This document shows positions 1-64,000 of a DNA stretch of 64,000 nucleotides, in pieces. The position numbers and the translations under genes were made by a program. Numbering within the stretch: position 1 is the first letter of the stretch; each line of letters starts with the position of its first letter. The notes under the pieces are model-generated. The model was given only the letters and a program-made list of their open reading frames with translations, was not told the origin of the DNA and did no database searches. The stretch lies in contig JAFGQU010000023.1 of the NCBI GenBank assembly GCA_016935525.1, positions 897 to 64,896 of the forward strand, read 5' to 3'. This stretch comes from Candidatus Omnitrophota bacterium. GTDB taxonomy: Bacteria > Omnitrophota > Gorgyraeia > Duberdicusellales > 4484-171.

Positions 1-2
1 AG

Positions 3-245
3 GTGAAAAAAACAAAAAAGAGTGGTAACTTTTACGTATTTGAGATAAAATTTCCTATTACTTATCGTACATATGTCGTCCCGAAAGGGTCAATAGCGAT
101 CGAAGGGATAAGTTTGACGGTAAGTACCGTGACCAGCAGTTTGTTTACCGTAAACGTGATCCCGTACACCTTTGACCATACAACGTTGAACAAAAAGTTT
201 CCCGGCGATTACGTGAATTTAGAGTTCGATTACCTTAAGAAATAG
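3..245 (+). CDS. ribE: riboflavin synthase alpha subunit, C-terminal fragment (5' end lies outside the window)
   Basis: ORF runs to the window edge; GSIAIEGISLTV lumazine-binding repeat and ..VNLEFDYLKK C-terminus typical of RibE/RibC. Confidence 0.7.
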   Translation: MKKTKKSGNFYVFEIKFPITYRTYVVPKGSIAIEGISLTVSTVTSSLFTVNVIPYTFDHTTLNKKFPGDYVNLEFDYLKK

Positions 246-295
246 CGGTTAGACTAGAGACCAGAAACTAGAGACTTTGAAAAGCATTATCATTC

Positions 296-370
296 CGGGA
301 GGTGGCTCAGCTTGGCTAGAGCGCTACGTTCGGGACGTAGAGGCCGGGGGTTCAAATCCCCCCCTCCCGA
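296..370 (+). tRNA. tRNA-Pro (anticodon CGG)
   Basis: Cloverleaf folds by hand: acceptor CGGGAGG/CCTCCCG, D-stem GCTC/GAGC, anticodon stem CTACG/CGTAG with loop TTCGGGA (anticodon CGG), T-stem GGGGG/CCCCC with loop TTCAAAT, discriminator A; anticodon arm identical to E. coli tRNA-Pro(CGG). Confidence 0.9.
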
Positions 371-1023
371 CTGACCATAGCCCTGACGGGCTGTTCTTGA
401 GCATTCCCTTCATCCCTCAAAAATTCGTTCTGTTCCTCAATCAACCTCCTGTTGATTGTCTCGAGAGGCGTTTGTGGTCATTGTCGGGAAGTGATTCTAA
501 TGGTCTTCATAAAGGGGTTCCACCCCTCTCTGATGCTCGGCTTGTGAGATTTTCACAAGAAGAGTAGTCCACCTCGCTCTGTCACTCCCCGAAGATTCCC
601 AGGGAAGATACGCCATGCTGTAATGCCTGACCAAATCTCTCGATACTCTATCCGCTTACCGCTAATCGCTATCCGCTACTCAATGGTCGTCAGTCTCTGG
701 TCTTTGGCTATCATCTCTTGATTACCAAACTATAGACTACAGACCGTAGACTAAAGACTATCTTTCCTCTCACCGCTATACGCTATCCTTCATAAAACAA
801 TATCCTGCCCTCTGCCTTGATTTCGTATGTCTCAATATGTTACATATGTAAGGTTACACCTTTATACATAAAAGTGATGTAACCGCTACGGAACTAAACT
901 CACAATCCGGCACTCTTCGAGAGAGAGAATAAGCGACCCAACGGGAGACCTTGGGGAGATACGTCGTATTCCTTTATACAAAAAAGGGATAACGAGACAT
1001 CAATCCTCGTAAGAAACGTATAC

Positions 1024-1066
1024 AAACCCTAAGGTAACCACGGTTGCTTTAGGGTTTTTGTTTTTT
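1024..1066 (+). terminator. hairpin AAACCCTAAGG..CTTTAGGGTTT followed by TTGTTTTTT; intrinsic-terminator-like
   Basis: Read directly: 11 bp imperfect stem plus T-run, just upstream of the protease gene RBS. Confidence 0.45.
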
Positions 1067-1093
1067 ACAGGATCACGAGAGAAGGAGGGAAAA

Positions 1094-2428
1094 ATGAAAA
1101 AACGAGATGTACTCTTCTGTATATCGGTTATTTTACTTTTTATCATTTCGTGTTTTTTTGCGTATCTGGCCCAGGCCGGGGTCATGAATATGGTGGAACC
1201 GGCATATACCGCTAAAGGGACCACCTCCATGGCGGCGACCGTAAAAGCCGATACGTCGGTATCTACCTGGACGAAACCGAACACTATCGCAAATACTCTG
1301 GCCGGGATAAGTCAACCGGCAAAAACAGATTCTGTCGACAGCGGGAAAGGCGATACGGGAAGCCAGGCTAAAGTACCGGCACCTCAAGGCGGCGGCGGAG
1401 ATACCCCGAAAAACGTCGATCCCGGTAAACCGCAGGAACAACCCCAGCAAGGCGGCGGAACAAATCCTGTTCCTCCCAGCAGTGCACCTCAATCACAGGT
1501 AGTATTAATAGTCTATTTCGATCCATCACTGGACAATCCTCCCAATTCAGGGAACTATCAAGGAGGATCGTTCAGCGGAGGTATTCCCATCGGGCCTTAT
1601 ACAATCCTTACGGCCGGACATTCTGCCTCGATGATGCGGCCCGGAGATCCCCGTTCGGCTTATACGTACGGACCTTATTTCGGATCTAATTTAGGCAGCG
1701 GGATTGCTATGGACGGCGACGTCGATCATATCATTTATGCTCCCGGAAATTTAGATTTAGCTATCGTTGTATTTCGCAGTCCTATCTCCGGTGGTACACC
1801 GGTATCCATTGCTCCGGCGAATTCTCTTCAGCCGGGAGATACGGTACAGGTCTTCTTTGAACAGAATCTTGCTGCCGGATCGACTAATATTCAAGTCGAT
1901 TCTTTAGGACAGGACTCCGCGCCGGCGTATCATGGCGGGATGACTTGGGATAATTACCCGAACGCGTCATTTAGTACCTGGCAGACACCTACGGCAGCGG
2001 GAGATTCCGGATTCCCAGTATTGAACCAGTCCGGACAGGTAGTAGGAGTAGTTCACGGAGAAATAAACTATCCTATAGGAGGTAGTTTTGACCTCTTTAT
2101 GAATGTGACTCAGCCCGCAATAAACCAATGGGTCGTAAATAACGCGAATGCTCAACCAAACAGTCCTCCCCCGTCGAACCCGGCACCGGTGGTAAATACG
2201 GTACCGCAGACGAACAGCGCTCCCGTAACGAATAACGCGTACCAACCGGCAGCCCAGCCGGTCCAGCAGAATTCCGGCGGATCTACCTATACGGTACAGG
2301 CCGGAGACAATCTGTTCCGTATCGCGTTGAATCACGGAACGACGCTCGACGCGTTACGGCAGGCGAACGGATTGGGAGATTCTAACATTATCAATCCGGG
2401 ACAGGTATTGGTCATCCCCGGTTCGTAA
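1094..2428 (+). CDS. secreted trypsin-like (S1 family) serine peptidase with Gly/Pro/Gln-rich linker and C-terminal LysM domain
   Basis: GAAGGAGG RBS 5 nt before the ATG at 1094; N-terminal TM/signal segment; catalytic triad motifs TAGHS, DLAIV, GDSGFP; C-terminal LysM (YTVQAGDNLFRIA..INPGQVLVIPG). Confidence 0.8.
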   Translation: MKKRDVLFCISVILLFIISCFFAYLAQAGVMNMVEPAYTAKGTTSMAATVKADTSVSTWTKPNTIANTLAGISQPAKTDSVDSGKGDTGSQAKVPAPQGGGGDTPKNVDPGKPQEQPQQGGGTNPVPPSSAPQSQVVLIVYFDPSLDNPPNSGNYQGGSFSGGIPIGPYTILTAGHSASMMRPGDPRSAYTYGPYFGSNLGSGIAMDGDVDHIIYAPGNLDLAIVVFRSPISGGTPVSIAPANSLQPGDTVQVFFEQNLAAGSTNIQVDSLGQDSAPAYHGGMTWDNYPNASFSTWQTPTAAGDSGFPVLNQSGQVVGVVHGEINYPIGGSFDLFMNVTQPAINQWVVNNANAQPNSPPPSNPAPVVNTVPQTNSAPVTNNAYQPAAQPVQQNSGGSTYTVQAGDNLFRIALNHGTTLDALRQANGLGDSNIINPGQVLVIPGS

Positions 2429-2485
2429 AAAATAAGCCGAAATCCTCATCATTGACGCAATAGACAGTACTGTTGACATAAATGT

Positions 2486-2677
2486 TCAATGCAAAACCCT
2501 AAGGGCTTTTCCCCTATTGTTTTTCTCATTGCTAAATGTGAATTGCTAATTGACCATTGATAATTTCCTATTCCCCCTAATCGCTGTCCGCTTTTTCACA
2601 TGTGACGTGTGTCGTGCAACGTGTGACTGCCTGCATAGCAGGCATGCGTGTGACTATGTGACCTTGTGTCGTGTGAC
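2486..2677. repeat. composite dispersed repeat, copy 1 (ATCAATGCAAAA / TTGCTAAATGTGAATTGCTAATTGA / CCTATTCCCCCTAATCGCT module followed by inverted GTGTGAC module with TGCCTGCATAGCAGGCA hairpin)
   Basis: Homologous to 6054-6240, 41395-41625 and 61191-61377 by direct comparison. Confidence 0.7.
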
Positions 2678-2749
2678 CTCTATAAAAATAGGTTGTCCTT
2701 GCCATTTTTATCATATAAAATGGTTTAACAATTAAATTAGGGAGATAGC

Positions 2750-3625
2750 ATGAAAATACATTTTAGATTATTGTTCGGTGTTCTGATCACCTTCTTGATC
2801 GCCTCGTTTTCTCTTCTTTACGCCCAGGAAAACATCACGATCACTACCTTCTACCCCTCCCCTTACGGGGTATATAAAGATCTTGAAACCGAAGTCCTGC
2901 ATGTCAATCCCCGCAAGGAACCTCCCTGTGAATGTATCCCTGATAATAACGGGATAATGTATTATCAGGAAGCCGTCGAAGAAAATGATGAAAACGTCTT
3001 CTATTTCTGTAACGGCGAAGAATGGATACCGATAGGATATGAAGAAGAACTGCCCGAAACCGTGCTCGGCGGGTACTATATGGGAGATGCCGAGCAATTT
3101 CTTTATGCGACCGGATCGGGAAATACCCGGATGGAGAATATCTGGCAATACGAAAGTTTCGAAGTTCAGAAATATGACCGTATTTCTCCGTTTAAAGATG
3201 AAGGCCCGTTTTTCGGGATGAAAGCGCAGTTCCGAAACATGCCGCGCGGGAACTATCTGTTTGAATGGTCGGCGGACCTCGATGTCGACCAATATCCCGG
3301 GCCGAAAAACAATATAAACAAAGCGTTACAGGCGTCCGACATGAAAGTGCAGATACGGACCGATTCGGGATGGAAGACGCTGGACAGTAGCGAGATATGT
3401 TATGACGAAGACGATAAAGATCTCCCGACCGACCCGTTATGGACGACGCCCGACACGTATTCTACCCATCATATCGAACGAGCGTTCACCATGACCTATG
3501 CCCGGGCAAACGACAAAAAGAATAAGTTCCGGGCATACCGGATAGTCGTGAATAAAAAACGCGGCGAAAATTATATGCGCGTCCGGGTACGTAACGCGCG
3601 GTTATATATTACTTATTTAGAATAA
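2750..3625 (+). CDS. secreted hypothetical protein (signal peptide, cleavage near LLYA-QEN)
   Basis: GGGAG RBS; hydrophobic N-terminus; no recognisable domain. Confidence 0.55.
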   Translation: MKIHFRLLFGVLITFLIASFSLLYAQENITITTFYPSPYGVYKDLETEVLHVNPRKEPPCECIPDNNGIMYYQEAVEENDENVFYFCNGEEWIPIGYEEELPETVLGGYYMGDAEQFLYATGSGNTRMENIWQYESFEVQKYDRISPFKDEGPFFGMKAQFRNMPRGNYLFEWSADLDVDQYPGPKNNINKALQASDMKVQIRTDSGWKTLDSSEICYDEDDKDLPTDPLWTTPDTYSTHHIERAFTMTYARANDKKNKFRAYRIVVNKKRGENYMRVRVRNARLYITYLE

Positions 3626-3636
3626 ACACAAAGCCC

Positions 3637-4050
3637 ATGGCTGAACCACAGATCACCGACAAATATTCCGATCAGTTACGGTTACTTTCGATATTCCATT
3701 ATATCTTCGGGGCGCTTACGGGCTTTATGTCCTGTATCCCGATAATCCATATCGTATTAGGTATCGTGTTTGTGATGTTCCCCGATAAGATGGTCTCCGA
3801 ATCCGGCGAAACCATGCCTGCGTTTTTCGGCTGGATATTCGTGATCGCCGGGGCCCTCGCGATGGCCGCGGGCTGGGCGTTTTCGGTATGCGCGATACTT
3901 GCCGGCCGGTATCTCGTGCGGCGCAGGAAACATCTGTTCTGTATAATCGTTGCCGCGATAAGCTGTTTATTCTTCCCGTTAGGTACGGTCCTGGGAGTAT
4001 TCACTTTGATCATCATCACCAAACCGGAAGTAAAAGCGTTATTCAACTAA
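3637..4050 (+). CDS. small integral membrane protein (about 4 TM), hypothetical
   Basis: 12 nt after the previous stop; hydrophobic segments throughout. Confidence 0.55.
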   Translation: MAEPQITDKYSDQLRLLSIFHYIFGALTGFMSCIPIIHIVLGIVFVMFPDKMVSESGETMPAFFGWIFVIAGALAMAAGWAFSVCAILAGRYLVRRRKHLFCIIVAAISCLFFPLGTVLGVFTLIIITKPEVKALFN

Positions 4051-4083
4051 ACCTTAACCTTTTTTTATCCTTCAGACTATTCT

Positions 4084-6048
4084 ATGCCTACTGATTTCAA
4101 ACTCGACCCGTTCCAGGAACAGGCTATCCAATCGGCATATGACGGAAAATCCGTGATCGTCTCGGCCCCCACCGGCGCCGGTAAGACCCTGATCGCCGAA
4201 CGGATAATCGAACATTGTTTAGAACATAATCAGGGCGTGATCTATACCGCGCCGATCAAAGCGTTAAGTAACCAGAAGTTCCGTAACTTCTCCGCCCAAT
4301 ATCCCGAAAATACCGGTATCCTTACCGGCGACGTCAGTATCAATCCGCAGGCGCCGATCTTGATCATGACTACGGAAATATTCCGTAACTCGTTACTCAC
4401 CGATCCCGAACGGATGAAAGGGCGTAAATGGGTCATTTTCGATGAGATCCATTATCTCGACGATATCGAGCGCGGTACGGTATGGGAAGAATCGCTTATT
4501 CTCCTGCCTCCCCACATGCATATCCTCGCGTTAAGCGCGACGATCCCGAATATGACCCAGCTGGTAAACTGGATATCGTCTATTCACGAGTTCCCGGTAA
4601 AGACGATCCTGGAAGATAACCGGCCGGTACCATTACATTTCTTTTACCAATGTAATAACGAGTTTTTTTCAAACCTCCACGCCCTGAAAAAATCGCAACA
4701 CCTTCAGGAACAGCTGAAAAACCGCGATTTCAGCCGCCGGCCCCGTAGAGAAGAAGAAAACGAGTCCCGGGTTAAACCGAACCGGCTGAACACGCTCATC
4801 AAACATCTTCAGATCCGTGACGCCCTGCCCTGTATGTATTTCAGTTTTTCCCGCCGGCGGTGCCAGGAATTAGCGAACGATATCCGTTCTTTCAATTTTT
4901 TAACGCATCAGGAACGCGAGGTGATCGAAAAAAAATTCAACGATCTGGTCGATCTGTTCAATATTTCCGGCGACCCGTATGTCGACGAACTGTACCCGCT
5001 CATCCGTCACGGTATCGCCTACCATCATGCCGGGCTGCTGCCCACGATGAAAGAGATCATCGAACGGTTATTCACGACCGGCCTGATCAAATGTATTTTT
5101 ACGACCGAAACCTTCGCCTTAGGCATCAACATGCCGGCCCGTACGGTAGTGTTCGATACGTTATTCAAATATTACGGCCGGTTTTACCGGTACCTGAAAA
5201 CACGGGATTTCTATCAGATCGCCGGCCGTGCCGGCCGGCGCGGCATCGATACTCAGGGAAACATCCAGATCCGTATCGATCCCAACAAAGTGGATATTTC
5301 CACGCTTAACCATATCATCTACGGCGAGTACGAACCGATATCCAGCCAGTTTAACAGCGCGTACGCCACGATCCTTAACCTTTACTCGCTGATGGGAGAA
5401 AAACTGTTCGATATTTATCCGTTATCGTTTCATTTTTACCAATCAAACGATGTCGAAAAGAAACAGGCGTTAAACCTTATGCGCCGTAAACTGAACATCT
5501 TGAAATCGTTAGGGTATATCGTAAAAGGCGGCCTAAGCCAGAAAGCCGAACTTGCCGCGAAAGTGTACAGTTACGAACTGCAGGTCGGCGAACTGTACGC
5601 GCGTAACCATCTGGAAAAACTTGACCCGGAAGAATTGTTTGTCGTGTTATGCTGTCTGGTATACGAACCGCGTAAAGGCGAACGCAAACCAAAACTGAGT
5701 AAACCGGTCCGTAAACTGCAGAAACATCTGCAGATGTTCATGCGCGATATCCATAAAGTCGAACGGTACCACCGGATCTTCCCGCAAAGTAAAGAGTTCT
5801 ATTTCCATATTGCCGAGGCCGCGAGAGCCTGGTTTCACGGTACGGATTTTTTTAAACTCTACAAATATTGCAGTATCGATGAAGGCGAGATCGTCCGGAA
5901 CTTCCGGATGACTCATCAGATGCTGAGAGAGATGAAGTTCTGCGACGTGTTGACCGACGAGTTCAAAGAAAAGATAAAGATCTGCATGAAAAACGTCAAC
6001 CGTGACGTCGTCGACGCCGAAAAACAACTGCGCCAGCCGATCGACTAG
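4084..6048 (+). CDS. Ski2-like superfamily 2 DEAD/DEAH-box helicase (HelY/Mtr4-like core; DSHCT-like C-terminus)
   Basis: Walker A APTGAGKT, DEIH box, SAT, Ski2-signature GIAYHHAGLLPTMKEIIERLFTTGLIKCIFTTETFALGINMPARTVVF, QIAGRAGRRG. Confidence 0.85.
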   Translation: MPTDFKLDPFQEQAIQSAYDGKSVIVSAPTGAGKTLIAERIIEHCLEHNQGVIYTAPIKALSNQKFRNFSAQYPENTGILTGDVSINPQAPILIMTTEIFRNSLLTDPERMKGRKWVIFDEIHYLDDIERGTVWEESLILLPPHMHILALSATIPNMTQLVNWISSIHEFPVKTILEDNRPVPLHFFYQCNNEFFSNLHALKKSQHLQEQLKNRDFSRRPRREEENESRVKPNRLNTLIKHLQIRDALPCMYFSFSRRRCQELANDIRSFNFLTHQEREVIEKKFNDLVDLFNISGDPYVDELYPLIRHGIAYHHAGLLPTMKEIIERLFTTGLIKCIFTTETFALGINMPARTVVFDTLFKYYGRFYRYLKTRDFYQIAGRAGRRGIDTQGNIQIRIDPNKVDISTLNHIIYGEYEPISSQFNSAYATILNLYSLMGEKLFDIYPLSFHFYQSNDVEKKQALNLMRRKLNILKSLGYIVKGGLSQKAELAAKVYSYELQVGELYARNHLEKLDPEELFVVLCCLVYEPRKGERKPKLSKPVRKLQKHLQMFMRDIHKVERYHRIFPQSKEFYFHIAEAARAWFHGTDFFKLYKYCSIDEGEIVRNFRMTHQMLREMKFCDVLTDEFKEKIKICMKNVNRDVVDAEKQLRQPID

Positions 6049-6053
6049 CTCAC

Positions 6054-6240
6054 GTCACACGACACCCGTCACATAGTCACACGTTTAAGATAAATGATCA
6101 ATGCAAAATTAGCATTTAGCAATTATCAATTAGAGCCCTATTTCTCTTATCGTACTTCTCATTGCTAAATGTTAATTGCTAATTGAAAATTGTTAATTTT
6201 CTTTATTCTATCCGCTCACCGCTATACGCTATTCGCTATT
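6054..6240. repeat. composite dispersed repeat, copy 2 (GTCACACGACACCCGTCACATAGTCACACGT + ATCAATGCAAAATTAGCATTTAGCAATTATCA + TTGCTAAATGTTAATTGCTAATTGA + CCGCTATACGCTATTCGCTAT)
   Basis: Direct comparison with the other copies; overlaps the stop codon of the nitroreductase gene. Confidence 0.7.
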
Positions 6241-6751
6241 TGGGCCAGCGTTCTTCAAATACAATCTCTGAAAGAGAGAGACGGGTCTTCTCTTTGGGTG
6301 AGTCGGCCGGATATCCCAGCGTGAGCAGTTCGACTACCCGGACATCTTCGGGAATATCCAGTATTTTTTTCACCTGTTCTTCATAAAAGGCGCCGATCCA
6401 GCAACTCCCTATCCCCTCCTCGATCGCGAGGAGAGTGATATGGTCGATAATGATCGCCAGATCCAGCGGATAGCATTTCTGGCTGCAGGTCATGACATGA
6501 TGGTCGGTGACCGCGCAACAGGCAAGCACGACCGGCGCGCCGGCTACAAACTGCTGGTTACGGGCGGCCTCGGCCAATTTCATCTTTTTCGTGTTATCCC
6601 GCACCGCGACAAACCGCCATTCCTGCCGGTTCGATGCCGACGGAGCCAACCGCGCGGTATCCAGTATTTTTTTAAGCACGGTTTCTTCGATATCCCGCCC
6701 GCTATAGGCCCGTACGCTTCTTCTTTGTATTACGGCATCAGTTACGTTCAT
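6236..6751 (-). CDS. nitroreductase family protein
   Basis: RRSVRAY..LAPSASNRQEW motif typical of NADH/FMN nitroreductases. Confidence 0.8.
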   Translation of the reverse strand: MNVTDAVIQRRSVRAYSGRDIEETVLKKILDTARLAPSASNRQEWRFVAVRDNTKKMKLAEAARNQQFVAGAPVVLACCAVTDHHVMTCSQKCYPLDLAIIIDHITLLAIEEGIGSCWIGAFYEEQVKKILDIPEDVRVVELLTLGYPADSPKEKTRLSLSEIVFEERWPK

Positions 6752-6774
6752 TATTTCATTCTCCTTATTTTCAG

Positions 6775-6835
6775 GTCACACGACACACGTGTTTTTTTCT
6801 TTACTTGTGACATGTGACCTTGTGACTTTGTGACC
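6775..6835. repeat. GTCACACGACAC / GTGAC-rich module (solo copy) in the glgC-nitroreductase intercistronic spacer
   Basis: GTCACACGACACACGTG followed by T7 then GTGACATGTGACCTTGTGACTTTGTGACC. Confidence 0.6.
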
Positions 6836-6848
6836 TTTACTTCTGTAA

Positions 6849-8066
6849 TCAGAAGTAGTATGATTTCCGTGAGCCGCGGCGAACAACGACTATGCCGGAC
6901 GGGTCCTGATGATACGGCCCGCACCCGGCGGTGCCGCCGATATGGGTACCTTTCTCGATAGTATTGAACCGGTCGACTATGGTACGGGTGATTTTAGATG
7001 CCGCTCCGATATGGGTAAAATCAAGGATGATCGAATCTTCGATATGACAACCGGGCTCTATCGTGACCGACCGGCCGAGAATAGAATTTTTTACCGTTGA
7101 CGATACGATCTTTGAACCTTCACAGATCATCGAGTTGGTTATATTCGAGTTATCGATCAATGCCGGCGGACAATGAAGCCGTACCCCGTAGATCGGCCAG
7201 TCCCGGTTATTCAGGTCCAGCCGCGGTTCTCCCGTTAAAAGGTCCATATGCGCTTTCCAGTAACTTTCGATCGTTCCGACATCTTTCCAATAAAAACGTT
7301 CTTCATAAGGTTTCAGCCCGGGGATAAGGTTACAAGAACAATCATACGCGTATATGTTCGCTCCTCTTTTCAGGAGCGCCGGGATCACGTCTTTTCCGAA
7401 ATCGTGCGAGGTCTCTTTATGCGCGTTTTCTTCCAATGCCTGGACCAGGACATCGGTATTGAAAATATAGTTTCCCATCGATACGTAAAAATTCCCTTCA
7501 CCCAATTTTTCGGGCTTCTCTTTAAAACTTATCACTTGGGCCTTACGGTCGGTTTCCAGGACCCCGAAATGGCGTTCTTCGCCTTTGGTCAGGGGAACCG
7601 TCGCGATGGTAAGGTCCGCCCGGCGGGCATAATGAGATTCGATCATTTGACGGATATCCATACGGTACACGTGGTCGCCGCTGAATACCGCGACGATCGT
7701 CGGTTTGAAATCGTAGATAAGGTTGATGTTCTGGTATACCGAATCGGCGGTACCGCGGTACCATTCTTTTACATCTTCCATCCTCATCTGCGGCGGGACG
7801 ACGGTTAAAAAATGTTTTGACGGCATACCCGCGACACTCCAGGCGGTACGGATATGTTCGATTAACGATTGCGATTTATACTGTACCAGAAGATAGATGG
7901 AATAGATCCCGGAATTCACGAAATTACTTAACGCGAAATCGATGATCCGGTATTTACCGCCGAACGGAACCGACGGTTTGGTGCGTTCGGCCGTGAGCGG
8001 GTCAAGACGGGTACCTTTGCCTCCGGCAAGGACTAACGCGAGGATGTTACTTTCAGGAATGTTCAT
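6849..8066 (-). CDS. glgC: glucose-1-phosphate adenylyltransferase
   Basis: LAGGKGTRL..PFGGKYRIIDF and full-length GlgC architecture. Confidence 0.9.
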   Translation of the reverse strand: MNIPESNILALVLAGGKGTRLDPLTAERTKPSVPFGGKYRIIDFALSNFVNSGIYSIYLLVQYKSQSLIEHIRTAWSVAGMPSKHFLTVVPPQMRMEDVKEWYRGTADSVYQNINLIYDFKPTIVAVFSGDHVYRMDIRQMIESHYARRADLTIATVPLTKGEERHFGVLETDRKAQVISFKEKPEKLGEGNFYVSMGNYIFNTDVLVQALEENAHKETSHDFGKDVIPALLKRGANIYAYDCSCNLIPGLKPYEERFYWKDVGTIESYWKAHMDLLTGEPRLDLNNRDWPIYGVRLHCPPALIDNSNITNSMICEGSKIVSSTVKNSILGRSVTIEPGCHIEDSIILDFTHIGAASKITRTIVDRFNTIEKGTHIGGTAGCGPYHQDPSGIVVVRRGSRKSYYF

Positions 8067-8074
8067 AAAAAGGT

Positions 8075-9262
8075 TTACAACTCCCGGATCTCTCCGGCTT
8101 TTACCAACGCGACTTTAGTGATCCACGGCCCGATAAGTTCAAACAGTACCGTCGTAGCTATTGTAACATTTAATATCTGGTCACCCCAGACATTATTTAG
8201 ATTATGTTTGGCGACCAGGGCGCAGGCGATCGCCACACCCGCCTGAGGCAAAAGCGCGATACCCATATACCGCTGCATGATGCCACCGGAACCGGCGGCC
8301 TTGGCTCCGATAAACGCGCCGAATATTTTACCGAACGTACGCAAAAGAATAAACGCCGCCGAGATCCCGAGCGCGACGCCTATCCCTTTAAAACTTAACC
8401 CCACGCCCGCAAGCACAAAGAAGATGATATAGAAGGGCGAATCGACCTCGCGTAACGATTCGAAAAAAGTAAAACTCATCTTATTGGTATTGGCCAGTGT
8501 CGCTCCGAACACCATACAGGATAACAGTACCGAAAGGTGCAGGGTGATCGCGATACCGATGGTAAGAAACAGAAACGCGAACGTATAGATCAGGCGGTCT
8601 TTCGCGCTGTTAATCAGATGAGAGATCCGGTTAAACAATAATGTCGCAGATAACCCCACCAGAGCTGACGCGATAATATCAAAAAACGCTTTACCCAGGT
8701 CCGTAAATATCCCGATAAACGACGGAACTCCGCCTAACAGCGACGTCGCCATCGAAAGTGAAAATCCGAATATGATCAGGCCCCAGGCATCGTCGATCGC
8801 GACGACTCCCAGTAACGTATCGGTAAATTCCCCTTTACTGCGGTATTCCTGCGCGACGGTAACGGTACCGGCCGGATCGGTGGATGAGGCGATGGCGCCA
8901 TAGACCAAAGCTACGGCAAACGGGAGACGGAAAAAATACCATAACCCGACAGTCACCAGTACCCAGGGGACCAGCGACGCGTTGATCGAGATGTTCACGA
9001 CGGAGCGGCCGACTTGCCGGATATTTCCCAGATAAAAGCTTTCACCCAGGATAAACGCGATCATTCCCAGCACTATATCCGAAAATACTTCCGACGCGCT
9101 TAAAAGTTCGCCGGAGATAATATTGAACAGGTCCGGAGAAAGCAGGATGCCTAACGCCACGTACGCGGTGATCGACGGGATCTTGAATTTCCTGACGAAT
9201 CGCCCGCCGAAAAACCCGGCGATAAATATGACCCCCAGACTCAAAATAGGATCATGTATCAT
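8075..9262 (-). CDS. cation:proton antiporter (CPA family Na+/H+ exchanger)
   Basis: Polytopic membrane protein with NhaP/Kef-like motifs; start moved to internal ATG (MIHDPILS) to avoid overlapping the CBS gene. Confidence 0.7.
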   Translation of the reverse strand: MIHDPILSLGVIFIAGFFGGRFVRKFKIPSITAYVALGILLSPDLFNIISGELLSASEVFSDIVLGMIAFILGESFYLGNIRQVGRSVVNISINASLVPWVLVTVGLWYFFRLPFAVALVYGAIASSTDPAGTVTVAQEYRSKGEFTDTLLGVVAIDDAWGLIIFGFSLSMATSLLGGVPSFIGIFTDLGKAFFDIIASALVGLSATLLFNRISHLINSAKDRLIYTFAFLFLTIGIAITLHLSVLLSCMVFGATLANTNKMSFTFFESLREVDSPFYIIFFVLAGVGLSFKGIGVALGISAAFILLRTFGKIFGAFIGAKAAGSGGIMQRYMGIALLPQAGVAIACALVAKHNLNNVWGDQILNVTIATTVLFELIGPWITKVALVKAGEIREL

Positions 9263-9275
9263 ATCTTGCTCAACG

Positions 9276-9743
9276 TTACGCGATACCTTTTTCCTTAAAC
9301 ATGCGCCAGATAATATCGAAAATGCCGACAATACCGAGGATCTTACCTCCGCTGTCGACTACCGCCAGACGTTCTTTTTGATGCATCCGCATGTGTTTGT
9401 ATGCCTGTTCGATAGTCTGCGTCTCTTTCGCCACGACGAAGTGTTTATCCATGATGTCATCGACGATAATCAGGTCGCCCATCGAGGGTACCACGTCAAG
9501 ATCGAATACATCCTGATCCATCTCCATAAACGGCAGGGAACGAAACAGTTTTGCCTGTTGCGGACGCAATATATCGAGAAGATTTTCCGGATAGACCATC
9601 CCAATAAGGATATCTTGATCATCGACAACAGGAATGAGCGGGTGGGTATGGAATTGTTTAAAAATATCCAAAAGAGCGCGTAATGAAGTAGAACGTTTCA
9701 CTTTGATGACGCTGGTGTTCATCACCTCTTTCACATTGACCAT
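9276..9743 (-). CDS. CBS-domain pair protein
   Basis: Two CBS motifs (VMNTSVIKVKRSTSL.., ..LAVVDSGGKILGIV). Confidence 0.7.
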   Translation of the reverse strand: MVNVKEVMNTSVIKVKRSTSLRALLDIFKQFHTHPLIPVVDDQDILIGMVYPENLLDILRPQQAKLFRSLPFMEMDQDVFDLDVVPSMGDLIIVDDIMDKHFVVAKETQTIEQAYKHMRMHQKERLAVVDSGGKILGIVGIFDIIWRMFKEKGIA

Positions 9744-9775
9744 AACGGTATCCTCCGGTTAAGGGGTATGTATTA

Positions 9776-10231
9776 TCATTTCTCGAACTGACGGATGATC
9801 TGGATCACCTGGTCCGCCGATTCCGCGGACACCAGCGCCTCACGGAACGCGCTGTTCATCAGCAGTTTGGATAATTCGGCAAGGACTCTTAAATACAGGT
9901 TCAGTTCGCGCGGGTCGGCACCCATGAGGAAGATAAGGTTCACCTTTTCCCCGTCAAGCGCGTTAAAATCGATACCTTCTTTTGATTTGCCGAATCCGAT
10001 CACGAACCCTTTTATACTCGCGGTACGGGCGTGAGGGATAGCGACTTTATGGCCGATACCGGTGGAACCGAGAGATTCCCGTTCCAGGATATCTTCGATA
10101 AACTTAGCTTTATCGGCGACTTTTCCGCTTGAAGTAAGTTCTTCGGCGATCTCTCTCACCGCGGCCTCTTTATCGGCGGCGTTAAGGTCCATCACACAAT
10201 AGTTTTTCTTGAGGTATTCGGAAACTTTCAT
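9776..10231 (-). CDS. ptsN: PTS EIIA-Ntr-like nitrogen regulatory protein (fructose-type IIA)
   Basis: GIGHKVAIPHART active-site His motif. Confidence 0.7.
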   Translation of the reverse strand: MKVSEYLKKNYCVMDLNAADKEAAVREIAEELTSSGKVADKAKFIEDILERESLGSTGIGHKVAIPHARTASIKGFVIGFGKSKEGIDFNALDGEKVNLIFLMGADPRELNLYLRVLAELSKLLMNSAFREALVSAESADQVIQIIRQFEK

Positions 10232-10262
10232 CGTCTATACTCCTTATCTTGATTGGCTCCGG

Positions 10263-10934
10263 TCACGCGTACGTTTTTATATTCTGTAATAACCCGTAAC
10301 AGAGCAGTTTGTCGCCTTCTTCCAGCACGTCATCGGCATGAGGGAACGCGATCAATCTATTTTCTCTTTGAATAGAAAGGACCAGGATATCTTTTTTGAT
10401 AAACCCGGCCGCCGAAAGGCTTTGGCCGAGCTCTTCGGTATCTTTAGTCATCGTAAGCTGAGCGATCCCGTACCCTTTAGGCAGACGGAACAGTTCTTCC
10501 AGGGTCTGCTGTTCCACCAGCCCTTTGGCGACGATCCGTTTCTCGATGAACCGGTTCAGCCAGACACTGAACTCGCGTAATGTGGTCGCTTTGTAGAGTA
10601 ACGCGATAGATAAGATCAACAGTAACGCTTTCCACAGGTCGTTTAAGATATTATCTTTCCCGAATGAAACGAATAAGCCGGCGATGACCGATACGAACCC
10701 GATCCGGCCTAAGATCATCAACACGATCACGGTCTTACGCCGGATATCGTCTTCCAGGACCGGTTCGGCCTCTTTAGTGGTAAACCCGGTCCCGGTAAAC
10801 GCCGATACCGATTGAAACCACGCGGTCTCCTCATCCAGACCGGTCATCTTAAGGACAACCGTGGCGATGCGCACGATGAGCACGAACAGGATGACGATAA
10901 TGATCAGCGGGATGACGGTAGAGATGATCCCCAT
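10263..10934 (-). CDS. membrane protein with C-terminal TrkA-C (RCK_C)-like domain
   Basis: 3-4 N-terminal TM helices then soluble domain ending ..EEGDKLLCYG. Confidence 0.5.
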   Translation of the reverse strand: MGIISTVIPLIIIVILFVLIVRIATVVLKMTGLDEETAWFQSVSAFTGTGFTTKEAEPVLEDDIRRKTVIVLMILGRIGFVSVIAGLFVSFGKDNILNDLWKALLLILSIALLYKATTLREFSVWLNRFIEKRIVAKGLVEQQTLEELFRLPKGYGIAQLTMTKDTEELGQSLSAAGFIKKDILVLSIQRENRLIAFPHADDVLEEGDKLLCYGLLQNIKTYA

Positions 10935-10936
10935 AG

Positions 10937-11239
10937 TTATTTAAGCCTTAACGCCAGTTCGACGAGCGTCTGGACAATAAAATTTTTCGCAAACAAAATG
11001 ATCAAAAACGCGATCAACGGAGAAAGGTCGATACCGATTTTCATATTGACCGGCAATATCCTTCTGATCGGATACAGGATCGGTTCGGTCGTCTTATTAA
11101 GGAACTGTACGATCGGGTTATACGGGTCCGGGTTTACCCAGCTGATCAGGGCGCGGATAAGGATCAACCAGTACAGGATGGTCAATACCACGTCCAGTAT
11201 CTTCGCCAGCGAAATAAGGAGATTGCTCAACACAAACAT
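10937..11239 (-). CDS. yggT: YggT family membrane protein
   Basis: LILIRALISWVNPDPYNPIVQFL signature. Confidence 0.75.
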   Translation of the reverse strand: MFVLSNLLISLAKILDVVLTILYWLILIRALISWVNPDPYNPIVQFLNKTTEPILYPIRRILPVNMKIGIDLSPLIAFLIILFAKNFIVQTLVELALRLK

Positions 11240-11242
11240 ATT

Positions 11243-11332
11243 TTAGTCTCTAGTCTCTGGTTTCCGGTTTTTAGTCTAACCGCTAGCCGCTAAACGCTTA
11301 CCGCTCGCTATGAGCGTATCGTACGCGAATAG
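11243..11332. repeat. word-like tandem repeats (GTCTCTAGTCTCTGG; CCGCTAGCCGCTAAACGCTTACCGCTCGCTATGAGCG)
   Basis: Read directly; contains TAGTCTAACCGCTA, the reverse complement of the 16-mer AATAGCGGTTAGACTA found at 241 and 31203. Confidence 0.6.
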
Positions 11333-11333
11333 C

Positions 11334-12218
11334 TCATTGATAAAGATTATAAGTAACTAACGACGTATCGGCAATGAATTTTTTTGCCTGCGCATATGAG
11401 TTTACCCCCCGGGTAAGTATACAAATAATATAATCCCCTTTGGGAGAAAATACAATACCCGCGTCATGGACCACTCCCCGTTCAAGGCCGGTCTTATGGG
11501 CGACCGTCACCTCATTCGGCAAATACCGCGGGAGCCGGTCGTTGATCTTCTGACTTTTGAGGTAACTGATCATCTCGCCGGACGCGGCTTCATCGACGAG
11601 TTCCTTACGGTACATCCGCTCAAGCAGCGACGAAATATCTCTCGCCGAGGTATAATTTTCAACCCCTTTATCCCGTAAAGAGAAATCCATCATCTTCCTT
11701 TTCAGTACCGTATCTTTAAGGCCTAATTCAGTAAACCCGTTGTTTAAATATTCGTAGCCCAGGAGGCTGATGACCTTATTGGTCGCGGTATTATCGCTGG
11801 ACGCGATCATGATCTTGAGCAGCTCTCTTAAAGAGAACGCGGCCGGCATTTTCATCGCTTTGATGATCCCTGAGCCGCCGGCGATATCTTTACGTCGTAC
11901 CACCACTTTCTCATCGAGCGATAATTTCCCTTCATCGACCGCTTTAAAGACGACCGCCAGTACCGGCACTTTCATCAGGCTCGCGGCGGGAAACAGTTCT
12001 TTTTCGTTCTTGTCCCATTGAGTATAAGGGAACCGCATGTCTTTTATCACACAGGCAAATTCTCCCTGTTGATGTTCGGCAATACCGCTGATGTTTTTTT
12101 CTAAGGAACGGACGAACTTTTTCTGTTGGGAAATAAAGATAAACCCGGCCAGTGCCGCAATCGCCAGGATACAAAAAAAAGTAACGAGTAGTTTTTTAGA
12201 AAAACGGGGTTTTATCAT
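11334..12218 (-). CDS. class A beta-lactamase-like serine hydrolase
   Basis: S-x-x-K (ASLMK), SDN (SSDNTA) and KTG (HKTGL) motifs; N-terminal TM/signal. Confidence 0.7.
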   Translation of the reverse strand: MIKPRFSKKLLVTFFCILAIAALAGFIFISQQKKFVRSLEKNISGIAEHQQGEFACVIKDMRFPYTQWDKNEKELFPAASLMKVPVLAVVFKAVDEGKLSLDEKVVVRRKDIAGGSGIIKAMKMPAAFSLRELLKIMIASSDNTATNKVISLLGYEYLNNGFTELGLKDTVLKRKMMDFSLRDKGVENYTSARDISSLLERMYRKELVDEAASGEMISYLKSQKINDRLPRYLPNEVTVAHKTGLERGVVHDAGIVFSPKGDYIICILTRGVNSYAQAKKFIADTSLVTYNLYQ

Positions 12219-12259
12219 GATCTTAACCGGGATAACGGTTTTTACATAATCGCGTTTTT

Positions 12260-13774
12260 TCAGGAAGAGATCATCCGGTCTTTAGGATCACTCTTCCATC
12301 CATGAGCCGCGACGATAATCGCGGCAAACAAAGTATACATCAGCCAATCCCGTCCGATAAGGACGATTGCCAGCCACGAATATCCTCCGTAAGGAGTAGT
12401 CAACTCATCACGTAACGTGGAGATCAATAATCCGGTCAAGACCAACGGGGTAACCACTTTGATCGCCCAATCCCACCAGGTACGCAAGCCCCAGGCACTG
12501 TAATGGTTCACATGTTGACGCATCCGCGCGGCGCCAAAGACCCATCCGATGATCACGCATTCCAATATCGCGGCGATCACCAGTCCATATTGCGTCAGGA
12601 AATGGTCGACAATATCCAGCCAGTACAGCCCGGCCTGGGTCGCAAAGATCATCGATCCTAGGAATCCGAACACACATAATACCGATACCACCGCGCCGCG
12701 GGAATAATGGAACTTATCGATGACCGCGGAGGTGAACGCCTCCAGTATCGAGATCGCCGATGAAAGCCCGGCGATCACCAGGATCCCGAAAAAGATAACG
12801 CCGAACAGACGGGGAAAATACGGCAGCAGGCTGATCGCTTTGGGATAGGCGACAAACGCCAGGCCGATCGACTGGCTGACGACATCGCCGACCTCTTTAG
12901 AAGTCGTCTGGGCCATATATCCTAATATAGAAAACACGCCTAACCCCGCAAACAGGGAAAACAGGCAATTAGTGAAACTGATCACGCAGGAATCTTTGAC
13001 GATCTCGCTTTTACGCGGCAGATACGAAGCATAGGCGATCATGATTCCGAATCCCAGGCTTAGCGTAAAAAATATCTGACTGAACGCGTCCATCCATACC
13101 TGGATATCACTGAGGCGCGAGAAATCAGGCCGCAGATACACAAGGAGCCCTTCTCGCGCGCCGGGCAGGCCCAGGCTCCATACTACGATCACGCCCGTCA
13201 AAATGAAGAGTATCGGCATGAATATCTTATTCGCCCGTTCCAGGCCTTTTTGTACTCCTTTATAGACGATCAACCAGCTTAACAGCCAGACCAGCAGCAG
13301 GGAAAACAAAATCGGTGTGCGTAATATCCCGATAGAAAAGGGGGTTTCCCCTACCATCAGGAATTTTTGAAAGAAAAACGTATCGGGATCGGCGCCCCAG
13401 CCCAGGTTAAACGAAAAGAAGAAGAAACTTACGCACCAGGCAATCACTACCGAATAGTAAAGGACGATACCGAACATGACAAAAATCACCTGCCACCATC
13501 CCAGCCATTCCGCCCTCCGGGAGACACCCGCCAGGCTCGCCGGAGACGAACCGCGCATCTTGTGTCCCAGTCCTATCTCTAATATCATCAGCGGTATCCC
13601 CACCACGATAAGCGCGACGAAATAAGGGATAAGAAAGGCGCCGCCCCCGTTTTTATAACACAGGTACGGGAACCGCCAGATATTGCCCAGGCCTATCGCC
13701 GAACCGATCGCGGTAAACAGAAACCCGATATGCGATTTCCATTGCGGCCGGTGATGGGCAAGATGTTCGTTCAT
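12260..13774 (-). CDS. sodium-dependent transporter, neurotransmitter:sodium symporter (SNF) family
   Basis: GSAIGLGNIWRFPYLCYKNGGGAFLIPY N-terminal signature. Confidence 0.85.
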   Translation of the reverse strand: MNEHLAHHRPQWKSHIGFLFTAIGSAIGLGNIWRFPYLCYKNGGGAFLIPYFVALIVVGIPLMILEIGLGHKMRGSSPASLAGVSRRAEWLGWWQVIFVMFGIVLYYSVVIAWCVSFFFFSFNLGWGADPDTFFFQKFLMVGETPFSIGILRTPILFSLLLVWLLSWLIVYKGVQKGLERANKIFMPILFILTGVIVVWSLGLPGAREGLLVYLRPDFSRLSDIQVWMDAFSQIFFTLSLGFGIMIAYASYLPRKSEIVKDSCVISFTNCLFSLFAGLGVFSILGYMAQTTSKEVGDVVSQSIGLAFVAYPKAISLLPYFPRLFGVIFFGILVIAGLSSAISILEAFTSAVIDKFHYSRGAVVSVLCVFGFLGSMIFATQAGLYWLDIVDHFLTQYGLVIAAILECVIIGWVFGAARMRQHVNHYSAWGLRTWWDWAIKVVTPLVLTGLLISTLRDELTTPYGGYSWLAIVLIGRDWLMYTLFAAIIVAAHGWKSDPKDRMISS

Positions 13775-14015
13775 ATCTATCCTCTTATTCTTTAATCACT
13801 GTCATCAGGCATCCCGATATATCGGGACGCCTGTTCGTAAAAAATTATATCAAAAACCCCGGGATTGTAAATATATAGGGATAACTGGAAGGGTTTCCCC
13901 GTTGTCCCGTTCGCCCGTTATCCCGTTAGAGATTCAGTATTATATCCCCGCTCACTGTTCTTTACTATTTGAACGGGCTGACGCGAGCACGGGAGAACAC
14001 GCGAACTTTAATAAA

Positions 14016-14201
14016 TTATAATCTGAAGAAGAATCTCATAAACGGATCGTCAAACTGTCGTTGAGAACGGCGGTAATAAGAGTTGAGCGCGATGAAAAAA
14101 GTCCCGATCATTATCAACAGAAACGCTACAATAAGAGAGAGCAATTGCGGATAGACCGCGATCAAAACACCGGCGACGATAAACGTGATCCCTGCGATCA
14201 T
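14016..14201 (-). CDS. small membrane protein (61 aa), hypothetical
   Basis: Internal ATG preceded by GAAGGAGGAAAT; two hydrophobic helices. Confidence 0.45.
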   Translation of the reverse strand: MIAGITFIVAGVLIAVYPQLLSLIVAFLLIMIGTFFIALNSYYRRSQRQFDDPFMRFFFRL

Positions 14202-14281
14202 ATTTCCTCCTTCAATGAGCAGACGATCTACGGAACAAAGTGATCGTAAATCGTAGTCCGTAAGGACGTCTGCGAATTGAA

Positions 14282-14313
14282 CCCTTGACACTTTTGCACA
14301 AAAGCGTCAAGGG
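14282..14313. promoter_or_regulatory. 32 bp near-perfect palindrome CCCTTGACACTTTTGCACAAAAGCGTCAAGGG (copy A of the duplicated leader module)
   Basis: Read directly; second copy at 31820-31851. Confidence 0.5.
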
Positions 14314-14332
14314 TATACTGCGGTCATACAAC

Positions 14333-15019
14333 TTATATTCGTTTCTCTCTATAAGTTGTGACCTTATTATATTTCTCCAAAAACTTCGCCATATCTTCGG
14401 GCAGATCTATTTCAAACCGTAGGAATTTATGAGTAACCGGATGATAAAACCGTAAATAAAACGCGTGTAATGCCAGCCGCCGGAATTTTACGGGAAAATC
14501 ACGCCCATATGCGTATTTGCGTTCGCCCAGTATCGGATGGCCGATACCCTTTAATTGGATACGTAACTGGTTTGTCCGGCCCGTGAGCGGAATAAGTTCC
14601 AGGACACAGAAATTACGGTACTGGCGCCTCACTCTATATCCGCTATGCGCCGGCTTTGCTTTTTCCCGATACCGTTTACCTTCGCTATCGATGATGGAGC
14701 CTTTCAATATGCCTTTGGGCCTTTTCAACCGGCCCTGGACAAACGCGATATATTTTTTTTCGACTGACCGCTCGCGGAACTGGTTGGAGATCAACGACTG
14801 GATATGGGCACTTTTGGCGTAAATGATCAATCCGGTCGTTTCCCGGTCAAGACGATGACAGGGCAGAGCTTTTTGTTTTTTTTCGCCAAGCTCATCGTTA
14901 AGAAGCGAAGTTAACGTATATTTTTCTTTTTTCGGGCTGGGTTGAACGAGAAGTTTCGCTATTTTATTCAACACGATAAGATGTTCGTCTTCAAAAACTA
15001 TTGTATAAGGTATGTTCAC
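14333..15019 (-). CDS. RluA family pseudouridine synthase
   Basis: HRLDRETTGLIIYAK catalytic Asp motif. Confidence 0.8.
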   Translation of the reverse strand: MNIPYTIVFEDEHLIVLNKIAKLLVQPSPKKEKYTLTSLLNDELGEKKQKALPCHRLDRETTGLIIYAKSAHIQSLISNQFRERSVEKKYIAFVQGRLKRPKGILKGSIIDSEGKRYREKAKPAHSGYRVRRQYRNFCVLELIPLTGRTNQLRIQLKGIGHPILGERKYAYGRDFPVKFRRLALHAFYLRFYHPVTHKFLRFEIDLPEDMAKFLEKYNKVTTYREKRI

Positions 15020-15028
15020 AGGTATATC

Positions 15029-15391
15029 CTATATTTTCTTAAAACCGTACACGCAGATACTTCCCACCAACGCGCCGGCAATATTACACGCGATATCGAA
15101 GATATCAAACGACCTAAGAGGGAGAAAATATTGTATACATTCCAAAGTAAACCCAAAGAGCACGGTAAAGATAAACGCCCGTATTATATTGCTTTTAGTC
15201 CCGGAAGGACTTAAAGCGTTTGCGGTAAGTATCGCTAAGACTAAATATGCCAGGCTGTGGACAATCTTATCTACCGGCACCTCTTTCGGCGCCGGCATAT
15301 CGAGAGGGACCACCGACATGACGATAAGCGTGAGCGAATACACAAGAAAGATCACTTTGAGAACATTTTTTTTCAGACTATTCGTGTTCAT
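15029..15391 (-). CDS. VanZ family membrane protein
   Basis: VanZ-like TM topology with DKIVHSLAYLVLA and CNIAGALVG. Confidence 0.6.
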   Translation of the reverse strand: MNTNSLKKNVLKVIFLVYSLTLIVMSVVPLDMPAPKEVPVDKIVHSLAYLVLAILTANALSPSGTKSNIIRAFIFTVLFGFTLECIQYFLPLRSFDIFDIACNIAGALVGSICVYGFKKI

Positions 15392-15396
15392 ATTTT

Positions 15397-16188
15397 TTAT
15401 CCTTTATACGGTAATTCTATCGAAAACCCGTCATACGCGCAGATGATATTCAAGCCGGTTTCCTTACGCGATCTTTCTTCCATCTTTCTTAAATTCATTT
15501 TGATCAAACCCATCCCGAAATGGGTCAATACCGCCAGTTTCGGCTTGATCTTCTTGACGATCTCTATGGCTTCGGGGAGGCTTAAATGGTCGTACTGGTC
15601 ACGAGGTTCTTTGAACACGACGTTTAAGATCAATACGTCCGAATCACGATAGGTGTCGATAAGTCCGCCAAAATATTTCGTATCGGACACAAGGGAAACG
15701 GTCTGGCCGGCAATATAAAATTTCAGTCCGTAGGTCTCCACCGAATGCCGGTTTCGGCAGGGAACCTCAAAGGTTATATCTCCTACCGTAAATTTCCCCG
15801 GTTTCAATTCACTGACCGTTTCCGGATATTTCTTCACGTATTCAAAGATGACGCCGCCGAGCGGGTCAAGCGCTTCACGCGGCGCATAGACCGCGCCTCT
15901 TTTTTTAAATCCGCCTTCGGTCATCGCTTCGATCATCACGTTGATATCGTTAGAATGGTCAAGATGCTGGTGAGTAAGGATGACCGCATCCAGCGTGGTC
16001 GCATCGAGTTTCGGTCTCGCCCGGGCACAACGTACGAGTGCGCCCGGCCCCGGATCGATCATGATATCGGTATCGCGATAGCGCAGCCACATCCCGCCGG
16101 AAGAACGCAGTTGCTTGATCATCACAAACCGGGCTCCGGCCGTCCCTAAAAATTTGAAAAAATGTTTATGTTCACGTTTCGGTTTCAT
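15397..16188 (-). CDS. MBL-fold metallo-hydrolase
   Basis: HxHxDH motif (THQHLDHSND). Confidence 0.75.
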   Translation of the reverse strand: MKPKREHKHFFKFLGTAGARFVMIKQLRSSGGMWLRYRDTDIMIDPGPGALVRCARARPKLDATTLDAVILTHQHLDHSNDINVMIEAMTEGGFKKRGAVYAPREALDPLGGVIFEYVKKYPETVSELKPGKFTVGDITFEVPCRNRHSVETYGLKFYIAGQTVSLVSDTKYFGGLIDTYRDSDVLILNVVFKEPRDQYDHLSLPEAIEIVKKIKPKLAVLTHFGMGLIKMNLRKMEERSRKETGLNIICAYDGFSIELPYKG

Positions 16189-16651
16189 CTTTAAGCCATA
16201 TCTTACGCAACTCTTCGGTGATTTCTTCCTGCACCGAGAGGCTGATATTTTTTTCTACTACCCCATCTTCTTTTTCTATCCGTTTCTGTTTTTCCGTCAA
16301 AAACTCGCCGGCGCGGACTATCCGCGCCCCGGCAGTACGCGCGCACTGCAGTATCTCCCGGTCGTCACTGACCACAACGATCTGTTTTTTGTTTTTCGCG
16401 CGTGCGATCTTCTCTTTGATCACATCATCCGCGCTTCTTTCCATGCTGAAAACGATTGAAAACTCTTTTTCCTGCAAAAACTCGTCATAATGGGGGCCGC
16501 CGTCAAAGACGATCGTCACTTTATTATTACGGCTCCCGGTAAGATTTTTACGTTTTATGTAATAAACGAATTCCTGACGCGGCGAAGCCGATTTTTTTAT
16601 TTCATCGCTTTTATGGATTACGTTGTACCCATCGATGAGATACCATAACAT
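16172..16651 (-). CDS. NYN-domain (YacP/Rae1-like) ribonuclease
   Basis: MLWYLIDGYNVIH..VTIVFDG..VVVSDD pattern. Confidence 0.6.
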   Translation of the reverse strand: MLWYLIDGYNVIHKSDEIKKSASPRQEFVYYIKRKNLTGSRNNKVTIVFDGGPHYDEFLQEKEFSIVFSMERSADDVIKEKIARAKNKKQIVVVSDDREILQCARTAGARIVRAGEFLTEKQKRIEKEDGVVEKNISLSVQEEITEELRKIWLKDETET

Positions 16652-17564
16652 AGACTAACCCTCCGATAAGGCTCATGATCACAAGAAACGAGAAATTCAG
16701 AAGAGACATGCCTAAACTCGCCGGTTGCGCGACGCCTATTTTGGCAAACAGGTATACCATTGCCACCTCTCGCGTCCCCAGCCCCGCGATGGTCACCGGG
16801 ATACAGGCGATGAGCATTGCCAGCGGGACAAATACAAAAAAATAGACCATATCCGCCTGGACGAATAATCCTTTGGCAAGATAATAGAAACTGAGGCTGT
16901 TTAATATCTGGATGATCAACGAATATATAAAAACAGTCTTGAAGAATATCGAAGGGTTCCTGCGGATGATATCGAACTCGCCGTGGAACTCTTTTACCCG
17001 CCGATTGAGCCCGGCGTATCTGAAGGATATTTTTTCCAGCATCAAAAAAAAGAAACGATGAAAAAGGACGAACAGCACACCTACCCCTAGAATCGCCATC
17101 ACCCCTACTCCGATACCCAGTTGGGGTTCGTTCACGATTTCGGCACCCCAAAGATACGCGATCACGGTTATAAAAGATAACGCGACCATACCGCTTGCCC
17201 GGTCCATGATGACCGATGCGGCGATCTTCCGGGGAGCCCGGATGTGTTGAGTCAGAAGTAACGTGCGGGCGGCGTCTCCGGCGATAAGCGAAGGGAAAAA
17301 TAAGTTAAAGAAATTACCGGAAAGGAACGTATAGACCGCCTCGCGCGCGGATATATGTATTCCCAGATGGGTGAGGACAAACCGCCAACGTAACGACGCC
17401 AGGATATGGTCGAGGAATAAAAGGCCGAAACCGATAAGGATGAATATTTTCCGGGAATGCGTGAAAAGAGAAAGGACTTCCCGGTAAGGGACAAATTTGA
17501 AAAGGACGTACAATATTCCCAGGGCGATCACGACCCGGAAAATGAAAAATAGCTTTTTCTTCAA
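16611..17564 (-). CDS. flippase-like / lysylphosphatidylglycerol-synthase TM-region family membrane protein (UPF0104)
   Basis: 8 TM architecture and FNLFFPSLIAGDAAR motif. Confidence 0.6.
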   Translation of the reverse strand: MKKKLFFIFRVVIALGILYVLFKFVPYREVLSLFTHSRKIFILIGFGLLFLDHILASLRWRFVLTHLGIHISAREAVYTFLSGNFFNLFFPSLIAGDAARTLLLTQHIRAPRKIAASVIMDRASGMVALSFITVIAYLWGAEIVNEPQLGIGVGVMAILGVGVLFVLFHRFFFLMLEKISFRYAGLNRRVKEFHGEFDIIRRNPSIFFKTVFIYSLIIQILNSLSFYYLAKGLFVQADMVYFFVFVPLAMLIACIPVTIAGLGTREVAMVYLFAKIGVAQPASLGMSLLNFSFLVIMSLIGGLVYVMVSHRWVQRNP

Positions 17565-17573
17565 AATAGTAGG

Positions 17574-18500
17574 TCAGGAACTTATATAGTTTCCCTTTAA
17601 ATAACGGTACGCGCTCATCGCCGCGACCGCTCCTTCGCCGGCGGCGGTAATAAGCTGGCGCAGGGGGCGCCGGCGGCAATCGCCGCAGCTGAAGATCCCT
17701 TTTTGCGAGGTACTCATCTCTTCATCCGAAATAATAAACCCGTGTTCGTCGCAGGCGACCACATCACGAAAAAACCCGGTTGCCGGTTCCATGCCGATGG
17801 CGATAAAGACTCCGTTGACAGAAAAGCGAAAAACCGTCCCGTCTTTTTTCCTGGCGGTCACTTCTTCTACAAAAGCGTCCCCTTTTATCTGGGTAAGTTC
17901 CGATTCAAGACACACTTCTATATTTTTTGTCTCGGTAAGCTCTTTCTGTAAATAATCCAGCGCCCGCAGACGGTCCCGGCGGTGGATAAGATACACTTTA
18001 TTGCACAGCCGCGAAAGATACAGCGCTTCTTCTACGGCGGTATTGCCTCCTCCGATGACACACACGTCTTTATTCTTGAAAAAGAACCCGTCGCATACCG
18101 CGCAATAAGAGACCCCTTTACCTAAAAATTCGGCCTCACCCGCAACGCCCAGTGTCCGCCATGTGGCCCCGCTCGCGATGATGACTGCGCCGAAGATATA
18201 TTCGCCTGCTTCGGTATGTACTGTTATTTTCCCTGTTCCCGGCGCGATCTTTTTGACATCCTCGTGACGCGGGGGAATATCCATCTTTTTTAAAGTCTCA
18301 TTGAGGGATGAGACCAGTTCAAATCCCGTCGCGCCCGGCACGATCCCGATATAGTTGTCAAGCGCGCCTACAAATCCCAGTTGCCCGCCGACCGTTTTCT
18401 TTTCAAAAAGTTCAAAAGTCAAACCGGCCCTGCGGGCATATATACCTGAGGCAATACCCGCAATCCCGGCACCAATAATCGCTAGATCTTTTTTTTCCAT
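17574..18500 (-). CDS. trxB: thioredoxin-disulfide reductase
   Basis: GAGIAG FAD site, redox CAVCDG motif, GGGNTA NADPH site. Confidence 0.85.
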   Translation of the reverse strand: MEKKDLAIIGAGIAGIASGIYARRAGLTFELFEKKTVGGQLGFVGALDNYIGIVPGATGFELVSSLNETLKKMDIPPRHEDVKKIAPGTGKITVHTEAGEYIFGAVIIASGATWRTLGVAGEAEFLGKGVSYCAVCDGFFFKNKDVCVIGGGNTAVEEALYLSRLCNKVYLIHRRDRLRALDYLQKELTETKNIEVCLESELTQIKGDAFVEEVTARKKDGTVFRFSVNGVFIAIGMEPATGFFRDVVACDEHGFIISDEEMSTSQKGIFSCGDCRRRPLRQLITAAGEGAVAAMSAYRYLKGNYISS

Positions 18501-18502
18501 GG

Positions 18503-18754
18503 TTATCTTTTAGGACGGCACACGGAAACAAAATATTCCCGAGACCGGTCATAGGTCCGTTCGGCTTCACGCGGGAAAAAACATCCGGGCACTTCATCGT
18601 TTTTCAGATGATACTGGATACATTCACAACAGATTCCTTTACGCGGACAACCCGGATAAGAGCAGGTGCATCTCTCGAGATTCGCTTTTTTATTCGCGCA
18701 ACTCATCCCTGTGTAAGTTTCTTTAATTTTGGCCTTAACTTCCAGCGTTGCCAT
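18503..18754 (-). CDS. small Cys-rich protein (10 Cys in 83 aa), hypothetical
   Basis: CxnCxC..CPxxGxCCEC pattern; immediately downstream of trxB. Confidence 0.45.
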   Translation of the reverse strand: MATLEVKAKIKETYTGMSCANKKANLERCTCSYPGCPRKGICCECIQYHLKNDEVPGCFFPREAERTYDRSREYFVSVCRPKR

Positions 18755-19209
18755 AGCGGTACGCGTTCGACAAACACGACCCCGCTCACATGGTCTATTT
18801 CATGCTGAAATATCACCGCCAGTGTCCCTTCGGCTTCGATATCGAGCGGGTTACCGTATTCATCAAGCGCATGGACCCACACTCGGCTTGCCCGGCGGAT
18901 CGTCAGGTTTATTCCGGGAAAACTTAAACACCCTTCCTCAAAATCGATCTTCCCCTGATATTTGACGATTCTCGCGTTAACCAGTTTGAACAATTTATCG
19001 CCGGCCTCGATCACGACCAGAGAATCACGCAGGCCCGCCTGGTTAGCGGCAAGCCCTACGCCGTCGGTCTTTTTCATCAATGTATACATATCGTCAAGCA
19101 TTCGGCGGGTATGTTCATCGACCGCCTTGACCTTCCGGCACCGTTTTTTTAAACCCTTATCAGGCCAGATACGAATTTTTAATTCGGTTACTTTCGTTAA
19201 GTTCGACAT
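18703..19209 (-). CDS. def: peptide deformylase
   Basis: GVGLAANQ, EGCLSFPG and QHEIDH motifs. Confidence 0.85.
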   Translation of the reverse strand: MSNLTKVTELKIRIWPDKGLKKRCRKVKAVDEHTRRMLDDMYTLMKKTDGVGLAANQAGLRDSLVVIEAGDKLFKLVNARIVKYQGKIDFEEGCLSFPGINLTIRRASRVWVHALDEYGNPLDIEAEGTLAVIFQHEIDHVSGVVFVERVPLWQRWKLRPKLKKLTQG

Positions 19210-19522
19210 ATTTCACCTTTAACGTCTCTATCTCCTCATCGCTGTAGGCTCCGTAAGAAAGTATGATCAATTTATCTCCTTCACAGCCTAACCGCGCCGC
19301 CGGGCCGTTCAGACAAACGACTCCGCTGTCGGGTTCGCCTTTGATCACGTAGGTCTCAAACCTCTGGCCGTTATTCAGATTCAATACCTCTACTTTTTCG
19401 CCCGCGTAAAGGCCGGCCGACTGGATGATCTTCTCATCCAGAGTAATGCTCCCCTGGTAATACAACTGAGCTTCAGTGACTATCGCGTAGGATATCTTTG
19501 ATTTAAGCATTGTCCTCATCAT
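19160..19522 (-). CDS. panD: aspartate 1-decarboxylase
   Basis: MMRTMLKSKI N-terminus and pyruvoyl-forming GS site, matching E. coli PanD. Confidence 0.85.
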   Translation of the reverse strand: MMRTMLKSKISYAIVTEAQLYYQGSITLDEKIIQSAGLYAGEKVEVLNLNNGQRFETYVIKGEPDSGVVCLNGPAARLGCEGDKLIILSYGAYSDEEIETLKVKYVELNESNRIKNSYLA

Positions 19523-19533
19523 AGCGTGCTCCT

Positions 19534-20628
19534 CTATGCCCTCTTTTTACTCTTTATCAGGTTATATGTCAAGAGACCGATCATTTGTTCCTCGTTGGTA
19601 GGTACTACTAAAAACTTGGTCGTCTTTTTTACGACACCGGCCAACTGTTTTTTTATCCGGGCAATAAAATCCGGGTTATGTTCTCCGATGCCGGCGGTAA
19701 AACAGACCGCGTCGGCCCCGCCCAGGATAAACCAGTACGCGCCGATATATTTTACAATCCGGTAAAGAAACATATCGAGCGCCAACCGGGCACGACGTGA
19801 CCCTTTTTTGACCCCTTTTTTGATCTCGCGCATATCATTACTTATCCCGGAGATACCCAACAGGCCGCTTTTCTTGTTTAAGATCTGGTCGATCTCACGT
19901 GGGGCCAAACCGTTTTTCTCCATCAAATACAGGACCGCGGCGGCGTCGATATCGCCCGAACGTGTCCCCATGATCAATCCTTCCAGCGGAGTAAACCCCA
20001 TCGACGTATCGATCGATCTGCCCTGTTGTATCGCGGTAATACTGCAGCCGTTGCCGAGATGACAGGTGATCAGGTTCAACTTACCGAGCGGTTTCCCAAG
20101 TATCCTCGAGGCTTGTTGCGCGACGAACTGATGCGACGTCCCGTGAAACCCGTATTTCCGGATACCGTCACGGCGGTAATATTCGAAAGGGACCGCGTAC
20201 ATATACGCGTACTCGGGAATACTGTGATGAAACGCGGTATCGAATACCGCGACTTGAGCGACCCGGGGTAACGCCTGGGTACAAGCTTTTATACCTTCCA
20301 GGTTCGCCGGGTTATGAAGCGGAGCGAATTTACTGCATTCTTTGATCTTGTTGATGACTGCCGGAGTTATCCGGTGAGGCTGCCAGAAAGTTTCCGCGCC
20401 GTGGACTACCCGGTGGCCGATCGCTTCGATCTCACCTATTGATGTGATCGCGCGCGCTTTAAACAGGTTGTCAAAGACAACCTTCATCGCTTGGGCGTGA
20501 TCGGTAAGGTTGGAATGGCCTTCACCGATATGTTCGATGAGGCCGGCCGAGAGCGATTCTCCTTTAGGGAACGAATAAAACTTATATTTAATCGAGGAAC
20601 TGCCGCAATTAATCGTGAGGATTTTCAT
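19534..20628 (-). CDS. ackA: acetate (acetate/propionate/butyrate family) kinase
   Basis: MKILTINCGSSSIKY N-terminus; 4 nt overlap with upstream pta-like gene. Confidence 0.75.
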   Translation of the reverse strand: MKILTINCGSSSIKYKFYSFPKGESLSAGLIEHIGEGHSNLTDHAQAMKVVFDNLFKARAITSIGEIEAIGHRVVHGAETFWQPHRITPAVINKIKECSKFAPLHNPANLEGIKACTQALPRVAQVAVFDTAFHHSIPEYAYMYAVPFEYYRRDGIRKYGFHGTSHQFVAQQASRILGKPLGKLNLITCHLGNGCSITAIQQGRSIDTSMGFTPLEGLIMGTRSGDIDAAAVLYLMEKNGLAPREIDQILNKKSGLLGISGISNDMREIKKGVKKGSRRARLALDMFLYRIVKYIGAYWFILGGADAVCFTAGIGEHNPDFIARIKKQLAGVVKKTTKFLVVPTNEEQMIGLLTYNLIKSKKRA

Positions 20629-21566
20629 TTTTCTTGGGCTCTAATCACAGTAATCGCGGTACAATCGATAATATCCTGGGCCGAACACCCCCGGGAAAGA
20701 TCGCTGCAGGGCTGGATAGTCCCCAGGATAATCGGACCGATCGCTTTAGCGCGCGCTAACCGTTCGGTAAGTTTATAGCAGATATTCCCGGCATCGAGAT
20801 TAGGGAAGATCAAGACGTTGGCTTTACCGGCGACCTCGCTGCCTTTGATTTTGATCTCGGCGACTTCCGGGACGAGAGCCGCGTCACCCTGGTATTCCCC
20901 TTCGATAAGGAACTCGTTTGTCTTCGATTTAGCAAGAGTGACCGCTTCCCTTACCTTCTCGATCCAACGGCCTTCGGCGCTGCCGGCTGTAGAGAAACTT
21001 AACAGCGCCACTCGCGGTTCAAATTTTAAAACATGTTTTGTAAATTGCGCGGTAGAAATAGCTATTTTGGCAAGTTGTTCGCTGGTCGGATAAGGGATCA
21101 CTCCGCAATCGGCGTACACCAGGATCCCGTTTTCGCCGTATTGGCAATTGGGGACTTCCATCACGAAACAGCTGGAGATCAATCCGAAACTTTTATCCAG
21201 CTCCAGGCACTGCAGGGCCGCGCGGATGACCGAAGACGTAGTGAACGTCGCGCCGGCGACAAATCCGTCGGCATAGCCCAGGCGTACCAGCGTCGCTCCG
21301 TAATAGAGCGGATTTTCCATCAATTCGCGGGCTTCTTCAAAAGTGACTCCTTTGATCTGTTTCTTTTCATAGAAAAAGTTCGCGAATTCTTCCTGTTTTT
21401 CCGGCTCGATATTGTCCTGGGTAAGCAGCAGGGGTTGCGCGATCTTTTCTTTCCTTATATATTCGACCGCCTCCAGGACTCTTTCATCGGAGGGTTCCGG
21501 GAATACGATCCTTTTGGGATTTTCTTTTGCCTGGTTTCTTAACATCTCACTGATCTGGTACATCAT
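20625..21566 (-). CDS. pta: phosphate acetyl/butyryl-transferase (PTA_PTB family)
   Basis: PTA_PTB fold motifs; operonic with ackA. Confidence 0.7.
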   Translation of the reverse strand: MMYQISEMLRNQAKENPKRIVFPEPSDERVLEAVEYIRKEKIAQPLLLTQDNIEPEKQEEFANFFYEKKQIKGVTFEEARELMENPLYYGATLVRLGYADGFVAGATFTTSSVIRAALQCLELDKSFGLISSCFVMEVPNCQYGENGILVYADCGVIPYPTSEQLAKIAISTAQFTKHVLKFEPRVALLSFSTAGSAEGRWIEKVREAVTLAKSKTNEFLIEGEYQGDAALVPEVAEIKIKGSEVAGKANVLIFPNLDAGNICYKLTERLARAKAIGPIILGTIQPCSDLSRGCSAQDIIDCTAITVIRAQEK

Positions 21567-21769
21567 TCCTCCTGATAAATCGGACGTGATTATTTACTGT
21601 CTTTAAGAATAATAAGAAAAATGTTACCACAAACAATTTTACTATTCAAGGACTATCTATTCAATCGACAGTCCATGGTCCATAGACCATAGTCCGTGGT
21701 CCGTCGACTATTGACTGTTGACTATTAACCATTTAGAATGGACATTCATATAATTGATATATTGAACAT

Positions 21770-23164
21770 ATGCCTCAGTCTCAGTCGCAACCCAACCGTC
21801 TTACCGAAGGCCCGATCATCAGGTCTCTACTGATCCTGGCGTTCCCCCTTATTTTAAGCAACCTCCTGCAGACCGCGTACCAGCTTACCGATACGTTCTG
21901 GCTGGGCCGGCTGGGCGCCGACGCGGTCGCCGCGGTATCGGTAAGTTTTCCGGTGATCTTTCTTCTGGCTTCTCTCGGTATCGGGTTTACCCTGGCCGGG
22001 ACGATCATCGTCTCTCACCTGAAAGGGTCAAACAGTCAGGACGAGATCGACCATGCTTCGTCTCAGATCCTTTTCATCGTATGTATCGTCGCTCTGGTTA
22101 TCTCGATAATCGGGTACTTCATCACTCCGGTTTTGATCAACCTGTTACGCACGCCGTCCGATGTTTACAGGGGAGCGGTCGCGTATCTTAAGATCTCATT
22201 CATCGGGTTTATTTTCCTGTTCATCTATTTTACGTTTCAGGCGCTCCTGCGCGGTATCGGTAACGTAAAAACTCCGCTGATCATCATCCTGGGGACCGTC
22301 CTTTTGAACCTGGTCCTTGACCCTATATTCATCTTCGGATACGGACCGATCCCCGCCTTCGGCGTGGAAGGAGCGGCCGTGACCACGCTTATCACTCAAG
22401 GCCTTGCCGGAGCGATTGGCATTTTCATCCTTAAAAGCGGACGATACGGCATTTCGCTTAAAATGAGGTCCTGTAAGATCGACATCCCTTTCCTCCGCAC
22501 GGTACTTGCCTTAGCGGTACCGGCATCGATCGAGAATTCGACGATCGCGGTCAGTTTGACCGCGATGATCTTTTTGATCACGGGGTTCGGGACTATCCCG
22601 CTTGCCGCCTACGGCATCGGCGCCCGGATATTGAATTTCGTATTTTTTCCTGCGCTCGCGCTTTCGATGGCGACCTCTATCCTGGTCGGACAGAATATCG
22701 GCGCCGGGAAAAAGGACCGGGCGAAACGAATAGCCAGGATCTGCGCGGTATTTACTTTTGCCGCGTTGACCCTGTTCGGTATGATCTTTTTTATTTTTGC
22801 CCGGGGTATCTCGACACTGTTTATCCCGCACAACCGCGAAGTCATCACGGCAAGCACCGTGTTCATCCGGATCCTTTCCCTCTCATTCGGATTCATGGGT
22901 ATCCATATGGTATTACGCGGCGCGTTCCGCGGTGCCGGCAACACTAAGCTGGCGATGATATTCACTATTATATATCTCTGGGGGTTACGGTTCCCGCTGG
23001 CTTTTATCCTTTCCCGGTACACGGAGCTTAAGATCTCCGGTATATGGTGGGCATTCCCGGCGACCAACATCATTACCGCGTTATGTACTATTGCCGTTTT
23101 CGCGTGGGGAAAATGGCAAAAAGAAAGAATAATAACGTTTATCGAGCGTTATCCCGATGCCTGA
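21770..23164 (+). CDS. MATE family efflux transporter
   Basis: 12 TM; PLILSNLLQTAYQLTDTFWLGRLG signature. Confidence 0.8.
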   Translation: MPQSQSQPNRLTEGPIIRSLLILAFPLILSNLLQTAYQLTDTFWLGRLGADAVAAVSVSFPVIFLLASLGIGFTLAGTIIVSHLKGSNSQDEIDHASSQILFIVCIVALVISIIGYFITPVLINLLRTPSDVYRGAVAYLKISFIGFIFLFIYFTFQALLRGIGNVKTPLIIILGTVLLNLVLDPIFIFGYGPIPAFGVEGAAVTTLITQGLAGAIGIFILKSGRYGISLKMRSCKIDIPFLRTVLALAVPASIENSTIAVSLTAMIFLITGFGTIPLAAYGIGARILNFVFFPALALSMATSILVGQNIGAGKKDRAKRIARICAVFTFAALTLFGMIFFIFARGISTLFIPHNREVITASTVFIRILSLSFGFMGIHMVLRGAFRGAGNTKLAMIFTIIYLWGLRFPLAFILSRYTELKISGIWWAFPATNIITALCTIAVFAWGKWQKERIITFIERYPDA

Positions 23165-23990
23165 AAAAAAGAAACCTTCCGGTTATTCCCTCACCCGCTT
23201 CAAAAAGATCATTCATGGTTTCTATTTGAAAGAAGGCCGCTCGTTTCCCTGGCGCGATACGCGCGACCCTTACCGTATCCTCGTCTCGGAGATGATGCTT
23301 CAGCAGACCCAGGTCGAACGGGTCCTTGAAAAATATTCTCCGTTCTTAAAAGAGTTTCCGGACATCCGCACCCTGGCAAGGGGTTCACTTAACAAAGTCT
23401 TATTGTTATGGCAGGGATTAGGGTATAACCGCCGGGCCCTGGCGCTTTACCGTAGCGCGCAAAAAGCGGTGAAAGAATATCACGGCACCTTGCCCGCTGA
23501 CATAACGTTGCTCCGGGAGTTTCCCGGTATCGGACAATCAACGGCCGGCGCGCTCTGCGCGTTCGCTTTTGACCTTCCGGTGATATTCATCGAGACCAAT
23601 ATCCGGAGGGTATTCATCCATTTTTTCTTCTCGCAGGCGCGCTCGGTCCGGGATGAAGAGCTTATCCCTTTGATCGAGGCGACCCTTGATAAAAAAAATC
23701 CGCGTGATTGGTATTACGCGTTGATGGATTACGGGACAATGCTGAAAAAAACCCGCGATAACCCTAACCTGCGCAGCGCTCATTATCGTGTTCAATCGCG
23801 GTTTGCCGGGTCGAACCGCGAGATTCGCGGAGCGATCCTGAGGCTGATCACCGCGAGCGGCCCCAGATCAAAGCAAGAGATCTTGAAAGATACCGGGTTC
23901 GATCATGAACGTATCGAAAAAAGTATCACCTCCCTCATCAAAGAAGGGTTCCTCGTCAAAAAAAACAACTGGGTTTATATCGGCAAGTAA
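23157..23990 (+). CDS. HhH-GPD base-excision glycosylase (MutY/EndoIII-like N-terminal domain; no 4Fe-4S Cys cluster seen)
   Basis: LVSEMMLQQTQVERV and GLGYNRRA (HhH) motifs. Confidence 0.6.
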   Translation: MPEKKKPSGYSLTRFKKIIHGFYLKEGRSFPWRDTRDPYRILVSEMMLQQTQVERVLEKYSPFLKEFPDIRTLARGSLNKVLLLWQGLGYNRRALALYRSAQKAVKEYHGTLPADITLLREFPGIGQSTAGALCAFAFDLPVIFIETNIRRVFIHFFFSQARSVRDEELIPLIEATLDKKNPRDWYYALMDYGTMLKKTRDNPNLRSAHYRVQSRFAGSNREIRGAILRLITASGPRSKQEILKDTGFDHERIEKSITSLIKEGFLVKKNNWVYIGK

Positions 23991-23994
23991 ATGA

Positions 23995-24807
23995 TTATTC
24001 GGGAGAGGTATCCTGCGCTCCGGAAAGCGCATCCGGCGGTAACGACCGTTTCACCGCGATAAACAGTTTCTGCAGGTTCTCATCGGAACTTTTTGTCTGT
24101 AACGCTTTCTCGAAAGATTCCAGCGCCTTCAGTTTTTCTTTTTTTCCTAAATAGGATATCCCCAGGTTCTCGAATAACGCGGCATCGTGCAGGCCGAGTT
24201 CGAGCGACGTAGTATAATTTTCGATCGCCGCGTCATATTGTTTCGTCATCAAATAAGTATTGGCCAGTTCATAATATATCTCCGGCCATTCGGGATATAT
24301 CCCGCTCGCTTTTTTAAGGAACTTAAGCGATTGTTCGAAATCGCCTTTATACCGGTACAAAAGGCCCAGGTTATATAACGCAAACACATTATCGGGGCGT
24401 ATTTTTAAAGACTGATAAAGATATTTCTCGGCATCGTCGAATTCACCTAACCCCATATATTCTCTTCCCAGATTCACATAGACGATAAAATCTCCGGCCC
24501 CTTTTTCGATCAGGCGGGTCCGCGCTTTTATCGTCTCTTCCCAGAACCCGTAATAGTCGGCAATAAACGCCCATTGATTGATAAGGTCTATATTATCGGG
24601 CGACTCTTCCAGGCGGTTTTTTATCTCGGCCAATCCTTTATAGATCGATATTTTAGAAGCCAGCGGCGCGACCTGAAAATCCATCGGCGATTTCGCGCAT
24701 ACCTCACGGCTCCCCCACAAAGACACGATAACCGCCGCGATTAAAGTCAAGATAACGATCTTATTGTTCATGATGTTCATGGTGATGTTTAAGAGGGGCC
24801 TGTCCAT
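23995..24807 (-). CDS. secreted TPR-repeat protein
   Basis: Signal peptide then multiple TPR-like A/Y/L repeats. Confidence 0.7.
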   Translation of the reverse strand: MDRPLLNITMNIMNNKIVILTLIAAVIVSLWGSREVCAKSPMDFQVAPLASKISIYKGLAEIKNRLEESPDNIDLINQWAFIADYYGFWEETIKARTRLIEKGAGDFIVYVNLGREYMGLGEFDDAEKYLYQSLKIRPDNVFALYNLGLLYRYKGDFEQSLKFLKKASGIYPEWPEIYYELANTYLMTKQYDAAIENYTTSLELGLHDAALFENLGISYLGKKEKLKALESFEKALQTKSSDENLQKLFIAVKRSLPPDALSGAQDTSPE

Positions 24808-25327
24808 TATTGAATACCGGGCTATAGAATATCAGGCTATTGGCGATAAAAAAAAGCATGAATAACGCGATTACTACTTTTCCGGAAATCGCGATGAGAC
24901 GGCCGACGACGCCGCCGGCGCCCGATTTAAGCGACCGGCGCCAGTCACGATGGACGATGAGTTCGGTCAAGAACGCCCCGCAAAATATACCTAAAAACGT
25001 CCCTAAGAATATCCCGATCCCCAATAAAAATACTCCTAAAAATCCGCCAATGAAGCCGCCGATAAGCGCGCCGACGATTGCCCGGGAAGACGCGCCGAAT
25101 TTTTTCGCGCCGATAATCACGCCGGCGTATTCGATTATTTCTCCGATCACATAGCAGACCAGGAGGATGGCCAATGTCTGTATCCCGATCACGGAAAATC
25201 GGGTGGCCAACGCGTAAAGGATACTTCCCAGAAAAATGATCAGCGTACCGAAGTTGGTAAAAAAGATACAGATAAATCCGGCAACACTCGACAACACCAA
25301 TAGGGTCAAAGCGATAATCTCGATCAT
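24761..25327 (-). CDS. DUF456-like small membrane protein (His-rich C-terminus)
   Basis: Start moved to the ATG preceded by AGAGGGA; the longer ORF would read into a GTCACAC repeat. Confidence 0.55.
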   Translation of the reverse strand: MIEIIALTLLVLSSVAGFICIFFTNFGTLIIFLGSILYALATRFSVIGIQTLAILLVCYVIGEIIEYAGVIIGAKKFGASSRAIVGALIGGFIGGFLGVFLLGIGIFLGTFLGIFCGAFLTELIVHRDWRRSLKSGAGGVVGRLIAISGKVVIALFMLFFIANSLIFYSPVFNNGQAPLKHHHEHHEQ

Positions 25328-25351
25328 TGTCCCTCTACGGTAATATTCAAA

Positions 25352-25401
25352 GTCACACGACACCCCGTGAGCTTACGCAACGGGGCACGCACGACACACG
25401 T
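25352..25401. repeat. GTCACACGACAC module with inserted hairpin CCCCGTGAGCTTACGCAACGGGG
   Basis: Read directly. Confidence 0.6.
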
Positions 25402-25646
25402 AATTGAAATGTCGTCTTACGGATGTCGGTTACGCAGCCCGTATCGGGATTCGTCTTTCGGTTACGATTTTCAAAAAAGCCGTTGCCGTTAACCGATTGG
25501 CGATACGGGCTTCGTCACCGTTTACCGAATGACGAAAGAGTTTATGTGACCTTGCCCCCTGAAATTTATCACTGATAAATTTCGGGGATTCAGTCCCAGG
25601 AATTCTCCGAATTCCACGGGATTTCGCGTTTCGCGTTACGTTCTCT

Positions 25647-26156
25647 TTATAGCCATCCGCATAACGCGAACGCGCAGATGGTTTTCGCATCGATTATTTT
25701 CCCCGTTTTGAACAGGCGGCGGATGAGAGATCTCGTGACCACTTTCGTTACGAGCACCTCATCGTCATCCAGATCTTTTTGACGTTTTATCAGATGTTCG
25801 GCTTTATAAATAGAGATCTTTTCGGTCGAATAGCCCGGGACCGGATAGATCATTCCTAACCGCGTAAACTTTTTCGCGGCGTAACCGGTCTCCTCGATCA
25901 CCTCTCTACGGGCACAGGACAACGCGGATTCTCCTTTATCGATCGTGCCGGCAGGCAATTCATACAGATATTTTGAAATGACCGGACGTAACTGCCGCAA
26001 AATGATCACCGAATCCTTCGCAAGGAAAGGGACAATCAATGCCGCCCCCGGATGACGGACGATTTCCAGCTGCACTTTTCTGCCATGCGGCAGGCGCGCC
26101 CGCCGGGTGACCAGATGGAACAGGCGGCCGTTATAAATACTTTTTTCCTTTGCCAT
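25647..26156 (-). CDS. NUDIX hydrolase (ADP-ribose pyrophosphatase-like)
   Basis: Nudix box GESALSCARREVIEETG. Confidence 0.8.
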   Translation of the reverse strand: MAKEKSIYNGRLFHLVTRRARLPHGRKVQLEIVRHPGAALIVPFLAKDSVIILRQLRPVISKYLYELPAGTIDKGESALSCARREVIEETGYAAKKFTRLGMIYPVPGYSTEKISIYKAEHLIKRQKDLDDDEVLVTKVVTRSLIRRLFKTGKIIDAKTICAFALCGWL

Positions 26157-26290
26157 TTGTTTTGCGGTCTCCAGTATATAGTCTCTGGTCTCTCGTCATT
26201 ACTCATTCGATTACAGGACTAAATACCATAGACCAGCGACTAGAGACTATATTTATATCGAAAAATAAATTTATTTACAGGAGGGGCAGG

Positions 26291-26698
26291 TTACGTCTTC
26301 AAATGTTCAAAAAGCATCTGGGCCACAAATTCTGCCAGATGGGTATTTTGCGATTTGATGATTATTTTAGTCTTTTTGGGGTCGATCTTCTCGAAAAAGA
26401 ACCCCACTTTACTGCTATCGCCGCAACGGGGAAAGATGTCTGAAAAACGGATGGCGACGATATATTGCCGGCGCTGGTTTTTAAGATAGGCGTTGGCGCC
26501 GATCTCCTGAAGGATCTCAAGAGTCCGCTCATAACAAAGCGCATAATCTTTATCAATAACTGCGGATGCGCTTTCTTTCTGGATCTCTAAAGGGTATACC
26601 GAGGTACCGATCATCTGTTTGACGGTACGTACCGGCGAACATCCCGAAAAGAGCACCGTACTTATAAGGAAAATGAACACATATGTCTTTATATTCAT
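26291..26698 (-). CDS. lipoprotein, hypothetical
   Basis: Lipobox LFSGC. Confidence 0.45.
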   Translation of the reverse strand: MNIKTYVFIFLISTVLFSGCSPVRTVKQMIGTSVYPLEIQKESASAVIDKDYALCYERTLEILQEIGANAYLKNQRRQYIVAIRFSDIFPRCGDSSKVGFFFEKIDPKKTKIIIKSQNTHLAEFVAQMLFEHLKT

Positions 26699-26817
26699 GA
26701 TTCTTTATCCTACCAAAAACACTTAATATGTCAATATGACCTTAATTCGATAGTTGAACTACAGTAGGAATATGTACGCTCTCGCTCACGAAACGAAGTG
26801 AAGCATATGTCGTCCCG

Positions 26818-27330
26818 TCAGGGGCACATTTCAATAGATTTCAATATTTTATCGACTACCTGGTTGACAGTCATATTTTTGCCGACCCGTACCTTAAGGT
26901 GGGCATATTTTTTATACAACGGTAACCGTTCGGCATATAATCGCGCGAGGTTTTTTTTCTCCAAACCGACTATCCCCCGGGAAGATCTGTTTTTAATATG
27001 CGCGCGGATAGTCGCAAGCGGCGCCGCCAGAAAGATTATCTTCGTATTTTTTCTCAAATAGCGCATCGCCTCAGGCGAATAGACGACACTCCCGCCGGGG
27101 GAAATCACATAGCCGGACGCCTTTTTAAGGGCCAGCCCGATGACGGTATCTTTTTCGAGGGTTAAAAACCTATCTTCGCCGATAGTATCGATAAGCTTCT
27201 GTAATTTCCGGCCGGTCTTCTTTTCTATCAATCGGTCGGTATCGATACACAAAGTGCGCATCTTTCTGGCAAGAGCCCTGCCCAACACGCTTTTTCCCAC
27301 ACCGACCATACCGATCAACGTCACATTCAT
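26818..27330 (-). CDS. aroK: shikimate kinase
   Basis: GMVGVGKS P-loop and shikimate kinase length. Confidence 0.85.
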   Translation of the reverse strand: MNVTLIGMVGVGKSVLGRALARKMRTLCIDTDRLIEKKTGRKLQKLIDTIGEDRFLTLEKDTVIGLALKKASGYVISPGGSVVYSPEAMRYLRKNTKIIFLAAPLATIRAHIKNRSSRGIVGLEKKNLARLYAERLPLYKKYAHLKVRVGKNMTVNQVVDKILKSIEMCP

Positions 27331-27337
27331 ATTTTGA

Positions 27338-27545
27338 TTGTATCACTGAAAAATGAAATCCGAAATCCTAAATCCGAAATTCGAAACTCCCGCCTCCAGC
27401 GGGATCCCGCTAAATAACAATACTAAGGGGCGGGAAAATCCGAATAACTAAAATCCTAATGACCAAAACCCTAAACCGAACCCGTTTATAACATTAGGAT
27501 TTTCTTCATTTGGAATATTGTTTCGGATTTAGTGCTTCGGATTTC
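27338..27545. repeat. AAATCCGAA / GGATTT word repeats plus palindrome AGCGGGATCCCGCT
   Basis: Read directly. Confidence 0.55.
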
Positions 27546-27559
27546 CTCCGAAGGCGGGG

Positions 27560-27814
27560 TTATTCGATATACACTCTATCGCCGGGCCGGACGTCTTCAT
27601 CGAGGATATCTCTCACGATAATGGTGACCTTGAGGTTCCCTTCGATCTGACGCAATGAACCGCCCTTTGTCTCGATCTTTAAAAGTTTGAACCGTTTGCC
27701 GCCCCAGGTACTGCCGATATCGCCTTCGGCGATCTTCCCGCGCATAAGTTCACCCGGTAACGCCAGGAGTTCTCCTACCTTATTGACTTCATGGACTTGG
27801 AATTCCGCGCTCAA
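27560..27814 (-). CDS. small hypothetical protein (84 aa, beta-rich)
   Basis: ORF only. Confidence 0.35.
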   Translation of the reverse strand: MSAEFQVHEVNKVGELLALPGELMRGKIAEGDIGSTWGGKRFKLLKIETKGGSLRQIEGNLKVTIIVRDILDEDVRPGDRVYIE

Positions 27815-27904
27815 ATTATTTCTCCTTTATGTTGACGGCCTTACGTTTCATGAAACAAAGCATTTTATCACAAATCCCCGGAAAAGACACCTTATCAAGG
27901 GAAC

Positions 27905-30900
27905 TCATCTTTTCTGTTCTCTTTCTTTTTTACGGTCTTCGATGACTTTCTGAGCAAGCGCTGTCGGTAACTCTACATATTTTGAGAATTCCATGGAACA
28001 TGACGCTCTCCCGCTGCTTAAAGAACGCAATATCGTCATATATCCGAACAGTTCCGAAAGCGGAGCTTCGGCTTTCACTACTTTCAAATTGGCTTTGGAA
28101 TCGATATTGAGGATCTTTCCCCGTTTAGAACAGATGTTTCCGACGATATTACTTACATAATCTTCGGGAGTGGTTATTTCCAGCGACATAGAAGGTTCAA
28201 GCAGTGTCGGCGAACATTTCATGAACCCTTCTTTGAAACATCCGATTGCCGCAAGACGAAAGGCGATATCGGATGAATCGACTTCATGATAGGACCCGTC
28301 GATGAGATTTACATCCACATCGACGACCGGGAATCCGGCAAGTACTCCGCGTTTCATTATCTCCTGGACCCCTTTCTGCACCGACGGGATATAGTTCCTG
28401 GGGATCGATCCTCCGACGATACTGTTCACAAACTTATGCCCTTCCCCGTTGGTAGACGGCGACATCTCTATGACCACATGGCCGTACTGGCCGTGGCCGC
28501 CGGATTGTTTCACGTGTTTATACTCCGCGGTAACCGGTTTGGTGATCGTTTCTTTATAAGCGACTTTCGGCTGCCCTACGCTGGCGTTTACTTTAAATTC
28601 GTTTTTAAGACGGTCAACGATGATCTCTAAATGCAGTTCCCCCATACCCGAAAGGATCGTTTCATCGGTCTCTTCATCAGTATAGACCTGGAAGGTAGGA
28701 TCTTCTTCCATCAATCTCATAAGCGCTTTACCCAGTTTATCCTGATCGGAACGGCTTTCCGGCTGGACACTGATCGAGATGACCGGTGTCGGAAACTCAA
28801 TCGCCTCAAGTATTAACGGGTCATCCTGTGTCGTCAACGTATCCCCAGTGATCGTATTGCTTAAGCCCACCAACGCCACAATTTCTCCGGCATGAGCGTA
28901 TTCTTTATTTTCACGCTGGTTGGCATGCATCTGGACGATCCTCCCGATACGTTCTTTTTTCCCTTTAGTCGCGTTGAGGATATATGACCCCGATTTGATC
29001 ACTCCGGAATAGATCCGGGTATACACGAGTTTCCCGATATGAGGATCGGCTTGTATTTTAAAAGCTACTGCCGCAAGCGGCGCTTTTATATCAGGCGGCC
29101 TCTCGGCGGTTTTTTCCGGGTCATCGGGCAAGGTCCCGCTCACCGCGGGGATATCCAACGGTGCGGGCAAAAACGCGTTTACCGCGTCTAACAGCCGTTG
29201 AACCCCTTTATTTTTCAATGCCGTCCCGCAAAGGATAGGTACCGCTTTATTGGCAACGGTACCCCGGCGGATCGCGGCAATGATCTCTTCTTTAGTAAGT
29301 GACTCCGGTGAGTGAAGATATTTTTCCGTCAACGTCTCATCACAGGCAGCGGCTCTTTCCAGCATGATCTGATGATATTTCTGGGCGGTTTCTTTTGCTT
29401 CATCCGGGATATCTTCGATCGTGAAATCTTTGCCTTGCGAAGAATCATCGAAGATGACCGCTTTCATCTCGATCACATCGATAATACCCCGGAAATTCTC
29501 TTCCTGTCCTAACGGGATATTTATCGGGATGACGTTCGCTCCGAGTTCCTGTTCGATACTTTCCATTACGGAAAAGAAATGCGCGCCGGTACGGTCCATC
29601 TTATTTACAAAAGCGATCTTGGGGACATGATATTTTTCCGATTGCCGCCATACGGTCTCTGATTGAGGCTGTACGCCGCCGACGGCGCAGAACACGGCAA
29701 CGGCACCGTCAAGGACCCGCAGGCTCCGTTCTACCTCGACGGTAAAATCGACGTGTCCGGGAGTATCGATGATGTTAATACGATTACCTTTCCAGAAACA
29801 GGTAGTTGCCGCGGACGTGATGGTGATCCCGCGTTCCTGTTCCTGTTTCATCCAGTCCATCTGGGCTTTCCCTTCATGGACTTCTCCGATCTTATGAGAC
29901 CGGCCGGTATAAAAAAGGATCCGTTCGGTGACCGTAGTCTTTCCGGCATCGATATGGGCCATGATCCCGATATTACGGATCTTGGTGAGATCGACATCAG
30001 GTATATCGATCTCTTCTTTTTTCGTCAAAGTCTCTTCCGGTTGCTCCTCCTGCGGTTCGGCCTCTTGTGCTACGGCAGGCTCCTCTTCCTGTTCCGGTTC
30101 TGGGTGAGAAGGGACAACTTCGGCCGGCGCGGGTTGTTCCGGAGACGCCTCTTCCTGGGTTTGAGTTTCGGCAGGCTGAGCATCATCTTCCGTCACCGTT
30201 TGAGGCTCAGCCGATGAGACGCTACCGGCTGCTTCATCCGGGGCCGCAGCTTGTTCAGATTCCGGAGATTCGCTTACTTCTTCTATCTCTTCTTCGACCG
30301 CCTCTCCCAACGCCTGGCGTTTTTTGATCAGTTCATTTTTAAGACGGATCCGTTCCATATCCAGCTTCTTGATATCCTGTTCTCTGGCCTGTACTTCCCG
30401 GGTCTTGATATCAAGATGGAACTTTGCTTCTTCATATTCGGCTTTAAGGGCTTCATGCTCTTCGGCGGCGACCCAGGCGACCTGTTCATCTTTTTTACTG
30501 AGCTCTTTACTTAACTGGAAAACTCTTGTCGCCTGTTCTCTTATTTTCTCTTTATGCCGGGATATTTCTTCGTTAAGGCCGCGGATCTCGGCATTTTTAT
30601 TGCGGATCTCCCCCTCCAGGTCTTCGGCCCGTTGAGTCAAAGTACGTACTTCGGTCGCCAGTTTCACGTTCTTGGAAAATTCCATCTCCAGCAGTTTTTC
30701 TTTTTCAAGATATTTCTCTTTGGTCTCGGCCATCTGTTCGCTGGTCCGTTTAAGCATCTCCTGGGATTTACTCACCCATTCTTCCCGCTGGCCGAATTCT
30801 TCGCGAAGTTTATCTTCGATTTTCTGAGCTTCTTTGATCGTATCTTTTAAAGAAGCATATTCTTTTTTCAAGTTCTGGAACTTCTCATGAAGCGATTTAT

Positions 30901-31075
30901 ATTCGGATTTAAGGGTATGGAAATTCGTCTCGATCGCCTTGGCGCGGACGGTTCCTTTTTTATGCTGTTCGGCTTCTTTTGACGAGGTAACCATCGCATA
31001 GACGACGACCCCGATACCGATGAACACCACGGCTCCTACCCCGACCATCATTTTAAGTGAGACTAATTCGACCAT
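27905..31075 (-). CDS. elongation factor G homolog with about 350 aa N-terminal extension (TM helix, K/E-rich coiled coil, acidic Pro/Glu/Gln-rich linker)
   Basis: [19 protein letters not shown]-motifs; all five EF-G domains incl. domain IV loop SYHEVDSS; N-terminal [21 protein letters not shown] hydrophobic helix; not in an rpsL-rpsG-fusA-tuf context. Confidence 0.85.
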
Positions 31076-31367
31076 AGTATTATATTGTTCCGGGTAATCT
31101 TATGTATTTTCCTGCTACTTTTTATATATACCATATATAACCCCATAAAAACAATATTCGGTACTAGAAAAGAGTAAGCGTTTACACATAATCGTTAGTT
31201 AAATAGCGGTTAGACTAAAAATATATTTGTATCCTTTTCCCTAACGGGATAACGGGGCATCGGGGGAACGGGTGAACCGGCTAACCTGACTATAGACCAT
31301 TGACTCCTCCCGCCAAAGGATAGCCGATACACTTTATTGGGAAATGTGTGATTTGAAGGCGTAGCTG

Positions 31368-31751
31368 TTAAAATCGGCCCTGGATATCGTTGATGATCTC
31401 AAATGCCAGGTCAAGATTAGGCAGTGCCCGGCGCCGCGCGCTTACGTCGACCCATATCGAAGTATCTCCCGAATCATAGGTCACCCGGGCGACATACGCG
31501 GCAACCGAAGTATCACCGATACGGGCGCGGATAACTCCGTCACTTTCATTTTCGAAAATGACCTGTCCGCGCTCCGAAAGAACTGACCGGGTCTCTTCCC
31601 AGGCCTGTTCGATAGTAGTATCGAGGTCTAACCGTACCGTATCGACACTCAATACCAACCCTCCGGCAACACCGGTGCCTACAAGAAGCGGGATACAGCC
31701 CGTGAGCGAGAAAAGAAGACAGAGACTTAAAAGACAATGTGTGATCTTCAT
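31368..31751 (-). CDS. lipoprotein, hypothetical (DUF3568-like)
   Basis: Start at the ATG preceded by GAAGGAGGATAAA; lipobox LTGC. Confidence 0.5.
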   Translation of the reverse strand: MKITHCLLSLCLLFSLTGCIPLLVGTGVAGGLVLSVDTVRLDLDTTIEQAWEETRSVLSERGQVIFENESDGVIRARIGDTSVAAYVARVTYDSGDTSIWVDVSARRRALPNLDLAFEIINDIQGRF

Positions 31752-31819
31752 TTTATCCTCCTTCAATGAGCGCGCAACTTATGGAGCAAAGCGATCATAA
31801 GTTGCCTGCGCGAATTGAA

Positions 31820-31851
31820 CCCTTGACGATTTTGCACAAAATTGTCAAGGG
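31820..31851. promoter_or_regulatory. 32 bp palindrome CCCTTGACGATTTTGCACAAAATTGTCAAGGG (copy B of the duplicated leader module)
   Basis: Read directly; paralogous to 14282-14313. Confidence 0.5.
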
Positions 31852-31932
31852 TGTAATTCGGTCATACCACTTATGTTCCCTACAATTCATAAGTGGTGAC
31901 CTCATTACATTCTACCTCTGTCCCTGTTTTTT

Positions 31933-32706
31933 TCAAGAGCCGGATGTAAGCCGGCGTTTAAACTCTTCCCAGGGAAACTTTTTTCCGGGGCAATTGGTTT
32001 TCGCGCCGCGCACCTGGCCATGGCCTAAAATGTTTTTTGGCGAAATATGATAGTAGTCTTTAAGGCGCCGGACCAGGTAGATCAACGAATCCATCTGCCG
32101 GGACGTCACTTGCTCGATATCAAAATTCCCTACCAGACAGATACCGATCGAACGATAATTCATCTTTGACGCTTTACAATGAGCGCCGACTTCCTGTTTA
32201 AGCCAGCGCGGCGAGACTTCTATCTGTCCGTCGGTTTTTTCCAACGTTCCGTTATCGATCACGAAATGGTACCCTAACCCCCGATAAAATCCGCGTTTTT
32301 TATGACCTTCATTAAAACAGAGGGCATTGCCTTCATCGGTCGCGCTGTGATGGATAATGATGTATTTCCATGTATCCGAAGGATATAACGGGACTACCGG
32401 TTTGATCTGAGCTGCCTGGGGGATAACGAGTTTTTGACCGATAGAAAGGCGATCGGGTTTTTTGAGCTTATTTTTTTCGATGATACTTTCCATGGACACA
32501 TCATACATCTTTGCCAGACGCCACACCGTCTCACCCGGCGCGACGACATGAGAGGCATCATAACGGGCTGAAGGCACCTCTTGCGGCGGCGGGATAGCCG
32601 GGTAAGTCTTAGGAGCATATACCGGCGGTCGAGGCGATATCCGGGCGCAGGAAGCACACGTAAGCGCCAACACCGATAACAATATGAGGTAACTTAGTTT
32701 TTTCAT
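31933..32706 (-). CDS. N-acetylmuramoyl-L-alanine amidase (amidase_2/PGRP domain) with LysM domain; lipoprotein
   Basis: LysM (VVAPGETVWRLAKMY..GQKLVIP) plus IIIHHSAT..HFVID..GAHC amidase_2 motifs. Confidence 0.8.
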   Translation of the reverse strand: MKKLSYLILLSVLALTCASCARISPRPPVYAPKTYPAIPPPQEVPSARYDASHVVAPGETVWRLAKMYDVSMESIIEKNKLKKPDRLSIGQKLVIPQAAQIKPVVPLYPSDTWKYIIIHHSATDEGNALCFNEGHKKRGFYRGLGYHFVIDNGTLEKTDGQIEVSPRWLKQEVGAHCKASKMNYRSIGICLVGNFDIEQVTSRQMDSLIYLVRRLKDYYHISPKNILGHGQVRGAKTNCPGKKFPWEEFKRRLTSGS

Positions 32707-32759
32707 GCTATGTCCTATTCTAATTCTTTATCAAAAAAAATCAACCCACTCTTAATAAA

Positions 32760-32880
32760 ATCATTTAGAAATACAATAGAAATATGTTCGCTATCGCTCA
32801 CGAAATACACCAAGTTACACTTGGTGAAATACAATTGTATTTCTATGTATTTCTATCGTATTTCAACTGTATTTCCATAA
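32760..32880. repeat. GAAATAC / GTATTTC word repeat block
   Basis: Shares ATTGTATTTCTATGTATTTC with 34396-34415 and CGCTCACGAAA with 26785-26800. Confidence 0.6.
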
Positions 32881-32884
32881 TAAT

Positions 32885-33526
32885 TTAAAGAGTAAGAAAT
32901 TTCTTAACCGACGGGCACAAATCTTTAAGAAAACATTCTTTACATTTCGGCTTGCGGGCAAGACAGACCTTCCGGCCGTGTTCGATAAGCACGTAACTGA
33001 ACCGGCCCCACTGGGATTTAGGAAGTATGTTCATGAGATCTTTCTCTATTTTCTCCGGGTTATCATACACGGTAAATCCCAACCGGCCGCTCAGGCGGCG
33101 CACATGAGTATCGACGGCGATGCCTTCGTTCTTACCAAACACATTGAACAAGACGATATTCGCCGTTTTACGGGCGACTCCCGGTAACGTCAAAAGGTCC
33201 TCCATCGTAGAAGGGATCTTACCGTTAAACTCGGTTTTGATCTTTTGTGCGGCACCGACGATATGCTTAGCTTTATTCCGGAAAAACCCGGTCGACCGGA
33301 TATCCTGCGAAAAAACGTTCACATCCGCGGCCGCATAATCGTCTATTGACCGGTATTTTTTAAACAGTTTTTCGGTCACGATATTTACCTGCTTATCGGT
33401 ACATTGGGCCGAAAGGATCACCGCGACCAGAAGTTCTAAAAAGTTTCCGTACTTAAGCGCTATCTTCGCTCCCCGATACTCTTTCTGTAACAACCTGATG
33501 ATCTCTTCAGTTTTCTTTTTCTGCAT
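32885..33526 (-). CDS. nth: endonuclease III
   Basis: HhH LPGVARKTANIV, catalytic Lys/Asp region, C-x6-C-x2-C-x5-C cluster (CLARKPKCKECFLKDLC). Confidence 0.9.
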   Translation of the reverse strand: MQKKKTEEIIRLLQKEYRGAKIALKYGNFLELLVAVILSAQCTDKQVNIVTEKLFKKYRSIDDYAAADVNVFSQDIRSTGFFRNKAKHIVGAAQKIKTEFNGKIPSTMEDLLTLPGVARKTANIVLFNVFGKNEGIAVDTHVRRLSGRLGFTVYDNPEKIEKDLMNILPKSQWGRFSYVLIEHGRKVCLARKPKCKECFLKDLCPSVKKFLTL

Positions 33527-33535
33527 CTTTCTCAA

Positions 33536-33566
33536 CGTGTGACTATGTGACCTTGTGTCGTGTGAC
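33536..33566. repeat. GTCACAC module (reverse orientation: GTGTGACTATGTGACCTTGTGTCGTGTGAC) filling the xth-nth spacer
   Basis: Reverse complement matches GTCACACGACAC-AAG-GTCACATAGTCACAC. Confidence 0.65.
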
Positions 33567-33572
33567 TTTCTC

Positions 33573-34343
33573 TTAGAACTGCACCTCTATCCCCACCGGG
33601 CAATGGTCCGATCCGGAGACTTCGTGTAAAATAAACGCGTCTTTAAGGTGGTCACGCGAGGGAGTATCGATAAAAAAGTAATCGATACGCCACCCTACGT
33701 TACGCTCACGCGCGCGTGATTTAAAATCCCACCAGGTATACCGGCCGGGTTCTTTATGGAACACCCGGAACGTGTCGGTAAGGCCTCTTTCGATAAACGT
33801 ATCCAGCCACATCCGTTCCTGGGGCAGAAAGCCTGAAACCATACTGTTCTCTTTCGGCCGAGCCAGGTCTATTTCGGTATGCGCGGTATTCACATCACCG
33901 CAGACAATGATCGTCTTTTTTTTCTTTTTCAGCTGCGTGACCAAGCCTAAAAAATCCTGATAATAATCCAGTTTAAACTGAAGCCTTTCCCTGCTCATCT
34001 TGCCGTTAGGGAAATAGATATTTAAAAAGAAAAAACGGGGATATTCCAGGACCAAGGCCCGCCCTTCGGGGTCATTTTCTTCGTCGTATATACCGCGCGC
34101 TACACACAACGGTTCTTCTTTAGTATATACCGCCACACCGCTATACCCGCGACGCTCGGCGCTTGAGAAAAAAACATGATATCCCGGCACATGACGTAAC
34201 GATTCGTCTAACTGGTCGAGATGGGCTTTGGTCTCCTGGAGCGCGAGGATATCCGGTTGTTCTTTACTCAACCATTCCAGAAATCCTTTTTTCTGAACAG
34301 CCCGGATACCGTTTACGTTCCAGGATATGAATCTATACTTCAT
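33573..34343 (-). CDS. xth: exodeoxyribonuclease III
   Basis: SWNVNGIRA..LQETK N-terminus, EEP fold motifs. Confidence 0.9.
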   Translation of the reverse strand: MKYRFISWNVNGIRAVQKKGFLEWLSKEQPDILALQETKAHLDQLDESLRHVPGYHVFFSSAERRGYSGVAVYTKEEPLCVARGIYDEENDPEGRALVLEYPRFFFLNIYFPNGKMSRERLQFKLDYYQDFLGLVTQLKKKKKTIIVCGDVNTAHTEIDLARPKENSMVSGFLPQERMWLDTFIERGLTDTFRVFHKEPGRYTWWDFKSRARERNVGWRIDYFFIDTPSRDHLKDAFILHEVSGSDHCPVGIEVQF

Positions 34344-34344
34344 T

Positions 34345-34455
34345 TGTGTTTATAAGAAATACAGTAGAAATACGATGGAAATGCAGTGGAAATACGATTG
34401 TATTTCTATGTATTTCGCGAAACGAAGTTGAGCATATTTCTACCGTATTTCTATT
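34345..34455. repeat. GAAATAC / GTATTTC word repeat block
   Basis: Near-identical 20-mers to 32845-32865 (ATTGTATTTCTATGTATTTC) and 26797-26816 (CGAAACGAAGTnGAGCATAT). Confidence 0.6.
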
Positions 34456-35460
34456 TTACTGCCACACTCCCGCTATCTTTTCGCCGCATGATGGGCACCT
34501 GCCCTCTTTTATCTTATTTTCGCTCACAAAAAACCCTTCACGCCTGATCAATCGTTCGCCGCAGGCCGGGCATACCGTATCGGCACCTTCACCGACATTT
34601 CCCAGGTACACGTATTTTAATCCCGCGTTCAGTCCGATCTCTCTGGCCTGATGCAATATATTAAGCGGGGTAGGAAAATTCGATCTTAACTTATATTGCG
34701 GATAGAACCGGCTGATATGCCAGGGTATATCACGATCGACCCCGGCGATAAACCCGGCAATATCGGCAAGTTCTTCTTGCGAATCGTTTGCGCCGGGAAC
34801 GATCAATGTCGTCACCTCGACCCATATCCCCGATTCCTTCATCCGCCTGATCGAATCAAGTACCGGCCGCAGTGTACCGCCGCACCGTTCTTTATAAAAC
34901 CGTTCGCTGAAACTCTTTAAATCGATATTCGCCGCGTCAAGATAAGGGCGGATCAGGTCGATCATCTTATCGGTCATATACCCGTTGGTGACAAACACAT
35001 TCGCTATCCCTTTCTTATGGGAGATTTGAGAGATATCGTAGGCATATTCGAAAAAAATCGTCGGTTCGGTATACGTATAGGCGATACTGCGGCACTCATT
35101 GGCAAGAGCGTCTCCGACCACGGTATCCGCTCCCACACCCGGGAGGTTCTCCTGGGATTCCAGCGGGGTTTGTGATATCTGCCAGTTTTGACAGAATTCA
35201 CAACGAAAATTACACCCCGGCGTCGCGATAGAATAAGAAAGTGTCCCGGGAAGAAAATGGTAAAGCGGTTTTTTTTCGATAGGATCGCAATTGGCGGCGA
35301 TCAATTTCCCGTAACTTGCGGTATAGAGTTTCCCGGCGACGTTATGCCGGATGCCGCAGCGGCCGGTTTCCCCCGGGGCGATCCGGCAATAATGGCTGCA
35401 AAGGACACACCGGAGGCGGCCGTTATCTGATTGTTCGTATAGTAATGCTTCTTTATTCAA
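34456..35460 (-). CDS. AmmeMemoRadiSam-system radical SAM enzyme (PFL-activase-like)
   Basis: RCVLCSHYC..EPIEKKPLYHF..GCNFRCEFCQNWQIS signature of TIGR04337-type proteins. Confidence 0.8.
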   Translation of the reverse strand: MNKEALLYEQSDNGRLRCVLCSHYCRIAPGETGRCGIRHNVAGKLYTASYGKLIAANCDPIEKKPLYHFLPGTLSYSIATPGCNFRCEFCQNWQISQTPLESQENLPGVGADTVVGDALANECRSIAYTYTEPTIFFEYAYDISQISHKKGIANVFVTNGYMTDKMIDLIRPYLDAANIDLKSFSERFYKERCGGTLRPVLDSIRRMKESGIWVEVTTLIVPGANDSQEELADIAGFIAGVDRDIPWHISRFYPQYKLRSNFPTPLNILHQAREIGLNAGLKYVYLGNVGEGADTVCPACGERLIRREGFFVSENKIKEGRCPSCGEKIAGVWQ

Positions 35461-36017
35461 AGGCTTTTCTTATTATTGAGGCGTCGTGTGTACTGGCGGG
35501 CCAATATGTAAAGTAAATCCGAAAGCCGGTTAAGGTATATCACGATCGATTTGTTTTTTAATCGTTTTTTGTTTTGAAGGGCAACCGCGTTACGTTCGGC
35601 ACGCCGGGTGACGGTACGGGCGATATCGGTAAATGCCGAAAGGATGTTGTCACCGGGCAGGCAGAAAGAATCGAGCACAAGACCGCCTTTACTCTGAATC
35701 CGCCGGATATGGTCTTCTAACATACACACGTAACTTTCATCAATACGTTTTTTCAGCCGGGGCCTCCGAGACGGTCCGCTTATCAGTTCGGTACCGATTA
35801 AAAACAGGTGGTCCTGGATGAAAGCGATGAGGTTACGGTCATTTTTTTTGTGTTGTATACTTTTGATAAGGCCCAGATACGAACACAGTTCATCTATCGT
35901 ACCGAGCGTTTCGATGACCGGGTCATCTTTACTCACCCGTTTACCGCCCCAGAGCGAGGTCGTGCCGCGATCCCCGCTTTTGGTTACTACCCCGCATTTT
36001 TTATTTTTATGTTTCAT
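35457..36017 (-). CDS. PduO-type ATP:cob(I)alamin adenosyltransferase
   Basis: TKSGDRGTTSL..KDDPVIETLGTIDEL motif. Confidence 0.75.
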   Translation of the reverse strand: MKHKNKKCGVVTKSGDRGTTSLWGGKRVSKDDPVIETLGTIDELCSYLGLIKSIQHKKNDRNLIAFIQDHLFLIGTELISGPSRRPRLKKRIDESYVCMLEDHIRRIQSKGGLVLDSFCLPGDNILSAFTDIARTVTRRAERNAVALQNKKRLKNKSIVIYLNRLSDLLYILARQYTRRLNNKKSL

Positions 36018-36421
36018 TTCAGTTCGATATTCACACCTTCGGTATGCAACAGGGTGTTATGAACAGGACAATTATGAATAAATCTCATAAACACGTCTTT
36101 TTTATCGCCGATATCGGCATCGGTATGCACCTGTACCGTGATATCGGTAAGCCGTTGAGGAGAACTTTGAGCTAATTGGGCGTGCGCGGTGGTTTTCAAA
36201 TAAGTAAACCCGATATCGTGCCGTGTAAGGTAACTATTGGCGTACACCCCGATACAACCGGCAAGCGACGAAAGAAGAAGTTCGAGCGAATTCGCCCCAA
36301 GCGGGGTATATCCTTCTTCTTTTTTATCGATATAGAAAGAACTTTGTGAGTTCTCGGTATGTACGGCGAATATATGTTTCTCTTTATACTCGACGTGTAC
36401 GTTCACATCCATGTCGGTCAC
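36014..36421 (-). CDS. OsmC/Ohr family protein
   Basis: Two conserved Cys (LAGCIG, HNCPVH). Confidence 0.8.
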   Translation of the reverse strand: MTDMDVNVHVEYKEKHIFAVHTENSQSSFYIDKKEEGYTPLGANSLELLLSSLAGCIGVYANSYLTRHDIGFTYLKTTAHAQLAQSSPQRLTDITVQVHTDADIGDKKDVFMRFIHNCPVHNTLLHTEGVNIELK

Positions 36422-36554
36422 CTCATCCTTTTATAGGCCTCTCAATAAATCCTAAAATGACAACAAAATCTATGTTTTTCAATCTCGGTCATCTCTCTTT
36501 AATCACTGTCATCAGAAAACCCTGTACCCTTTAGCCTTTTCCGGGGTTCTCTTT

Positions 36555-37724
36555 TTAAAATGCCGCGTAAAATATCTCTTTTACATCTTTTTTCTTCAGT
36601 GGATAAAAAGCTCCTAAGTTCCCGCCCCAATGCCGGCAGGCTTTCTCGGCCATCTTGATAAGATCCTCTTTTTTTACCCCGACATCACGCAGGCGCGCGG
36701 GCATACCTAATGAAGAGAAAAACGAACGGGTCTTTGCGATAGTTTTTCTGGCAGTTTTGAATGTATCGTTTTGCGAAGGCACATCCCACACCCGCCTCCC
36801 GTATTCGATAAATTTATCTACGGTCTTTGCATTCAAGACATGTTCCATCCATACCGGCGAAAAGATCGCCAGGCCCGCGCCGTGAGTCACGTCGTATATC
36901 GCGCTTAACTCGTGTTCCATGTAATGGGTCGCCCAGTCGGTTTTTTTTCCTTTACCGATCAATCCGCATAACGCGAGGCTTCCCGCCCACATGATCTGCG
37001 CGCGGGAATCATAATCTTTCGGTGTGGCGACTGCGCGCGGCCCGTGTTCAATACATATTTTCATCAAGCCTTCGGCGAGACGGTCTTGTACCTCGGTCGC
37101 CTTATCCTGGCTGAAATATTGTTCGAAAATATGGACCATGATATCGACGACCCCGCAGGCAATATGGTAAGCCGGTACCGAATACGTATATACCGGGTCC
37201 AGTATCGAAAATACCGGCCTTAATATTTCGGTCCCCAACGCCAGTTTCTGGGCGGTATCGGTCCTGGTGATTACCATGTTCCCGTTCATCTCCGAGCCCG
37301 CCGCGGCCAGCGTCAATACCGCCGCGACCGGTAACGCGTCTTCTACCTGAGCCCGGCGGGTAAAAAAGTCCCATACGTCTCCTGAGTATTTGACTCCGCA
37401 GGCGATCGCTTTAGCCGAATCGATCACGCTTCCTCCGCCGACGGCAAGGATAAAATCGATCTTCTCCTGCCGGCACAGGCGTATACCTTCATATACATCG
37501 TCAAGATGAGGGTTAGGGTATATCCCGGACAACTCCCAGAACGGGATCTTCGTCTTTTTTACCTGGCCGATCACGTCTTTTAAAATACCGTATTTCCGAG
37601 CGCTATTCCTTCCGCTTACAATCAGAAGCCGCCTGGCCCGGGCCTTAAGTTCACCCGCCAAAGCCGTGATCTGTCCTTTACCGAAATAAATCTTGGTCGA
37701 AATATGCAGGTTAAAATTTTCCAT
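36555..37724 (-). CDS. iron-containing alcohol dehydrogenase
   Basis: GGGSVID NAD site, His-rich metal site. Confidence 0.85.
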   Translation of the reverse strand: MENFNLHISTKIYFGKGQITALAGELKARARRLLIVSGRNSARKYGILKDVIGQVKKTKIPFWELSGIYPNPHLDDVYEGIRLCRQEKIDFILAVGGGSVIDSAKAIACGVKYSGDVWDFFTRRAQVEDALPVAAVLTLAAAGSEMNGNMVITRTDTAQKLALGTEILRPVFSILDPVYTYSVPAYHIACGVVDIMVHIFEQYFSQDKATEVQDRLAEGLMKICIEHGPRAVATPKDYDSRAQIMWAGSLALCGLIGKGKKTDWATHYMEHELSAIYDVTHGAGLAIFSPVWMEHVLNAKTVDKFIEYGRRVWDVPSQNDTFKTARKTIAKTRSFFSSLGMPARLRDVGVKKEDLIKMAEKACRHWGGNLGAFYPLKKKDVKEIFYAAF

Positions 37725-37919
37725 CTTTCGCCTCTGGTCCGGAACTAAAATTATACTCTCTCAAAGGTATAAATTCAACCTATGCCTGCGAGATGCCGGT
37801 CGGCACCCCTTTTAAAAGGCGTAAAACCGTTGTGTTTATTGCGATTATCGCTGTCGATAATTTTTTCTTTGCAAAATACCCCGAAAAGTGGTAAAACTAT
37901 AACATTTAAAGGAGGCACT

Positions 37920-38081
37920 ATGGCTGAAGTAAGAATCGAAGGAAATCAAGATTTCGAGAAAGCACTAAAAAAGTTTAAAGCGCAATGTAAACGTGAAGGG
38001 ATTGTGCGCAAAATAAGAGAACGTCAATACTACACCAAACCCTCTCAAAAACGAAGAGAGAAAAGGAAGAAAAAGGTTTAA
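37920..38081 (+). CDS. rpsU: 30S ribosomal protein S21
   Basis: AGGAGG RBS then MAEVRIEGNQDFEKALKKFK..; the track ORF 37782-38081 is an N-terminally over-extended version. Confidence 0.85.
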   Translation: MAEVRIEGNQDFEKALKKFKAQCKREGIVRKIRERQYYTKPSQKRREKRKKKV

Positions 38082-38168
38082 TCAGAGATGGGTTTCAGGT
38101 AAAGACGACAACGAGATGTACCGCTAAAAAGTTCTCTTTTCCTCTTAATATCGCGCTACGGACCATAT

Positions 38169-38993
38169 TCATCTTTTTTGAGAAAGCCGCGCCAGGTAGG
38201 TAACCAGAGCCTTTTTATATCTCGCCGGGTCCTGTAAAAAACCCAGATCATGCCCTCCGCTTATCTCGACAAACTCTTTAGGTCCCCGGACCGCGTCATA
38301 GAGTTTTCTGCCGAACGCAAACGGTACGGCTTCGTCTTCGCGGCTGTGAAGAAACAAGACCGGCATATCTATTTTTTTGATCTTGGCAAGTGAATCGAAC
38401 ATATCCGCGAACAGGACCTTAGGGATAAACGGATACATCACTTGCGCCATATCCCGGCCTGAGGAGAACGAGCTTTCGACGATAAGGCCGGCCGCGTCCA
38501 CTTTTTGAGCCAGATCAACGGCGACCGCGCCGCCCAGAGATGTCCCGTGAATAACGATTCTTTTTTCGGGAATATTCAATGCGCCCGTTACATAACGATA
38601 CGCATATTCTGCGTCCTGATAGACTCCTCCCTCGGTAGGAACACCCTGGCTCCTCCCGTATCCGCGATAATCAAACAGAAATACGTTGACGCCCGCCTCA
38701 TGTAAAATTTTTATCTTATCCAGCCGATGCGAGATATTACCGGCATTTCCATGACAAAGGAAAAAAGTATACTCAGCGCCCGGACACCGGATAAACCATC
38801 CCTGTAAAAGGAGGCCGTTTTCACTCGTGAAGGTATGTTCACGGTAAGGAAGGTCGAATGCTGCGGGAGTACCGGTGATTTCCCGGTCGGGGAAGAAAAC
38901 ACTATGATGTTCGAGATGCTTTATATAGACGACCAAAAGTATCGCCAAAAGCAACCCATACCCTAAGATCCTTATGATCACGGAATATACCAT
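38169..38993 (-). CDS. alpha/beta hydrolase with N-terminal TM anchor
   Basis: HGNAGN..GTSLGG nucleophile elbow. Confidence 0.75.
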   Translation of the reverse strand: MVYSVIIRILGYGLLLAILLVVYIKHLEHHSVFFPDREITGTPAAFDLPYREHTFTSENGLLLQGWFIRCPGAEYTFFLCHGNAGNISHRLDKIKILHEAGVNVFLFDYRGYGRSQGVPTEGGVYQDAEYAYRYVTGALNIPEKRIVIHGTSLGGAVAVDLAQKVDAAGLIVESSFSSGRDMAQVMYPFIPKVLFADMFDSLAKIKKIDMPVLFLHSREDEAVPFAFGRKLYDAVRGPKEFVEISGGHDLGFLQDPARYKKALVTYLARLSQKR

Positions 38994-38999
38994 TATTGG

Positions 39000-39240
39000 A
39001 GAAATGTTTTACGACAGGTTGAAATAACCAATAACCAATAATCAAACAAAGGACCCTGTCTCCGTTTCCCCTAGGAATCGTCTTTCCCTTAGGCAGGCGA
39101 TCCCAGGGACTTGAGCCCCGGGAATTCTCCGAATTCCATGGGGGGGTATTGAGATTTGGTGATTGGTCATTATTTGGTTATTGTATCTTGGGATTTGGTG
39201 ATTTATTCAATAAACGTTGCAGAAAACCGTTCAACAATAA
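39000..39240. repeat. GGTGATTGG / AATAACCAATAA word repeats plus hairpin GGAATTCTCCGAATTCC
   Basis: 18-mer GGAATTCTCCGAATTCCA identical to the one near 25590. Confidence 0.6.
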
Positions 39241-39278
39241 GAGCTTCGTCACCGTTTCCGATTCACATAGAATAGCGA

Positions 39279-40418
39279 TCATTCAAAGTCGGCATATATC
39301 TGCCCGATATCGATACCAGAGATGACCTGTGATTTATATTTCTCCGCAAGCGAGTATTTCGAATGGAGAAATATTTCGTTTTCTATCCCGTTTTTAAGCG
39401 CCAAATACACTTCGATAAAAGCCGAAAGGTCATCGACGGCTTTGACCAACTTCCCGTCACGTTCGACGCCGCCGCCGGGAGTGACTTTATCGCTGTATTC
39501 GTTTTCGGTAAACGATCTCATCTGCGCGTGCCATCCGTTCGGTAACAGTTTGTATATTTTCGTTTCCATCTCTTCTTTCTCGTAGTCTTTGATCAGTTCG
39601 TCGATCCCTTCGACCGATTTTTTTACCGGATTGATGATATCCCGGGTCAATACTTCCGGCAGGTCATGGAACAGGCCGGTAAAATAGTTATTGATCGCCC
39701 GGGAACATGCCGCCTGTTTCTGTAAGGAGAAAAGGTAGGAGACGATAGCAATGATCAGCATATGCCCCAATACCGACGTCTTCGGCACCCTCCAGACATG
39801 CCCCCAGCGCAACTGAAACCTCAGTTGCCCGCAGACGTCCACGAATTCACCAAGCGCGTCGTCTTTCAGCAACCGCTGCATACTGGAAAGGTCGCCATAT
39901 TTTTCCTGTTTGGCAAGCAGGTCGTTTTTTATCTCTTCAATCGCATACCCTTGAGGGTTTGCCCGTTCAATGATATTAAATTCCCACTTAGTGGCGTAAA
40001 AATGAGCGGCACTGATGATCCGGCGGTTCACATTCCGTTCGGTATCTAACAGGTACGATTTGAATCTCAGACAGAATCCCTCCCCCAATGGCGAGATGAC
40101 CGGGTATAACTTTTTGTATACCCACTCATTCAGGTCTTCGTACTTTTTCCGGTTTTCCTTTATACGGTGAAAGAGCGGCGGTTTAATATCGGTCAAAACC
40201 GTACGTTGAAGGAATTCGAATATCCCGCCTTCGACGATCTGGACCCAATCGAGCTTTTCGTTACCGGCGTCTTCTTCGCACCGGCCCAGCACATAGGCAA
40301 TGATCATCTTATGCGCCTGTTTATCAAGTTCGGTCAATTCGACCGGCCGGATCTGGTCATTCCACCGTTGCATACTTGCCGCGTCGAATATTTTTAAAAG
40401 GAGCGCTTTTCTTACCAT
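39279..40418 (-). CDS. HD-domain phosphohydrolase (YfbR-like 5'-deoxynucleotidase C-terminal half with about 170 aa N-terminal extension)
   Basis: H..HDLPE and downstream D motifs. Confidence 0.6.
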   Translation of the reverse strand: MVRKALLLKIFDAASMQRWNDQIRPVELTELDKQAHKMIIAYVLGRCEEDAGNEKLDWVQIVEGGIFEFLQRTVLTDIKPPLFHRIKENRKKYEDLNEWVYKKLYPVISPLGEGFCLRFKSYLLDTERNVNRRIISAAHFYATKWEFNIIERANPQGYAIEEIKNDLLAKQEKYGDLSSMQRLLKDDALGEFVDVCGQLRFQLRWGHVWRVPKTSVLGHMLIIAIVSYLFSLQKQAACSRAINNYFTGLFHDLPEVLTRDIINPVKKSVEGIDELIKDYEKEEMETKIYKLLPNGWHAQMRSFTENEYSDKVTPGGGVERDGKLVKAVDDLSAFIEVYLALKNGIENEIFLHSKYSLAEKYKSQVISGIDIGQIYADFE

Positions 40419-40445
40419 TACCTCAGCATTTTTTTATGGATATTT

Positions 40446-40793
40446 TTATTTTTTGTTCTCAGACAGCACATCAAGAAGATAAGATATGATCTGGCTGCGA
40501 TGTTCCGATGCGACTCTGATAAATTTTACGCCGACAAGGAACCGGAAATCTTTTTCCCGGCGCCAGCGGCACCATACCACTCGCCCGACGACCACGACCG
40601 GTTTTTTGAATTCGGAAAGAGCTATCTTAAGTTCAAGGATCGTCCCGGGCTCAAGCTTTTGGAATGCCGGCAGACGCACCCCGCCCTCACTGATATCGTG
40701 GGTAAGCGAGGCGGTCTTAAGTGCTCCTTTAAGTATACGGTATTTCAGCTTTACCGTATCCCCTACTCTGACATAACGTCTTCTTTCGGCCAT
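40446..40793 (-). CDS. PilZ domain protein (c-di-GMP receptor)
   Basis: RRRYVR and DISEGG motifs. Confidence 0.7.
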   Translation of the reverse strand: MAERRRYVRVGDTVKLKYRILKGALKTASLTHDISEGGVRLPAFQKLEPGTILELKIALSEFKKPVVVVGRVVWCRWRREKDFRFLVGVKFIRVASEHRSQIISYLLDVLSENKK

Positions 40794-40830
40794 AGAATAC
40801 TATCCCGCAAGTACCTGAAGAATCGATCGG

Positions 40831-41286
40831 CTATTCCACGACGATCGCCGCGATATCTTCACGTATCGGTTTTAATGCGATCTTTAAGCGCCCGTTATCC
40901 GTCCGGATGACGAAAAATTTGATCTCGGAAAGCCAGCGATACACGGTGGCAACCCCCCGGTCAGTCAAAGGGATCTCCCCGAAATCGTCGGGATTTATGA
41001 ATTGGGGACACTTTTCTCTATCGATCTCGGCCATATAGACCCGTCCTTCGTTGGTCTTAAAATAATACCGGTCACCGGCGGCATCAAGCCTTATCGCGCG
41101 GTTGCTGTTATTGGTAAGCGAGAGACGAAAATAATATTCCGAATAACCTGCCCCCCGGTCGCCGTAGCCGTAGCTTAAGAAAGCTTTCACCTGGCCTTTC
41201 GTCCCCATCATGATCAATTCTTCTCTTGAATACGCACACGGCACAGCGAATAAAAGACAAAAAATGAAAACAAATATTTTTTTCAT
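40831..41286 (-). CDS. secreted hypothetical protein
   Basis: Signal peptide MKKIFVFIFCLLFAVPCAYS. Confidence 0.5.
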   Translation of the reverse strand: MKKIFVFIFCLLFAVPCAYSREELIMMGTKGQVKAFLSYGYGDRGAGYSEYYFRLSLTNNSNRAIRLDAAGDRYYFKTNEGRVYMAEIDREKCPQFINPDDFGEIPLTDRGVATVYRWLSEIKFFVIRTDNGRLKIALKPIREDIAAIVVE

Positions 41287-41394
41287 ACGGTCCTCTCCTC
41301 CGGTTTTTCATAATTTTTTATACCGCACCACAATGATACACCGGGTCATATATTTCGTCAACAGAAAGTGACACAGACACCTGCAGGCCAGACA

Positions 41395-41625
41395 GTCACA
41401 CGACACATCCCGCACCGACATTTACGTATCTAGCGGGACCCCGCTGTATAAAAATATTACGGAGCGGGGCGTCACATAGTCACACGTCTAAGATACATAA
41501 TCAATACAAAATGAGCATTTAGCAATTAGCAATTTAAAATCAGAGATTCCTCTTGTTTTTATCATTGTGAACTGCTAATTGTTAATTGAACATTGCTAAT
41601 TTCCTATTCCCCTAATCGCTATCTG
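41395..41625. repeat. composite dispersed repeat, copy 3 (GTCACACGACAC + hairpin insert CCCCGCT..AGCGGGG + GTCACATAGTCACACGT + ATCAATACAAAATGAGCATTTAGCAATTAGCA + TGCTAATTGTTAATTGAACATTGCTAATTTCCTATTCCCCTAATCGCTATC)
   Basis: Direct comparison with copy 2. Confidence 0.7.
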
Positions 41626-41673
41626 CGATCATCAGGTTACCATCTGTGATCATCTGTGTAAGCCCAAAGGGAT

Positions 41674-41687
41674 CGGAAACGTTTACA
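41674..41687. promoter_or_regulatory. palindromic site cGGAAACGTTTACa
   Basis: One of three G(G/T)AAACGTTT(A/C)C sites in the window. Confidence 0.4.
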
Positions 41688-41782
41688 TAAAAATCCGGCG
41701 ATGGCCTTGAAAGGTTATCCCGCGATAGGTTATAAATGAATTGAAATAGGTACCTGCAGCCACAGAAGAGGTCCTAAAATAA

Positions 41783-41820
41783 AAGGAGGGAAATAAAAAA
41801 TCCCTCCTTTATTTTTTTAT
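41783..41820. terminator. bidirectional intrinsic terminator AAGGAGGGA-AATAAAAAA-TCCCTCCTT + TATTTTTTTAT
   Basis: Perfect 9 bp stem flanked by A-run and T-run. Confidence 0.7.
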
Positions 41821-41960
41821 CTTTTTCCGGAAGGTTCGCGGGGATATTCTCATAACCCAGGATGGCAAGGGGAGAAGGTCACGCTACATCACTATAGCGT
41901 ATCGGGCGGGGTCGCATTGCAAGAAGAACAATCGGGGCATCAGTTAAAAAATAAATATTT

Positions 41961-42188
41961 TTACGCGAGTCCGGTAATTGTTCTTTTTCTTATTTTACCA
42001 TGGATGATTCTTGCCGTCTCCGGACTGATATCTTCCCAGAAACCGGAAACCGTACGTCGTTTCACGCGTCCGTCATGATGGATAAAGAACGCGTATTCAT
42101 AGAAACTGTTTACGTACTTGGCATAGACAAGTAACCCTCCACGGATAGGGCGTACTTCACTGACTTTTAGATTATCCAAGGTATACAT
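41961..42188 (-). CDS. small hypothetical protein (75 aa)
   Basis: ORF only. Confidence 0.35.
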   Translation of the reverse strand: MYTLDNLKVSEVRPIRGGLLVYAKYVNSFYEYAFFIHHDGRVKRRTVSGFWEDISPETARIIHGKIRKRTITGLA

Positions 42189-42285
42189 TCATCCCCCCTC
42201 TCGACCTTAGGTTCTCTTTAGAACGAAAACGATAATTTTACACACCTGCGTCTCAAAGAACGTATCGATTCGATAAGCCTTCGGC

Positions 42286-42561
42286 TTATTTCACCCGCCG
42301 GTCTTTCAGGCGGTAGACCAATAACCCCGCGATAAGGATAAGCGGGATGATATATATTAAAAAATGAAAGACAAAAGTAGTCACTACCTGAAATATCGAA
42401 AGGCTCAACAACGCGTCTATTCCCGAAAGAAACGTATCCGGCTCTTTTAATCCCCAGAACCGCCAGCTTCCGAAAAGGTCATACCGTATCGCGTACCATA
42501 CCCATACGATACAGATGGCGACCAAAGTACCCCATATTACTTTACTCTGTTTCCTGTTCAT
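42286..42561 (-). CDS. small membrane protein, hypothetical
   Basis: Start chosen at the ATG preceded by AGAGGATGAAGTC to avoid overlapping the GGDEF gene; 3 TM segments. Confidence 0.4.
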   Translation of the reverse strand: MNRKQSKVIWGTLVAICIVWVWYAIRYDLFGSWRFWGLKEPDTFLSGIDALLSLSIFQVVTTFVFHFLIYIIPLILIAGLLVYRLKDRRVK

Positions 42562-42649
42562 GACTTCATCCTCTAATACTATCATTCTATTAGCTTTTGA
42601 ATTAAAAAGAAAGCATAATCTTGTAAACCCGGTATTTTCTCCTCTATAC

Positions 42650-45082
42650 TCATCCATGGAGCACATTTTCTTCTTTAGCGATGACCTGTAAAAACCGATC
42701 GACGATCTCAGGATCAAACTGCGTACCGGCTCCTTCTCTGATTATATTCAAAGCGTCTTGGTGAGAAAACGCCTTCCGGTAAGCGCGGTCGGAAATAAGC
42801 GCATGGTACACATCGGCGACGGCGATTATCCGCGCCCCGACAGGGATATCTTCTCCGCTCAATCCATGAGGATACCCGGTCCCGTCCCACCATTCATGAT
42901 GATGAAGGATAGACGGTATGAGATCATGCAAATACTGTATCGGACGGATGATATCGACCGCTATATTGGGATGTTTTTTTATCTCATCGTATTCTTTCCT
43001 GGTGAGCGCGGATTTTTTAAGAAGGATCTTCTCGCTGATACCGATCTTACCCAGATCGTGAAGGATCGCCGCCTGTTTTATACATTCGACTTCCTCTTTA
43101 GGCAGATTCAAGCTATGGGCGATCTCGGCGACATAATGTTCGGTATTTTCGGTATGCGTGCCGGTATAGTGGTCTTTCACTTTAATGGTCTTGGCAAAAG
43201 CGAATACCGCCTCGATCAGGCTCTGGTTCGCCCGTTTATTCAGCCGGTTGATCTTTTCCTGCAAAAAGGAGATATCGTTAAACGCGTTCACCTGGCCAGA
43301 TAAGTTCAACCGGCGGTCTGTATATAAGTCTCCGGAAGTATAGATACGATTGCCGCCGTCTTCTTTTACTTTATTCAGGATACGGTCGACTGATTTAAAC
43401 AGATCCATCGGTTCAAACGCCCCGTCTTCGGGATACGATACGATGGCGCTGCTCAGTTTTAATTTCACTTTGATTTTATGGTTCCCGAAATCATATAAAT
43501 GGATATGATCGAATATCCTTTGTACAAGCTTTAGCGCGGTCACCCGGTCGGTCCCCGGCGAAATAATGATGAATTCTTCGCCGCCGAAACGCACCGCGCT
43601 GTCGTAGCGGCGGACTTTCTTTTTTAATACCCGGGCAAACTGCCTGAGCACCAGATCGCCGAATTGATGGCCGTAGACATCGTTGATAGATTTGAAATAA
43701 TCCAGGTCTATCATGATGATCGAAAGCGGATGATGCGATCTTTTCGCGCGATAGAATTCCCGAATGAGCACTTCTTCGAAATAACGATGATTATACAATC
43801 TGGTCTGAGAATCGATGAGCGATAACCGGTGAAGTCGCTTATTCGACTTGACGAGTTGACGGTTCAATAATTCCCGTTCCTCCTCGATCCGTTTACGCTG
43901 GCTGATATTACGCACGTATTCGACGACTCCCCGAGACCGGCCTTGATTATCTACAATCGGGAACGCATACAGTTCAAGCGTCCCGGTTATCCCGTCAGGC
44001 TGGGTGAGCGGGACTTCATACATCTCCAGTTTATTCGTACGCAACGCTTTCAGTGTAGGGCAACGGGAACAGGCTTTTTTTCGACCGTGATACGCTTCAT
44101 AACATTTCTTACCTTCTAAAGGCAAGGCATGAGCGTACCATCGTTTCATCGCTTCGTTCACCCGTACGATATTGAGCCCGGTATCAAGCACACTGATGCC
44201 GTCCTGGATACTGTCAAATACGGTACTCAAAAATTTATCGCGCTCGCGCAGGGTTTCCTGGGCCTTTTTACGCTGGCTGATATCACGGACAACGGCAAGG
44301 ATCCGTTTTTCATCGCCGCCGGTCACATATTTCAAGTTCACTTCCACCCAGAATTCTTTTCCCCAACGGTCTTTCGCCAGCCACTCGAATACCTGCGGGC
44401 CTTCCTTTATCGCCCGGCGTAACCACAGCTCTACTTCTTTCTGGGTATAGGGAGGCTTGTTGGCGCTGATATCGGCGACACTGAGCGTTACCGCCTCTTC
44501 ACGGGTAAATCCGTACAGCTCGATCATGCGGTCGTTGACATCGATTATCTTCCCGGTTTTGGGGTCATGGACAAAAATAGCGTCACTGGCCGAATTAAAT
44601 ATATTGTGGTAATTTTTTGCGGCAATCATAACCTTCTCTTCGGCAGCTTTGCGTTCGGTCACATCGCGGATGACCGCAAGGATAAAAGCCGATTTACCGG
44701 ATTTATCGGTGATTGCCGATGCGCTGATCTCCCCGATAAAAGTGCTTCCGTCTTTTCTTACCAGCTGATAAGGAAGGTCGCGGGTCTGGCCGTCGCGGAA
44801 TGTCCTCTGGATATTTTTGATCGCGCGGATCCTCTCTTTAGGAGCAAAAAACTGTAGACCGTGACGGCCGGTTACTTCTTCAAGTTTTTCGTATCCGTAT
44901 AATTTGAGAGCCTGGGAATTAGCCATCCGGACCTTGAGGTGGGCATCGGTAAGGACGATCGCATCCGGAGAGATCTTCACCAGAGCGCTGTAAAGGTCCA
45001 ATCCGTTATGCGGGATTTTCTGGGGATCATCACTATAACGGGAACTCTCATCCTTGAATCTAAATAACCGTTTAAATACCAT
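42650..45082 (-). CDS. PAS/PAS/PAS-GGDEF-HD-GYP bifunctional c-di-GMP cyclase/phosphodiesterase
   Basis: RFGGEEFII (GGDEF), HD..HHEWWDGTGYP (HD-GYP), multiple PAS/PAC. Confidence 0.85.
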   Translation of the reverse strand: MVFKRLFRFKDESSRYSDDPQKIPHNGLDLYSALVKISPDAIVLTDAHLKVRMANSQALKLYGYEKLEEVTGRHGLQFFAPKERIRAIKNIQRTFRDGQTRDLPYQLVRKDGSTFIGEISASAITDKSGKSAFILAVIRDVTERKAAEEKVMIAAKNYHNIFNSASDAIFVHDPKTGKIIDVNDRMIELYGFTREEAVTLSVADISANKPPYTQKEVELWLRRAIKEGPQVFEWLAKDRWGKEFWVEVNLKYVTGGDEKRILAVVRDISQRKKAQETLRERDKFLSTVFDSIQDGISVLDTGLNIVRVNEAMKRWYAHALPLEGKKCYEAYHGRKKACSRCPTLKALRTNKLEMYEVPLTQPDGITGTLELYAFPIVDNQGRSRGVVEYVRNISQRKRIEEERELLNRQLVKSNKRLHRLSLIDSQTRLYNHRYFEEVLIREFYRAKRSHHPLSIIMIDLDYFKSINDVYGHQFGDLVLRQFARVLKKKVRRYDSAVRFGGEEFIIISPGTDRVTALKLVQRIFDHIHLYDFGNHKIKVKLKLSSAIVSYPEDGAFEPMDLFKSVDRILNKVKEDGGNRIYTSGDLYTDRRLNLSGQVNAFNDISFLQEKINRLNKRANQSLIEAVFAFAKTIKVKDHYTGTHTENTEHYVAEIAHSLNLPKEEVECIKQAAILHDLGKIGISEKILLKKSALTRKEYDEIKKHPNIAVDIIRPIQYLHDLIPSILHHHEWWDGTGYPHGLSGEDIPVGARIIAVADVYHALISDRAYRKAFSHQDALNIIREGAGTQFDPEIVDRFLQVIAKEENVLHG

Positions 45083-45108
45083 CTCCTCCTACCAGCCTTA
45101 AAAATATA

Positions 45109-45146
45109 AAGAGGTAGCCACCTCTTACCGTGGCTACCTCTTTTTA
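45109..45146 (-). terminator. strong hairpin AAGAGGTAGCCAC-CTCTTACC-GTGGCTACCTCTT + T-run inside the 5' leader of the GGDEF-HD-GYP gene
   Basis: 13 bp perfect stem; T-rich on both flanks; only about 25 nt from the gene RBS. Confidence 0.6.
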
Positions 45147-45267
45147 TCAACACTGTGGGGGATTTTCCCTCGATTTACCCCCTTTTTTAATGTAACATAT
45201 CCAGCCGGCACACGTCAAGGGCATGGCCATAAATTACTGGAATACAGTAGGTTATGAACAGAAAATT

Positions 45268-45283
45268 CTGGAAACGTTTCCAG
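45268..45283. promoter_or_regulatory. 16 bp perfect palindrome CTGGAAACGTTTCCAG
   Basis: Read directly. Confidence 0.45.
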
Positions 45284-45318
45284 GACTACCCATAAATCCC
45301 CGGTGAGAACACGCCCCA

Positions 45319-45651
45319 CTATCCGGCCGACTTTAATACTCTCAGTAATATACGTTGGTCGGCGGGAGATATCTTAATAAATTCTACTCCAACCATAAAG
45401 GGATGTTGTTCATTGGTGACCGGATAAGACCAGAGCACCTTGCCTGACGCGTCGATTGTAGCGTCCGAATCGAGGATATGGATCTGCATCTCGATGATCA
45501 CTCCGTCGGCTAAACGCTGCGGAATAGAGAAACTGATCCCTCCCTGACTGACGTTCTTACTTTTAGTCTCAGTACGCAGGAACCCTTTCTGGACTCTATA
45601 GGATATCCGTACGTTCTTATTGATCCTTACAAATCTGCGTCTTTCTTCCAT
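45319..45651 (-). CDS. PilZ domain protein (paralog of 40446-40793)
   Basis: RRRFVR and NVSQGG motifs. Confidence 0.7.
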   Translation of the reverse strand: MEERRRFVRINKNVRISYRVQKGFLRTETKSKNVSQGGISFSIPQRLADGVIIEMQIHILDSDATIDASGKVLWSYPVTNEQHPFMVGVEFIKISPADQRILLRVLKSAG

Positions 45652-45674
45652 ATTCTTTTAATTAAAGGGCACCT

Positions 45675-46256
45675 TCAGCCTTTAAGATTATCGGCATTTT
45701 CCTTGAGCATATTACAAAAAAGCCATCCCTGTTCGATCGCATCGTTTAAAGCGATATGACTTTTTGCTGATTCGTCAAACCAGTGTTTCGGCATACTGCT
45801 TTTGGTGATCGAGAGAAAAGGTTTTTTTAAAATAGCCATAGCATAGGTCTTGATATCCAGAGCGACAAAAGAAAACGGGTTTTCTCCGGTAAACTTGATC
45901 AGGTACCAGTTAATAAACATAAAGTCAAAAGATGCCGGGTATCCGACAAATACGGGTTTGGCGGGAAGATCTTTTAACCAGCGAAGATATTTTTTCATCG
46001 CGTCTTGAGGGGTTTCGGGATCACGGCGGGATTCTTCCCACGCGGTTTTCTGAGTTTCCCACCATTTCATCGTTTCGGGATCTTGCCGGGCGCCGGGTAA
46101 CGGCTGCAAGTTAACGGTAAACGTGGCGATTTTCTCTTTTTGAGCGGTAAATGCGGCCGAACCGAAACTGAGCATAGAGAATTCACCCGGTATCGGCCCG
46201 TCAGTCTCTATATCCGTACTTACATACACTTCTTTTTGCGGATTATTTTTTTGCAT
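45675..46256 (-). CDS. DEDDh 3'-5' exonuclease (DnaQ superfamily; Rv2179c-like)
   Basis: DIETDG, FDFMF and HIALNDA motifs. Confidence 0.65.
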
Positions 46257-46277
46257 AGATAAAAAAGGAAAGGACTA

Positions 46278-46757
46278 TTACCAGTAAAGCTGTTGAAACT
46301 GCCGGGAATAACGGTTCACCCATTCAAAAGAAGCTTCTTCTATAGTTATGTCGTCACCGGACTGGATACTGCGCAGATCACGGTATTCACTGATCAAATA
46401 CATCTGCTCGATAAGGCGTACCCGGAACGCTTCCGAAGAAGTCTCAAAACTGACTCCGATATTATACAAGCCGCCCTTTTCACTCTCCGAACAATGGACC
46501 ACTTTGCCTTTGACATTATATACTTTATCCTCAAACGGCATTTTGATCATGATCAGAGAATCTATCTCTGCCGGATGTTTCGCAGAAAAGAGTAACCCGC
46601 CCCGGGAGATATTGCGGGTATGGACATTCCCCTGATGCAGGGCCTGAGAGGCGCCCCGTTTGATCACCCGGTAACTTAACGGGAAACACATCGGGTGACG
46701 GATAAACTGGCGGCGTTCACTGGTCTTTTTATGTTGTTTCATAGTATCCGGTTCCAT
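46278..46757 (-). CDS. PilZ-like protein with conserved C-terminal extension
   Basis: RRQFIR, NISRGGLLF; C-terminus RLIEQMYLISEY..QQLYW shared with 47552-48025. Confidence 0.65.
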   Translation of the reverse strand: MEPDTMKQHKKTSERRQFIRHPMCFPLSYRVIKRGASQALHQGNVHTRNISRGGLLFSAKHPAEIDSLIMIKMPFEDKVYNVKGKVVHCSESEKGGLYNIGVSFETSSEAFRVRLIEQMYLISEYRDLRSIQSGDDITIEEASFEWVNRYSRQFQQLYW

Positions 46758-46823
46758 ATTTTTATATTCAATAATACTATCTCCTCCTCACTTGGTCAAG
46801 GGCCAAATTCACAAAGAAGATAT

Positions 46824-47360
46824 TTATTTTTTCTCATAGGTCCCGATAAGTTCGGTATAATCCAACACCGAATCTTCCATAGCTCTTAAAAGGTCCTCTT
46901 TACCGGCACCGACGGTAAGATCAAGTCTCTTATCGAGCGCATACAATTTGAAAAAATAACGGTGGCTTCCCGAAGGAGGACAAGGCCCGCCGTAACTGGT
47001 CCGTTTAAAATCGTTTATCCCTTGAATCCCCGGCACACTGTCCTCGGAGATCTTCTTAGTATCCGGCGGGATATTAAATACGACCCAATGGACCCAGGTC
47101 CCCATCGGGGCATCGGGATCATCGACGATCAAAACTAACGCTTTGGTCCGGGGCGGGATGTGTTCTATTTTAAGCGCGGGATTTATATCCTTCCCCTGAC
47201 AGGTAAACTTTCGCGGGATGACTTCGTTATGATTAAATTCAAGAGCGTGAAGCGTCATCGTCTCAGCCGGCTTTCTCGCATAAGAATATGACGAGAGCGA
47301 TAACACACACAGGGCCCCTACTATAATACGTATTTCTCTCTTGCCTAAAAAAGCGCCCAT
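46824..47360 (-). CDS. YbhB/YbcL family PEBP (Raf kinase inhibitor-like) protein, secreted
   Basis: DPDAP and GPCPPSGSHRYFFKLYALD signatures. Confidence 0.8.
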   Translation of the reverse strand: MGAFLGKREIRIIVGALCVLSLSSYSYARKPAETMTLHALEFNHNEVIPRKFTCQGKDINPALKIEHIPPRTKALVLIVDDPDAPMGTWVHWVVFNIPPDTKKISEDSVPGIQGINDFKRTSYGGPCPPSGSHRYFFKLYALDKRLDLTVGAGKEDLLRAMEDSVLDYTELIGTYEKK

Positions 47361-47374
47361 CTTTTCTCCTTATC

Positions 47375-47515
47375 CTAATGCGTATGGTTTTCTAAAAGTT
47401 CCTGGATATCTTTCAACTCATGGTGTAATTCATCGAATTCCCGTCGTATCGAGAAATCACTACTGAATTGATTGATCAGGATCCCGATTAGAATAATCAA
47501 AATGATCCACGACAT
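47375..47515 (-). CDS. unannotated small membrane-anchored protein (46 aa: MSWIILIILIGILINQFSSDFSIRREFDELHHELKDIQELLENHTH)
   Basis: ATG preceded by AAAAGGGGGTAAT RBS; below the 60 aa track cutoff. Confidence 0.35.
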   Translation of the reverse strand: MSWIILIILIGILINQFSSDFSIRREFDELHHELKDIQELLENHTH

Positions 47516-47551
47516 ATTACCCCCTTTTTGCGGCCCTTATTCCGAATCAGA

Positions 47552-48025
47552 TTACCAATAGAGTTTTTGAAACTTCTGGGAATATCGACGCAACCACTCA
47601 CGGGATGCCTCAGGCAGGGAAATCTCACGGCCCAGCTGTTGCTTACGCAATTGCCAGTACTCACCGATCAAATACATCTGTTCGATAAGCCGGACACGAA
47701 AAGCGTCGCTGACATCCTGAAAGTTTACCCCCACCAGGTAATGGTTTTCTCGAGAGTCTTTCGTACAATGAACGACTTTGGCATGTACGGTATATACTTT
47801 ATTGCGAAAAGGGATCTTTATTTTAAGTACAGCGTTTTTGGTAAGCACTTCGCGCGTAGCGAACAAAAGCCCGCCCCGGCTGATATTAAGAGTCCGGGAT
47901 TTGCCTTTCGTTGATTTTTGAGACAGACAGGACCTTTTTTTTACGACCTGATATTCAAACGGGAGGCTGATCGGATGACGTATTGATTGTCTGCGTTCCT
48001 GAGGGTCTTGCTTACGTGCGGCCAT
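47552..48025 (-). CDS. PilZ-like protein, paralog of 46278-46757
   Basis: RRQSIR, NISRGGLLF, C-terminus RLIEQMYLIGEY..QKLYW. Confidence 0.65.
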   Translation of the reverse strand: MAARKQDPQERRQSIRHPISLPFEYQVVKKRSCLSQKSTKGKSRTLNISRGGLLFATREVLTKNAVLKIKIPFRNKVYTVHAKVVHCTKDSRENHYLVGVNFQDVSDAFRVRLIEQMYLIGEYWQLRKQQLGREISLPEASREWLRRYSQKFQKLYW

Positions 48026-48121
48026 CGGTTATTCTTTCGGTTAAAATCTATTCAGATTATAATACTATTTCCGAAAGAAACGGTCAACCTGATTGATTTT
48101 ATTCTGGGCTACCGGAATGGA

Positions 48122-48988
48122 TCAAAAAGAGAGGTAGTCTTCTCGGGAAGAGAGAGCGTGTATCGCCCGGGTGATCCGGGATAATGACCGTTCGTCATGC
48201 TGGCGTTTAGTATCCAGCGAACAATACTCAGAAAGCGCCTCGGTCGCGTATGCCGAGAGCGTTTGATATATTTCGTTTTCCCGGGAATTTTTATTTTCCA
48301 GAGCTACAAACACGTTAAAGATATGCTGTACCGTTTCAGCCCGGAACGTTTGGTTATATTCTACGGTAAAAAAATCGCAGAGTGTCCGGGCGATCACTAC
48401 CGGGTCCTCATCGATCATCATCATAATCTCCTCTGACGCGGCGCGTACCGTTTCTTCCCTGCTGGTAAATCCATAAAGTACCAGCGGGACGACCATTTTT
48501 TTTCCCTGCGCGGCGATGAGCTCTTTCTTGGCACTACACAGGCTGTCATCGCCTCTTGATTCCAGGGAAAGGATTATCCCGCCGATCACCGAATAGTAAT
48601 TTAAAATGATGCTTAATTCCTCGCCGCCGATACTTTTCTCCATATGTACCTGATCGATACCTTTAAGTACTTGATGAATAAGTTGAGCGCTCTTGTCCAC
48701 GGTACGTTCGTCGCGGGAGCCCCACAACTCAGCCAACAGTAACGCTTCCTCATCATTTAACGGCTGGAAATTATCGAGTTTTTTCTGGATAAGCGATAAC
48801 AATTTTAATTCTTCGGCAACAACCGCGGGTTCTTCCCGAGTGATCTTTTCCCAATCGACCCACTGGGCGTTATTGACCGCTTTAGCCAGAAGGTTTTCTT
48901 CGGCATACGCCGAGAATTGATAGGTATCCTTACGGCAAGGCCCCATCACGATAATAATCACCAGGCTCAACAAAAATATCCGTTTCAT
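48122..48988 (-). CDS. secreted hypothetical protein
   Basis: Signal peptide MKRIFLLSLVIIIVMGPC. Confidence 0.5.
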   Translation of the reverse strand: MKRIFLLSLVIIIVMGPCRKDTYQFSAYAEENLLAKAVNNAQWVDWEKITREEPAVVAEELKLLSLIQKKLDNFQPLNDEEALLLAELWGSRDERTVDKSAQLIHQVLKGIDQVHMEKSIGGEELSIILNYYSVIGGIILSLESRGDDSLCSAKKELIAAQGKKMVVPLVLYGFTSREETVRAASEEIMMMIDEDPVVIARTLCDFFTVEYNQTFRAETVQHIFNVFVALENKNSRENEIYQTLSAYATEALSEYCSLDTKRQHDERSLSRITRAIHALSSREDYLSF

Positions 48989-49140
48989 CTGTCCGCTCCG
49001 TGTATGACCGTTTTTTTATAGTGCTCCATAACCTCAACTTATTTATACTATTTTCTTTTTAAGGATTTCAATACGCCGGCAGTAAATACCCTCCCCGGCC
49101 ATAAAACGGGCAATAAAACAAAAGTTAATTCTGAAATTTT

Positions 49141-49152
49141 GTAAACGTTTAC
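49141..49152. promoter_or_regulatory. palindromic site GTAAACGTTTAC in a divergent promoter region
   Basis: Read directly. Confidence 0.4.
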
Positions 49153-49272
49153 TTGAGGTTTTTAAGCCGCGGCAGGGGGGGACCGGATAAAACCACCGGT
49201 AGCCTATCTACCTTAAGAAAAGATACTGGACGTCGATCCGTAAAGATAAAATATTTATGTTATAATCGGATT

Positions 49273-50118
49273 ATGGCTTATTATGCGGTTCGTTGTGTGA
49301 TGATCATCTCGTTATTGCTTGGCGGATGTTGTTTTACTCCTTATCGGTTCAATTATCTTGATGAGGACCGGCCCCGGTATCTGTCTTCAACCGGGTACCG
49401 AAAAGGGATCTCTCCGGGGAAAAACATCAAGGTCGTCTCTTATAATATCAAATATTCCCGACATCCCGAAGCGCTCCGGCTCTTTAAGAAAGAAATATCA
49501 TTGTCCGATGCCGATATTATCTGTTTGCAGGAGATGGATATAAAATCCGTAAAGGAGATCGCCTCTTACCTTGATTATAATTATGTGTATTATCCTTCCA
49601 GCCATTCTTCCCGATGCGGCCGGGATTTCGGGCCGGCGATACTCAGCAAATTCCCGATAGAAAAAACCCGCAAAATCATGTTGCCGCCTTATCAGGAAAA
49701 GAAAATGTATAAAATACAGCGTATTGCCGTAATAGCCCAAATAACCTTAGATTCTGCCCCTTTGACCGTCGTCTCTACCCACCTGGGAGTCTTTATCTCC
49801 CCCGACGAAAGGATAACACAGGCCGAGACCATCCTTGATGCTCTCGATGGATATCCCGCCCCTTATATCATCGCCGGAGATTTTAATACGTTCAATACCC
49901 GGCACCGCAAGGCTGTCTCTCCAGTACTGGCACAGGCAGGTTTTTCTCTGGCGACTTCCTGTGTTAAATGGACATACAAACACTGGTATTTATTTAACAA
50001 AAAAGCTCTGTACGATTATATATTTGTGAAAGGGGCCGCAGTCAAAGAGTGCGGGTATGTGGCTGACCTTAAGGCGAGCGACCATATGCCGATATGGGCC
50101 GTACTCGCGTTACCGTGA
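49273..50118 (+). CDS. endonuclease/exonuclease/phosphatase (EEP) family protein, probably exported (start taken at ATG 49273; TTG 49153 is an alternative)
   Basis: VVSYNI..LQEM..SDH EEP motifs; hydrophobic N-terminus LLLGGCCF. Confidence 0.65.
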   Translation: MAYYAVRCVMIISLLLGGCCFTPYRFNYLDEDRPRYLSSTGYRKGISPGKNIKVVSYNIKYSRHPEALRLFKKEISLSDADIICLQEMDIKSVKEIASYLDYNYVYYPSSHSSRCGRDFGPAILSKFPIEKTRKIMLPPYQEKKMYKIQRIAVIAQITLDSAPLTVVSTHLGVFISPDERITQAETILDALDGYPAPYIIAGDFNTFNTRHRKAVSPVLAQAGFSLATSCVKWTYKHWYLFNKKALYDYIFVKGAAVKECGYVADLKASDHMPIWAVLALP

Positions 50119-50649
50119 AAAAAGTACTGACCGGTACGTATCATAAACCGGAGTATTGAAACATACGATCATCACTTTATCCACCGACGGGTATTTTTCG
50201 AGGCATTCTTTGATCTTGGCCAAGGCAATCGGTACGGCCGCATCAAGCGGGAACCGGTACGCCCCGGTACTGATCGAAGGAAACGCGATCGTCTTTATCC
50301 GATACGGTTCAACGAACCGAAAACAGCTTTCATAACACCTCCCAAGCAATAATTCTTCACCATGGATGCCGCCGCGCCATACCGGCCCTACGGTATGGAT
50401 CACCCATTCAGCCTGCAGGTTATACCCTTTGGTGATCTTCGCCTCTCCCGTAGCGCAGCCGCCTACACGGCGGCATTCTTCAAGAAGCCCGGGCCCTGCG
50501 GCCCGATGGATCGCTCCATCGACCCCGCCGCCGCCTAAAAGTGAATTGTTCGCGGCGTTGACAATCGCATCAACCGCTATGCTGGTAATATCTCCTTCGG
50601 TAATCTCTATCCGGTCAAACTTCATTTTTATCTCTACCGGCAGATTCAC
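50110..50649 (-). CDS. macro-domain protein (O-acetyl-ADP-ribose deacetylase, YmdB-like)
   Basis: GDITS..VNAAN..GGGGVDGAIH motifs. Confidence 0.8.
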   Translation of the reverse strand: MNLPVEIKMKFDRIEITEGDITSIAVDAIVNAANNSLLGGGGVDGAIHRAAGPGLLEECRRVGGCATGEAKITKGYNLQAEWVIHTVGPVWRGGIHGEELLLGRCYESCFRFVEPYRIKTIAFPSISTGAYRFPLDAAVPIALAKIKECLEKYPSVDKVMIVCFNTPVYDTYRSVLFSR

Positions 50650-50718
50650 TTAAAAAACCGTATATTATTCCGCCGTTTTTATAATAACAGAGATAGGGCT
50701 GGATAGAAACGATTAATG

Positions 50719-51102
50719 CTATTTTTTATCCTCGAGGATAGGGAGGATCATCCGGTAAAGTTTAGGGAATTCGAACGGTTTACTAAGAAAAGCATCCGCC
50801 GGGATGTCAATTTGAGACAATTCAGTAAGACATTGTCCGGTACAAAAAATAATGGGGATATCTTTGGTAACCGAATCTTCTTTTAGCACGTGGGCCGTTT
50901 CAATTCCGTCCATCACCGGCATTATCCCGTCAAGGATGATCAGGTCCGGTGTGCGTTTTTGAACCTCCTCCAAGGCCTCCTTTCCGTTCTTAGCTTCTTT
51001 GATAGAGAATCCCCGCCTCTGGAGAATCAGGTTTAAACAATAGCGTAAGAGATCATCGTCATCGACAATCGATATGACTGATTTGCCCTGCTTGATCTGC
51101 AT
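50719..51102 (-). CDS. single-domain response regulator (REC)
   Basis: IVDDDD..DLIILD..K pattern; start at internal ATG. Confidence 0.7.
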   Translation of the reverse strand: MQIKQGKSVISIVDDDDLLRYCLNLILQRRGFSIKEAKNGKEALEEVQKRTPDLIILDGIMPVMDGIETAHVLKEDSVTKDIPIIFCTGQCLTELSQIDIPADAFLSKPFEFPKLYRMILPILEDKK

Positions 51103-51196
51103 CCAAAACCTCTGGATATCCCGGGCACCAATCAAAGTATACCACCTTACGCATAAGGTGTCAATATAGTAAATTTTATGTTACCTTTATATCGTT

Positions 51197-51418
51197 ATGG
51201 AGAAAGACATTCGGGTAAATTACGCGAAACGTTTGCGGGCACTCCGTAAAAAACACGGGTACACTCAGCAGAAGCTTGCTGAACGCGCCAACATAGAATA
51301 CAAACATATTCAACGGCTGGAAAGTAAAAATCCCTGCGACGTGAAACTCAGCACTCTGGGAAAAATCGCCAAAGCCTTCAAAATCCCTCTTGCCAAATTA
51401 CTTGACTTTGACGACTAA
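51197..51418 (+). CDS. XRE-family helix-turn-helix transcriptional regulator
   Basis: YTQQKLAERANIEYKHIQRLE HTH. Confidence 0.75.
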   Translation: MEKDIRVNYAKRLRALRKKHGYTQQKLAERANIEYKHIQRLESKNPCDVKLSTLGKIAKAFKIPLAKLLDFDD

Positions 51419-51430
51419 CCTCCATCTAAC

Positions 51431-52178
51431 CATATCACACCTCGTAGGTGTGATATGCGGTTAAAACCATTTAATCAAAAAGAAAATCTTTTATCTTCGC
51501 TAATTGACGCTGATAAGAGATCCTTCCTTCTACAAACTGGCGATATCTTGTCGGCTTGATTGCCAATAAATCCTGATACTGGCAGATCTTCTCTTTCTGA
51601 AATTTACGGAAAACATATTCTCGATAAGAAGAAGCAGACCAATCTTCTGGATTATTGATAAATCCAGCAGTGACCGGATTAAGATGAACATAGCGAGTCA
51701 GATGCAATAATTGTTCGTCACTCTCTACAAGCACCCTTTTAAACCTTCCTTCCCACAACGGCCCTTTTCGTTTATATTTAGTGTTGAAATACTTAGAATA
51801 GCTATTTAGTATCTTACCCATAAATGCTGAGATACCATGTTCTTTTAATTGTTTGAGAATAAAATGCAAGTGAGTCGGCATAATACAGTAAGCAATAATA
51901 TTTACAATTTTCTCTTCGGGATTAGTTGACTCGATCCCCCCTACAAGGCTACTTTTCTGTCGCGTAAACCGATCTCTATAAGAAAACCTTATATTGATAC
52001 TATTCTGATAATATAAAATCAATCCTTCTATACGCATATAATCACGCAGATTGTTAAATATCCTAAAACCAGCAATGCTTTTTGTAAAAACGTGATATAC
52101 GCCCTCATTCACTAAAGACATATTTACTCCTTTCCTTTTCCCTCCCCTATATCACACCTACGAGGTGTGATATAGGGG
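51431..52178 (-). mobile_element. IS200/IS605-like or RAYT element: HUH Y1 transposase gene bracketed by 27 bp and 35 bp palindromic hairpins (CATATCACACCTCGTAGGTGTGATATG; CCCCTATATCACACCTACGAGGTGTGATATAGGGG)
   Basis: Hairpins read directly, 14 nt and 22 nt from the gene ends; shared 25 bp core. Confidence 0.65.
51471..52121 (-). CDS. IS200-like / REP-associated tyrosine transposase (HUH Y1 family)
   Basis: HUH motif CIMPTHLHFIL and catalytic Tyr region GPLWEGRFKRVLV..LTRYVHLNPV; AAGGAG RBS. Confidence 0.7.
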   Translation of the reverse strand: MSLVNEGVYHVFTKSIAGFRIFNNLRDYMRIEGLILYYQNSINIRFSYRDRFTRQKSSLVGGIESTNPEEKIVNIIAYCIMPTHLHFILKQLKEHGISAFMGKILNSYSKYFNTKYKRKGPLWEGRFKRVLVESDEQLLHLTRYVHLNPVTAGFINNPEDWSASSYREYVFRKFQKEKICQYQDLLAIKPTRYRQFVEGRISYQRQLAKIKDFLFD

Positions 52179-52187
52179 GAATAACGG

Positions 52188-52895
52188 TCAGAGTAAGCCG
52201 CGGTCAATAAAGCTATAATACACATCGTCGCCGATAATGATGTGGTCTAATACTTTTATCTGTAATGCGTCTCCGGCTTTTGTTAATGCCGCGGTGAAAT
52301 CCCGGTCCTCTTCGCTGGGCTGAGGATTTCCGGAAGGGTGGTTATGAACACAAATAACAGCAACAGCAAAGTATTCAATGGCCTTCTGAAAGATCTCACG
52401 CAATATCGGCTGGACATGGTTCACCGTTCCTTCGGTAGCCTCGATTATTTCAATCACCCGGTTCCGGCTATCAAGAAGTATTATTTTAAATACTTCCTTT
52501 TTTAAATCCCGCAGACGAGGCATCAATAACCGGGAGATATCTTTTGAGGATTTTATCTGAGGCCGATCTTTGTTTTTCCCGGCAATAAACCGCCGGGATA
52601 TCTCTAACGCCGCTCTTATCCGGGTGATCTTTGCTTTCCCCAGCCCTTTGACCGCCTGCCAACGCGAAAAATCGATATGCGCCATATTACGAAATCCCTG
52701 AAATTCCTGCATGATCCGACGAGCCAGGTCCAATGCGCTCACCCCTTTTGTCCCATTTCCCAGAAGGATTGCTAACAACTCCGCATCAGAAAGAGTATGT
52801 TCTCCATACTTTAACAAGCGTTCACGTGGACGGTCATCGTCAGCCCACGATTTTATCCCGGCTCCATACATTTTTCTTATTTTTTCTCTTTTCAT
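52188..52895 (-). CDS. radC: RadC-like JAB/MPN domain protein
   Basis: HNHPSGNPQPSEED JAMM motif, HhH N-terminus. Confidence 0.85.
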   Translation of the reverse strand: MKREKIRKMYGAGIKSWADDDRPRERLLKYGEHTLSDAELLAILLGNGTKGVSALDLARRIMQEFQGFRNMAHIDFSRWQAVKGLGKAKITRIRAALEISRRFIAGKNKDRPQIKSSKDISRLLMPRLRDLKKEVFKIILLDSRNRVIEIIEATEGTVNHVQPILREIFQKAIEYFAVAVICVHNHPSGNPQPSEEDRDFTAALTKAGDALQIKVLDHIIIGDDVYYSFIDRGLL

Positions 52896-53155
52896 ACGTA
52901 ACTACTCCTGTTTTTTCAACCGGCGACAAAATAAAAAAAGACTTTGCTTCCCCGGGCAAAGTCTTCATTGGTTATTTAGTTTATTCCTGTGATAGTCGAC
53001 CAATACGTATCAGTTTAATAATATAAATAAAAATGGTTTCAGTCAATACCTCACTGTATTTTTAAAATTTTACTCCGGCGCGGCAAAAATCAAAACAAAA
53101 TCATCCTGACAAAAGCATACCTGTCAAGAACATTTTCTGGGCCGGAAGAGAGAAA

Positions 53156-53184
53156 TTTTGACACTGTTTTTACAATCAAGTATA
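53156..53184 (+). promoter_or_regulatory. consensus sigma70-type promoter TTGACA-17-TATAAT
   Basis: Exact hexamers with 17 nt spacer, about 40 nt upstream of the PhoH2 ATG. Confidence 0.55.
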
Positions 53185-53225
53185 ATAAAGAAGAAAGGTA
53201 GTTACCGAACCGTTTTAAAATACCC

Positions 53226-54557
53226 ATGGCTGAATCCCGAAAAAAATTCTTTGTCATAGATACCAACGTCATCCTCCACGATTCTTCCTGTATCTACCAA
53301 TTTGCCGATAATGACGTCGTCATCCCCATCCCGGTCCTTGAAGAACTCGACCGGTTCAAAAAAGGGAACGAATTGATCAACGTCCATGCCCGGGGATTTT
53401 TACGGGCAATCGACGCGTTAAGTGCCGACAAACTTTTCGGGGAAGGGGTACCGATCGGGCCCGATAAAGGCAATATCATCATCAAAGTCGATCAGGAATT
53501 CTCAAACGAATTCGCGTTTAATTTTTCTCCCCAGAATCCCGATCACCATATCCTCCACATCGCCTACCGGCTCTCTCAGGACCATCCCGGCACGCCGGTG
53601 ATCCTGGTCACCAAAGACCTGAATCTGCGGATGAAAGCGAAATCCATGGGCCTGCATGCCGGAGATTATACGACCGATCATATCAAAGATATTTCCGAAC
53701 TTTACCTGGGGTACCGTATTGAAGAGAATGTCTCCGCCGAGATCATCGCTCAACTCTACAAAAAACCGTTTATGGTACCCGTAAAAGACGTCCCTTTAAA
53801 TAAAGACCTTCTTCCTAACGAATTTATTATTTTACGTAACGGGAAACAATCGGCTCTGGGAATATTCCATGCCCCGACCCAAATGATCAAACGGGTCCAG
53901 AAAACCGATGCCTACGGGATTTCTCCCCGTAATGCCGAACAGACGTTCGCGTTATATGCGTTACTTAATACCGATATCCGCCTGGTAAGTATTTCGGGAA
54001 AAGCCGGGACCGGGAAGACTCTTCTGGCGCTGGCAGCGGCGCTGGCGAACCAGAAAAACTATCGTCAGATATTTATCGCCCGGCCGGTAGTGCCGTTAAG
54101 CAACAAAGACCTGGGATTTTTACCCGGAGATATTCAGTCCAAGATGGAACCGTATATGCAACCGCTGTATGATAACCTGGGCGTGATCCAGCATAAATAT
54201 TTTTCTTCGGCCTCGAAAGACCGTCAGATCCAGAAACTGCTTGAATCCGAACAACTGCTCATCACCCCGCTCGCGTATATCCGCGGCAGAAGCCTGGTCG
54301 ACGTCTTTTTCATTGTCGATGAAGCCCAGAACCTTACTCCTCATGAGATCAAAACGATCATCACCCGAGCCGGCGAGAATACAAAGATGATATTTACCGG
54401 CGATATTTTTCAGATCGACCATCCTTATCTTAACACGTTCTCAAACGGCCTAAGTTACCTTATGGCCAAGATGAAGGGGCAGGAACTTTACACGCACATC
54501 AATCTGGAAAAAGGCGAACGTTCGGAACTGGCGGAACTGGCAAGTAATTTACTTTAA
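53226..54557 (+). CDS. PhoH2-type protein: N-terminal PIN domain fused to PhoH-like ATPase (YlaK-like)
   Basis: PIN acidic residues (VIDTNV.., ..VLEELD) plus Walker A GKAGTGKT and VDEAQN. Confidence 0.85.
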   Translation: MAESRKKFFVIDTNVILHDSSCIYQFADNDVVIPIPVLEELDRFKKGNELINVHARGFLRAIDALSADKLFGEGVPIGPDKGNIIIKVDQEFSNEFAFNFSPQNPDHHILHIAYRLSQDHPGTPVILVTKDLNLRMKAKSMGLHAGDYTTDHIKDISELYLGYRIEENVSAEIIAQLYKKPFMVPVKDVPLNKDLLPNEFIILRNGKQSALGIFHAPTQMIKRVQKTDAYGISPRNAEQTFALYALLNTDIRLVSISGKAGTGKTLLALAAALANQKNYRQIFIARPVVPLSNKDLGFLPGDIQSKMEPYMQPLYDNLGVIQHKYFSSASKDRQIQKLLESEQLLITPLAYIRGRSLVDVFFIVDEAQNLTPHEIKTIITRAGENTKMIFTGDIFQIDHPYLNTFSNGLSYLMAKMKGQELYTHINLEKGERSELAELASNLL

Positions 54558-54582
54558 AGAACATACTCCCTTAAATTATAAA

Positions 54583-54612
54583 GTCACATAGACACACGTC
54601 ACATGTCACACG
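54583..54612. repeat. GTCACATAGACACACGTCACATGTCACACG module (solo copy)
   Basis: Read directly; followed at 54640-54700 by TTTAGAGTTTAGTG word repeats. Confidence 0.55.
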
Positions 54613-54755
54613 ATTTAAAATCCTAACCATAAGAACAGATATCTGGTTTGAATTTAGAGCTTTAGATTTGTTTAGAGTTTAGTGCTTAGATTTTAGGATT
54701 TTACTCTATCCGCTACGTGAACGGAGTACTCCAGGATAGAAGCTGTAGACTTATG

Positions 54756-55175
54756 TTAAGGGGTTGGTTCTTTCTCCTGGGCGGGAGGTGCCGGCGGTAA
54801 TATTTTCTCTATACGTTCGACCAGGTCCGCGGTAGGAATAGGTTTTACGATATAATCCGCACAACGAAGAGACTGAGCTTCACTGCGGATGATGTCATCA
54901 TCAACCGCGGTAAGCATGATCACCGGGATATCACTGGTATTATGATGCGTTTTCAATATCTTTAACAGTTCCAGGCCGTTGGTCTTGGGCATCCGGATAT
55001 CCAGCAATATCACATCCGGTTTATGCCAGGGACACCGGGCGATCCACCCGCCCATGGAGGCTCCTTTTTCGGTAATCACCCGGCAATTACCTGCCCGATG
55101 CAGGTTTTCTTTTAAAAGATGCCGGAATTCCGGGTCGTCATCGACGACTAATATACGTATAGGCCTTGAAAACAT
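54756..55175 (-). CDS. single-domain response regulator (REC)
   Basis: ILVVDDD..ILLDIRMP..K; start at the ATG preceded by AAAAAGGAGACAGG. Confidence 0.7.
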   Translation of the reverse strand: MFSRPIRILVVDDDPEFRHLLKENLHRAGNCRVITEKGASMGGWIARCPWHKPDVILLDIRMPKTNGLELLKILKTHHNTSDIPVIMLTAVDDDIIRSEAQSLRCADYIVKPIPTADLVERIEKILPPAPPAQEKEPTP

Positions 55176-55262
55176 CCTGTCTCCTTTTTCAAATATTATA
55201 CATCGCGATAATCCTCTCATCCAGAGGTATTGTATACTTCGAAAAACCCAGAAAAAAAGGGA

Positions 55263-56357
55263 TTAATTGAAATCGTAACCTGAAGATTCGATAGGCTGGT
55301 CTAATTTCTGTTTGAGGTTATTGACGATCTGGGCGGCATCGTGACAGTACCGTAATGCTTGTTCGCTCACTTTGCCTTGCCGGAACAGATAGTGAAGAGA
55401 ATCTTCAAAAGTATGCATCCCTTCCCGTTTCCCGTTTTCAATAGCGGCTTTTATCTGGTACGCTTTTTTCCCCCGGATCAGATGCCGGACGGCACTATTG
55501 ACCATGAGCACTTCCGTGGCAAGATAACGACGCCCGCCGTCTCTTGCCGGGATTAACAATTGCGATACCACCATATGCAGAGAATCACTTAGTTGTACCC
55601 GGATCTGTTCCTGTTGTTGTGAAGGAAATACATCGATAACCCGGTTGACCGATTGAGCGGCATCCCGGGTATGCAGCGTAGCAAATACCAGGTGCCCGGT
55701 TTCGGCTGCGGAAATAGCCATACGGATAGTCTCAAGATCCCTCATCTCACCGACAAGGATCACATCAGGGTCTTCCCTCAAGGCACTGCGTAATCCCGCC
55801 GAAAAAGATCGCACGTGTGTACCTATCTGTCTCTGGTTTACCACCGCTCTTTTATGGGTATGGATAAATTCGATCGGGTCTTCCAAGGTAATGATATGAC
55901 AACTACGCTGGTGATTGATCCGGTCGATGATCGAAGCTAACGTCGTACTTTTACCGGAACCGGCCGGGCCGGCGATGATCACCATCCCGTTCGGTAACCA
56001 ACAGGTCTTATCGATCGCGTCCGGCAACCCCAGTTCTTCAAAAGACTGGAGGATCCCCGGGATCAAACGAAACGCCGCGCAGATCCCTTTCCGGTCACGA
56101 TAAATATGGACCCGGAACCGTCCAGCACCTTTTATCTCTCCGGCAATATCCATCTCTTTGCCGGACCGTATCTGGTTTTCCTGTTCGACAGTTAATATCT
56201 CTTTTAACAGCCCGCCGACATCACTGTCGGCCAGGGGCCGGTCGCTTAAATGTTTTAAATCACCATGCAGGCGGATGATCGGCGGTAATCCGACACATAA
56301 ATGCAGGTCTGAGGCTCCGCGTTGGGTAACCGCTTGAAATACTTTGTTAATATCCAT
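55263..56357 (-). CDS. pilT: type IV pilus retraction ATPase PilT
   Basis: GPAGSGKSTT Walker A, PilT Asp/His boxes, about 360 aa. Confidence 0.85.
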   Translation of the reverse strand: MDINKVFQAVTQRGASDLHLCVGLPPIIRLHGDLKHLSDRPLADSDVGGLLKEILTVEQENQIRSGKEMDIAGEIKGAGRFRVHIYRDRKGICAAFRLIPGILQSFEELGLPDAIDKTCWLPNGMVIIAGPAGSGKSTTLASIIDRINHQRSCHIITLEDPIEFIHTHKRAVVNQRQIGTHVRSFSAGLRSALREDPDVILVGEMRDLETIRMAISAAETGHLVFATLHTRDAAQSVNRVIDVFPSQQQEQIRVQLSDSLHMVVSQLLIPARDGGRRYLATEVLMVNSAVRHLIRGKKAYQIKAAIENGKREGMHTFEDSLHYLFRQGKVSEQALRYCHDAAQIVNNLKQKLDQPIESSGYDFN

Positions 56358-56592
56358 AACTACCCTTCATGTCGTTACCGGTCCGGTAAAACAGCTCTGT
56401 CCGGACAGTCCCCTCTCGTATTCACGCAGAACAATACATCCGGTTTCTCGCGTATTTCCGTACCCGATTTTTATACAGTGTGTTCCGTGACGATCTTCGT
56501 AACCCTTAATGTATAACTTATTTTCCCGGTAAATTCAAGAGCTTCGGGGTAGTTTTTTTAAGAATATGCGGTGTTTTTGCCGGATTTTCCGG

Positions 56593-57909
56593 TTATTGGA
56601 TGATTTTTTTCAATTCGGCAAGGGTATCGATAATATAGTCCGGTCCGGCAAGTAAAATGTCTTCTTTTTTACCTATTCCATAGGTCACCGCGCAGGTCAG
56701 GATCCCGGCACCTTTACCGCTGGACACATCGAGGTTCATGTCTCCGACCATGAGGCATCTTGCGTGAGGATAAGGCGATTTCTCCAGCGCGCGGTTTACC
56801 GGACAACCGGAAGGTTTCAGGCAATGTTCATCATCGCCTCCGACAATATCCCGAAAATAGTGAGCGATACCCATTGCCTGTAACGTCCCTTCGGCCATTT
56901 CCCGCCGCCGGTTGGTCACAATAAGAAGGGTCTTATTCCTAAAATGCTCGAGCGTCTCTTGTACTCCCGGATAAAGCCGGGTATGGTCATATGAATGAGC
57001 CCGGAAATATTCGCTGAATATCCTTAATCCCCGGTCGATCTCTTCATCATCCCCGTTTTCTAACACCTGTCTGATCAGGTCCCGCGCTCCGGTACCGATA
57101 TAAGAGACGATTTCTTCACGCGATTTTTCCGGGCGCCCGAGGGTGCGTAACGTGTGATTCACGCTCCTGACAATGTCCTCGCGTGAATCAACAAGGGTAC
57201 CGTCAAAATCGAAAATGATCACATCGATAGCTCTTTTTTTCCTATTCATCTTTTTCACTATTGTATAGAAAAAAGGTACCCCGGCAATGAGTAACATCAA
57301 CGCCGCCGCACCCAGGAATTCACCGGAAAGGATATCTTTCATATCTCTGATCTGACTGGCTTTTTCTCCAAAATAGACGATCGCGACCACCCAGGGGATC
57401 GATCCCAGAAGGGTCGCGGTGAAATAATGACGGAACTTCATGGAAGAAAGTCCGCTGAGATAATTAAGGACTTCATAAGGGATTACCGGTATCAATCGCA
57501 GGAACAAGACTGTGGAAAACCCTTTTTTCCGCAAAAGTTCATCGACTTTTTTGCCGCGGCCGCGTAATAGTTTTTCTATCAAGGAGCGGCCCAATCCCCG
57601 GGCGATAAAAAAAGTAACGCTGGTCCCCAGGATCGCTCCGGAAAAAAGGTACACTCCGCCCCACACTTTCCCGAACAAAAATCCCGCGATGAACGCGACC
57701 AACGCGATCGGCGGGAACATCGTCACCGTATTGAGCGCGTAGATCAATACATAGACCGCTCCGCCCCATAGCCCGAACCGGCCAATAAACCCTCCCAGGG
57801 TATCGCGAGCCTGATGCACATCCAGCGGATGAATCGAAAGATAACGCACACCAAGGATCAATACCGTGATGATACTTATACTTAACACTGTTTTTTTTAT
57901 CTTGTTCAT
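56593..57909 (-). CDS. fusion protein: DedA/TVP38-TMEM64 membrane domain + C-terminal HAD-family phosphatase
   Basis: LRLIPVIPYEVLNYLSG (DedA) and FDFDGTLVDS ..GDMNLD (HAD motifs I and IV). Confidence 0.7.
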   Translation of the reverse strand: MNKIKKTVLSISIITVLILGVRYLSIHPLDVHQARDTLGGFIGRFGLWGGAVYVLIYALNTVTMFPPIALVAFIAGFLFGKVWGGVYLFSGAILGTSVTFFIARGLGRSLIEKLLRGRGKKVDELLRKKGFSTVLFLRLIPVIPYEVLNYLSGLSSMKFRHYFTATLLGSIPWVVAIVYFGEKASQIRDMKDILSGEFLGAAALMLLIAGVPFFYTIVKKMNRKKRAIDVIIFDFDGTLVDSREDIVRSVNHTLRTLGRPEKSREEIVSYIGTGARDLIRQVLENGDDEEIDRGLRIFSEYFRAHSYDHTRLYPGVQETLEHFRNKTLLIVTNRRREMAEGTLQAMGIAHYFRDIVGGDDEHCLKPSGCPVNRALEKSPYPHARCLMVGDMNLDVSSGKGAGILTCAVTYGIGKKEDILLAGPDYIIDTLAELKKIIQ

Positions 57910-57923
57910 GGTTTTGAAATATT

Positions 57924-60185
57924 CTAGAGAGGGATCTCGATTGTTTCCTCGGTCTCACCGACCGCTCGTACAGGATATCCGCGCAGATGGATCTCTACCG
58001 CCGGGGAAATACCGTGCCATTCTCTTTTAAAATGAACGCGTACGCACCGGCCGTCGGATTCAGCCTTGATCTCGGCTTTCCCGTACGATGTCCATACCGG
58101 GCCTAACGAAAATTTTCCGGGAGATTTAAACCATTGCGGCGGGATCCCAGCCAGGAGAATGAGTTTATTCCGGGCGCGTTCTCCCCGGATAAAACAATTA
58201 CGTATCATCATCACCCATTCGGCAACCGCCCAGACATGTTCACCGTCTCCCATACATCCGCCTCTGGTACGCGGATGGACCGCTTCCGGCCACTGACCGG
58301 TCGGTGAAGCAAGGTCGGCAACCACGTTCATCAAGTCAAGATACCGGGCATCACCCGCGCGCAGGAGAGCCTGGGCGATATGTAACGTCAGGTAAGGATT
58401 TATCCCGGAATGGCTCATATCATGAAAAAACCCGCCCGACACGCAACAATGGTGCAGAAGATATTCTAACGTTTCTTTAATCCGTTCGTCTTTCCCGTCC
58501 CATAACTGTAAGGGATATCCGGCGGCGATCGAACCGATCGCTCCCGAATCCATCCGCCGGTAAGGAGACGCCGGCATCGCGTTACTCTTAAGCCGGAAGG
58601 AAGCTTTCTGGAGGCTTTTCTCGATCGAATACATAAGCGATCCCGCTTCCTGCACGAAATTTTCGGCCCGGCGGGTTTGTCCTAACCGATCAAGAAGATA
58701 TCCGGCCGCGCGCAGGCCCGCGACTCCCCAGAAATCGTCCCAGTAATAGTAATCGCTCGGGCCCAGATGTTCGGCACTGAATCCCGAAGGAAGAAGACCG
58801 GCATGAGGGAGATCCAACTTTCGGGAAACCCGTTTCTTCTGGATCCATTCGGCGGCCCGGCGGATCGCGTCTTTCCATTGGACCCGCGGAGGGCGGCCGG
58901 TCAATTCACAGAACCGTTCGATCGCCCATAACACCTGACCGTTAGAATCCCATTCGCCTTCCTGAGATTCAAAATATCCGTTCGGTTTTTGACGGGTGAT
59001 CGAAATATCGATGACTCGTTCGGCTACATCATGAAATCCGCAGGATAACATCGCCTGCAGAATAAACGCCGCATCCCGGAACCAGAAATGACGGTACGTA
59101 TACGGGCCGGGATACACCTCATCGGGCGTATGGAGCAGGATCGTACGTAATGCCGCGTCGAATAAGAACTGAAATTTTTCGTCCGGGACGTTCAGGCGGC
59201 ATGTATTTTTAAAACTTTCCGTCCAATTGAAAGAAAGATATTTGGTTTTTGCCGAAGAACGGTTGAATTTTCCCGGTTTTTTTGCGAGTGGCACATCGAC
59301 CCCGATCTGCCGTATACGTGACGGGTCGATCTCAAAGATCCCCGCGGCCGTTGCCATGCCGACTTCACAATTTGCCCGCAGCCGGCTTTCCTTATCAAAA
59401 AGATGATGGTACACATCCCCTTCCCGGTAGGTAGAGAACACATGAGCGTCAAAAGGGACGGTAAAATAAAGAGAATGTTTATTATTGATCAACCAGCGTT
59501 TTTCTCCGGGATAATATTTTATCTGATGGATAAAACTTACTCCTTCCGGGTTATAAGGACGTAACGAGACGATAAACCACCCTTTTCTTGAACTGCGCGC
59601 CTGCCATTGGACCGAACATACCGGACGGTCTTCTTTTACCGTTACCTGTACGCGCGAACGTATCTCTAAATCCGACCATACACTTTCGGTCGTCACGTAA
59701 AGGCCCTCATCAATATGCAATCGTTGAGAACTTTTCGGGCAACGCGAAGGGATAAGCTGGCTCTCATCGGTGATCAGCCAGGCATCCAACGACCAGCCGT
59801 CAAAAAACGGCGTGACCAGTCCCCGGGGATCTATTAACGGGAACTCTTTCAGTCCCGGGATACCTACCGCGGTCCAGTTACGATGGGTAAGATTGATATG
59901 CGTAAGCGAAAACGCCCGCGGTACGAACGATTCCGAACGGGGATTAAACTGTTTTTCGACCCAGTACGGCCAGATCCAATCAAGATTATGCTGTATCGCC
60001 TGGCTGTTGATCAGGCCGCGGGCCTGTAAGACCGCGCCGATCCGTAACACTTCGATAGGGACCGCGACTTCCGAAGGCTGAGCGAACCGGGAAAGCCGGC
60101 TCATCAGCGATATCGGATCAAAAAATCCGCGTTTTAAAGCGACCCGGCGGACAATGAACCGCCAGGGAAACCATCTATACCACAT
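57924..60185 (-). CDS. GH15-like (alpha/alpha)6-barrel glycoside hydrolase (glucoamylase/trehalase/debranching-like)
   Basis: YRHFWFRDAAF resembles the GH15 WxRD signature; length and N-terminal beta domain fit. Confidence 0.45.
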   Translation of the reverse strand: MWYRWFPWRFIVRRVALKRGFFDPISLMSRLSRFAQPSEVAVPIEVLRIGAVLQARGLINSQAIQHNLDWIWPYWVEKQFNPRSESFVPRAFSLTHINLTHRNWTAVGIPGLKEFPLIDPRGLVTPFFDGWSLDAWLITDESQLIPSRCPKSSQRLHIDEGLYVTTESVWSDLEIRSRVQVTVKEDRPVCSVQWQARSSRKGWFIVSLRPYNPEGVSFIHQIKYYPGEKRWLINNKHSLYFTVPFDAHVFSTYREGDVYHHLFDKESRLRANCEVGMATAAGIFEIDPSRIRQIGVDVPLAKKPGKFNRSSAKTKYLSFNWTESFKNTCRLNVPDEKFQFLFDAALRTILLHTPDEVYPGPYTYRHFWFRDAAFILQAMLSCGFHDVAERVIDISITRQKPNGYFESQEGEWDSNGQVLWAIERFCELTGRPPRVQWKDAIRRAAEWIQKKRVSRKLDLPHAGLLPSGFSAEHLGPSDYYYWDDFWGVAGLRAAGYLLDRLGQTRRAENFVQEAGSLMYSIEKSLQKASFRLKSNAMPASPYRRMDSGAIGSIAAGYPLQLWDGKDERIKETLEYLLHHCCVSGGFFHDMSHSGINPYLTLHIAQALLRAGDARYLDLMNVVADLASPTGQWPEAVHPRTRGGCMGDGEHVWAVAEWVMMIRNCFIRGERARNKLILLAGIPPQWFKSPGKFSLGPVWTSYGKAEIKAESDGRCVRVHFKREWHGISPAVEIHLRGYPVRAVGETEETIEIPL

Positions 60186-60239
60186 CAGTGTTCTCCCGTA
60201 AAAGCATTATAACTTAAAATCCCGGATATGTTCATCACC

Positions 60240-60929
60240 TTATTTTACAGAATACCCTTTGAGCTCTAACGAATACCCTAATTTACCTAATCCGCGGATT
60301 CTAAGCGGAATACGCCGGGTGTCACTGCTGATCCAGGCTTCGAAGGTGTTGCCCGAACTTTTAAAATGGTAGGCATCGAATTTTCCGGCGGGCACGGTGA
60401 CCACCTCACGCCCCTCAAACTGCACATTGAAATCTTTAGTCAATCGCACCGGCATCTCCCACCCGTCAGGGAAATCCTGATACCCGCGTAACAGAAACGG
60501 CAACAAAACGGCATTATGTATCGGGCCGGTTTTTTTAAGTGTACGTTCGGAGATCTTCTTATCGCCCCGGTATTTTGTGACGGTCAAAATGAAATGTTCC
60601 TGATCGTATTCTTCGATTATCTTTTCTTTCTTGAGCCACAGCGATACCTCACGGTCGACGTAGAGCGGCAACATAGTCTCCTGGTCACTGTAGATATTTT
60701 CGGTATCATGAAATCCCAGGATATCCGCCTTAAAAACGGTCAGATGCATCTTTTTACCGGCTCGCTCGACGATCCCGCGGTCATGATACACCGCGCTCCC
60801 GGCCGGTTTTATATCGTATACAAGTTTTTCTCCTTTACGCATACCCGCTTCGTCGGATGTGCGGGTACAACCGGAAAGGAAACCTGCGGATAAAATAATC
60901 CATATCGCTAGGGGGATGAATCGTCTCAT
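60240..60929 (-). CDS. lipoprotein, hypothetical (DUF3108-like)
   Basis: Start at internal ATG giving lipobox LSGC. Confidence 0.45.
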   Translation of the reverse strand: MRRFIPLAIWIILSAGFLSGCTRTSDEAGMRKGEKLVYDIKPAGSAVYHDRGIVERAGKKMHLTVFKADILGFHDTENIYSDQETMLPLYVDREVSLWLKKEKIIEEYDQEHFILTVTKYRGDKKISERTLKKTGPIHNAVLLPFLLRGYQDFPDGWEMPVRLTKDFNVQFEGREVVTVPAGKFDAYHFKSSGNTFEAWISSDTRRIPLRIRGLGKLGYSLELKGYSVK

Positions 60930-61190
60930 GAAAATATACGGTTCCTGTCCTTTTCTGCGTATTATCACACACATTAAAAAAAAGTGCAACCGATAACTGG
61001 ATAGTCGTTAGTCAATAGTCGACAGTCGATGGTCTTCAGTCGAGTTAGCTCGTTTCCCCGTTCTGCCCGTTCAAATAGCGGAGGGAAACAGGGTGCAGGG
61101 TATCGGGTATAGGGTGTCGGGGAGAACGCAACGCGCAACGCGGAATCTCCGAACATAGAGTACAGTGGGGAACGGATAGAGTGAAATAGA

Positions 61191-61377
61191 AAATTAGCAA
61201 TGGCCAATCAACAACGAGCATTTATCAATGAAAGAAAGGATAAGAAGGAAACCTCAGGATTTTAAACTGATAATTGCTAAATGCTAATTTTGCATTGGTC
61301 ATTTATATTAGACATATGACTATGTGACCTGCCCGCTCCTGACTTACAGGAGGGCAGGCGGGCGTGTGTCGTGTGAC
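61191..61377. repeat. composite dispersed repeat, copy 4 (reverse orientation; hairpin insert CCTGCCCGCTCCTG..CAGGAGGGCAGG)
   Basis: Reverse complement gives AATGACCAATGCAAAATTAGCATTTAGCAATTATCAG, near-identical to copy 2. Confidence 0.7.
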
Positions 61378-61389
61378 TTCAGACGGAAG

Positions 61390-62829
61390 TTAGTTATTGC
61401 GGATGAAGGTGCGTTTGAGGGAATCGAACAGGCGGCCGCGTTTGATCTCACGGGCAAATACCCCGGCCATCACCTTAGGAAACATGGCCAGCATCGAAAG
61501 ATATTCTTTCGGAGTAAAAAAACCGATCTGGTGGCATTTTTTCAAGATGTGGATGAACCGGCCCGGAGTATAGAAAGAGAACTTTATTTTCCGGCCTATT
61601 TTTTTAAGATAATCATAAGGATATTGATCGGAATAGACTACCCCGTTTGTCCCGATATGATAACCGGGAGTTGCCTCTACCAGATTTCTCAACAGTGAAA
61701 ACTTTTCGATACGTAATTTTAGAAAAGTGATCGAATCGACACCGATCTCTTTGGCAAACTGGGCGATATACAACATCTCTTCTTCGGTTTCGGTGATGTT
61801 CCCGTAGATAAAATAACCGTGATAATAAATAGGATACCGGGTAAGTACTTTAAAATATGCGCGGACAGTCGCCGAATCGAACCCTTTATCGAGTTGTTTT
61901 AAGATCCGGTCATGCGGCGATTCGACCCCGATAAGTAACGCTTTAAACCCGGCTTTCACCATTTTTTCAAGAAGGGCCGGGTTCCGGGCAAGTTCGATCC
62001 GGCTTTGCGCCATGAATTTTTTCTTTATCCCGCGGGCAATAATACCGTCACAGATCGCCTCAAGCCTGCGTGGATCGATAGATACGTTTTCATCGCTGAA
62101 CAGGACGATCGATGCGGGAATTTTTTCGATCTCATCGAGCACCGAATTTACATCACGCGCCGAATATTCCCGTTTCTGTCCTAACGGGTTTAACGTAAAC
62201 GTACAGAACTTACAATTAAACGGGCACCCGCGCGCGGTCAATACGGTATCAAAATTCAAGTTTGCGACATTGATCCCGTTCAAGGTAAGCCGGTAATCAT
62301 TATGACGCAAAGTCCGGTCGGGAGCGGTATAGGCATCGACGCCCGGTAAAGGCCGATGATCGTTATGGATGATCTGGCCGTGTTGGCGGTAGGATATCCC
62401 TTTTATTTCCGGATACGGCACACCGTTCAGGAGTTCTTTTATCGTCTCTTCTCCTTCACCGCGGACCACTACGTCCACGCCGGGACAATTATTGAATATC
62501 TCCAGGACTCGTTCGGTCGCGGTATAACCGCCGACGACTACCGGGACATTTTTGGGAAAATGATTGATCATATCGAAAATCTGATCGAGCTGGCGGTCCC
62601 AACCGATACCGACACCGACGAAATCGACGTCACGTTTGATAAAATCGACCAGATGTTCGGTATAAGAGAGTTCCTTTTCATAACGCAGGTCCAAAAGGCT
62701 CACCCGTTCCACGCATTCTCGGGCGTTGGTCGCGACATACTCAAGGCCGGTCGGGGGGAAAAGCATCATCGCGCTCGTCGCGGAACGTTCGACATAAGGG
62801 TTGACGAATAAAGCGTGTTCATATTTCAT
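61390..62829 (-). CDS. B12-binding domain radical SAM protein (class B)
   Basis: N-terminal B12-binding fold then CPFNCKFC radical SAM cluster. Confidence 0.8.
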   Translation of the reverse strand: MKYEHALFVNPYVERSATSAMMLFPPTGLEYVATNARECVERVSLLDLRYEKELSYTEHLVDFIKRDVDFVGVGIGWDRQLDQIFDMINHFPKNVPVVVGGYTATERVLEIFNNCPGVDVVVRGEGEETIKELLNGVPYPEIKGISYRQHGQIIHNDHRPLPGVDAYTAPDRTLRHNDYRLTLNGINVANLNFDTVLTARGCPFNCKFCTFTLNPLGQKREYSARDVNSVLDEIEKIPASIVLFSDENVSIDPRRLEAICDGIIARGIKKKFMAQSRIELARNPALLEKMVKAGFKALLIGVESPHDRILKQLDKGFDSATVRAYFKVLTRYPIYYHGYFIYGNITETEEEMLYIAQFAKEIGVDSITFLKLRIEKFSLLRNLVEATPGYHIGTNGVVYSDQYPYDYLKKIGRKIKFSFYTPGRFIHILKKCHQIGFFTPKEYLSMLAMFPKVMAGVFAREIKRGRLFDSLKRTFIRNN

Positions 62830-62870
62830 AGCGAGACATTATAGCCTAATCACCGGTTTATTACAAACGA

Positions 62871-63995
62871 TTATACTCTTTCTGCCGGGGGATACATAAG
62901 GATCGAATCGGCACGGGCAAACGAAACCTTTTTACCGGCACTATGGATGACTTTACACGCACATTTCAAGTCTATTTCGGCTTTATGATCATAAATAACG
63001 TATTGTCGAGAAAACTCCTCCGGCGTAAAATTCACCATCACTACGTTTGCCCCTGCTCGTAATATTTCAGATTGCGCTTTATTCCCGCCGAGAGTCGCCA
63101 ATGCCGTAGTCGCCGGGATATACGCTCCCGGGACCGCAAGACGCGCCAACGCCGCCATACGGAACACCAGCTCGATGGCCGGGGAAACCCGGGCCTGTAA
63201 CGGGGTATCTTTTTGAGGAATAAACGGGCTGATCCCGATCATATCCGGCTGAAAATCGTTTAAAAAAATGATCTCGTTTACCAGGTCTTCCCGCGTGTGG
63301 CCGGGCAATCCGATAATACAGCCGGCCCCGACCTGAAACCCTATCTTACGTAAATACTCTAAAATCCCGATCCGGTTTTTAAGCGATTGCCCGGGATGTA
63401 CACGCGCATATAATGTGTCGTTGATCGTCTCATGTTTTAAAAGATACCGGTCCGCGCCCGAATCACGAAACGCCCGGTAGTCATCCCGGGAGCGTTCCCC
63501 TACCGATAACGTAACGGCCATCTCCGGATGGTTACGTTTAATCCGAGAAATGATCTGGCCGAGCATCTTGCGGCTGTAATAAAAATCGTCTCCCGATTGA
63601 AGCACGACCGTTTTGACCCGGCTGGCGGCTATTTTTTCCACGGCCGCGACGATCGCCTGCGGCGTCATCCGATACCGCGCGATATTCGTATTGTTCTGCC
63701 GCAACCCGCAATACCGGCAATTACGCACGCAGAAACTGGAAAACTCGATAATACCCCGGATATATACTGTATCCGAAAAGATCCGGGCAGATACTTCATT
63801 ACTGCGGATGAAAAAAAGGTTTCCGGAACTTTCCTCAAATAAACGGTCTATTTCCGCTTTGTGAAAAGCAGGAACCTGGCCGATAAAACCGTTTCTTTTT
63901 TCCATAACGGTTATTTTCTTATATTCTCCTGTACCGTCTTGATCAATACTTCCGGTTTTACCGGTTTTTCCAGAACCGCTTTTACCGGCAGCCAA
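62871..63995 (-). CDS. radical SAM protein of the BioB/HydE/PylB-like subgroup
   Basis: CVRNCRYC cluster motif and TIM-barrel length; an internal ATG (MEKRNG) is an alternative start. Confidence 0.65.
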   Translation of the reverse strand: MAAGKSGSGKTGKTGSIDQDGTGEYKKITVMEKRNGFIGQVPAFHKAEIDRLFEESSGNLFFIRSNEVSARIFSDTVYIRGIIEFSSFCVRNCRYCGLRQNNTNIARYRMTPQAIVAAVEKIAASRVKTVVLQSGDDFYYSRKMLGQIISRIKRNHPEMAVTLSVGERSRDDYRAFRDSGADRYLLKHETINDTLYARVHPGQSLKNRIGILEYLRKIGFQVGAGCIIGLPGHTREDLVNEIIFLNDFQPDMIGISPFIPQKDTPLQARVSPAIELVFRMAALARLAVPGAYIPATTALATLGGNKAQSEILRAGANVVMVNFTPEEFSRQYVIYDHKAEIDLKCACKVIHSAGKKVSFARADSILMYPPAERV

Positions 63996-64000
63996 TCGTT

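Follow-up and report, generated by a model that had tools for sequence, protein, structure and literature searches.

The combination of HD-GYP domains with PAS, GAF and GGDEF domains in a single protein is a described architecture (bioRxiv 10.1101/2021.11.05.467447). Canonical stand-alone PilZ receptors of c-di-GMP (e.g. MapZ/PA4608; Pfam PF07238) are single-domain proteins carrying the motifs RxxxR and [D/N]hSxxG (h, hydrophobic), and a tetramer-forming PilZ class, tPilZ, exemplified by XCC6012 (PF16823), is also described (Galperin and Chou, bioRxiv 10.1101/814665). Removal of pGpG is established for a subset of exoribonucleases, among them Orn and NrnA/B/C (PMC6256023), while the CBASS-associated exonuclease Exo (Cap18) cleaves linear dinucleotides, is specific for dinucleotides and prefers 2'-5' over 3'-5' linkages (bioRxiv 10.1101/2025.03.04.641389). 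The locus analysed here, within a window of 64,000 nucleotides from a Candidatus Omnitrophota bacterium (contig JAFGQU010000023.1), assembles such known components in what is probably a lineage-specific c-di-GMP signalling neighbourhood of about four transcription units.

Gene content of the cluster

All predicted open reading frames between positions 40446 and 48988 of the window were found on the minus strand, as are all features given below, and the region shows no anomaly of base composition. As originally predicted, four of them encode stand-alone PilZ proteins, each scoring above the Pfam PilZ (PF07238) cut-off of 22.5 bits and possessing both RxxxR and [D/N]hSxxG in a motif scan. Two are short, single-domain proteins of 115 aa (40446..40793; 56.9 bits; RRRYVR and DISEGG) and 110 aa (45319..45651; 59.5 bits; RRRFVR and NVSQGG), and two are long proteins of 159 aa (46278..46757; 154 aa from the GenBank start; 48.5 bits; RRQFIR and NISRGG) and 157 aa (47552..48025; 46.4 bits; RRQSIR and NISRGG). 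With complete c-di-GMP-binding motifs, all four are predicted receptors. The proposed division into two paralogous pairs holds for the long proteins, which are 51% identical and share the C-terminus RLIEQMYLI(S/G)EY...LYW; the short proteins form a weaker pair, with 34% identity and 72 bits, compared to 33-36 bits between short and long types. The 110-aa protein has an orthologue with 52% identity in the related locus L001.

A PilZ HMM made from the window's own four proteins, a caveat for the densities derived from it, gave four matches in the window, every one of them inside the 8.5-kb region, while the remaining 55 kb had no match; other Omnitrophota loci, 1.2 Mb in total, gave 15 non-anchor matches. 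Against this background, about 0.1 extra PilZ genes are expected per 8.5 kb (Poisson P of ~2e-4 for at least three extra), and four genes per 8.5 kb represent ~40 times the local Omnitrophota density. The clustering of canonical receptors of c-di-GMP around a single turnover enzyme is real and non-random.

The predicted PAS x3-GGDEF-HD-GYP enzyme (42650..45082), a cytoplasmic protein of 810 aa with no transmembrane segment in a hydrophobicity scan, was recovered in Pfam (GGDEF, 133 bits; HD_5/HD, 132 bits). It harbours GGEEF at position 500, an RxxD I-site (RRYD) five residues upstream, and the HD-GYP motifs HDLGK and HHEWWDGTGYP (consensus HHExxDGxGYP) at positions 675 and 728, respectively; its HD-GYP region gave matches to 5z7c, 4mcw and 4r8z, phosphodiesterase chains of the HD-GYP type. 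All catalytic and allosteric motifs being intact, the enzyme is predicted to be a bifunctional c-di-GMP synthase and phosphodiesterase. It has 738 close homologues, hundreds of them from Omnitrophota, and two loci of related enzymes contain housekeeping neighbours and no PilZ gene. Its stop is overlapped by 8 nt by the start of a gene for a 123-aa membrane protein with two to three transmembrane segments (42286..42657); the same 8-nt overlap recurs with the 121-aa gene of L001 (52% protein identity), after which the start at 42657 was placed as the probable one. The following gene encodes a 75-aa soluble protein (41961..42188), the best conserved of the cluster, with 84% identity to its L001 counterpart. 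Neither small protein matched any family.

The original prediction also listed several secreted or small membrane proteins, and N-terminal hydrophobic segments were indeed found in four products besides the 123-aa protein. These are a 288-aa protein with a signal peptide or anchor (48122..48988; hydrophobic residues 1-19), a 151-aa protein with a signal peptide (40831..41286; hydrophobic residues 1-22, then AYS), a single-pass membrane peptide of 46 aa (47375..47515; hydrophobic residues 1-23) and a PEBP of the YbhB/YbcL family with a signal-like N-terminus (46824..47360; hydrophobic residues 10-23). The PEBP exceeds the curated cut-offs (Pfam PBP, 141 bits; TIGR00481, 125 bits); the 288-aa and 151-aa proteins gave no match in Pfam, NCBIfam or PADLOC. 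Orthologues of the 288-aa protein occur only in L001 and L004 (48% identity), and the 46-aa peptide has a 70% identical orthologue, an annotated gene, in L001. Immediately outside the region first delimited, 27 nt downstream of the 115-aa PilZ gene and probably in one transcription unit with it, lies a gene for a 379-aa HD_3/YfbR-like phosphohydrolase (39279..40418; Pfam HD_3, 90 bits; YfbR-like, 79 bits) with an uncharacterised N-terminal half.

Transcription units and conservation

The region is predicted to consist of about four units bounded by conserved promoter-like and terminator-like elements. By sequence reading, the 157-aa and 159-aa PilZ genes are each preceded by TTGACC-N17-TATTAT (48059..48087 and 46771..46799, respectively); the window and L001 together have four long-PilZ genes, and such an element stands before each of them, with TTGACC and TAGTAT invariant. 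A terminator-like hairpin with a T-run, CTGGAAACGTTTCCAG, conserved in L001, follows the 110-aa PilZ gene (45268..45283). The enzyme gene has a TG-extended promoter-like TTGACG-N18-TACATT (45189..45218), in a block invariant between the window and L001, and its 5' leader contains, directly before the ribosome-binding site, a 14-bp hairpin with a U-run (45108..45143). This hairpin, a possible attenuator, matches no Rfam family and is retained in L001, where a 2-bp deletion is compensated on both arms. The enzyme unit ends after the 75-aa gene in an intrinsic-terminator-like hairpin, AAAGGAGGGA...TCCCTCCTTT with a T-run (41776..41810), which has a counterpart in L001, and a further promoter-like element, TTGACG-N17-TATCAT (41333..41361), was read before the 151-aa gene.

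Only one sister species has the complete cluster as well, with protein identities of 48-84% and the small ORFs kept. The flanks are collinear there as well, so this synteny says little about selection for the cluster. At 79 other species loci with a long PilZ gene, the exonuclease and the large enzyme are absent and a PEBP gene was found once. The flank is variable, containing a Y1 transposase, with KptA and DUF488 exclusive to L001.

A phylum-wide family of long PilZ proteins

The 159-aa PilZ is an orthologue of a phylum-wide Omnitrophota family, with 98 homologues of 48-68% identity, every one ~150-165 aa long, in which the last 50 aa show stronger conservation than the barrel. In its AF2 model, the barrel (residues 28-104) is followed by helices at 107-133 and 139-158; the 157-aa protein likewise consists of a barrel and a C-terminal two-helix extension. 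The PDB fold matches of the long type are PilZ domains, with the tPilZ structures 3rqa and 3ph1 among the best. In a search of 1.84 billion representatives, this C-terminal extension was confined to 18 clusters of similar small proteins. The family is present as one copy at 79 of 80 species loci, and duplication is confined to the lineage of the window; the 157-aa protein, grouped with the 156-aa copy of L004 on a long branch of their own, is a divergent, lineage-restricted duplicate.

Of the extra PilZ genes at other species' loci, which belong to unrelated short-PilZ families, 11 of 13 lie within 1.5 kb of the long PilZ gene. In five further species this gene adjoins c-di-GMP enzymes, namely HD-GYP genes in L049 and L059 and GGDEF genes in L008, L022 and L046. 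The two patterns together indicate selection for proximity. In L019, the long PilZ gene has a PEBP gene 1 kb upstream.

The DEDDh exonuclease

The gene between the 159-aa and 110-aa PilZ genes encodes, as predicted, an Rv2179c-like DEDDh 3'-5' exonuclease (45675..46256; Pfam 33.5 bits, cut-off 27). It is separated from the two PilZ genes by gaps of only 21 and 23 nt, and is predicted to be co-transcribed with them. Full-length similarity to PDB 7t2s (E 8.8e-24) and to the PADLOC model PDLC00753, 'Effector Exonuclease' (E 5.9e-41), identifies it by sequence as a homologue of CBASS-associated Exo/Cap18. Residues D15, E17, D111, H167 and D172 are invariant across its family; so is a YPxxFD motif, which takes the place of NASFD in Cap18. 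More than 3,300 homologues with 60-74% identity are distributed over several phyla. Seven other loci of the family have unrelated, housekeeping contexts, and the present gene may encode a housekeeping enzyme whose place in the cluster is accidental.

Alternative explanations

The original prediction regarded the region as a dedicated second-messenger module with an envelope or secretion output. The gene density is non-random, as noted, but a dedicated module is not supported: the region is divided among about four units, and relatives of both exonuclease and enzyme stand in unrelated contexts. A coincidental neighbourhood is a lesser but appreciable possibility; local duplication and rearrangement would have placed four PilZ genes near one enzyme, the genes would work in separate pathways, and the exonuclease, PEBP and exported products would be bystanders. 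Omnitrophota contain many PilZ and PAS-GGDEF-HD-GYP genes, the latter a common architecture judging by the 738 close homologues, and the absence of the cluster at 79 other species loci, the unrelated settings of exonuclease and enzyme relatives, the separately bounded units and the variable flank all fit such an origin. It sits poorly with the ~40-fold PilZ density, with the recurrence of extra PilZ genes and c-di-GMP enzymes near long PilZ genes elsewhere, and with the 21-23 nt spacing around the exonuclease gene, which argue for the signalling neighbourhood.

An envelope or secretion output, exerted through the PEBP, the 288-aa and 151-aa proteins and the small membrane proteins, is improbable. 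In its favour are the exported or membrane products encoded among the PilZ genes and kept in L001, the translational coupling of the 123-aa membrane protein to the enzyme, and the PEBP gene near a long PilZ gene in L019. However, none of these proteins belongs by sequence match to a family of secretion, pilus, flagellar, adhesin or polysaccharide proteins, and those other than the PEBP lack any family match and do not recur beside long PilZ genes in other species; nor does a secretion, pilus, flagellar or polysaccharide gene adjoin the cluster. Moreover, PilZ proteins are cytoplasmic and cannot directly contact periplasmic proteins. Still more remote is a mobile anti-phage defence island with the exonuclease as a CBASS-type accessory, as its PADLOC match, its Cap18 homology and the Macro, RadC, Y1 transposase and HTH genes of the flank might suggest. 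The twenty-two flanking proteins scanned included no CD-NTase or CBASS effector, the only other PADLOC hit was a marginal one of HD_3 to an oligonucleotide-cyclase model (E 0.006), the exonuclease family is widespread in housekeeping contexts, and the base composition is unremarkable.

Proposed function

In the signalling neighbourhood favoured here, the PAS domains would respond to a signal inside the cell by switching the enzyme between c-di-GMP synthesis by GGDEF, product-inhibited via the RxxD site, and its hydrolysis by HD-GYP. The level of c-di-GMP would be read by the four PilZ adaptors, acting through protein-protein contact, which the long type may make via its conserved C-terminal helical hairpin. 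The exonuclease would most plausibly clear linear dinucleotides, either pGpG from the HD-GYP domain or the cyclase intermediate pppGpG, by analogy with oligoribonuclease in other bacteria and with the CBASS relative in cGAMP synthesis. The products of c-di-GMP are 3'-5' linked, which makes the 2'-5' preference described for Cap18 a misfit. Functional coupling of the cluster genes is putative, the sole genome with the same cluster being collinear over the flanks too.

Comparison with known systems

In architecture and motifs the enzyme is indistinguishable from PAS/GAF-GGDEF-HD-GYP hybrids; it differs in its translational coupling to a small membrane protein and in the conserved leader hairpin. 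The long PilZ proteins resemble canonical receptors in being single-domain, in their motifs and in a modelled six-strand barrel followed by a helix, but carry one more helix and a C-terminus of ~50 aa that is strongly conserved and ends in LYW. Like tPilZ, they stand alone, fall in the range of ~150-180 aa, have two extra helices and usually occur as a single copy per locus or genome; in contrast to tPilZ, the helices are C-terminal rather than inserted and the c-di-GMP motifs are intact, and a Pfam search gave no match to PF16823. The exonuclease shares with Cap18 the DEDDh fold and a position inside a cyclic-dinucleotide signalling cluster, but has no CD-NTase nearby, and its family lies mostly outside signalling or defence contexts. 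Being a small exonuclease of 3'-5' polarity, potentially able to finish the breakdown of c-di-GMP, it resembles Orn, itself a DEDDh enzyme, and NrnA/B/C; it belongs to another, Rv2179c-like subfamily, and its action on pGpG is putative. What is new with respect to these systems is the phylum-wide Omnitrophota family of long PilZ proteins, with a C-terminal extension more conserved than the PilZ core, and a Cap18-homologous exonuclease gene sitting between two PilZ genes.

Gene content and domain assignments

All genes of the cluster, which occupies positions 40446-48988, lie on the minus strand. In the order of transcription, they encode a 288-aa protein with an N-terminal hydrophobic segment (48988-48122; ORF, domain and hydrophobicity analysis), a long PilZ protein of 157 aa (PilZ 157, 48025-47552), a 46-aa membrane peptide (47515-47375; ORF and hydrophobicity), a signal-bearing PEBP protein (47360-46824), a second long PilZ protein of 159 aa (PilZ 159, 46757-46278), a DEDDh exonuclease (46256-45675), a short PilZ protein of 110 aa (PilZ 110, 45651-45319), an 810-aa PAS×3-GGDEF-HD-GYP enzyme (45082-42650), a 123-aa membrane protein (42657-42286) whose start overlaps the enzyme stop by 8 nt, a 75-aa protein (42188-41961), a 151-aa signal-peptide protein (41286-40831; ORF and hydrophobicity) and a second short PilZ protein, of 115 aa (PilZ 115, 40793-40446). 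The list as a whole draws on ORF calls, Pfam domains and hydrophobicity. Outside the originally predicted limits, 27 nt downstream of PilZ 115, Pfam identified an HD_3/YfbR-like phosphohydrolase on the same strand (40418-39279).

Every domain call of the original prediction was confirmed by curated Pfam and NCBIfam models. The PEBP protein is of the YbhB/YbcL type (PF01161, 141 bits against a cut-off of 24; TIGR00481, 125 bits against 57.75), and the three cluster proteins with retrieved source names (long PilZ, exonuclease and enzyme) are already named in GenBank. The unknown small and exported proteins had no match in Pfam, NCBIfam or PADLOC. One of them, the 75-aa protein encoded 3' of the enzyme gene, shows the highest conservation in the cluster (84% identity to its counterpart in L001, a sister-species locus). 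In the HD_3/YfbR-like protein, the N-terminal half of 190 aa is uncharacterised, and a marginal PADLOC match to an oligonucleotide-cyclase model was obtained (E 0.006). No ORF lies in the roughly 550 nt (41371-41917) that separate the terminator behind the 75-aa gene from the 151-aa gene; this stretch contains the short repeated motifs gatgatcacagatgg / gatgatcgcagatag and aattagca / aattgcta. In MAFFT, about 140 nt of sequence past the terminator could be aligned at approximately 70% with the L001 contig end; blastn reported no such match.

The PAS-GGDEF-HD-GYP enzyme

The GGDEF domain of the enzyme matched PF00990 with 133 bits and TIGR00254 with 156 bits, and three PAS domains were found. 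Residues 491-504 (RRYDSAVRFGGEEF) comprise a GGEEF active site and, five residues upstream, at canonical spacing, an RxxD I-site. The HD-GYP domain (PF13487, HD_5, 132 bits) carries HDLGK at position 675 and HHEWWDGTGYP at position 728, and aligns with the solved HD-GYP-type phosphodiesterases 5z7c, 4mcw and 4r8z (E 2e-35, 1e-33 and 1e-28, respectively). The protein is accordingly described here as a predicted bifunctional c-di-GMP enzyme, both activities of which we infer from these motifs. A tblastn search of the window with its sequence detected no second gene of GGDEF, HD-GYP or PAS type.

Proteins of PAS-(GAF)-GGDEF-HD-GYP architecture abound in the phylum (738 matches below 1e-50). A conserved linkage of the enzyme to PilZ genes was not seen at the two near-relative loci examined, one adjoining a tRNA synthetase gene and the other dnaG-rpoD, both without PilZ. 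The third PAS domain contains a Cys/His cluster (CYEAYHGRKKACSRCP), possibly for metal or redox sensing; a PAS protein encoded beside long PilZ in another species (L034, 7889-8515) has a similar C..H...C....C cluster.

PilZ proteins and their density

All four PilZ proteins passed PF07238 with 46.4-59.5 bits (gathering cut-off 22.5). The motifs that define c-di-GMP-binding PilZ domains, RxxxR and [D/N]hSxxG with h hydrophobic (bioRxiv 10.1101/814665), are present in each of them, as the pairs RRRYVR/DISEGG, RRRFVR/NVSQGG, RRQFIR/NISRGG and RRQSIR/NISRGG. This agrees with the original prediction, and the four proteins may be regarded as candidate c-di-GMP receptors. The two long proteins are paralogs as proposed (51% identity, with the predicted C-terminus common to both). 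The proposed pairing of the short ones stands in part: they are closer to each other than to the long type (72 versus ~35 bits), but their identity is merely 34%.

A PilZ HMM found four matches in the 64-kb window, every one inside the cluster, and 15 non-anchor matches over 1.2 Mb of other Omnitrophota loci. The expected number per 8.5 kb is thus about 0.1, and the observed density is non-random (Poisson P ~2e-4 for three or more extra PilZ genes), a rough figure because the model was derived from these same four proteins.

The long PilZ family

The 98 homologues of the long PilZ proteins (48-68% identity) are all of ~150-165 aa, and their C-terminal ~50 residues (AFKVKLIEQMYLISEYRDL..G...SLQEAS.EW..RYS..F.RLYW) are conserved above the level of the PilZ barrel. 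The fold test, which covered the long type only, gave an AlphaFold model (pLDDT 74) in which helices 107-133 and 139-158 come after the barrel; the best PDB fold matches were PilZ domains (probability 0.9-0.98, E no better than 0.01). In the tetramer-forming tPilZ (PF16823) a two-helix insert lies inside the domain, whereas here the two helices are at the C-terminus. With this position of the helices, and with PF07238 as the sole match (E up to 0.01), assignment to tPilZ was rejected. Searched alone against 1.84 billion representatives, the C-terminal 55 residues matched no more than 18 clusters. One was a short partial match in a 1,932-aa protein, and all others fell at or close to the C-terminal end of small proteins (45-275 aa); a mobile domain was thereby ruled out. 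Judging from these matches, the hairpin is a family-specific extension and not a shuffled domain.

Scanning genomes for the long PilZ family gave 80 species loci, of which almost all carry the label Omnitrophota. Apart from the window, only the sister species has two long copies. PilZ 159 is orthologous to the phylum-wide family, and PilZ 157 forms with its L004 partner from the sister species a long separate branch in the tree, which indicates a lineage-specific duplicate with fast divergence. Elsewhere, long PilZ adjoins HAMP-HD-GYP genes at two loci (L049, L059) and has a GGDEF gene directly upstream (L022) or at 0.8 kb (L008) and 2.3 kb (L046), while 11 of 13 extra PilZ matches lie within 1.5 kb of it and come from at least five short-PilZ families that are unrelated to one another. 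Such repeated proximity across species argues for a true role of the long PilZ family in c-di-GMP signalling, and makes the window's cluster the extreme case of a phylum-wide tendency.

A short PilZ gene stands directly beside the long one in at least nine other species (L006 at 2468-4537; L041, L049, L039, L067 and L042 at ~9430-10001; L047, L057 and L058 at ~10740-11250). In about 17-22 of the 80 species, long PilZ lies between a gene pair for an SNF symporter and a PC4-like protein and the division and cell-wall genes mraZ-rsmH-ftsL-ftsI-murE; in about 17 of them it stands directly upstream of the latter. This placement, with a PC4-like gene of 77 aa, was observed in a subset of L013-L082 (e.g., L073, L082 and L078), within about ±3 kb of position 10001. 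A glycogen-phosphorylase-type gene occurs no more than a few kb upstream of long PilZ in L003 (7243-10477) and L019 (4896-10465), and in L003 a GalT-like gene overlaps its start.

The Rv2179c-like exonuclease

The exonuclease matched PF16473 (Rv2179c-like) with 33.5 bits (cut-off 27), and its DEDDh residues D15, E17, D111, H167 and D172 are shared without exception by 12 homologues. The family exceeds 3,300 members with 60-74% identity in Omnitrophota, Planctomycetota, Chloroflexota and Acidobacteriota. Its homologues (P0100-P0218) are unusually conserved across phyla, with invariant WW, YPxxFD, ALDIK, MPxxWFD and DAIEQGxLFCN blocks and with Pro in place of Asn (N97-equivalent) in the usual DEDDh Exo II motif.

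The nearest solved relative is 7t2s (E 8.8e-24), annotated simply as a 3'-5' exonuclease. We take this chain to be Cap18, in line with the mention of a crystal structure of the E. coli upec-117 Exo in a 2026 preprint. Among PADLOC models the CBASS 'Effector Exonuclease' scored best (E 5.9e-41). By these search scores the similarity to CBASS-associated Exo/Cap18 is strong, and the exonuclease is a candidate member of that clade. According to the preprint, CBASS Exo degrades neither DNA nor RNA and selectively hydrolyses 2'-5'-linked linear dinucleotides (bioRxiv 10.1101/2025.03.04.641389). No CD-NTase, which together with a CBASS effector would be the expected operon partner of such an Exo, was found among the twenty-two proteins scanned within ~5 kb of the cluster.

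The exonuclease gene is spaced 21 and 23 nt from its flanking PilZ genes. This proximity, the CBASS analogy and the established need for a pGpG-degrading enzyme (PMC6256023) suggest a role in clearing linear di-GMP, to which we attach a low probability. Against it stand the family's usual lack of signalling linkage, the preference of the CBASS clade for 2'-5' bonds, and the YPxxFD of the window's family versus the NASFD of Cap18. The literature search found no Rv2179c-pGpG connection. Seven other exonuclease loci have housekeeping neighbours, among them an M48 peptidase with UvrD/AddAB, citrate synthase with FeoAB, carbamoyl-phosphate synthase and methionine synthase, and none of the seven has a GGDEF or HD-GYP gene. 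A conserved exonuclease-PilZ linkage was rejected, the PilZ-like gene 1.3-2.4 kb upstream at two loci (L084, L089) being of an unrelated family with genes in between. A metagenome scan with the exonuclease returned one short contig.

Predicted transcription units and leader elements

By its predicted signals, the cluster is not a single operon. A promoter-like element TTGACC-N17-TATTAT precedes both long PilZ genes (48059-48087 and 46771-46799), and the same element lies upstream of their L001 orthologues (6036 and 7351). Since it precedes all four genes, the duplication seems to have carried its promoter. Across the two genomes the element reads TTGACC-N17-TAT(T/G)AT with an invariant TAGTAT. 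PilZ 110 is followed by a conserved small terminator hairpin and then, ahead of the enzyme gene, an invariant promoter-like element TTGACG-N18-TACATT, a strong terminator follows the 75-aa gene, and a promoter-like site precedes the 151-aa gene. From these promoter- and terminator-like boundaries, four units are likely, each predicted at consensus level: PilZ 157, 46-aa peptide and PEBP; PilZ 159, exonuclease and PilZ 110; enzyme, 123-aa membrane protein and 75-aa protein; and 151-aa protein, PilZ 115 and HD_3.

The enzyme leader contains a 14-bp hairpin with a U-run directly before the ribosome-binding site (45108-45143), kept in the sister species, where a 2-bp deletion is compensated on both arms; it looks like an attenuator or leader element. 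The short leader, which with the promoter-like element before it spans 45108-45218 (minus strand; L001 8900-9075), also contains a GGGGG...CCCCC hairpin, and no Rfam family matched it. A c-di-GMP riboswitch was rejected: neither Rfam c-di-GMP-I nor -II matched at gathering score in the window, and in 40700-49300, with the 236-nt and ~670-nt intergenic regions, even a threshold of E 1 gave no match.

Conservation and interpretation of the cluster

Among the 80 species loci, the whole cluster was observed only in the sister species (L001/L004, GCA_964483625.1), with 48-84% protein identity. Neither the exonuclease nor the enzyme was found within 10 kb of long PilZ at the 79 other species loci, and PEBP lies near it in one of these (L019). 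The sister-species flanks are collinear too, with genes for RadC, Y1 (IS200-like) transposase, HTH, response regulator, Macro and EEP-family proteins in the upstream flank (49153-52895 in the window; 249-4894 in L001), which is variable because KptA/Tpt1 (PTS_2-RNA) and DUF488 occur there only in the sister species. Conservation as a module, in the sense of gene order beyond overall collinearity, was therefore not upheld.

We consider the cluster to be, probably, a lineage-specific c-di-GMP signalling neighbourhood, in which the PAS-regulated bifunctional enzyme would set the c-di-GMP signal, the four PilZ adaptors would read it and act by protein contacts, and the exonuclease might aid turnover. 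This picture builds on the domains, motifs, fold, non-random density, unit boundaries and distribution described above, while activities, coupling and outputs are inferred. A coincidental neighbourhood without functional coupling, rather unlikely in our estimate, would fit the lack of conservation beyond the sister species, but PilZ-PilZ and PilZ-enzyme proximity recurs in other lineages. The envelope or secretion output originally proposed for a dedicated module has a slight chance, its sole basis being exported proteins that are uncharacterised. A defence island is hardly credible and was rejected, as the PADLOC/Pfam scan of the flanking proteins revealed neither a CD-NTase nor an effector.

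A bolder form of the c-di-GMP reading, to which we give a small chance, would link the Cap18-like exonuclease of the PilZ-exonuclease-PilZ operon, acting as a hydrolase of linear dinucleotides (pGpG or the cyclase intermediate pppGpG), with long PilZ as a phylum-wide core c-di-GMP effector of these ultra-small bacteria. If true, the exonuclease would set a threshold on c-di-GMP signalling. The 'catalytic-intermediate checkpoint' recently described for CBASS cGAS would then apply to ordinary c-di-GMP systems as well, and the Orn-type enzyme that Omnitrophota lack would have been identified. Long PilZ with its invariant C-terminal hairpin might have a connection to cell division, given its place directly upstream of mraZ-rsmH-ftsL-ftsI-murE.

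The signalling of Omnitrophota, which are uncultured and in many cases ultra-small bacteria, is to our knowledge unstudied; a search of a full-text library found no paper on c-di-GMP signalling in this phylum. The cluster shows the standard c-di-GMP toolkit in Omnitrophota, and points to an undescribed PilZ subfamily conserved across the phylum and to a possible role of a Cap18-type exonuclease in c-di-GMP turnover. Specialist follow-up might be limited to the long-PilZ subfamily and the PilZ-exonuclease-PilZ operon. Beyond these two items, the cluster is an ordinary signalling-gene neighbourhood; its parts are all from known families, the PAS-(GAF)-GGDEF-HD-GYP architecture of its enzyme is a combination already described in the literature, and the arrangement is new only as a further instance of clustered c-di-GMP genes.

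Follow-up and report, generated by a model that had tools for sequence, protein, structure and literature searches.

A conserved promoter and terminator-containing leader upstream of a PAS-GGDEF-HD-GYP gene in a PilZ gene cluster of Omnitrophota

What does an intrinsic terminator do when it lies between the promoter and the ribosome-binding site of a gene? The question is raised by a 64-kb stretch of Omnitrophota DNA (hereafter the window), in which a terminator-containing leader precedes the gene of a c-di-GMP synthase/hydrolase inside a cluster of PilZ receptor genes, and for which an initial annotation had proposed attenuation or riboswitch control. Omnitrophota are almost entirely uncultured and no published account of their gene-expression control was found; the locus offers a concrete, conserved example of their promoter architecture.

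Gene content of the locus and relatives

The gene downstream of the leader (42650–45082, minus strand), opening with an ATG at 45082, encodes, by domain search, three PAS domains followed by a GGDEF and an HD-GYP domain with intact GGEEF and HHE..GYP motifs, and both motifs are likewise intact in the ortholog of the related locus L081, in which the N-terminus is conserved from residue 1. A Shine-Dalgarno (SD) sequence, AGGAGGAG, was read from the sequence at 45090–45083 (minus strand), immediately before the ATG. On the other side of the gap lies the gene of a 110-aa PilZ protein, PilZ(110) (45319–45651, minus strand; stop codon 45321–45319), identified by a Pfam PilZ match and by synteny with L081. 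It is the last gene of a PilZ/PEBP/DEDD-exonuclease cluster, in which the same-strand genes upstream of the gap are, in order, PilZ(157), a 46-aa ORF, a PEBP/YbhB-like gene, PilZ(159), a DEDD (Rv2179c-like) exonuclease gene and PilZ(110).

Within the 236-bp gap between PilZ(110) and the GGDEF gene, the palindrome, the promoter, the two hairpins and the SD/ATG listed in the initial annotation were all recovered on the minus strand and in the order given there; the full order in gene sense is palindrome, CATAACC, promoter, G5/C5 hairpin, terminator, SD and ATG. The gap is identical in an independent Logan assembly (L091) and is thus not an assembly artefact, and the 116-nt leader folds with a z of −6.4. 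As a whole, the gap is best explained as the control region of the PAS-GGDEF-HD-GYP gene.

The wider neighbourhood was observed to form a c-di-GMP island (40446–48988, minus strand) of PilZ receptors, the DEDD exonuclease, the PEBP/YbhB-like protein, the GGDEF-HD-GYP gene and an HD_3/YfbR-like protein, the last of which is encoded at 39279–40418 on the minus strand. The stand-alone PilZ genes number four (40446–40793, 45319–45651, 46278–46757 and 47552–48025, all on the minus strand), and the Rv2179c-like 3'-5' exonuclease (45675–46256, minus strand) is a conceivable degrader of pGpG or nanoRNA. A small ORF of 46–47 aa (47375–47515, minus strand, and L081 3487–3630) sits between PilZ157 and the PEBP gene; its nucleotide sequence is conserved between the window and L081, and it has a AAAAAGGGGGTAAT-ATG start, is called by gene callers in L081 and L091, and gave no Pfam match. 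Past the GGDEF gene and two ORFs of 143 and 75 aa with no assigned function, a bidirectional terminator-like hairpin, AAAGGAGGGA...TCCCTCCTTT (41783–41810, both strands; −14.1 kcal/mol), with T-runs on either side, is the probable end point of the GGDEF transcription unit.

A protein of a Candidatus Omnitrophica MAG, the source of the window, matches the GGDEF protein at 100% identity. The sole syntenic ortholog found was that of L081 (P0002), with 71% protein identity and a 249-nt gap, and the gene order from a 288-aa ORF through the GGDEF gene is the same there as in the window. A closer relative, L088, was found as one fragment by a search with the 110-aa PilZ protein; its genes are 90–93% identical to those of the window and its contig ends 70 nt into the gap. 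A scan of the genome collection with the GGDEF protein gave matches of at most 41% identity, none of those examined being syntenic, and the relatives at 57%, 45% and 37% (L082, L083, L089 and L090) are without the PilZ neighbour and the leader. The search for homologs of the N-terminal fragment gave no matches, the exact look-up of the PilZ protein returned only the identical Logan contig, the metagenome DNA scan with the promoter pattern returned 4 chance matches only, and a gapped pattern search over all 91 loci recovered the known copies only.

Conserved blocks, promoter and upstream palindrome

At conserved four-fold codons, the window and L081 agree in 0.32–0.47 of third positions; four-fold sites are thus near saturation, and chance would not be expected to leave 16 identical nucleotides in a row. 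Identical in both sequences are the −35 and −10 blocks, GGGGGTA, GAGGGAAAA, CCCCC, GGTAGCCA, GGCTACCT and the T-run, and the blocks of the gap kept in L081 also include CTGGAAnCGTTTCCA, CATAACC, AGGGGGTA and TATTTTTA. No indels separate the window from L081 between the palindrome and the −10, and even L088, a close relative, differs from the window over the 35–45 nt that directly follow the PilZ stop. The MAFFT alignment of the two sequences misplaced the 5' hairpin. Judged from these comparisons, it is conservation, and not the rarity of any single feature, that lifts the feature set above chance.

A sigma-70-type promoter was located by promoter scan and conservation at 45189–45221 (minus strand). 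Its −35 hexamer TTGACG (45218–45213) lies within the block CCCTTGACG, and its −10 hexamer TACATT (45194–45189), with an 18-nt spacer and a TG extended −10, lies within the block ATATGTTACATTAAAA (45200–45185). The pair first proposed, TTGACG-17-TTACAT, marks the same site, although the scan prefers TTGACG-18-TACATT, shifted by one base. Promoter-like matches numbered 16 in 7 kb against 11.2 expected, which is not significant alone. L081 matches the −35 block (9 nt) and the −10 block (16 nt) at 100% identity, while the spacer between them has diverged at equal length, and the site thus shows the layout of a sigma-70-type promoter, with hexamers 17 ± 1 bp apart that the orthologs conserve around a free spacer. 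The promoters of PilZ157 and PilZ159 (48087–48059 and 46799–46771, minus strand) share the same hexamers, TTGACC-17-TATTAT, are both conserved in L081, and exhibit conserved hexamer blocks with a free spacer in the same pattern as the GGDEF promoter; because these neighbouring promoters share its conservation signature, the GGDEF blocks are read as a real promoter. The −10 of the PilZ159 promoter ends 13 nt before the ATG, so that the mRNA would be nearly leaderless. At the usual 7-nt distance from the −10, transcription from the GGDEF promoter is predicted to start at about 45182 (about 45183–45181), the first G of the G5/C5 hairpin. The U-tract of the terminator ends 9–10 nt before the SD, which leaves no room for a promoter downstream of the terminator. 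A weak −10-like TATATT was observed in the T-tract itself (TATTTT in L081), with no −35 in either genome, and this element could give the GGDEF gene a separate, −35-less promoter.

Further upstream, the sequence contains a perfect 16-bp palindrome, CTGGAAACGTTTCCAG (45283–45268, strand not assigned), as a candidate transcription-factor site. Perfect 16-bp palindromes number 5 in the window against about 0.9 in shuffles, which is not significant alone, and TGGAA-N4-TTCCA has its single occurrence in the 64 kb at this palindrome. The core of the palindrome is kept as CTGGAAACGTTTGCAG in L088 and CTGGAAGCGTTTCCAC in L081, next to diverged DNA directly past the PilZ stop, and its centre lies at about −93.5 from the predicted transcription start in the window and L081 alike. 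Each relative departs from the symmetry on one side and does not compensate on the other, as would be expected of a DNA site rather than of an RNA hairpin. Read as a terminator, the palindrome with its T-rich tail gives only a weak 6-bp hairpin, and a sigma-54 reading was rejected because the GG..GC spacing is wrong in the sequences of the window and L088. At about 93 nt upstream of the predicted start, upstream transcription-factor site is a better name than operator, the term used in the initial annotation; the palindrome is more plausibly a candidate activator or distal site than an operator.

Operators of the LacI/GalR family follow a generic TGnAAnCGnTTnCA palindrome with a central CG, such as the CcpA cre and PurR boxes. 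The palindrome TGGAAACGTTTCCA, with its central CG, presumably resembles such an operator, a likeness that serves as a lead only; it has the AA-N-CG-N-TT core and the 14–16-bp two-fold symmetry of these sites, but its centre near −93 places it clear of the promoter, and a regulon search gave no further copies in the window or, L089 excepted, in the collected loci. No LacI-family regulator was found among the subset of window proteins scanned. At L089 3795–3825, a perfect 12-bp palindrome, GAAAACGTTTTC, lies inside the spacer of a TTGAAA-17-TATACT promoter; this promoter belongs to a PAS-GGDEF-HD-GYP gene from a different Omnitrophota genome, with 45% identity. The core AAACGTTT is common to the palindromes of L089 and the window, which may, to judge by this likeness, be sites of a shared regulator. 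The CATAACC block (45256–45250, minus strand), between the palindrome and the −35, is invariant in the window, L088 and L081.

The 5' hairpin and the promoter-proximal terminator

The predicted 5' end of the RNA coincides with a hairpin, GGGGG-(16-nt loop)-CCCCC (45182–45157, minus strand), in which GGGGG at 45182–45178 pairs with CCCCC at 45161–45157; the GGGGGT..TCCCCC hairpin noted at the outset is thus present, with a G5/C5 stem. Its energy is −10.0 kcal/mol in the window and −8.7 kcal/mol in L081, where the stem is invariant and a 13-nt insertion falls within the loop, which measures 16 nt in the window versus 27–29 nt in L081 (an extra L081 U-G pair being counted or not). The 5' half of the loop, UAnAU-GAGGGAAAA, is conserved. 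Stabilising stem-loops at the 5' terminus are known in mRNAs, for example in the ompA and aprE leaders, and the G5/C5 hairpin is similar in starting 1–2 nt from the predicted 5' end; it differs from them in its conserved loop sequence, which a stabilising role does not need. ANTAR-type antitermination employs two tandem short hexaloop hairpins, the second of which overlaps the 5' arm of the terminator, and was rejected here, where a single upstream hairpin with a large loop (16 nt in the window, 27 nt in L081) lies 8–13 nt away from the terminator. Leader peptides were likewise rejected: the 5-codon ATG mini-ORF after GGGGG in L081 is not conserved in the window, and a 58-aa GTG ORF of the window (44977–45153) is without SD and not conserved.

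The intrinsic terminator (45143–45100, minus strand) comprises a 14-bp stem, AAAGAGGTAGCCAC / GTGGCTACCTCTTT (45143–45130 / 45121–45108), with 7 G-C pairs, an 8-nt loop, GGTAAGAG, and the U-tract TTTATATTTTT, the T-run continuing to 45100. The stem is made up of an 11-bp G+C-rich core and 3 A-U pairs, and the G+C-rich stem, short loop and adjoining U-tract that characterise intrinsic terminators are all observed in the window. At −24.7 kcal/mol it is the strongest hairpin with a T-run across the 64 kb, and an A-run upstream of the stem makes it terminator-like on the plus strand too. It had been described as a 13-bp stem with a T-run about 25 nt before the RBS; the terminator itself holds, with a stem of 14 bp, while about 25 nt proved to be the distance from the stem to the ATG, the SD being 17 nt from the stem and 9 nt from the T-run. 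Strong terminators are rare in the window, and another one also directly precedes an RBS.

In L081 the terminator retains GGTAGCC/GGCTACC within a 10-bp stem, with a 16-nt loop, the U-tract TTTTTGTATTTTT and an energy of −13.5 kcal/mol, and the stems of the two sequences are set apart by a 2-bp indel that affects both arms and leaves the pairing intact (AAAG[AG]GTAGCC / GGCTAC[CT]CTTT). The variable arm spacing in both hairpins argues for RNA structure and against a dimeric protein site on DNA. No base-pair covariation was found in the stems of the two full sequences, the stems being conserved as sequence. The GGTAGC core in the 5' arm presumably resembles the ops element of RfaH, the match being partial and without the pause TG. 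An ATG in the terminator loop of L081 (5951–6003) shares the reading frame of the GGDEF ORF, so that annotation could wrongly extend the N-terminus by 17 codons; this ATG is not conserved in the window. Among about 60 homologous GGDEF-HD-GYP genes of other lineages, none was found to have a terminator within 90 nt of the start, which makes the arrangement a feature of a narrow clade and not of the gene family.

Attenuation and its alternatives

As no promoter fits past the terminator, the gene can be expressed from the conserved promoter only by transcripts that pass the terminator, and in formal terms this amounts to attenuation. The proposal of attenuation or riboswitch control is sustained, formally, in its first half, with a conserved promoter-hairpin-terminator-SD order and the need for read-through, but not in its second, as neither a riboswitch nor an antiterminator was found. 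Our preferred reading, a tentative one at a probability of about 0.4, is that the promoter-proximal terminator serves as an attenuator and insulator, past which transcription would proceed by leakage or with the help of a factor. The conserved sigma-70-type promoter, with the palindromic site about 93 bp upstream, would give an RNA starting at about 45182, the first 26 nt of which would fold into the G5/C5 hairpin, and about 40 nt past the start this RNA would meet the canonical intrinsic terminator. Most transcripts, from the gene's own promoter and from the PilZ operon, would stop there by default, with an RNA of about 83 nt as the product and the c-di-GMP enzyme gene left insulated, and the GGDEF-HD-GYP gene would be expressed through read-through only. 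Such read-through could be a constitutive leak or, more likely, could be promoted by a trans-acting factor (protein or RNA), because the 5' hairpin loop and the terminator stem are conserved as sequence. That loop and stem are conserved beyond the needs of folding is a hint that a trans factor recognises them or that the short RNA has a trans role. What is observed are the elements, their order and their conservation; the transcription start, termination in vivo and any regulation of read-through are inferred, and regulation is supported by no more than the conservation between two sequences.

Several observations weigh against the attenuator and insulator: the stems lack covariation in the two sequences, the perfect 14-bp terminator with no visible competing structure offers no mechanism of read-through, the terminator may mainly end the PilZ operon, the short RNA may be a functional product (sRNA) and not a by-product, and the −10-like TATATT of the T-tract could serve the gene separately. 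In layout, the leader resembles, as an orphan example, a terminator-type riboswitch or attenuator leader, or a terminated-leader sRNA. Regulated read-through would make the locus an attenuator linked to c-di-GMP but not related to the GEMM riboswitches; otherwise, it would simply be an insulating terminator or a small orphan sRNA.

The second of these outcomes includes an independent sRNA gene of about 83 nt acting in trans, with expression of the GGDEF gene left to incidental read-through or to a weak promoter that overlaps; we consider this rather unlikely. Terminated leaders can double as trans-acting sRNAs, as Listeria SreA/SreB do, and the present leader is like these or like intergenic Hfq-type sRNA genes in having its own conserved promoter, a canonical terminator, a product of about 80 nt and no conserved ORF between promoter and terminator in the window and L081; the A/U-rich stretch before the terminator hairpin and the long U-tail are likewise shared with them. 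Conservation at the 5' end and in the terminator, with a variable stretch between them, would also suit an sRNA, as would a second promoter-structured RNA-terminator-RBS unit at 817–1094, which has the same ATATGTTACAT −10 block and a weakly similar 3' part. The leader differs from sRNA genes in lying directly in cis to a gene without other obvious promoter, and it sits where cis leaders typically do, on the same strand and 10 nt before the SD. No complementary target was found in the window, where the conserved 5' segment matched only itself, half of this segment is buried in the G5/C5 stem, and the GGDEF gene would still require its own promoter.

A plain operon-end terminator without regulation, with the promoter weakly and constitutively attenuated or the −35-less T-tract promoter in use, is unlikely. 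It would agree with the lack of any other strong terminator past the PilZ genes (the palindrome with its T-rich tail giving only the 6-bp hairpin), with the rarity of strong terminators in the window, another of which also stands directly before an RBS, and with the weaker L081 version (−13.5 kcal/mol, 16-nt loop), which would leak. On the other hand, the promoter lies upstream of the terminator in both genomes, termination alone would not require the sequence conservation seen in the stem and the 5' hairpin loop while four-fold sites are near saturation, and neither genome provides a −35 for the −10-like element of the T-tract.

There is no indication of a ligand-driven RNA switch, and a metabolite riboswitch of an undescribed kind (for example for c-di-GMP, pGpG or GTP), in which the 5' hairpin would be a small aptamer controlling the terminator, is highly improbable. 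In its favour are the gene of a c-di-GMP enzyme adjoining several PilZ receptors and a DEDD exonuclease, the conserved loop sequence GAGGGAAAA and the classical layout with a terminator as expression platform. The riboswitches c-di-GMP-I (GEMM-I, RF01051), modelled as two adjacent hairpins with a tetraloop-receptor contact, and c-di-GMP-II (RF01786), with a pseudoknotted aptamer, occur upstream of GGDEF/EAL/HD-GYP genes, and the leader shares with them, and with attenuator leaders, a promoter, a structured 5' leader, a Rho-independent terminator, an SD and an ORF for a c-di-GMP turnover enzyme. Unlike those riboswitches, it is far shorter than their aptamers and matches no covariance model. 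The whole window gave no Rfam match at the gathering score, against the riboswitch suggested at the outset; with E up to 10, 1 kb of the window and 301 nt of L081 gave unrelated chance matches that differed between the orthologs. The c-di-GMP-I model gave no match at the gathering score, nor at E up to 10 on 1 kb of the window or on 301 nt of L081, and the c-di-GMP-II model gave none in these scans either. The fold comparison of terminator versus antiterminator likewise gave no alternative, the 5' arm of the terminator being unpaired in the nascent RNA. The best terminator-free folds are less stable by 20–27 kcal/mol in the window and by 8.5–10.6 kcal/mol in L081, and constrained folding yielded no helix common to both; no counterpart was found of the conserved alternative helix with which a terminator/antiterminator platform ties up one arm of the terminator. 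The absence of an Rfam match and of an antiterminator helix, the short pre-terminator RNA (about 40–55 nt) and the variable hairpin loop, which tolerates the 13-nt insertion, together make a metabolite riboswitch unlikely, and the element is also missing upstream of the about 60 homologous genes.

That all features are chance matches without function is scarcely credible, as palindromes and promoter-like matches are indeed common in the window but the block-wise conservation stands against near-saturated neutral sites.

A broader possibility, which we regard as quite improbable on the present sequences, is an undescribed class of small regulatory RNA of Omnitrophota, which would act as a factor- or ligand-dependent attenuator of the bifunctional c-di-GMP enzyme and might be paralogous with the unit at 817–1094, in cis or in a dual cis/trans role. 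With two full sequences, the leader can at present be called a candidate, but not a defined RNA class.

The unit at 817–1094 (plus strand) has the same layout as the GGDEF leader, with a promoter, a non-coding RNA, a strong terminator and an RBS. Its promoter, TTGATT-N12-ATATGTTACATA, contains the same −10 block as the GGDEF promoter, and its RNA of about 215 nt has no ORF, folds with a z of −6.9 and gave no Rfam match. The terminator is an 18-bp hairpin with a T-run (1021–1060, −20.6 kcal/mol), followed by AAGGAGGG and by the ATG at 1094 of a trypsin-like/LysM protein. The 3' 80 nt of the unit align weakly with the GGDEF leader (local score 31 versus 20 ± 3 in shuffles), and this alignment includes GGTAACCACGG versus GGTAGCCACGG in the terminator.

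Follow-up and report, generated by a model that had tools for sequence, protein, structure and literature searches.

A probable chromosomally resident RAYT/TIRYT-like Y1 gene with two cognate hairpins in a Candidatus Omnitrophota bacterium

Does a Y1 transposase gene bracketed by two matching palindromes mark an active insertion sequence, the source of a repetitive palindrome family, or a settled part of the chromosome? This question is raised by a locus on a contig of a Candidatus Omnitrophota bacterium (JAFGQU010000023.1), of which we analyzed a stretch of 64,000 nucleotides (64 kb). This whole stretch is here called the window, and all coordinates refer to it. The initial annotation had described a HUH Y1 protein between near-identical hairpins, arranged either in a REP-RAYT-REP layout or like the LE and RE hairpins of IS200, and had regarded the surrounding genes as typical of mobile or accessory DNA.

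The Y1 gene (positions 51471 to 52121, minus strand) encodes a protein of 216 amino acids, which matched Pfam Y1_Tnp (PF01797) with an E value of 1.4e-8 and a score of 35.3 bits, the gathering score of this model being 23 bits. Two active-site motifs could be read from the sequence on the same strand: the HUH motif H84-L-H86 at nt 51864 to 51872 and the motif Y144-V-H-L-N-P, including the presumed catalytic Tyr and N148, at nt 51675 to 51692. H84, H86, Y144, and N148 were invariant in alignments of 18 and of 60 homologues, which bore out the assignment made in the initial annotation. An AlphaFold (AF2) model of the protein (pLDDT 86, pTM 0.84) had Escherichia coli TnpA_REP (4er8) as its top structural match in Foldseek (E = 1.2e-7); the transposases of ISDra2 and IS608 came next (2xm3 and 2vjv; E ∼3e-4). 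TnpA_REP was also the sole significant match in a sequence search of the PDB. The features that define the HUH-Y1 superfamily, namely the HUH motif, a single Tyr on a C-terminal helix, and the Y1 fold, were all found in the window protein. Sequence and model together describe a predicted HUH/Y1 single-strand DNA endonuclease with a Y1 fold and an apparently intact active site (H84, H86, Y144, and N148). Enzymatic activity would be expected by analogy, and sequence alone maps no cleavage site.

Of all NCBIfam models, the RAYT equivalog REP_Tyr_transpos (NF047646) scored best, although its 66.6 bits fell short of the threshold of 80 bits; the IS200 model (NF033573) reached 13 bits against a cutoff of 55 bits. 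Alignments revealed the family motifs [T/N]H[LYFI]H, LWEGRFK or IFQGKFK, Y[VI]HLNP, and SSY. The residue preceding the HUH motif is T, not N, in the Omnitrophota clade (THLH); in the CPR clade, NH[YFI]H is combined with FQ. Residues 40 to 72 of the window protein form a variable insert, and Pfam detected no C-terminal helix-turn-helix domain of the Bac_DnaA_C, HTH_23, or HTH_28 type. The residues with which E. coli TnpA_REP reads GTAG (E100, H101, and R104) are replaced in the alignment by R129, V130, and E133 here, so that the details of hairpin recognition must differ between the two proteins. At E ≤ 1e-30, the specific family comprises ∼176 clusters at 50% identity, with lengths of nearly all members between 205 and 230 aa. 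Relatives make up more than 2,000 clusters at 90% identity, the named ones belonging mostly to Omnitrophota and also to Scalindua and Tritonobacter. In the protein database, clusters of the Y1 protein had 1 member from 1 contig. Plasmid and phage collections yielded matches to the core domain only and no full-length relative.

Downstream of the gene (3' side, positions 51431 to 51457) lies a perfect palindrome of 27 nt, with a 12-bp stem, CATATCACACCT, and the loop CGT (plus strand); including an imperfect TAACC...GGTTA foot, this hairpin extends from 51427 to 51463. The upstream (5') hairpin is a perfect palindrome of 35 nt (52144 to 52178), with a 16-bp stem, CCCCTATATCACACCT, and the loop ACG (plus strand). 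The 25-nt cores of the two (51432 to 51456 and 52149 to 52173) are 100% reverse-complementary, loop included, and the hairpins are thus inverted with respect to each other. Gaps of 13 nt separate the stop codon from the downstream hairpin and of 22 nt the upstream hairpin from the ATG. The palindromes, their shared core, and their close spacing around the gene had all been recognized in the initial annotation. No other perfect hairpin in the window is as long as these two, and folding as single-stranded DNA gave −12.5 and −17.2 kcal/mol (z about −6 against shuffled sequences). Two sites of the core pattern were found in the window, against 0.00 expected from shuffles, and both flank the Y1 gene; the 13-nt apex pattern was also confined to these two copies. 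The hairpin feet at the locus are CCCC/GGGG and TAACC/GGTTA. Neither hairpin has a GT[AG]G foot on its 5' side, and GGGGWSAS was not found at the ends of the unit, where the closest sequence, GGGGAGGG, does not fit the pattern. Searches of the hairpins for an Rfam family, a T-tract terminator, or a promoter were negative.

The entire hairpin-Y1-hairpin unit (51427 to 52178, minus strand) has a G+C content of 36 to 38%, compared with 45 to 48% in the flanks. It occupies nearly the whole gap between a convergent XRE gene (51197 to 51418, plus strand) and radC (52188 to 52895, minus strand), the stop codon of which is 9 nt from the upstream hairpin. As stated in the initial annotation, the neighbors encode an XRE regulator (HTH_3), RadC, a PIN-PhoH protein, and a Macro domain protein according to Pfam. 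No tnpB was present among the neighboring genes, and the window contained no second Y1 gene or hairpin pair. A RAYT-like rather than IS200-like identity of the window protein is favored by its Y---NP signature, by the NCBIfam scores (66.6 versus 13 bits), and by the match to 4er8 in both sequence and fold. The same hairpin at both ends, without tnpB and in one copy in 64 kb, favors it as well.

We sampled 80 metagenomic loci encoding homologues, 67 of which were testable for flanking hairpin pairs. Under a strict definition, a pair consisted of perfect stems of at least 7 bp, located at most 170 nt from both gene ends and sharing the same apical 7-mer and loop length; positions shifted by 1.4 to 3 kb served as controls. 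Matched flanking hairpins were present at 30 of the 67 testable loci and at only 1 of 244 shifted controls. Paired flanking hairpins are thereby a characteristic of this protein family. Their apex, CACC[T/C]-nnn-[A/G]GGTG, is conserved across phyla. In 99 unique flanking hairpins, apex pairs 2 to 5, which adjoin the loop-closing pair, were nearly fixed; read toward the loop, they were C:G (75%), A:T (92%), C:G (92%), and C:G (75%), and the closing pair was T:A or C:G. Pairs 6 to 10 of the same hairpins were of several Watson-Crick types with compensated changes, and 66 to 97% were paired. A nearly fixed apex on top of a covarying lower stem suggests recognition of the apex by its sequence and of the lower stem by its structure. 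Two paralogues located 63 kb apart on one contig (L105 and L106; 63% identical) have distinct hairpins, GGTGACCC.ccg and AATCACACC.tacgc. Every RAYT gene is known to have its own palindrome, and the difference between the two paralogues fits this rule.

At some loci, hairpins were not limited to the two gene ends. Clusters, doublets, and dispersed copies occurred at L047, L049, L052, and L056, with six copies within 5 kb at L047, and hairpin pairs bracketed unrelated ORFs at L010, L014, and L032. Pfam was uninformative on ORFs between hairpin pairs, returning a Radical_SAM fragment, DUF5678, and a coiled coil. An AACC/GGTT foot was found near about 35% of the family hairpins versus 7% of the background, and AACC/GGTT(A) is a candidate cleavage or guide element. 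The loops of paired hairpins were in direct orientation in 19 cases, inverted in 13, and otherwise arranged in 1, with neither side of the gene favoring one loop. Loop orientation followed no rule and was dropped as a functional signal. A perfect palindrome offers the same stem on both strands, which fits the mixture of direct and inverted loops. Mismatches on the sense strand (4 G-T versus 7 A-C) showed no RNA-like bias, the numbers being too few for more.

A scan of GTDB representative genomes with the pattern TATCACACCT-N3-AGGTGTGATA revealed 18 loci, distributed over CPR Microgenomates (Daviesbacteria, WWE3, Blackburnbacteria, Beckwithbacteria, and Curtissbacteria), metagenome-assembled genomes (MAGs) labeled “uncultured Gammaproteobacteria,” and one Clostridiales genome. 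At 4 of the 18 loci, in CPR and “Gammaproteobacteria” MAGs, the exact hairpin was present on both sides of a homologue with 35 to 41% identity. The remaining loci had a solo hairpin, mostly in intergenic position, with two copies lying within long ORFs. Genomes with the exact hairpin among the GTDB representatives contained 1 to 5 copies each, and 1 to 6 hairpin copies were counted in the DNA seen of other genomes. The initial annotation had considered that hairpins unique to this locus would speak against its reading. They are indeed unique within the window, which is not decisive, since hairpins of this type flank homologues across phyla and occur solo elsewhere.

The two best database matches to the window protein, P0002 (73% identity) and P0003 (60% identity), are encoded in the same context, with radC, the Y1 gene, and XRE on the minus strand in this order and hairpins at the same positions. 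Longer P0003 contigs extend into genes for a response regulator, a Macro domain protein, and an Exo_endo_phos protein. RadC was 95% identical to that of the window at the P0002 locus and 71% identical at the P0003 locus, and other neighbors were 52 to 88% identical. The site between radC and XRE is occupied by the unit at three loci (L099, L100, and L101). In the hairpins of L099 and L100, the apex TCACACCT is kept and the lower stem is altered by compensating substitutions: it reads CCCCTATA in the window, corresponds to a 27-bp stem in L099, and reads CTCATCA or CCTC in L100. The upstream loop has opposite orientations in the window and in L100 (CGT against ACG). Two further Omnitrophota loci (L104 and L102), with RadC proteins 64 to 65% identical, have neither a Y1 gene nor such a hairpin between radC and XRE. 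At these empty sites radC and XRE are directly convergent at a distance of 57 or 203 bp, and the XRE orthologue is present without the palindrome. Occupied and empty radC-XRE sites together suggest that the unit entered, or elsewhere left, as a hairpin-gene-hairpin block.

At one additional locus (L103), a Y1 gene is located upstream of radC, an arrangement that we took as a coincidence or a local hot spot. When the window proteins RadC, XRE, Macro, PhoH, response regulator, and EEP were compared by tblastn with 98 homologue loci, no synteny was detected. A general linkage of radC and Y1 genes was ruled out, the context being common to the closest orthologues only. In related Omnitrophota, radC, XRE, and the response regulator, Macro, and Exo_endo_phos genes are syntenic and make up a conserved backbone, whether or not the element is present. 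The flanking genes are thus conserved chromosomal backbone and not accessory DNA, and the “mobile or accessory” neighborhood of the initial annotation was not supported. The Y1 gene had a dN/dS of 0.09 relative to L099 and of 0.18 relative to L100 and is under purifying selection. Judging from these comparisons, the unit appears to have stayed in place even as RadC identity fell to 71%. It is probably an old, stably inherited insertion rather than an active insertion sequence, and within the 64 kb it is not a REP array.

Divergence from L099 was unevenly distributed along the locus. From position 53200 down to 52224, the window and L099 are ∼94 to 96% identical, with a dS of 0.21 in radC. From 52223 onward, identity is ∼75 to 80% across the final 35 nt of radC, the hairpin, and the complete Y1 gene. 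Since dS in the Y1 segment is about 1.6, against 0.21 in the adjacent radC, simple vertical descent of the cassette is not the whole story. This jump, with its breakpoint ∼35 nt inside radC, suggests a mosaic produced by recombination, or a diverged allele that has taken the place of the cassette. Only one boundary of the high-divergence block was seen: the L099 sequence stops within the downstream hairpin, and no other contig of that organism was recovered when XRE served as the query.

If the unit were an autonomous IS200/IS605-type insertion sequence that is still active, with the hairpins as subterminal structures of LE and RE and with ongoing peel-and-paste transposition of single-stranded DNA, this would account for a Y1 fold with a hairpin at each end, for the presence/absence polymorphism at the radC-XRE site, and for a G+C content below that of the flanks in a tight fit between two convergent genes. 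We nevertheless consider it quite unlikely, as the protein carries Y---NP rather than the Y---Q of IS200, its score stays below the IS200 cutoff, and the ends are identical palindromes instead of a distinct LE and RE, without tnpB. Moreover, the 64 kb contain a single copy, each protein cluster consists of one member from one contig, and plasmids and phages lack a full-length relative. The element occupies this locus even where RadC identity has dropped to 71%, and its dN/dS is 0.09 to 0.18. Of the two layouts offered in the initial annotation, IS200 LE/RE was lost on the Y---NP signature, the identical ends, and the 13-bit score, whereas a REPtron-like layout with inverted hairpins was retained. 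That layout, the RAYT match as best by both model and structure, the doublets, clusters, and dispersed copies around homologues elsewhere, and the solo intergenic copies in CPR MAGs would all suit a canonical REP/RAYT (REPIN) system, in which the hairpins belong to a high-copy REP family of this genome and the gene is its domesticated mobilizer. However, a search of the 64 kb with as little as the 13-nt apex pattern finds the two flanking copies and no others, and exact-hairpin genomes among the GTDB representatives have 1 to 5 copies. The GT[AG]G foot is missing on the 5' side, the GTAG-reading residues are not conserved, and the protein remains below the NCBIfam RAYT cutoff. We regard such a system as unlikely here, and the 64 kb gave no support to the REP/BIME repetitiveness raised in the initial annotation.

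A connection of the palindromes with the Y1 gene is itself disputed by a reading in which they are double-stranded operators of a Cro/C1-type XRE repressor or RNA hairpins that act as stabilizers or terminators. Perfect dyads do adjoin the HTH_3 gene, and the Y1 gene has one hairpin in its 5' leader and the other on its 3' side. The palindrome arm TATCAC resembles a lambda operator half-site. Against an operator, the hairpins accompany the Y1 gene at the four CPR and “Gammaproteobacteria” loci and at the 80 metagenomic loci, where no homologue of this XRE lies nearby, and the XRE orthologues at the empty sites L102 and L104 lack the palindrome. Against an RNA element, neither stem is followed by a T run, no Rfam family was matched, and G-U mismatches were not favored over A-C. 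With hairpins that follow Y1 in the absence of XRE and are missing at XRE-bearing empty sites, and with no Rfam family or terminator, both variants were rejected as extremely improbable.

We compared the element with the known systems closest to it. Subclass 2.1 of TnpA_Y1 (Quentin et al. 2018, PMC6006769) is equivalent to RAYT Group 1 (Bertels et al. 2017, PMC5581495) and to TIRYT, the protein of the TIRtrons (Di Nocera et al. 2013, PMC3733652). Class 2 is distinguished by Y---NP from the Y---Q of IS200, and subclass 2.1 by the motif set NH[VYF]H, W[EQ] or FQ, YIELNP or Y[IV]HLNP, and a proximal SS tail (PMC6006769). The motifs of the window family match the alternative 2.1 signatures exactly, including SS(Y) after the Tyr helix, and a length of about 215 to 240 aa, a low copy number, and a gene between inverted repeats are shared as well. 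Over residues 73 to 167, the window protein is 43% identical to a TIRYT of an Iodobacter plasmid, which has the motifs NHVH, WE, YIELNP, and SSY and 26-nt TIRs containing GGGGTCAG, fitting GGGGWSAS. In contrast to the long TIRs with GGGGWSAS of TIRYTs, some of which are reported to be self-complementary themselves, the hairpins here are short and perfect with a CACC/GGTG apex. The window protein further differs in its lack of C-terminal Bac_DnaA_C or HTH_23/28 domains, in the insert at residues 40 to 72, and in the T before the HUH motif of the Omnitrophota clade. Thus, the motif set of subclass 2.1 is present, and the GGGGWSAS TIRs and the C-terminal HTH are missing. Omnitrophota, CPR, and Scalindua lie outside the sampling of the published surveys.

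With E. coli TnpA_REP (4er8), which belongs to RAYT Group 2 and subclass 2.2, the window element shares Y---NP, the closest relationship in the PDB by sequence and fold, a single-copy gene with inverted cognate hairpins (REPtron), and vertical persistence. The two differ in that the window hairpins lack the GTAG foot, have perfect stems with 3-nt loops where REPs are bulged, and are nonrepetitive in the 64 kb examined. Residues E100, H101, and R104 are not conserved in the window protein, which exceeds TnpA_REP by 50 aa and has additional helices at both termini. The TnpA proteins of IS200/IS605 (IS608 and ISDra2) have in common with it the HUH/Y1 fold, subterminal hairpins at both ends, and presumably the chemistry on single-stranded DNA. 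Unlike these elements, the window unit has Y---NP, identical end hairpins, a single copy (64 kb), a syntenic position, and no tnpB; apart from the fold, none of the defining traits of IS200/IS605 was found. Of those of class 2 RAYTs, Y---NP, flanking palindromes of its own (which differ between paralogues), a single copy in 64 kb, and syntenic persistence were present; the score lay under the curated RAYT threshold, and the GTAG foot was missing. RAYTs in general are single-copy and vertically inherited genes with a housekeeping-like distribution (Bertels et al. 2017, PMC5581495).

In our view, the locus probably holds a chromosomally resident member of the RAYT/TIRYT branch of HUH-Y1 proteins, single-copy within the 64 kb and belonging to TnpA_Y1 class 2 with 2.1 as the nearest subclass, together with its two cognate hairpins. 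By analogy with E. coli TnpA_REP and the TnpA proteins of IS608 and ISDra2, the enzyme would bind the hairpin when it is extruded on single-stranded DNA and would read the conserved apex. It may then cut and rejoin single-stranded DNA near the hairpin foot through a 5'-phosphotyrosyl intermediate at Tyr144, with a metal held by the HUH motif. The same chemistry could once have placed the hairpin-gene-hairpin unit between radC and XRE, and in other genomes it may scatter solo, doublet, and cargo-flanking hairpin copies. In this genome, the element would be a domesticated or long-persistent resident and not a multiplying insertion sequence. A more far-reaching proposal is that this previously undescribed Y1 clade, with members in Omnitrophota, CPR/Patescibacteria, Scalindua, and other lineages, uses the CACC-loop-GGTG apex as a portable recombination site, in an integron-like system of single-stranded DNA hairpins in which hairpin pairs delimit exchangeable cassettes. 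The Y1 gene would then be one cassette, the hairpin-bracketed ORFs of L010, L014, and L032 would be others, and the divergence jump relative to L099 would reflect a cassette replacement catalyzed in trans. We consider this proposal very unlikely and retain the resident RAYT/TIRYT-like gene with its cognate hairpins as our reading.

RAYT-type domesticated Y1 enzymes are widespread, and work on them has been carried out nearly entirely in Proteobacteria. The genes described here represent an uncharacterized Omnitrophota/CPR clade of RAYT/TIRYT-like genes within this known class of long-resident transposase relatives. New are the conservation of the hairpin apex across phyla and the finding that a 2.1-like clade can have hairpins, although no REP-like hairpins were found for subclass 2.1 by Quentin et al. 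(PMC6006769). The hairpin is a useful substrate, being short, perfect, and easily synthesized, with a conserved apex and a merely covarying lower stem. Owing to the low copy number, protein and substrate can be paired unambiguously, and the same chromosomal site is available both with and without the element. For annotation, this gene should not be taken to mark a mobile or accessory region.

Across radC and its upstream region, the window was ∼95% identical at the nucleotide level to the locus of its closest Y1 orthologue (L099, 1-1719), with a dS of 0.21. Divergence rose abruptly at window position 52223, inside the 3′ end of radC, and this more divergent stretch extended through 51471: the final 35 nt of radC, the hairpin, and the Y1 gene were ∼75 to 80% identical to L099, with a dS of ∼1.6 and a dN/dS of 0.09. 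Such a step in identity suggests a recombination mosaic or cassette replacement rather than uniform vertical descent. In window 51300-52200, the G+C content of the Y1 unit was 36 to 38%, versus 45 to 48% in the adjoining genes. The L099 locus lies on a metagenomic contig of 1.7 kb, which terminates exactly within the downstream hairpin (1690-1719, …CTTATATCACACC); this end may represent an assembly break due to the palindrome, a repeat, or strain heterogeneity.

Family members also occupied other sites. In another Omnitrophota genome (L103, 3088-3930), the member was located directly upstream of radC, not downstream, with CCTTTGGCAAC-type hairpins on its flanks and a third copy 60 nt beyond. 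Two paralogues with 63% identity (L105, 9979-10696; L106, 9950-10720) were found on one 172-kb contig among housekeeping genes, in the arrangements MurJ-Y1-UvrC-SecA and MFS-Y1, each with its own distinct hairpin pair; no additional copies were detected in 2 × 20 kb. In L107, from Iodobacter plasmid NZ_CP025783.1, 26-nt TIRs containing GGGGTCAG (L107, 970-995 and 1815-1840) enclosed a canonical TIRYT gene, and outside these TIRs lay two identical 19-nt palindromes, GTGTAGCAAGTTGCTACAC (L107, 877-895 and 2030-2048).

The 3-nt loop of the upstream hairpin (window 52160-52162) was inverted between the window and the orthologous locus L100 (CGT versus ACG); the apex of the stem was identical. Across the family, the loops of the two flanking hairpins were in direct orientation in 19 cases and inverted in 13. 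Loop flipping seems frequent and unconstrained. A TAACC...GGTTA motif framed the downstream hairpin (window 51427-51431 and 51459-51463) and the hairpins at many loci among L020 to L058. Overall, it was present 3 to 10 nt beyond the perfect stem in ∼35% of family hairpins, compared to ∼7% in the background. This motif is a candidate cleavage or guide element.

In CPR genomes, the TATCACACCT...AGGTGTGATA hairpin was found in two exact copies (L001, 2210-2232, and L002, 4238-4260) within long ORFs of 318 and 1014 aa, resembling the intragenic REPs known from the literature. At three further loci, family-type hairpin pairs spaced 600 to 770 bp apart enclosed ORFs unrelated to Y1: a Radical_SAM-like fragment (L010, 1693-2319), a small DUF5678 protein together with a 110-aa ORF (L014, 2883-3605), and a repetitive coiled-coil protein of 228 aa (L032, 6870-7658). 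These hairpin-bracketed ORFs may constitute non-autonomous, hairpin-bounded cassettes.
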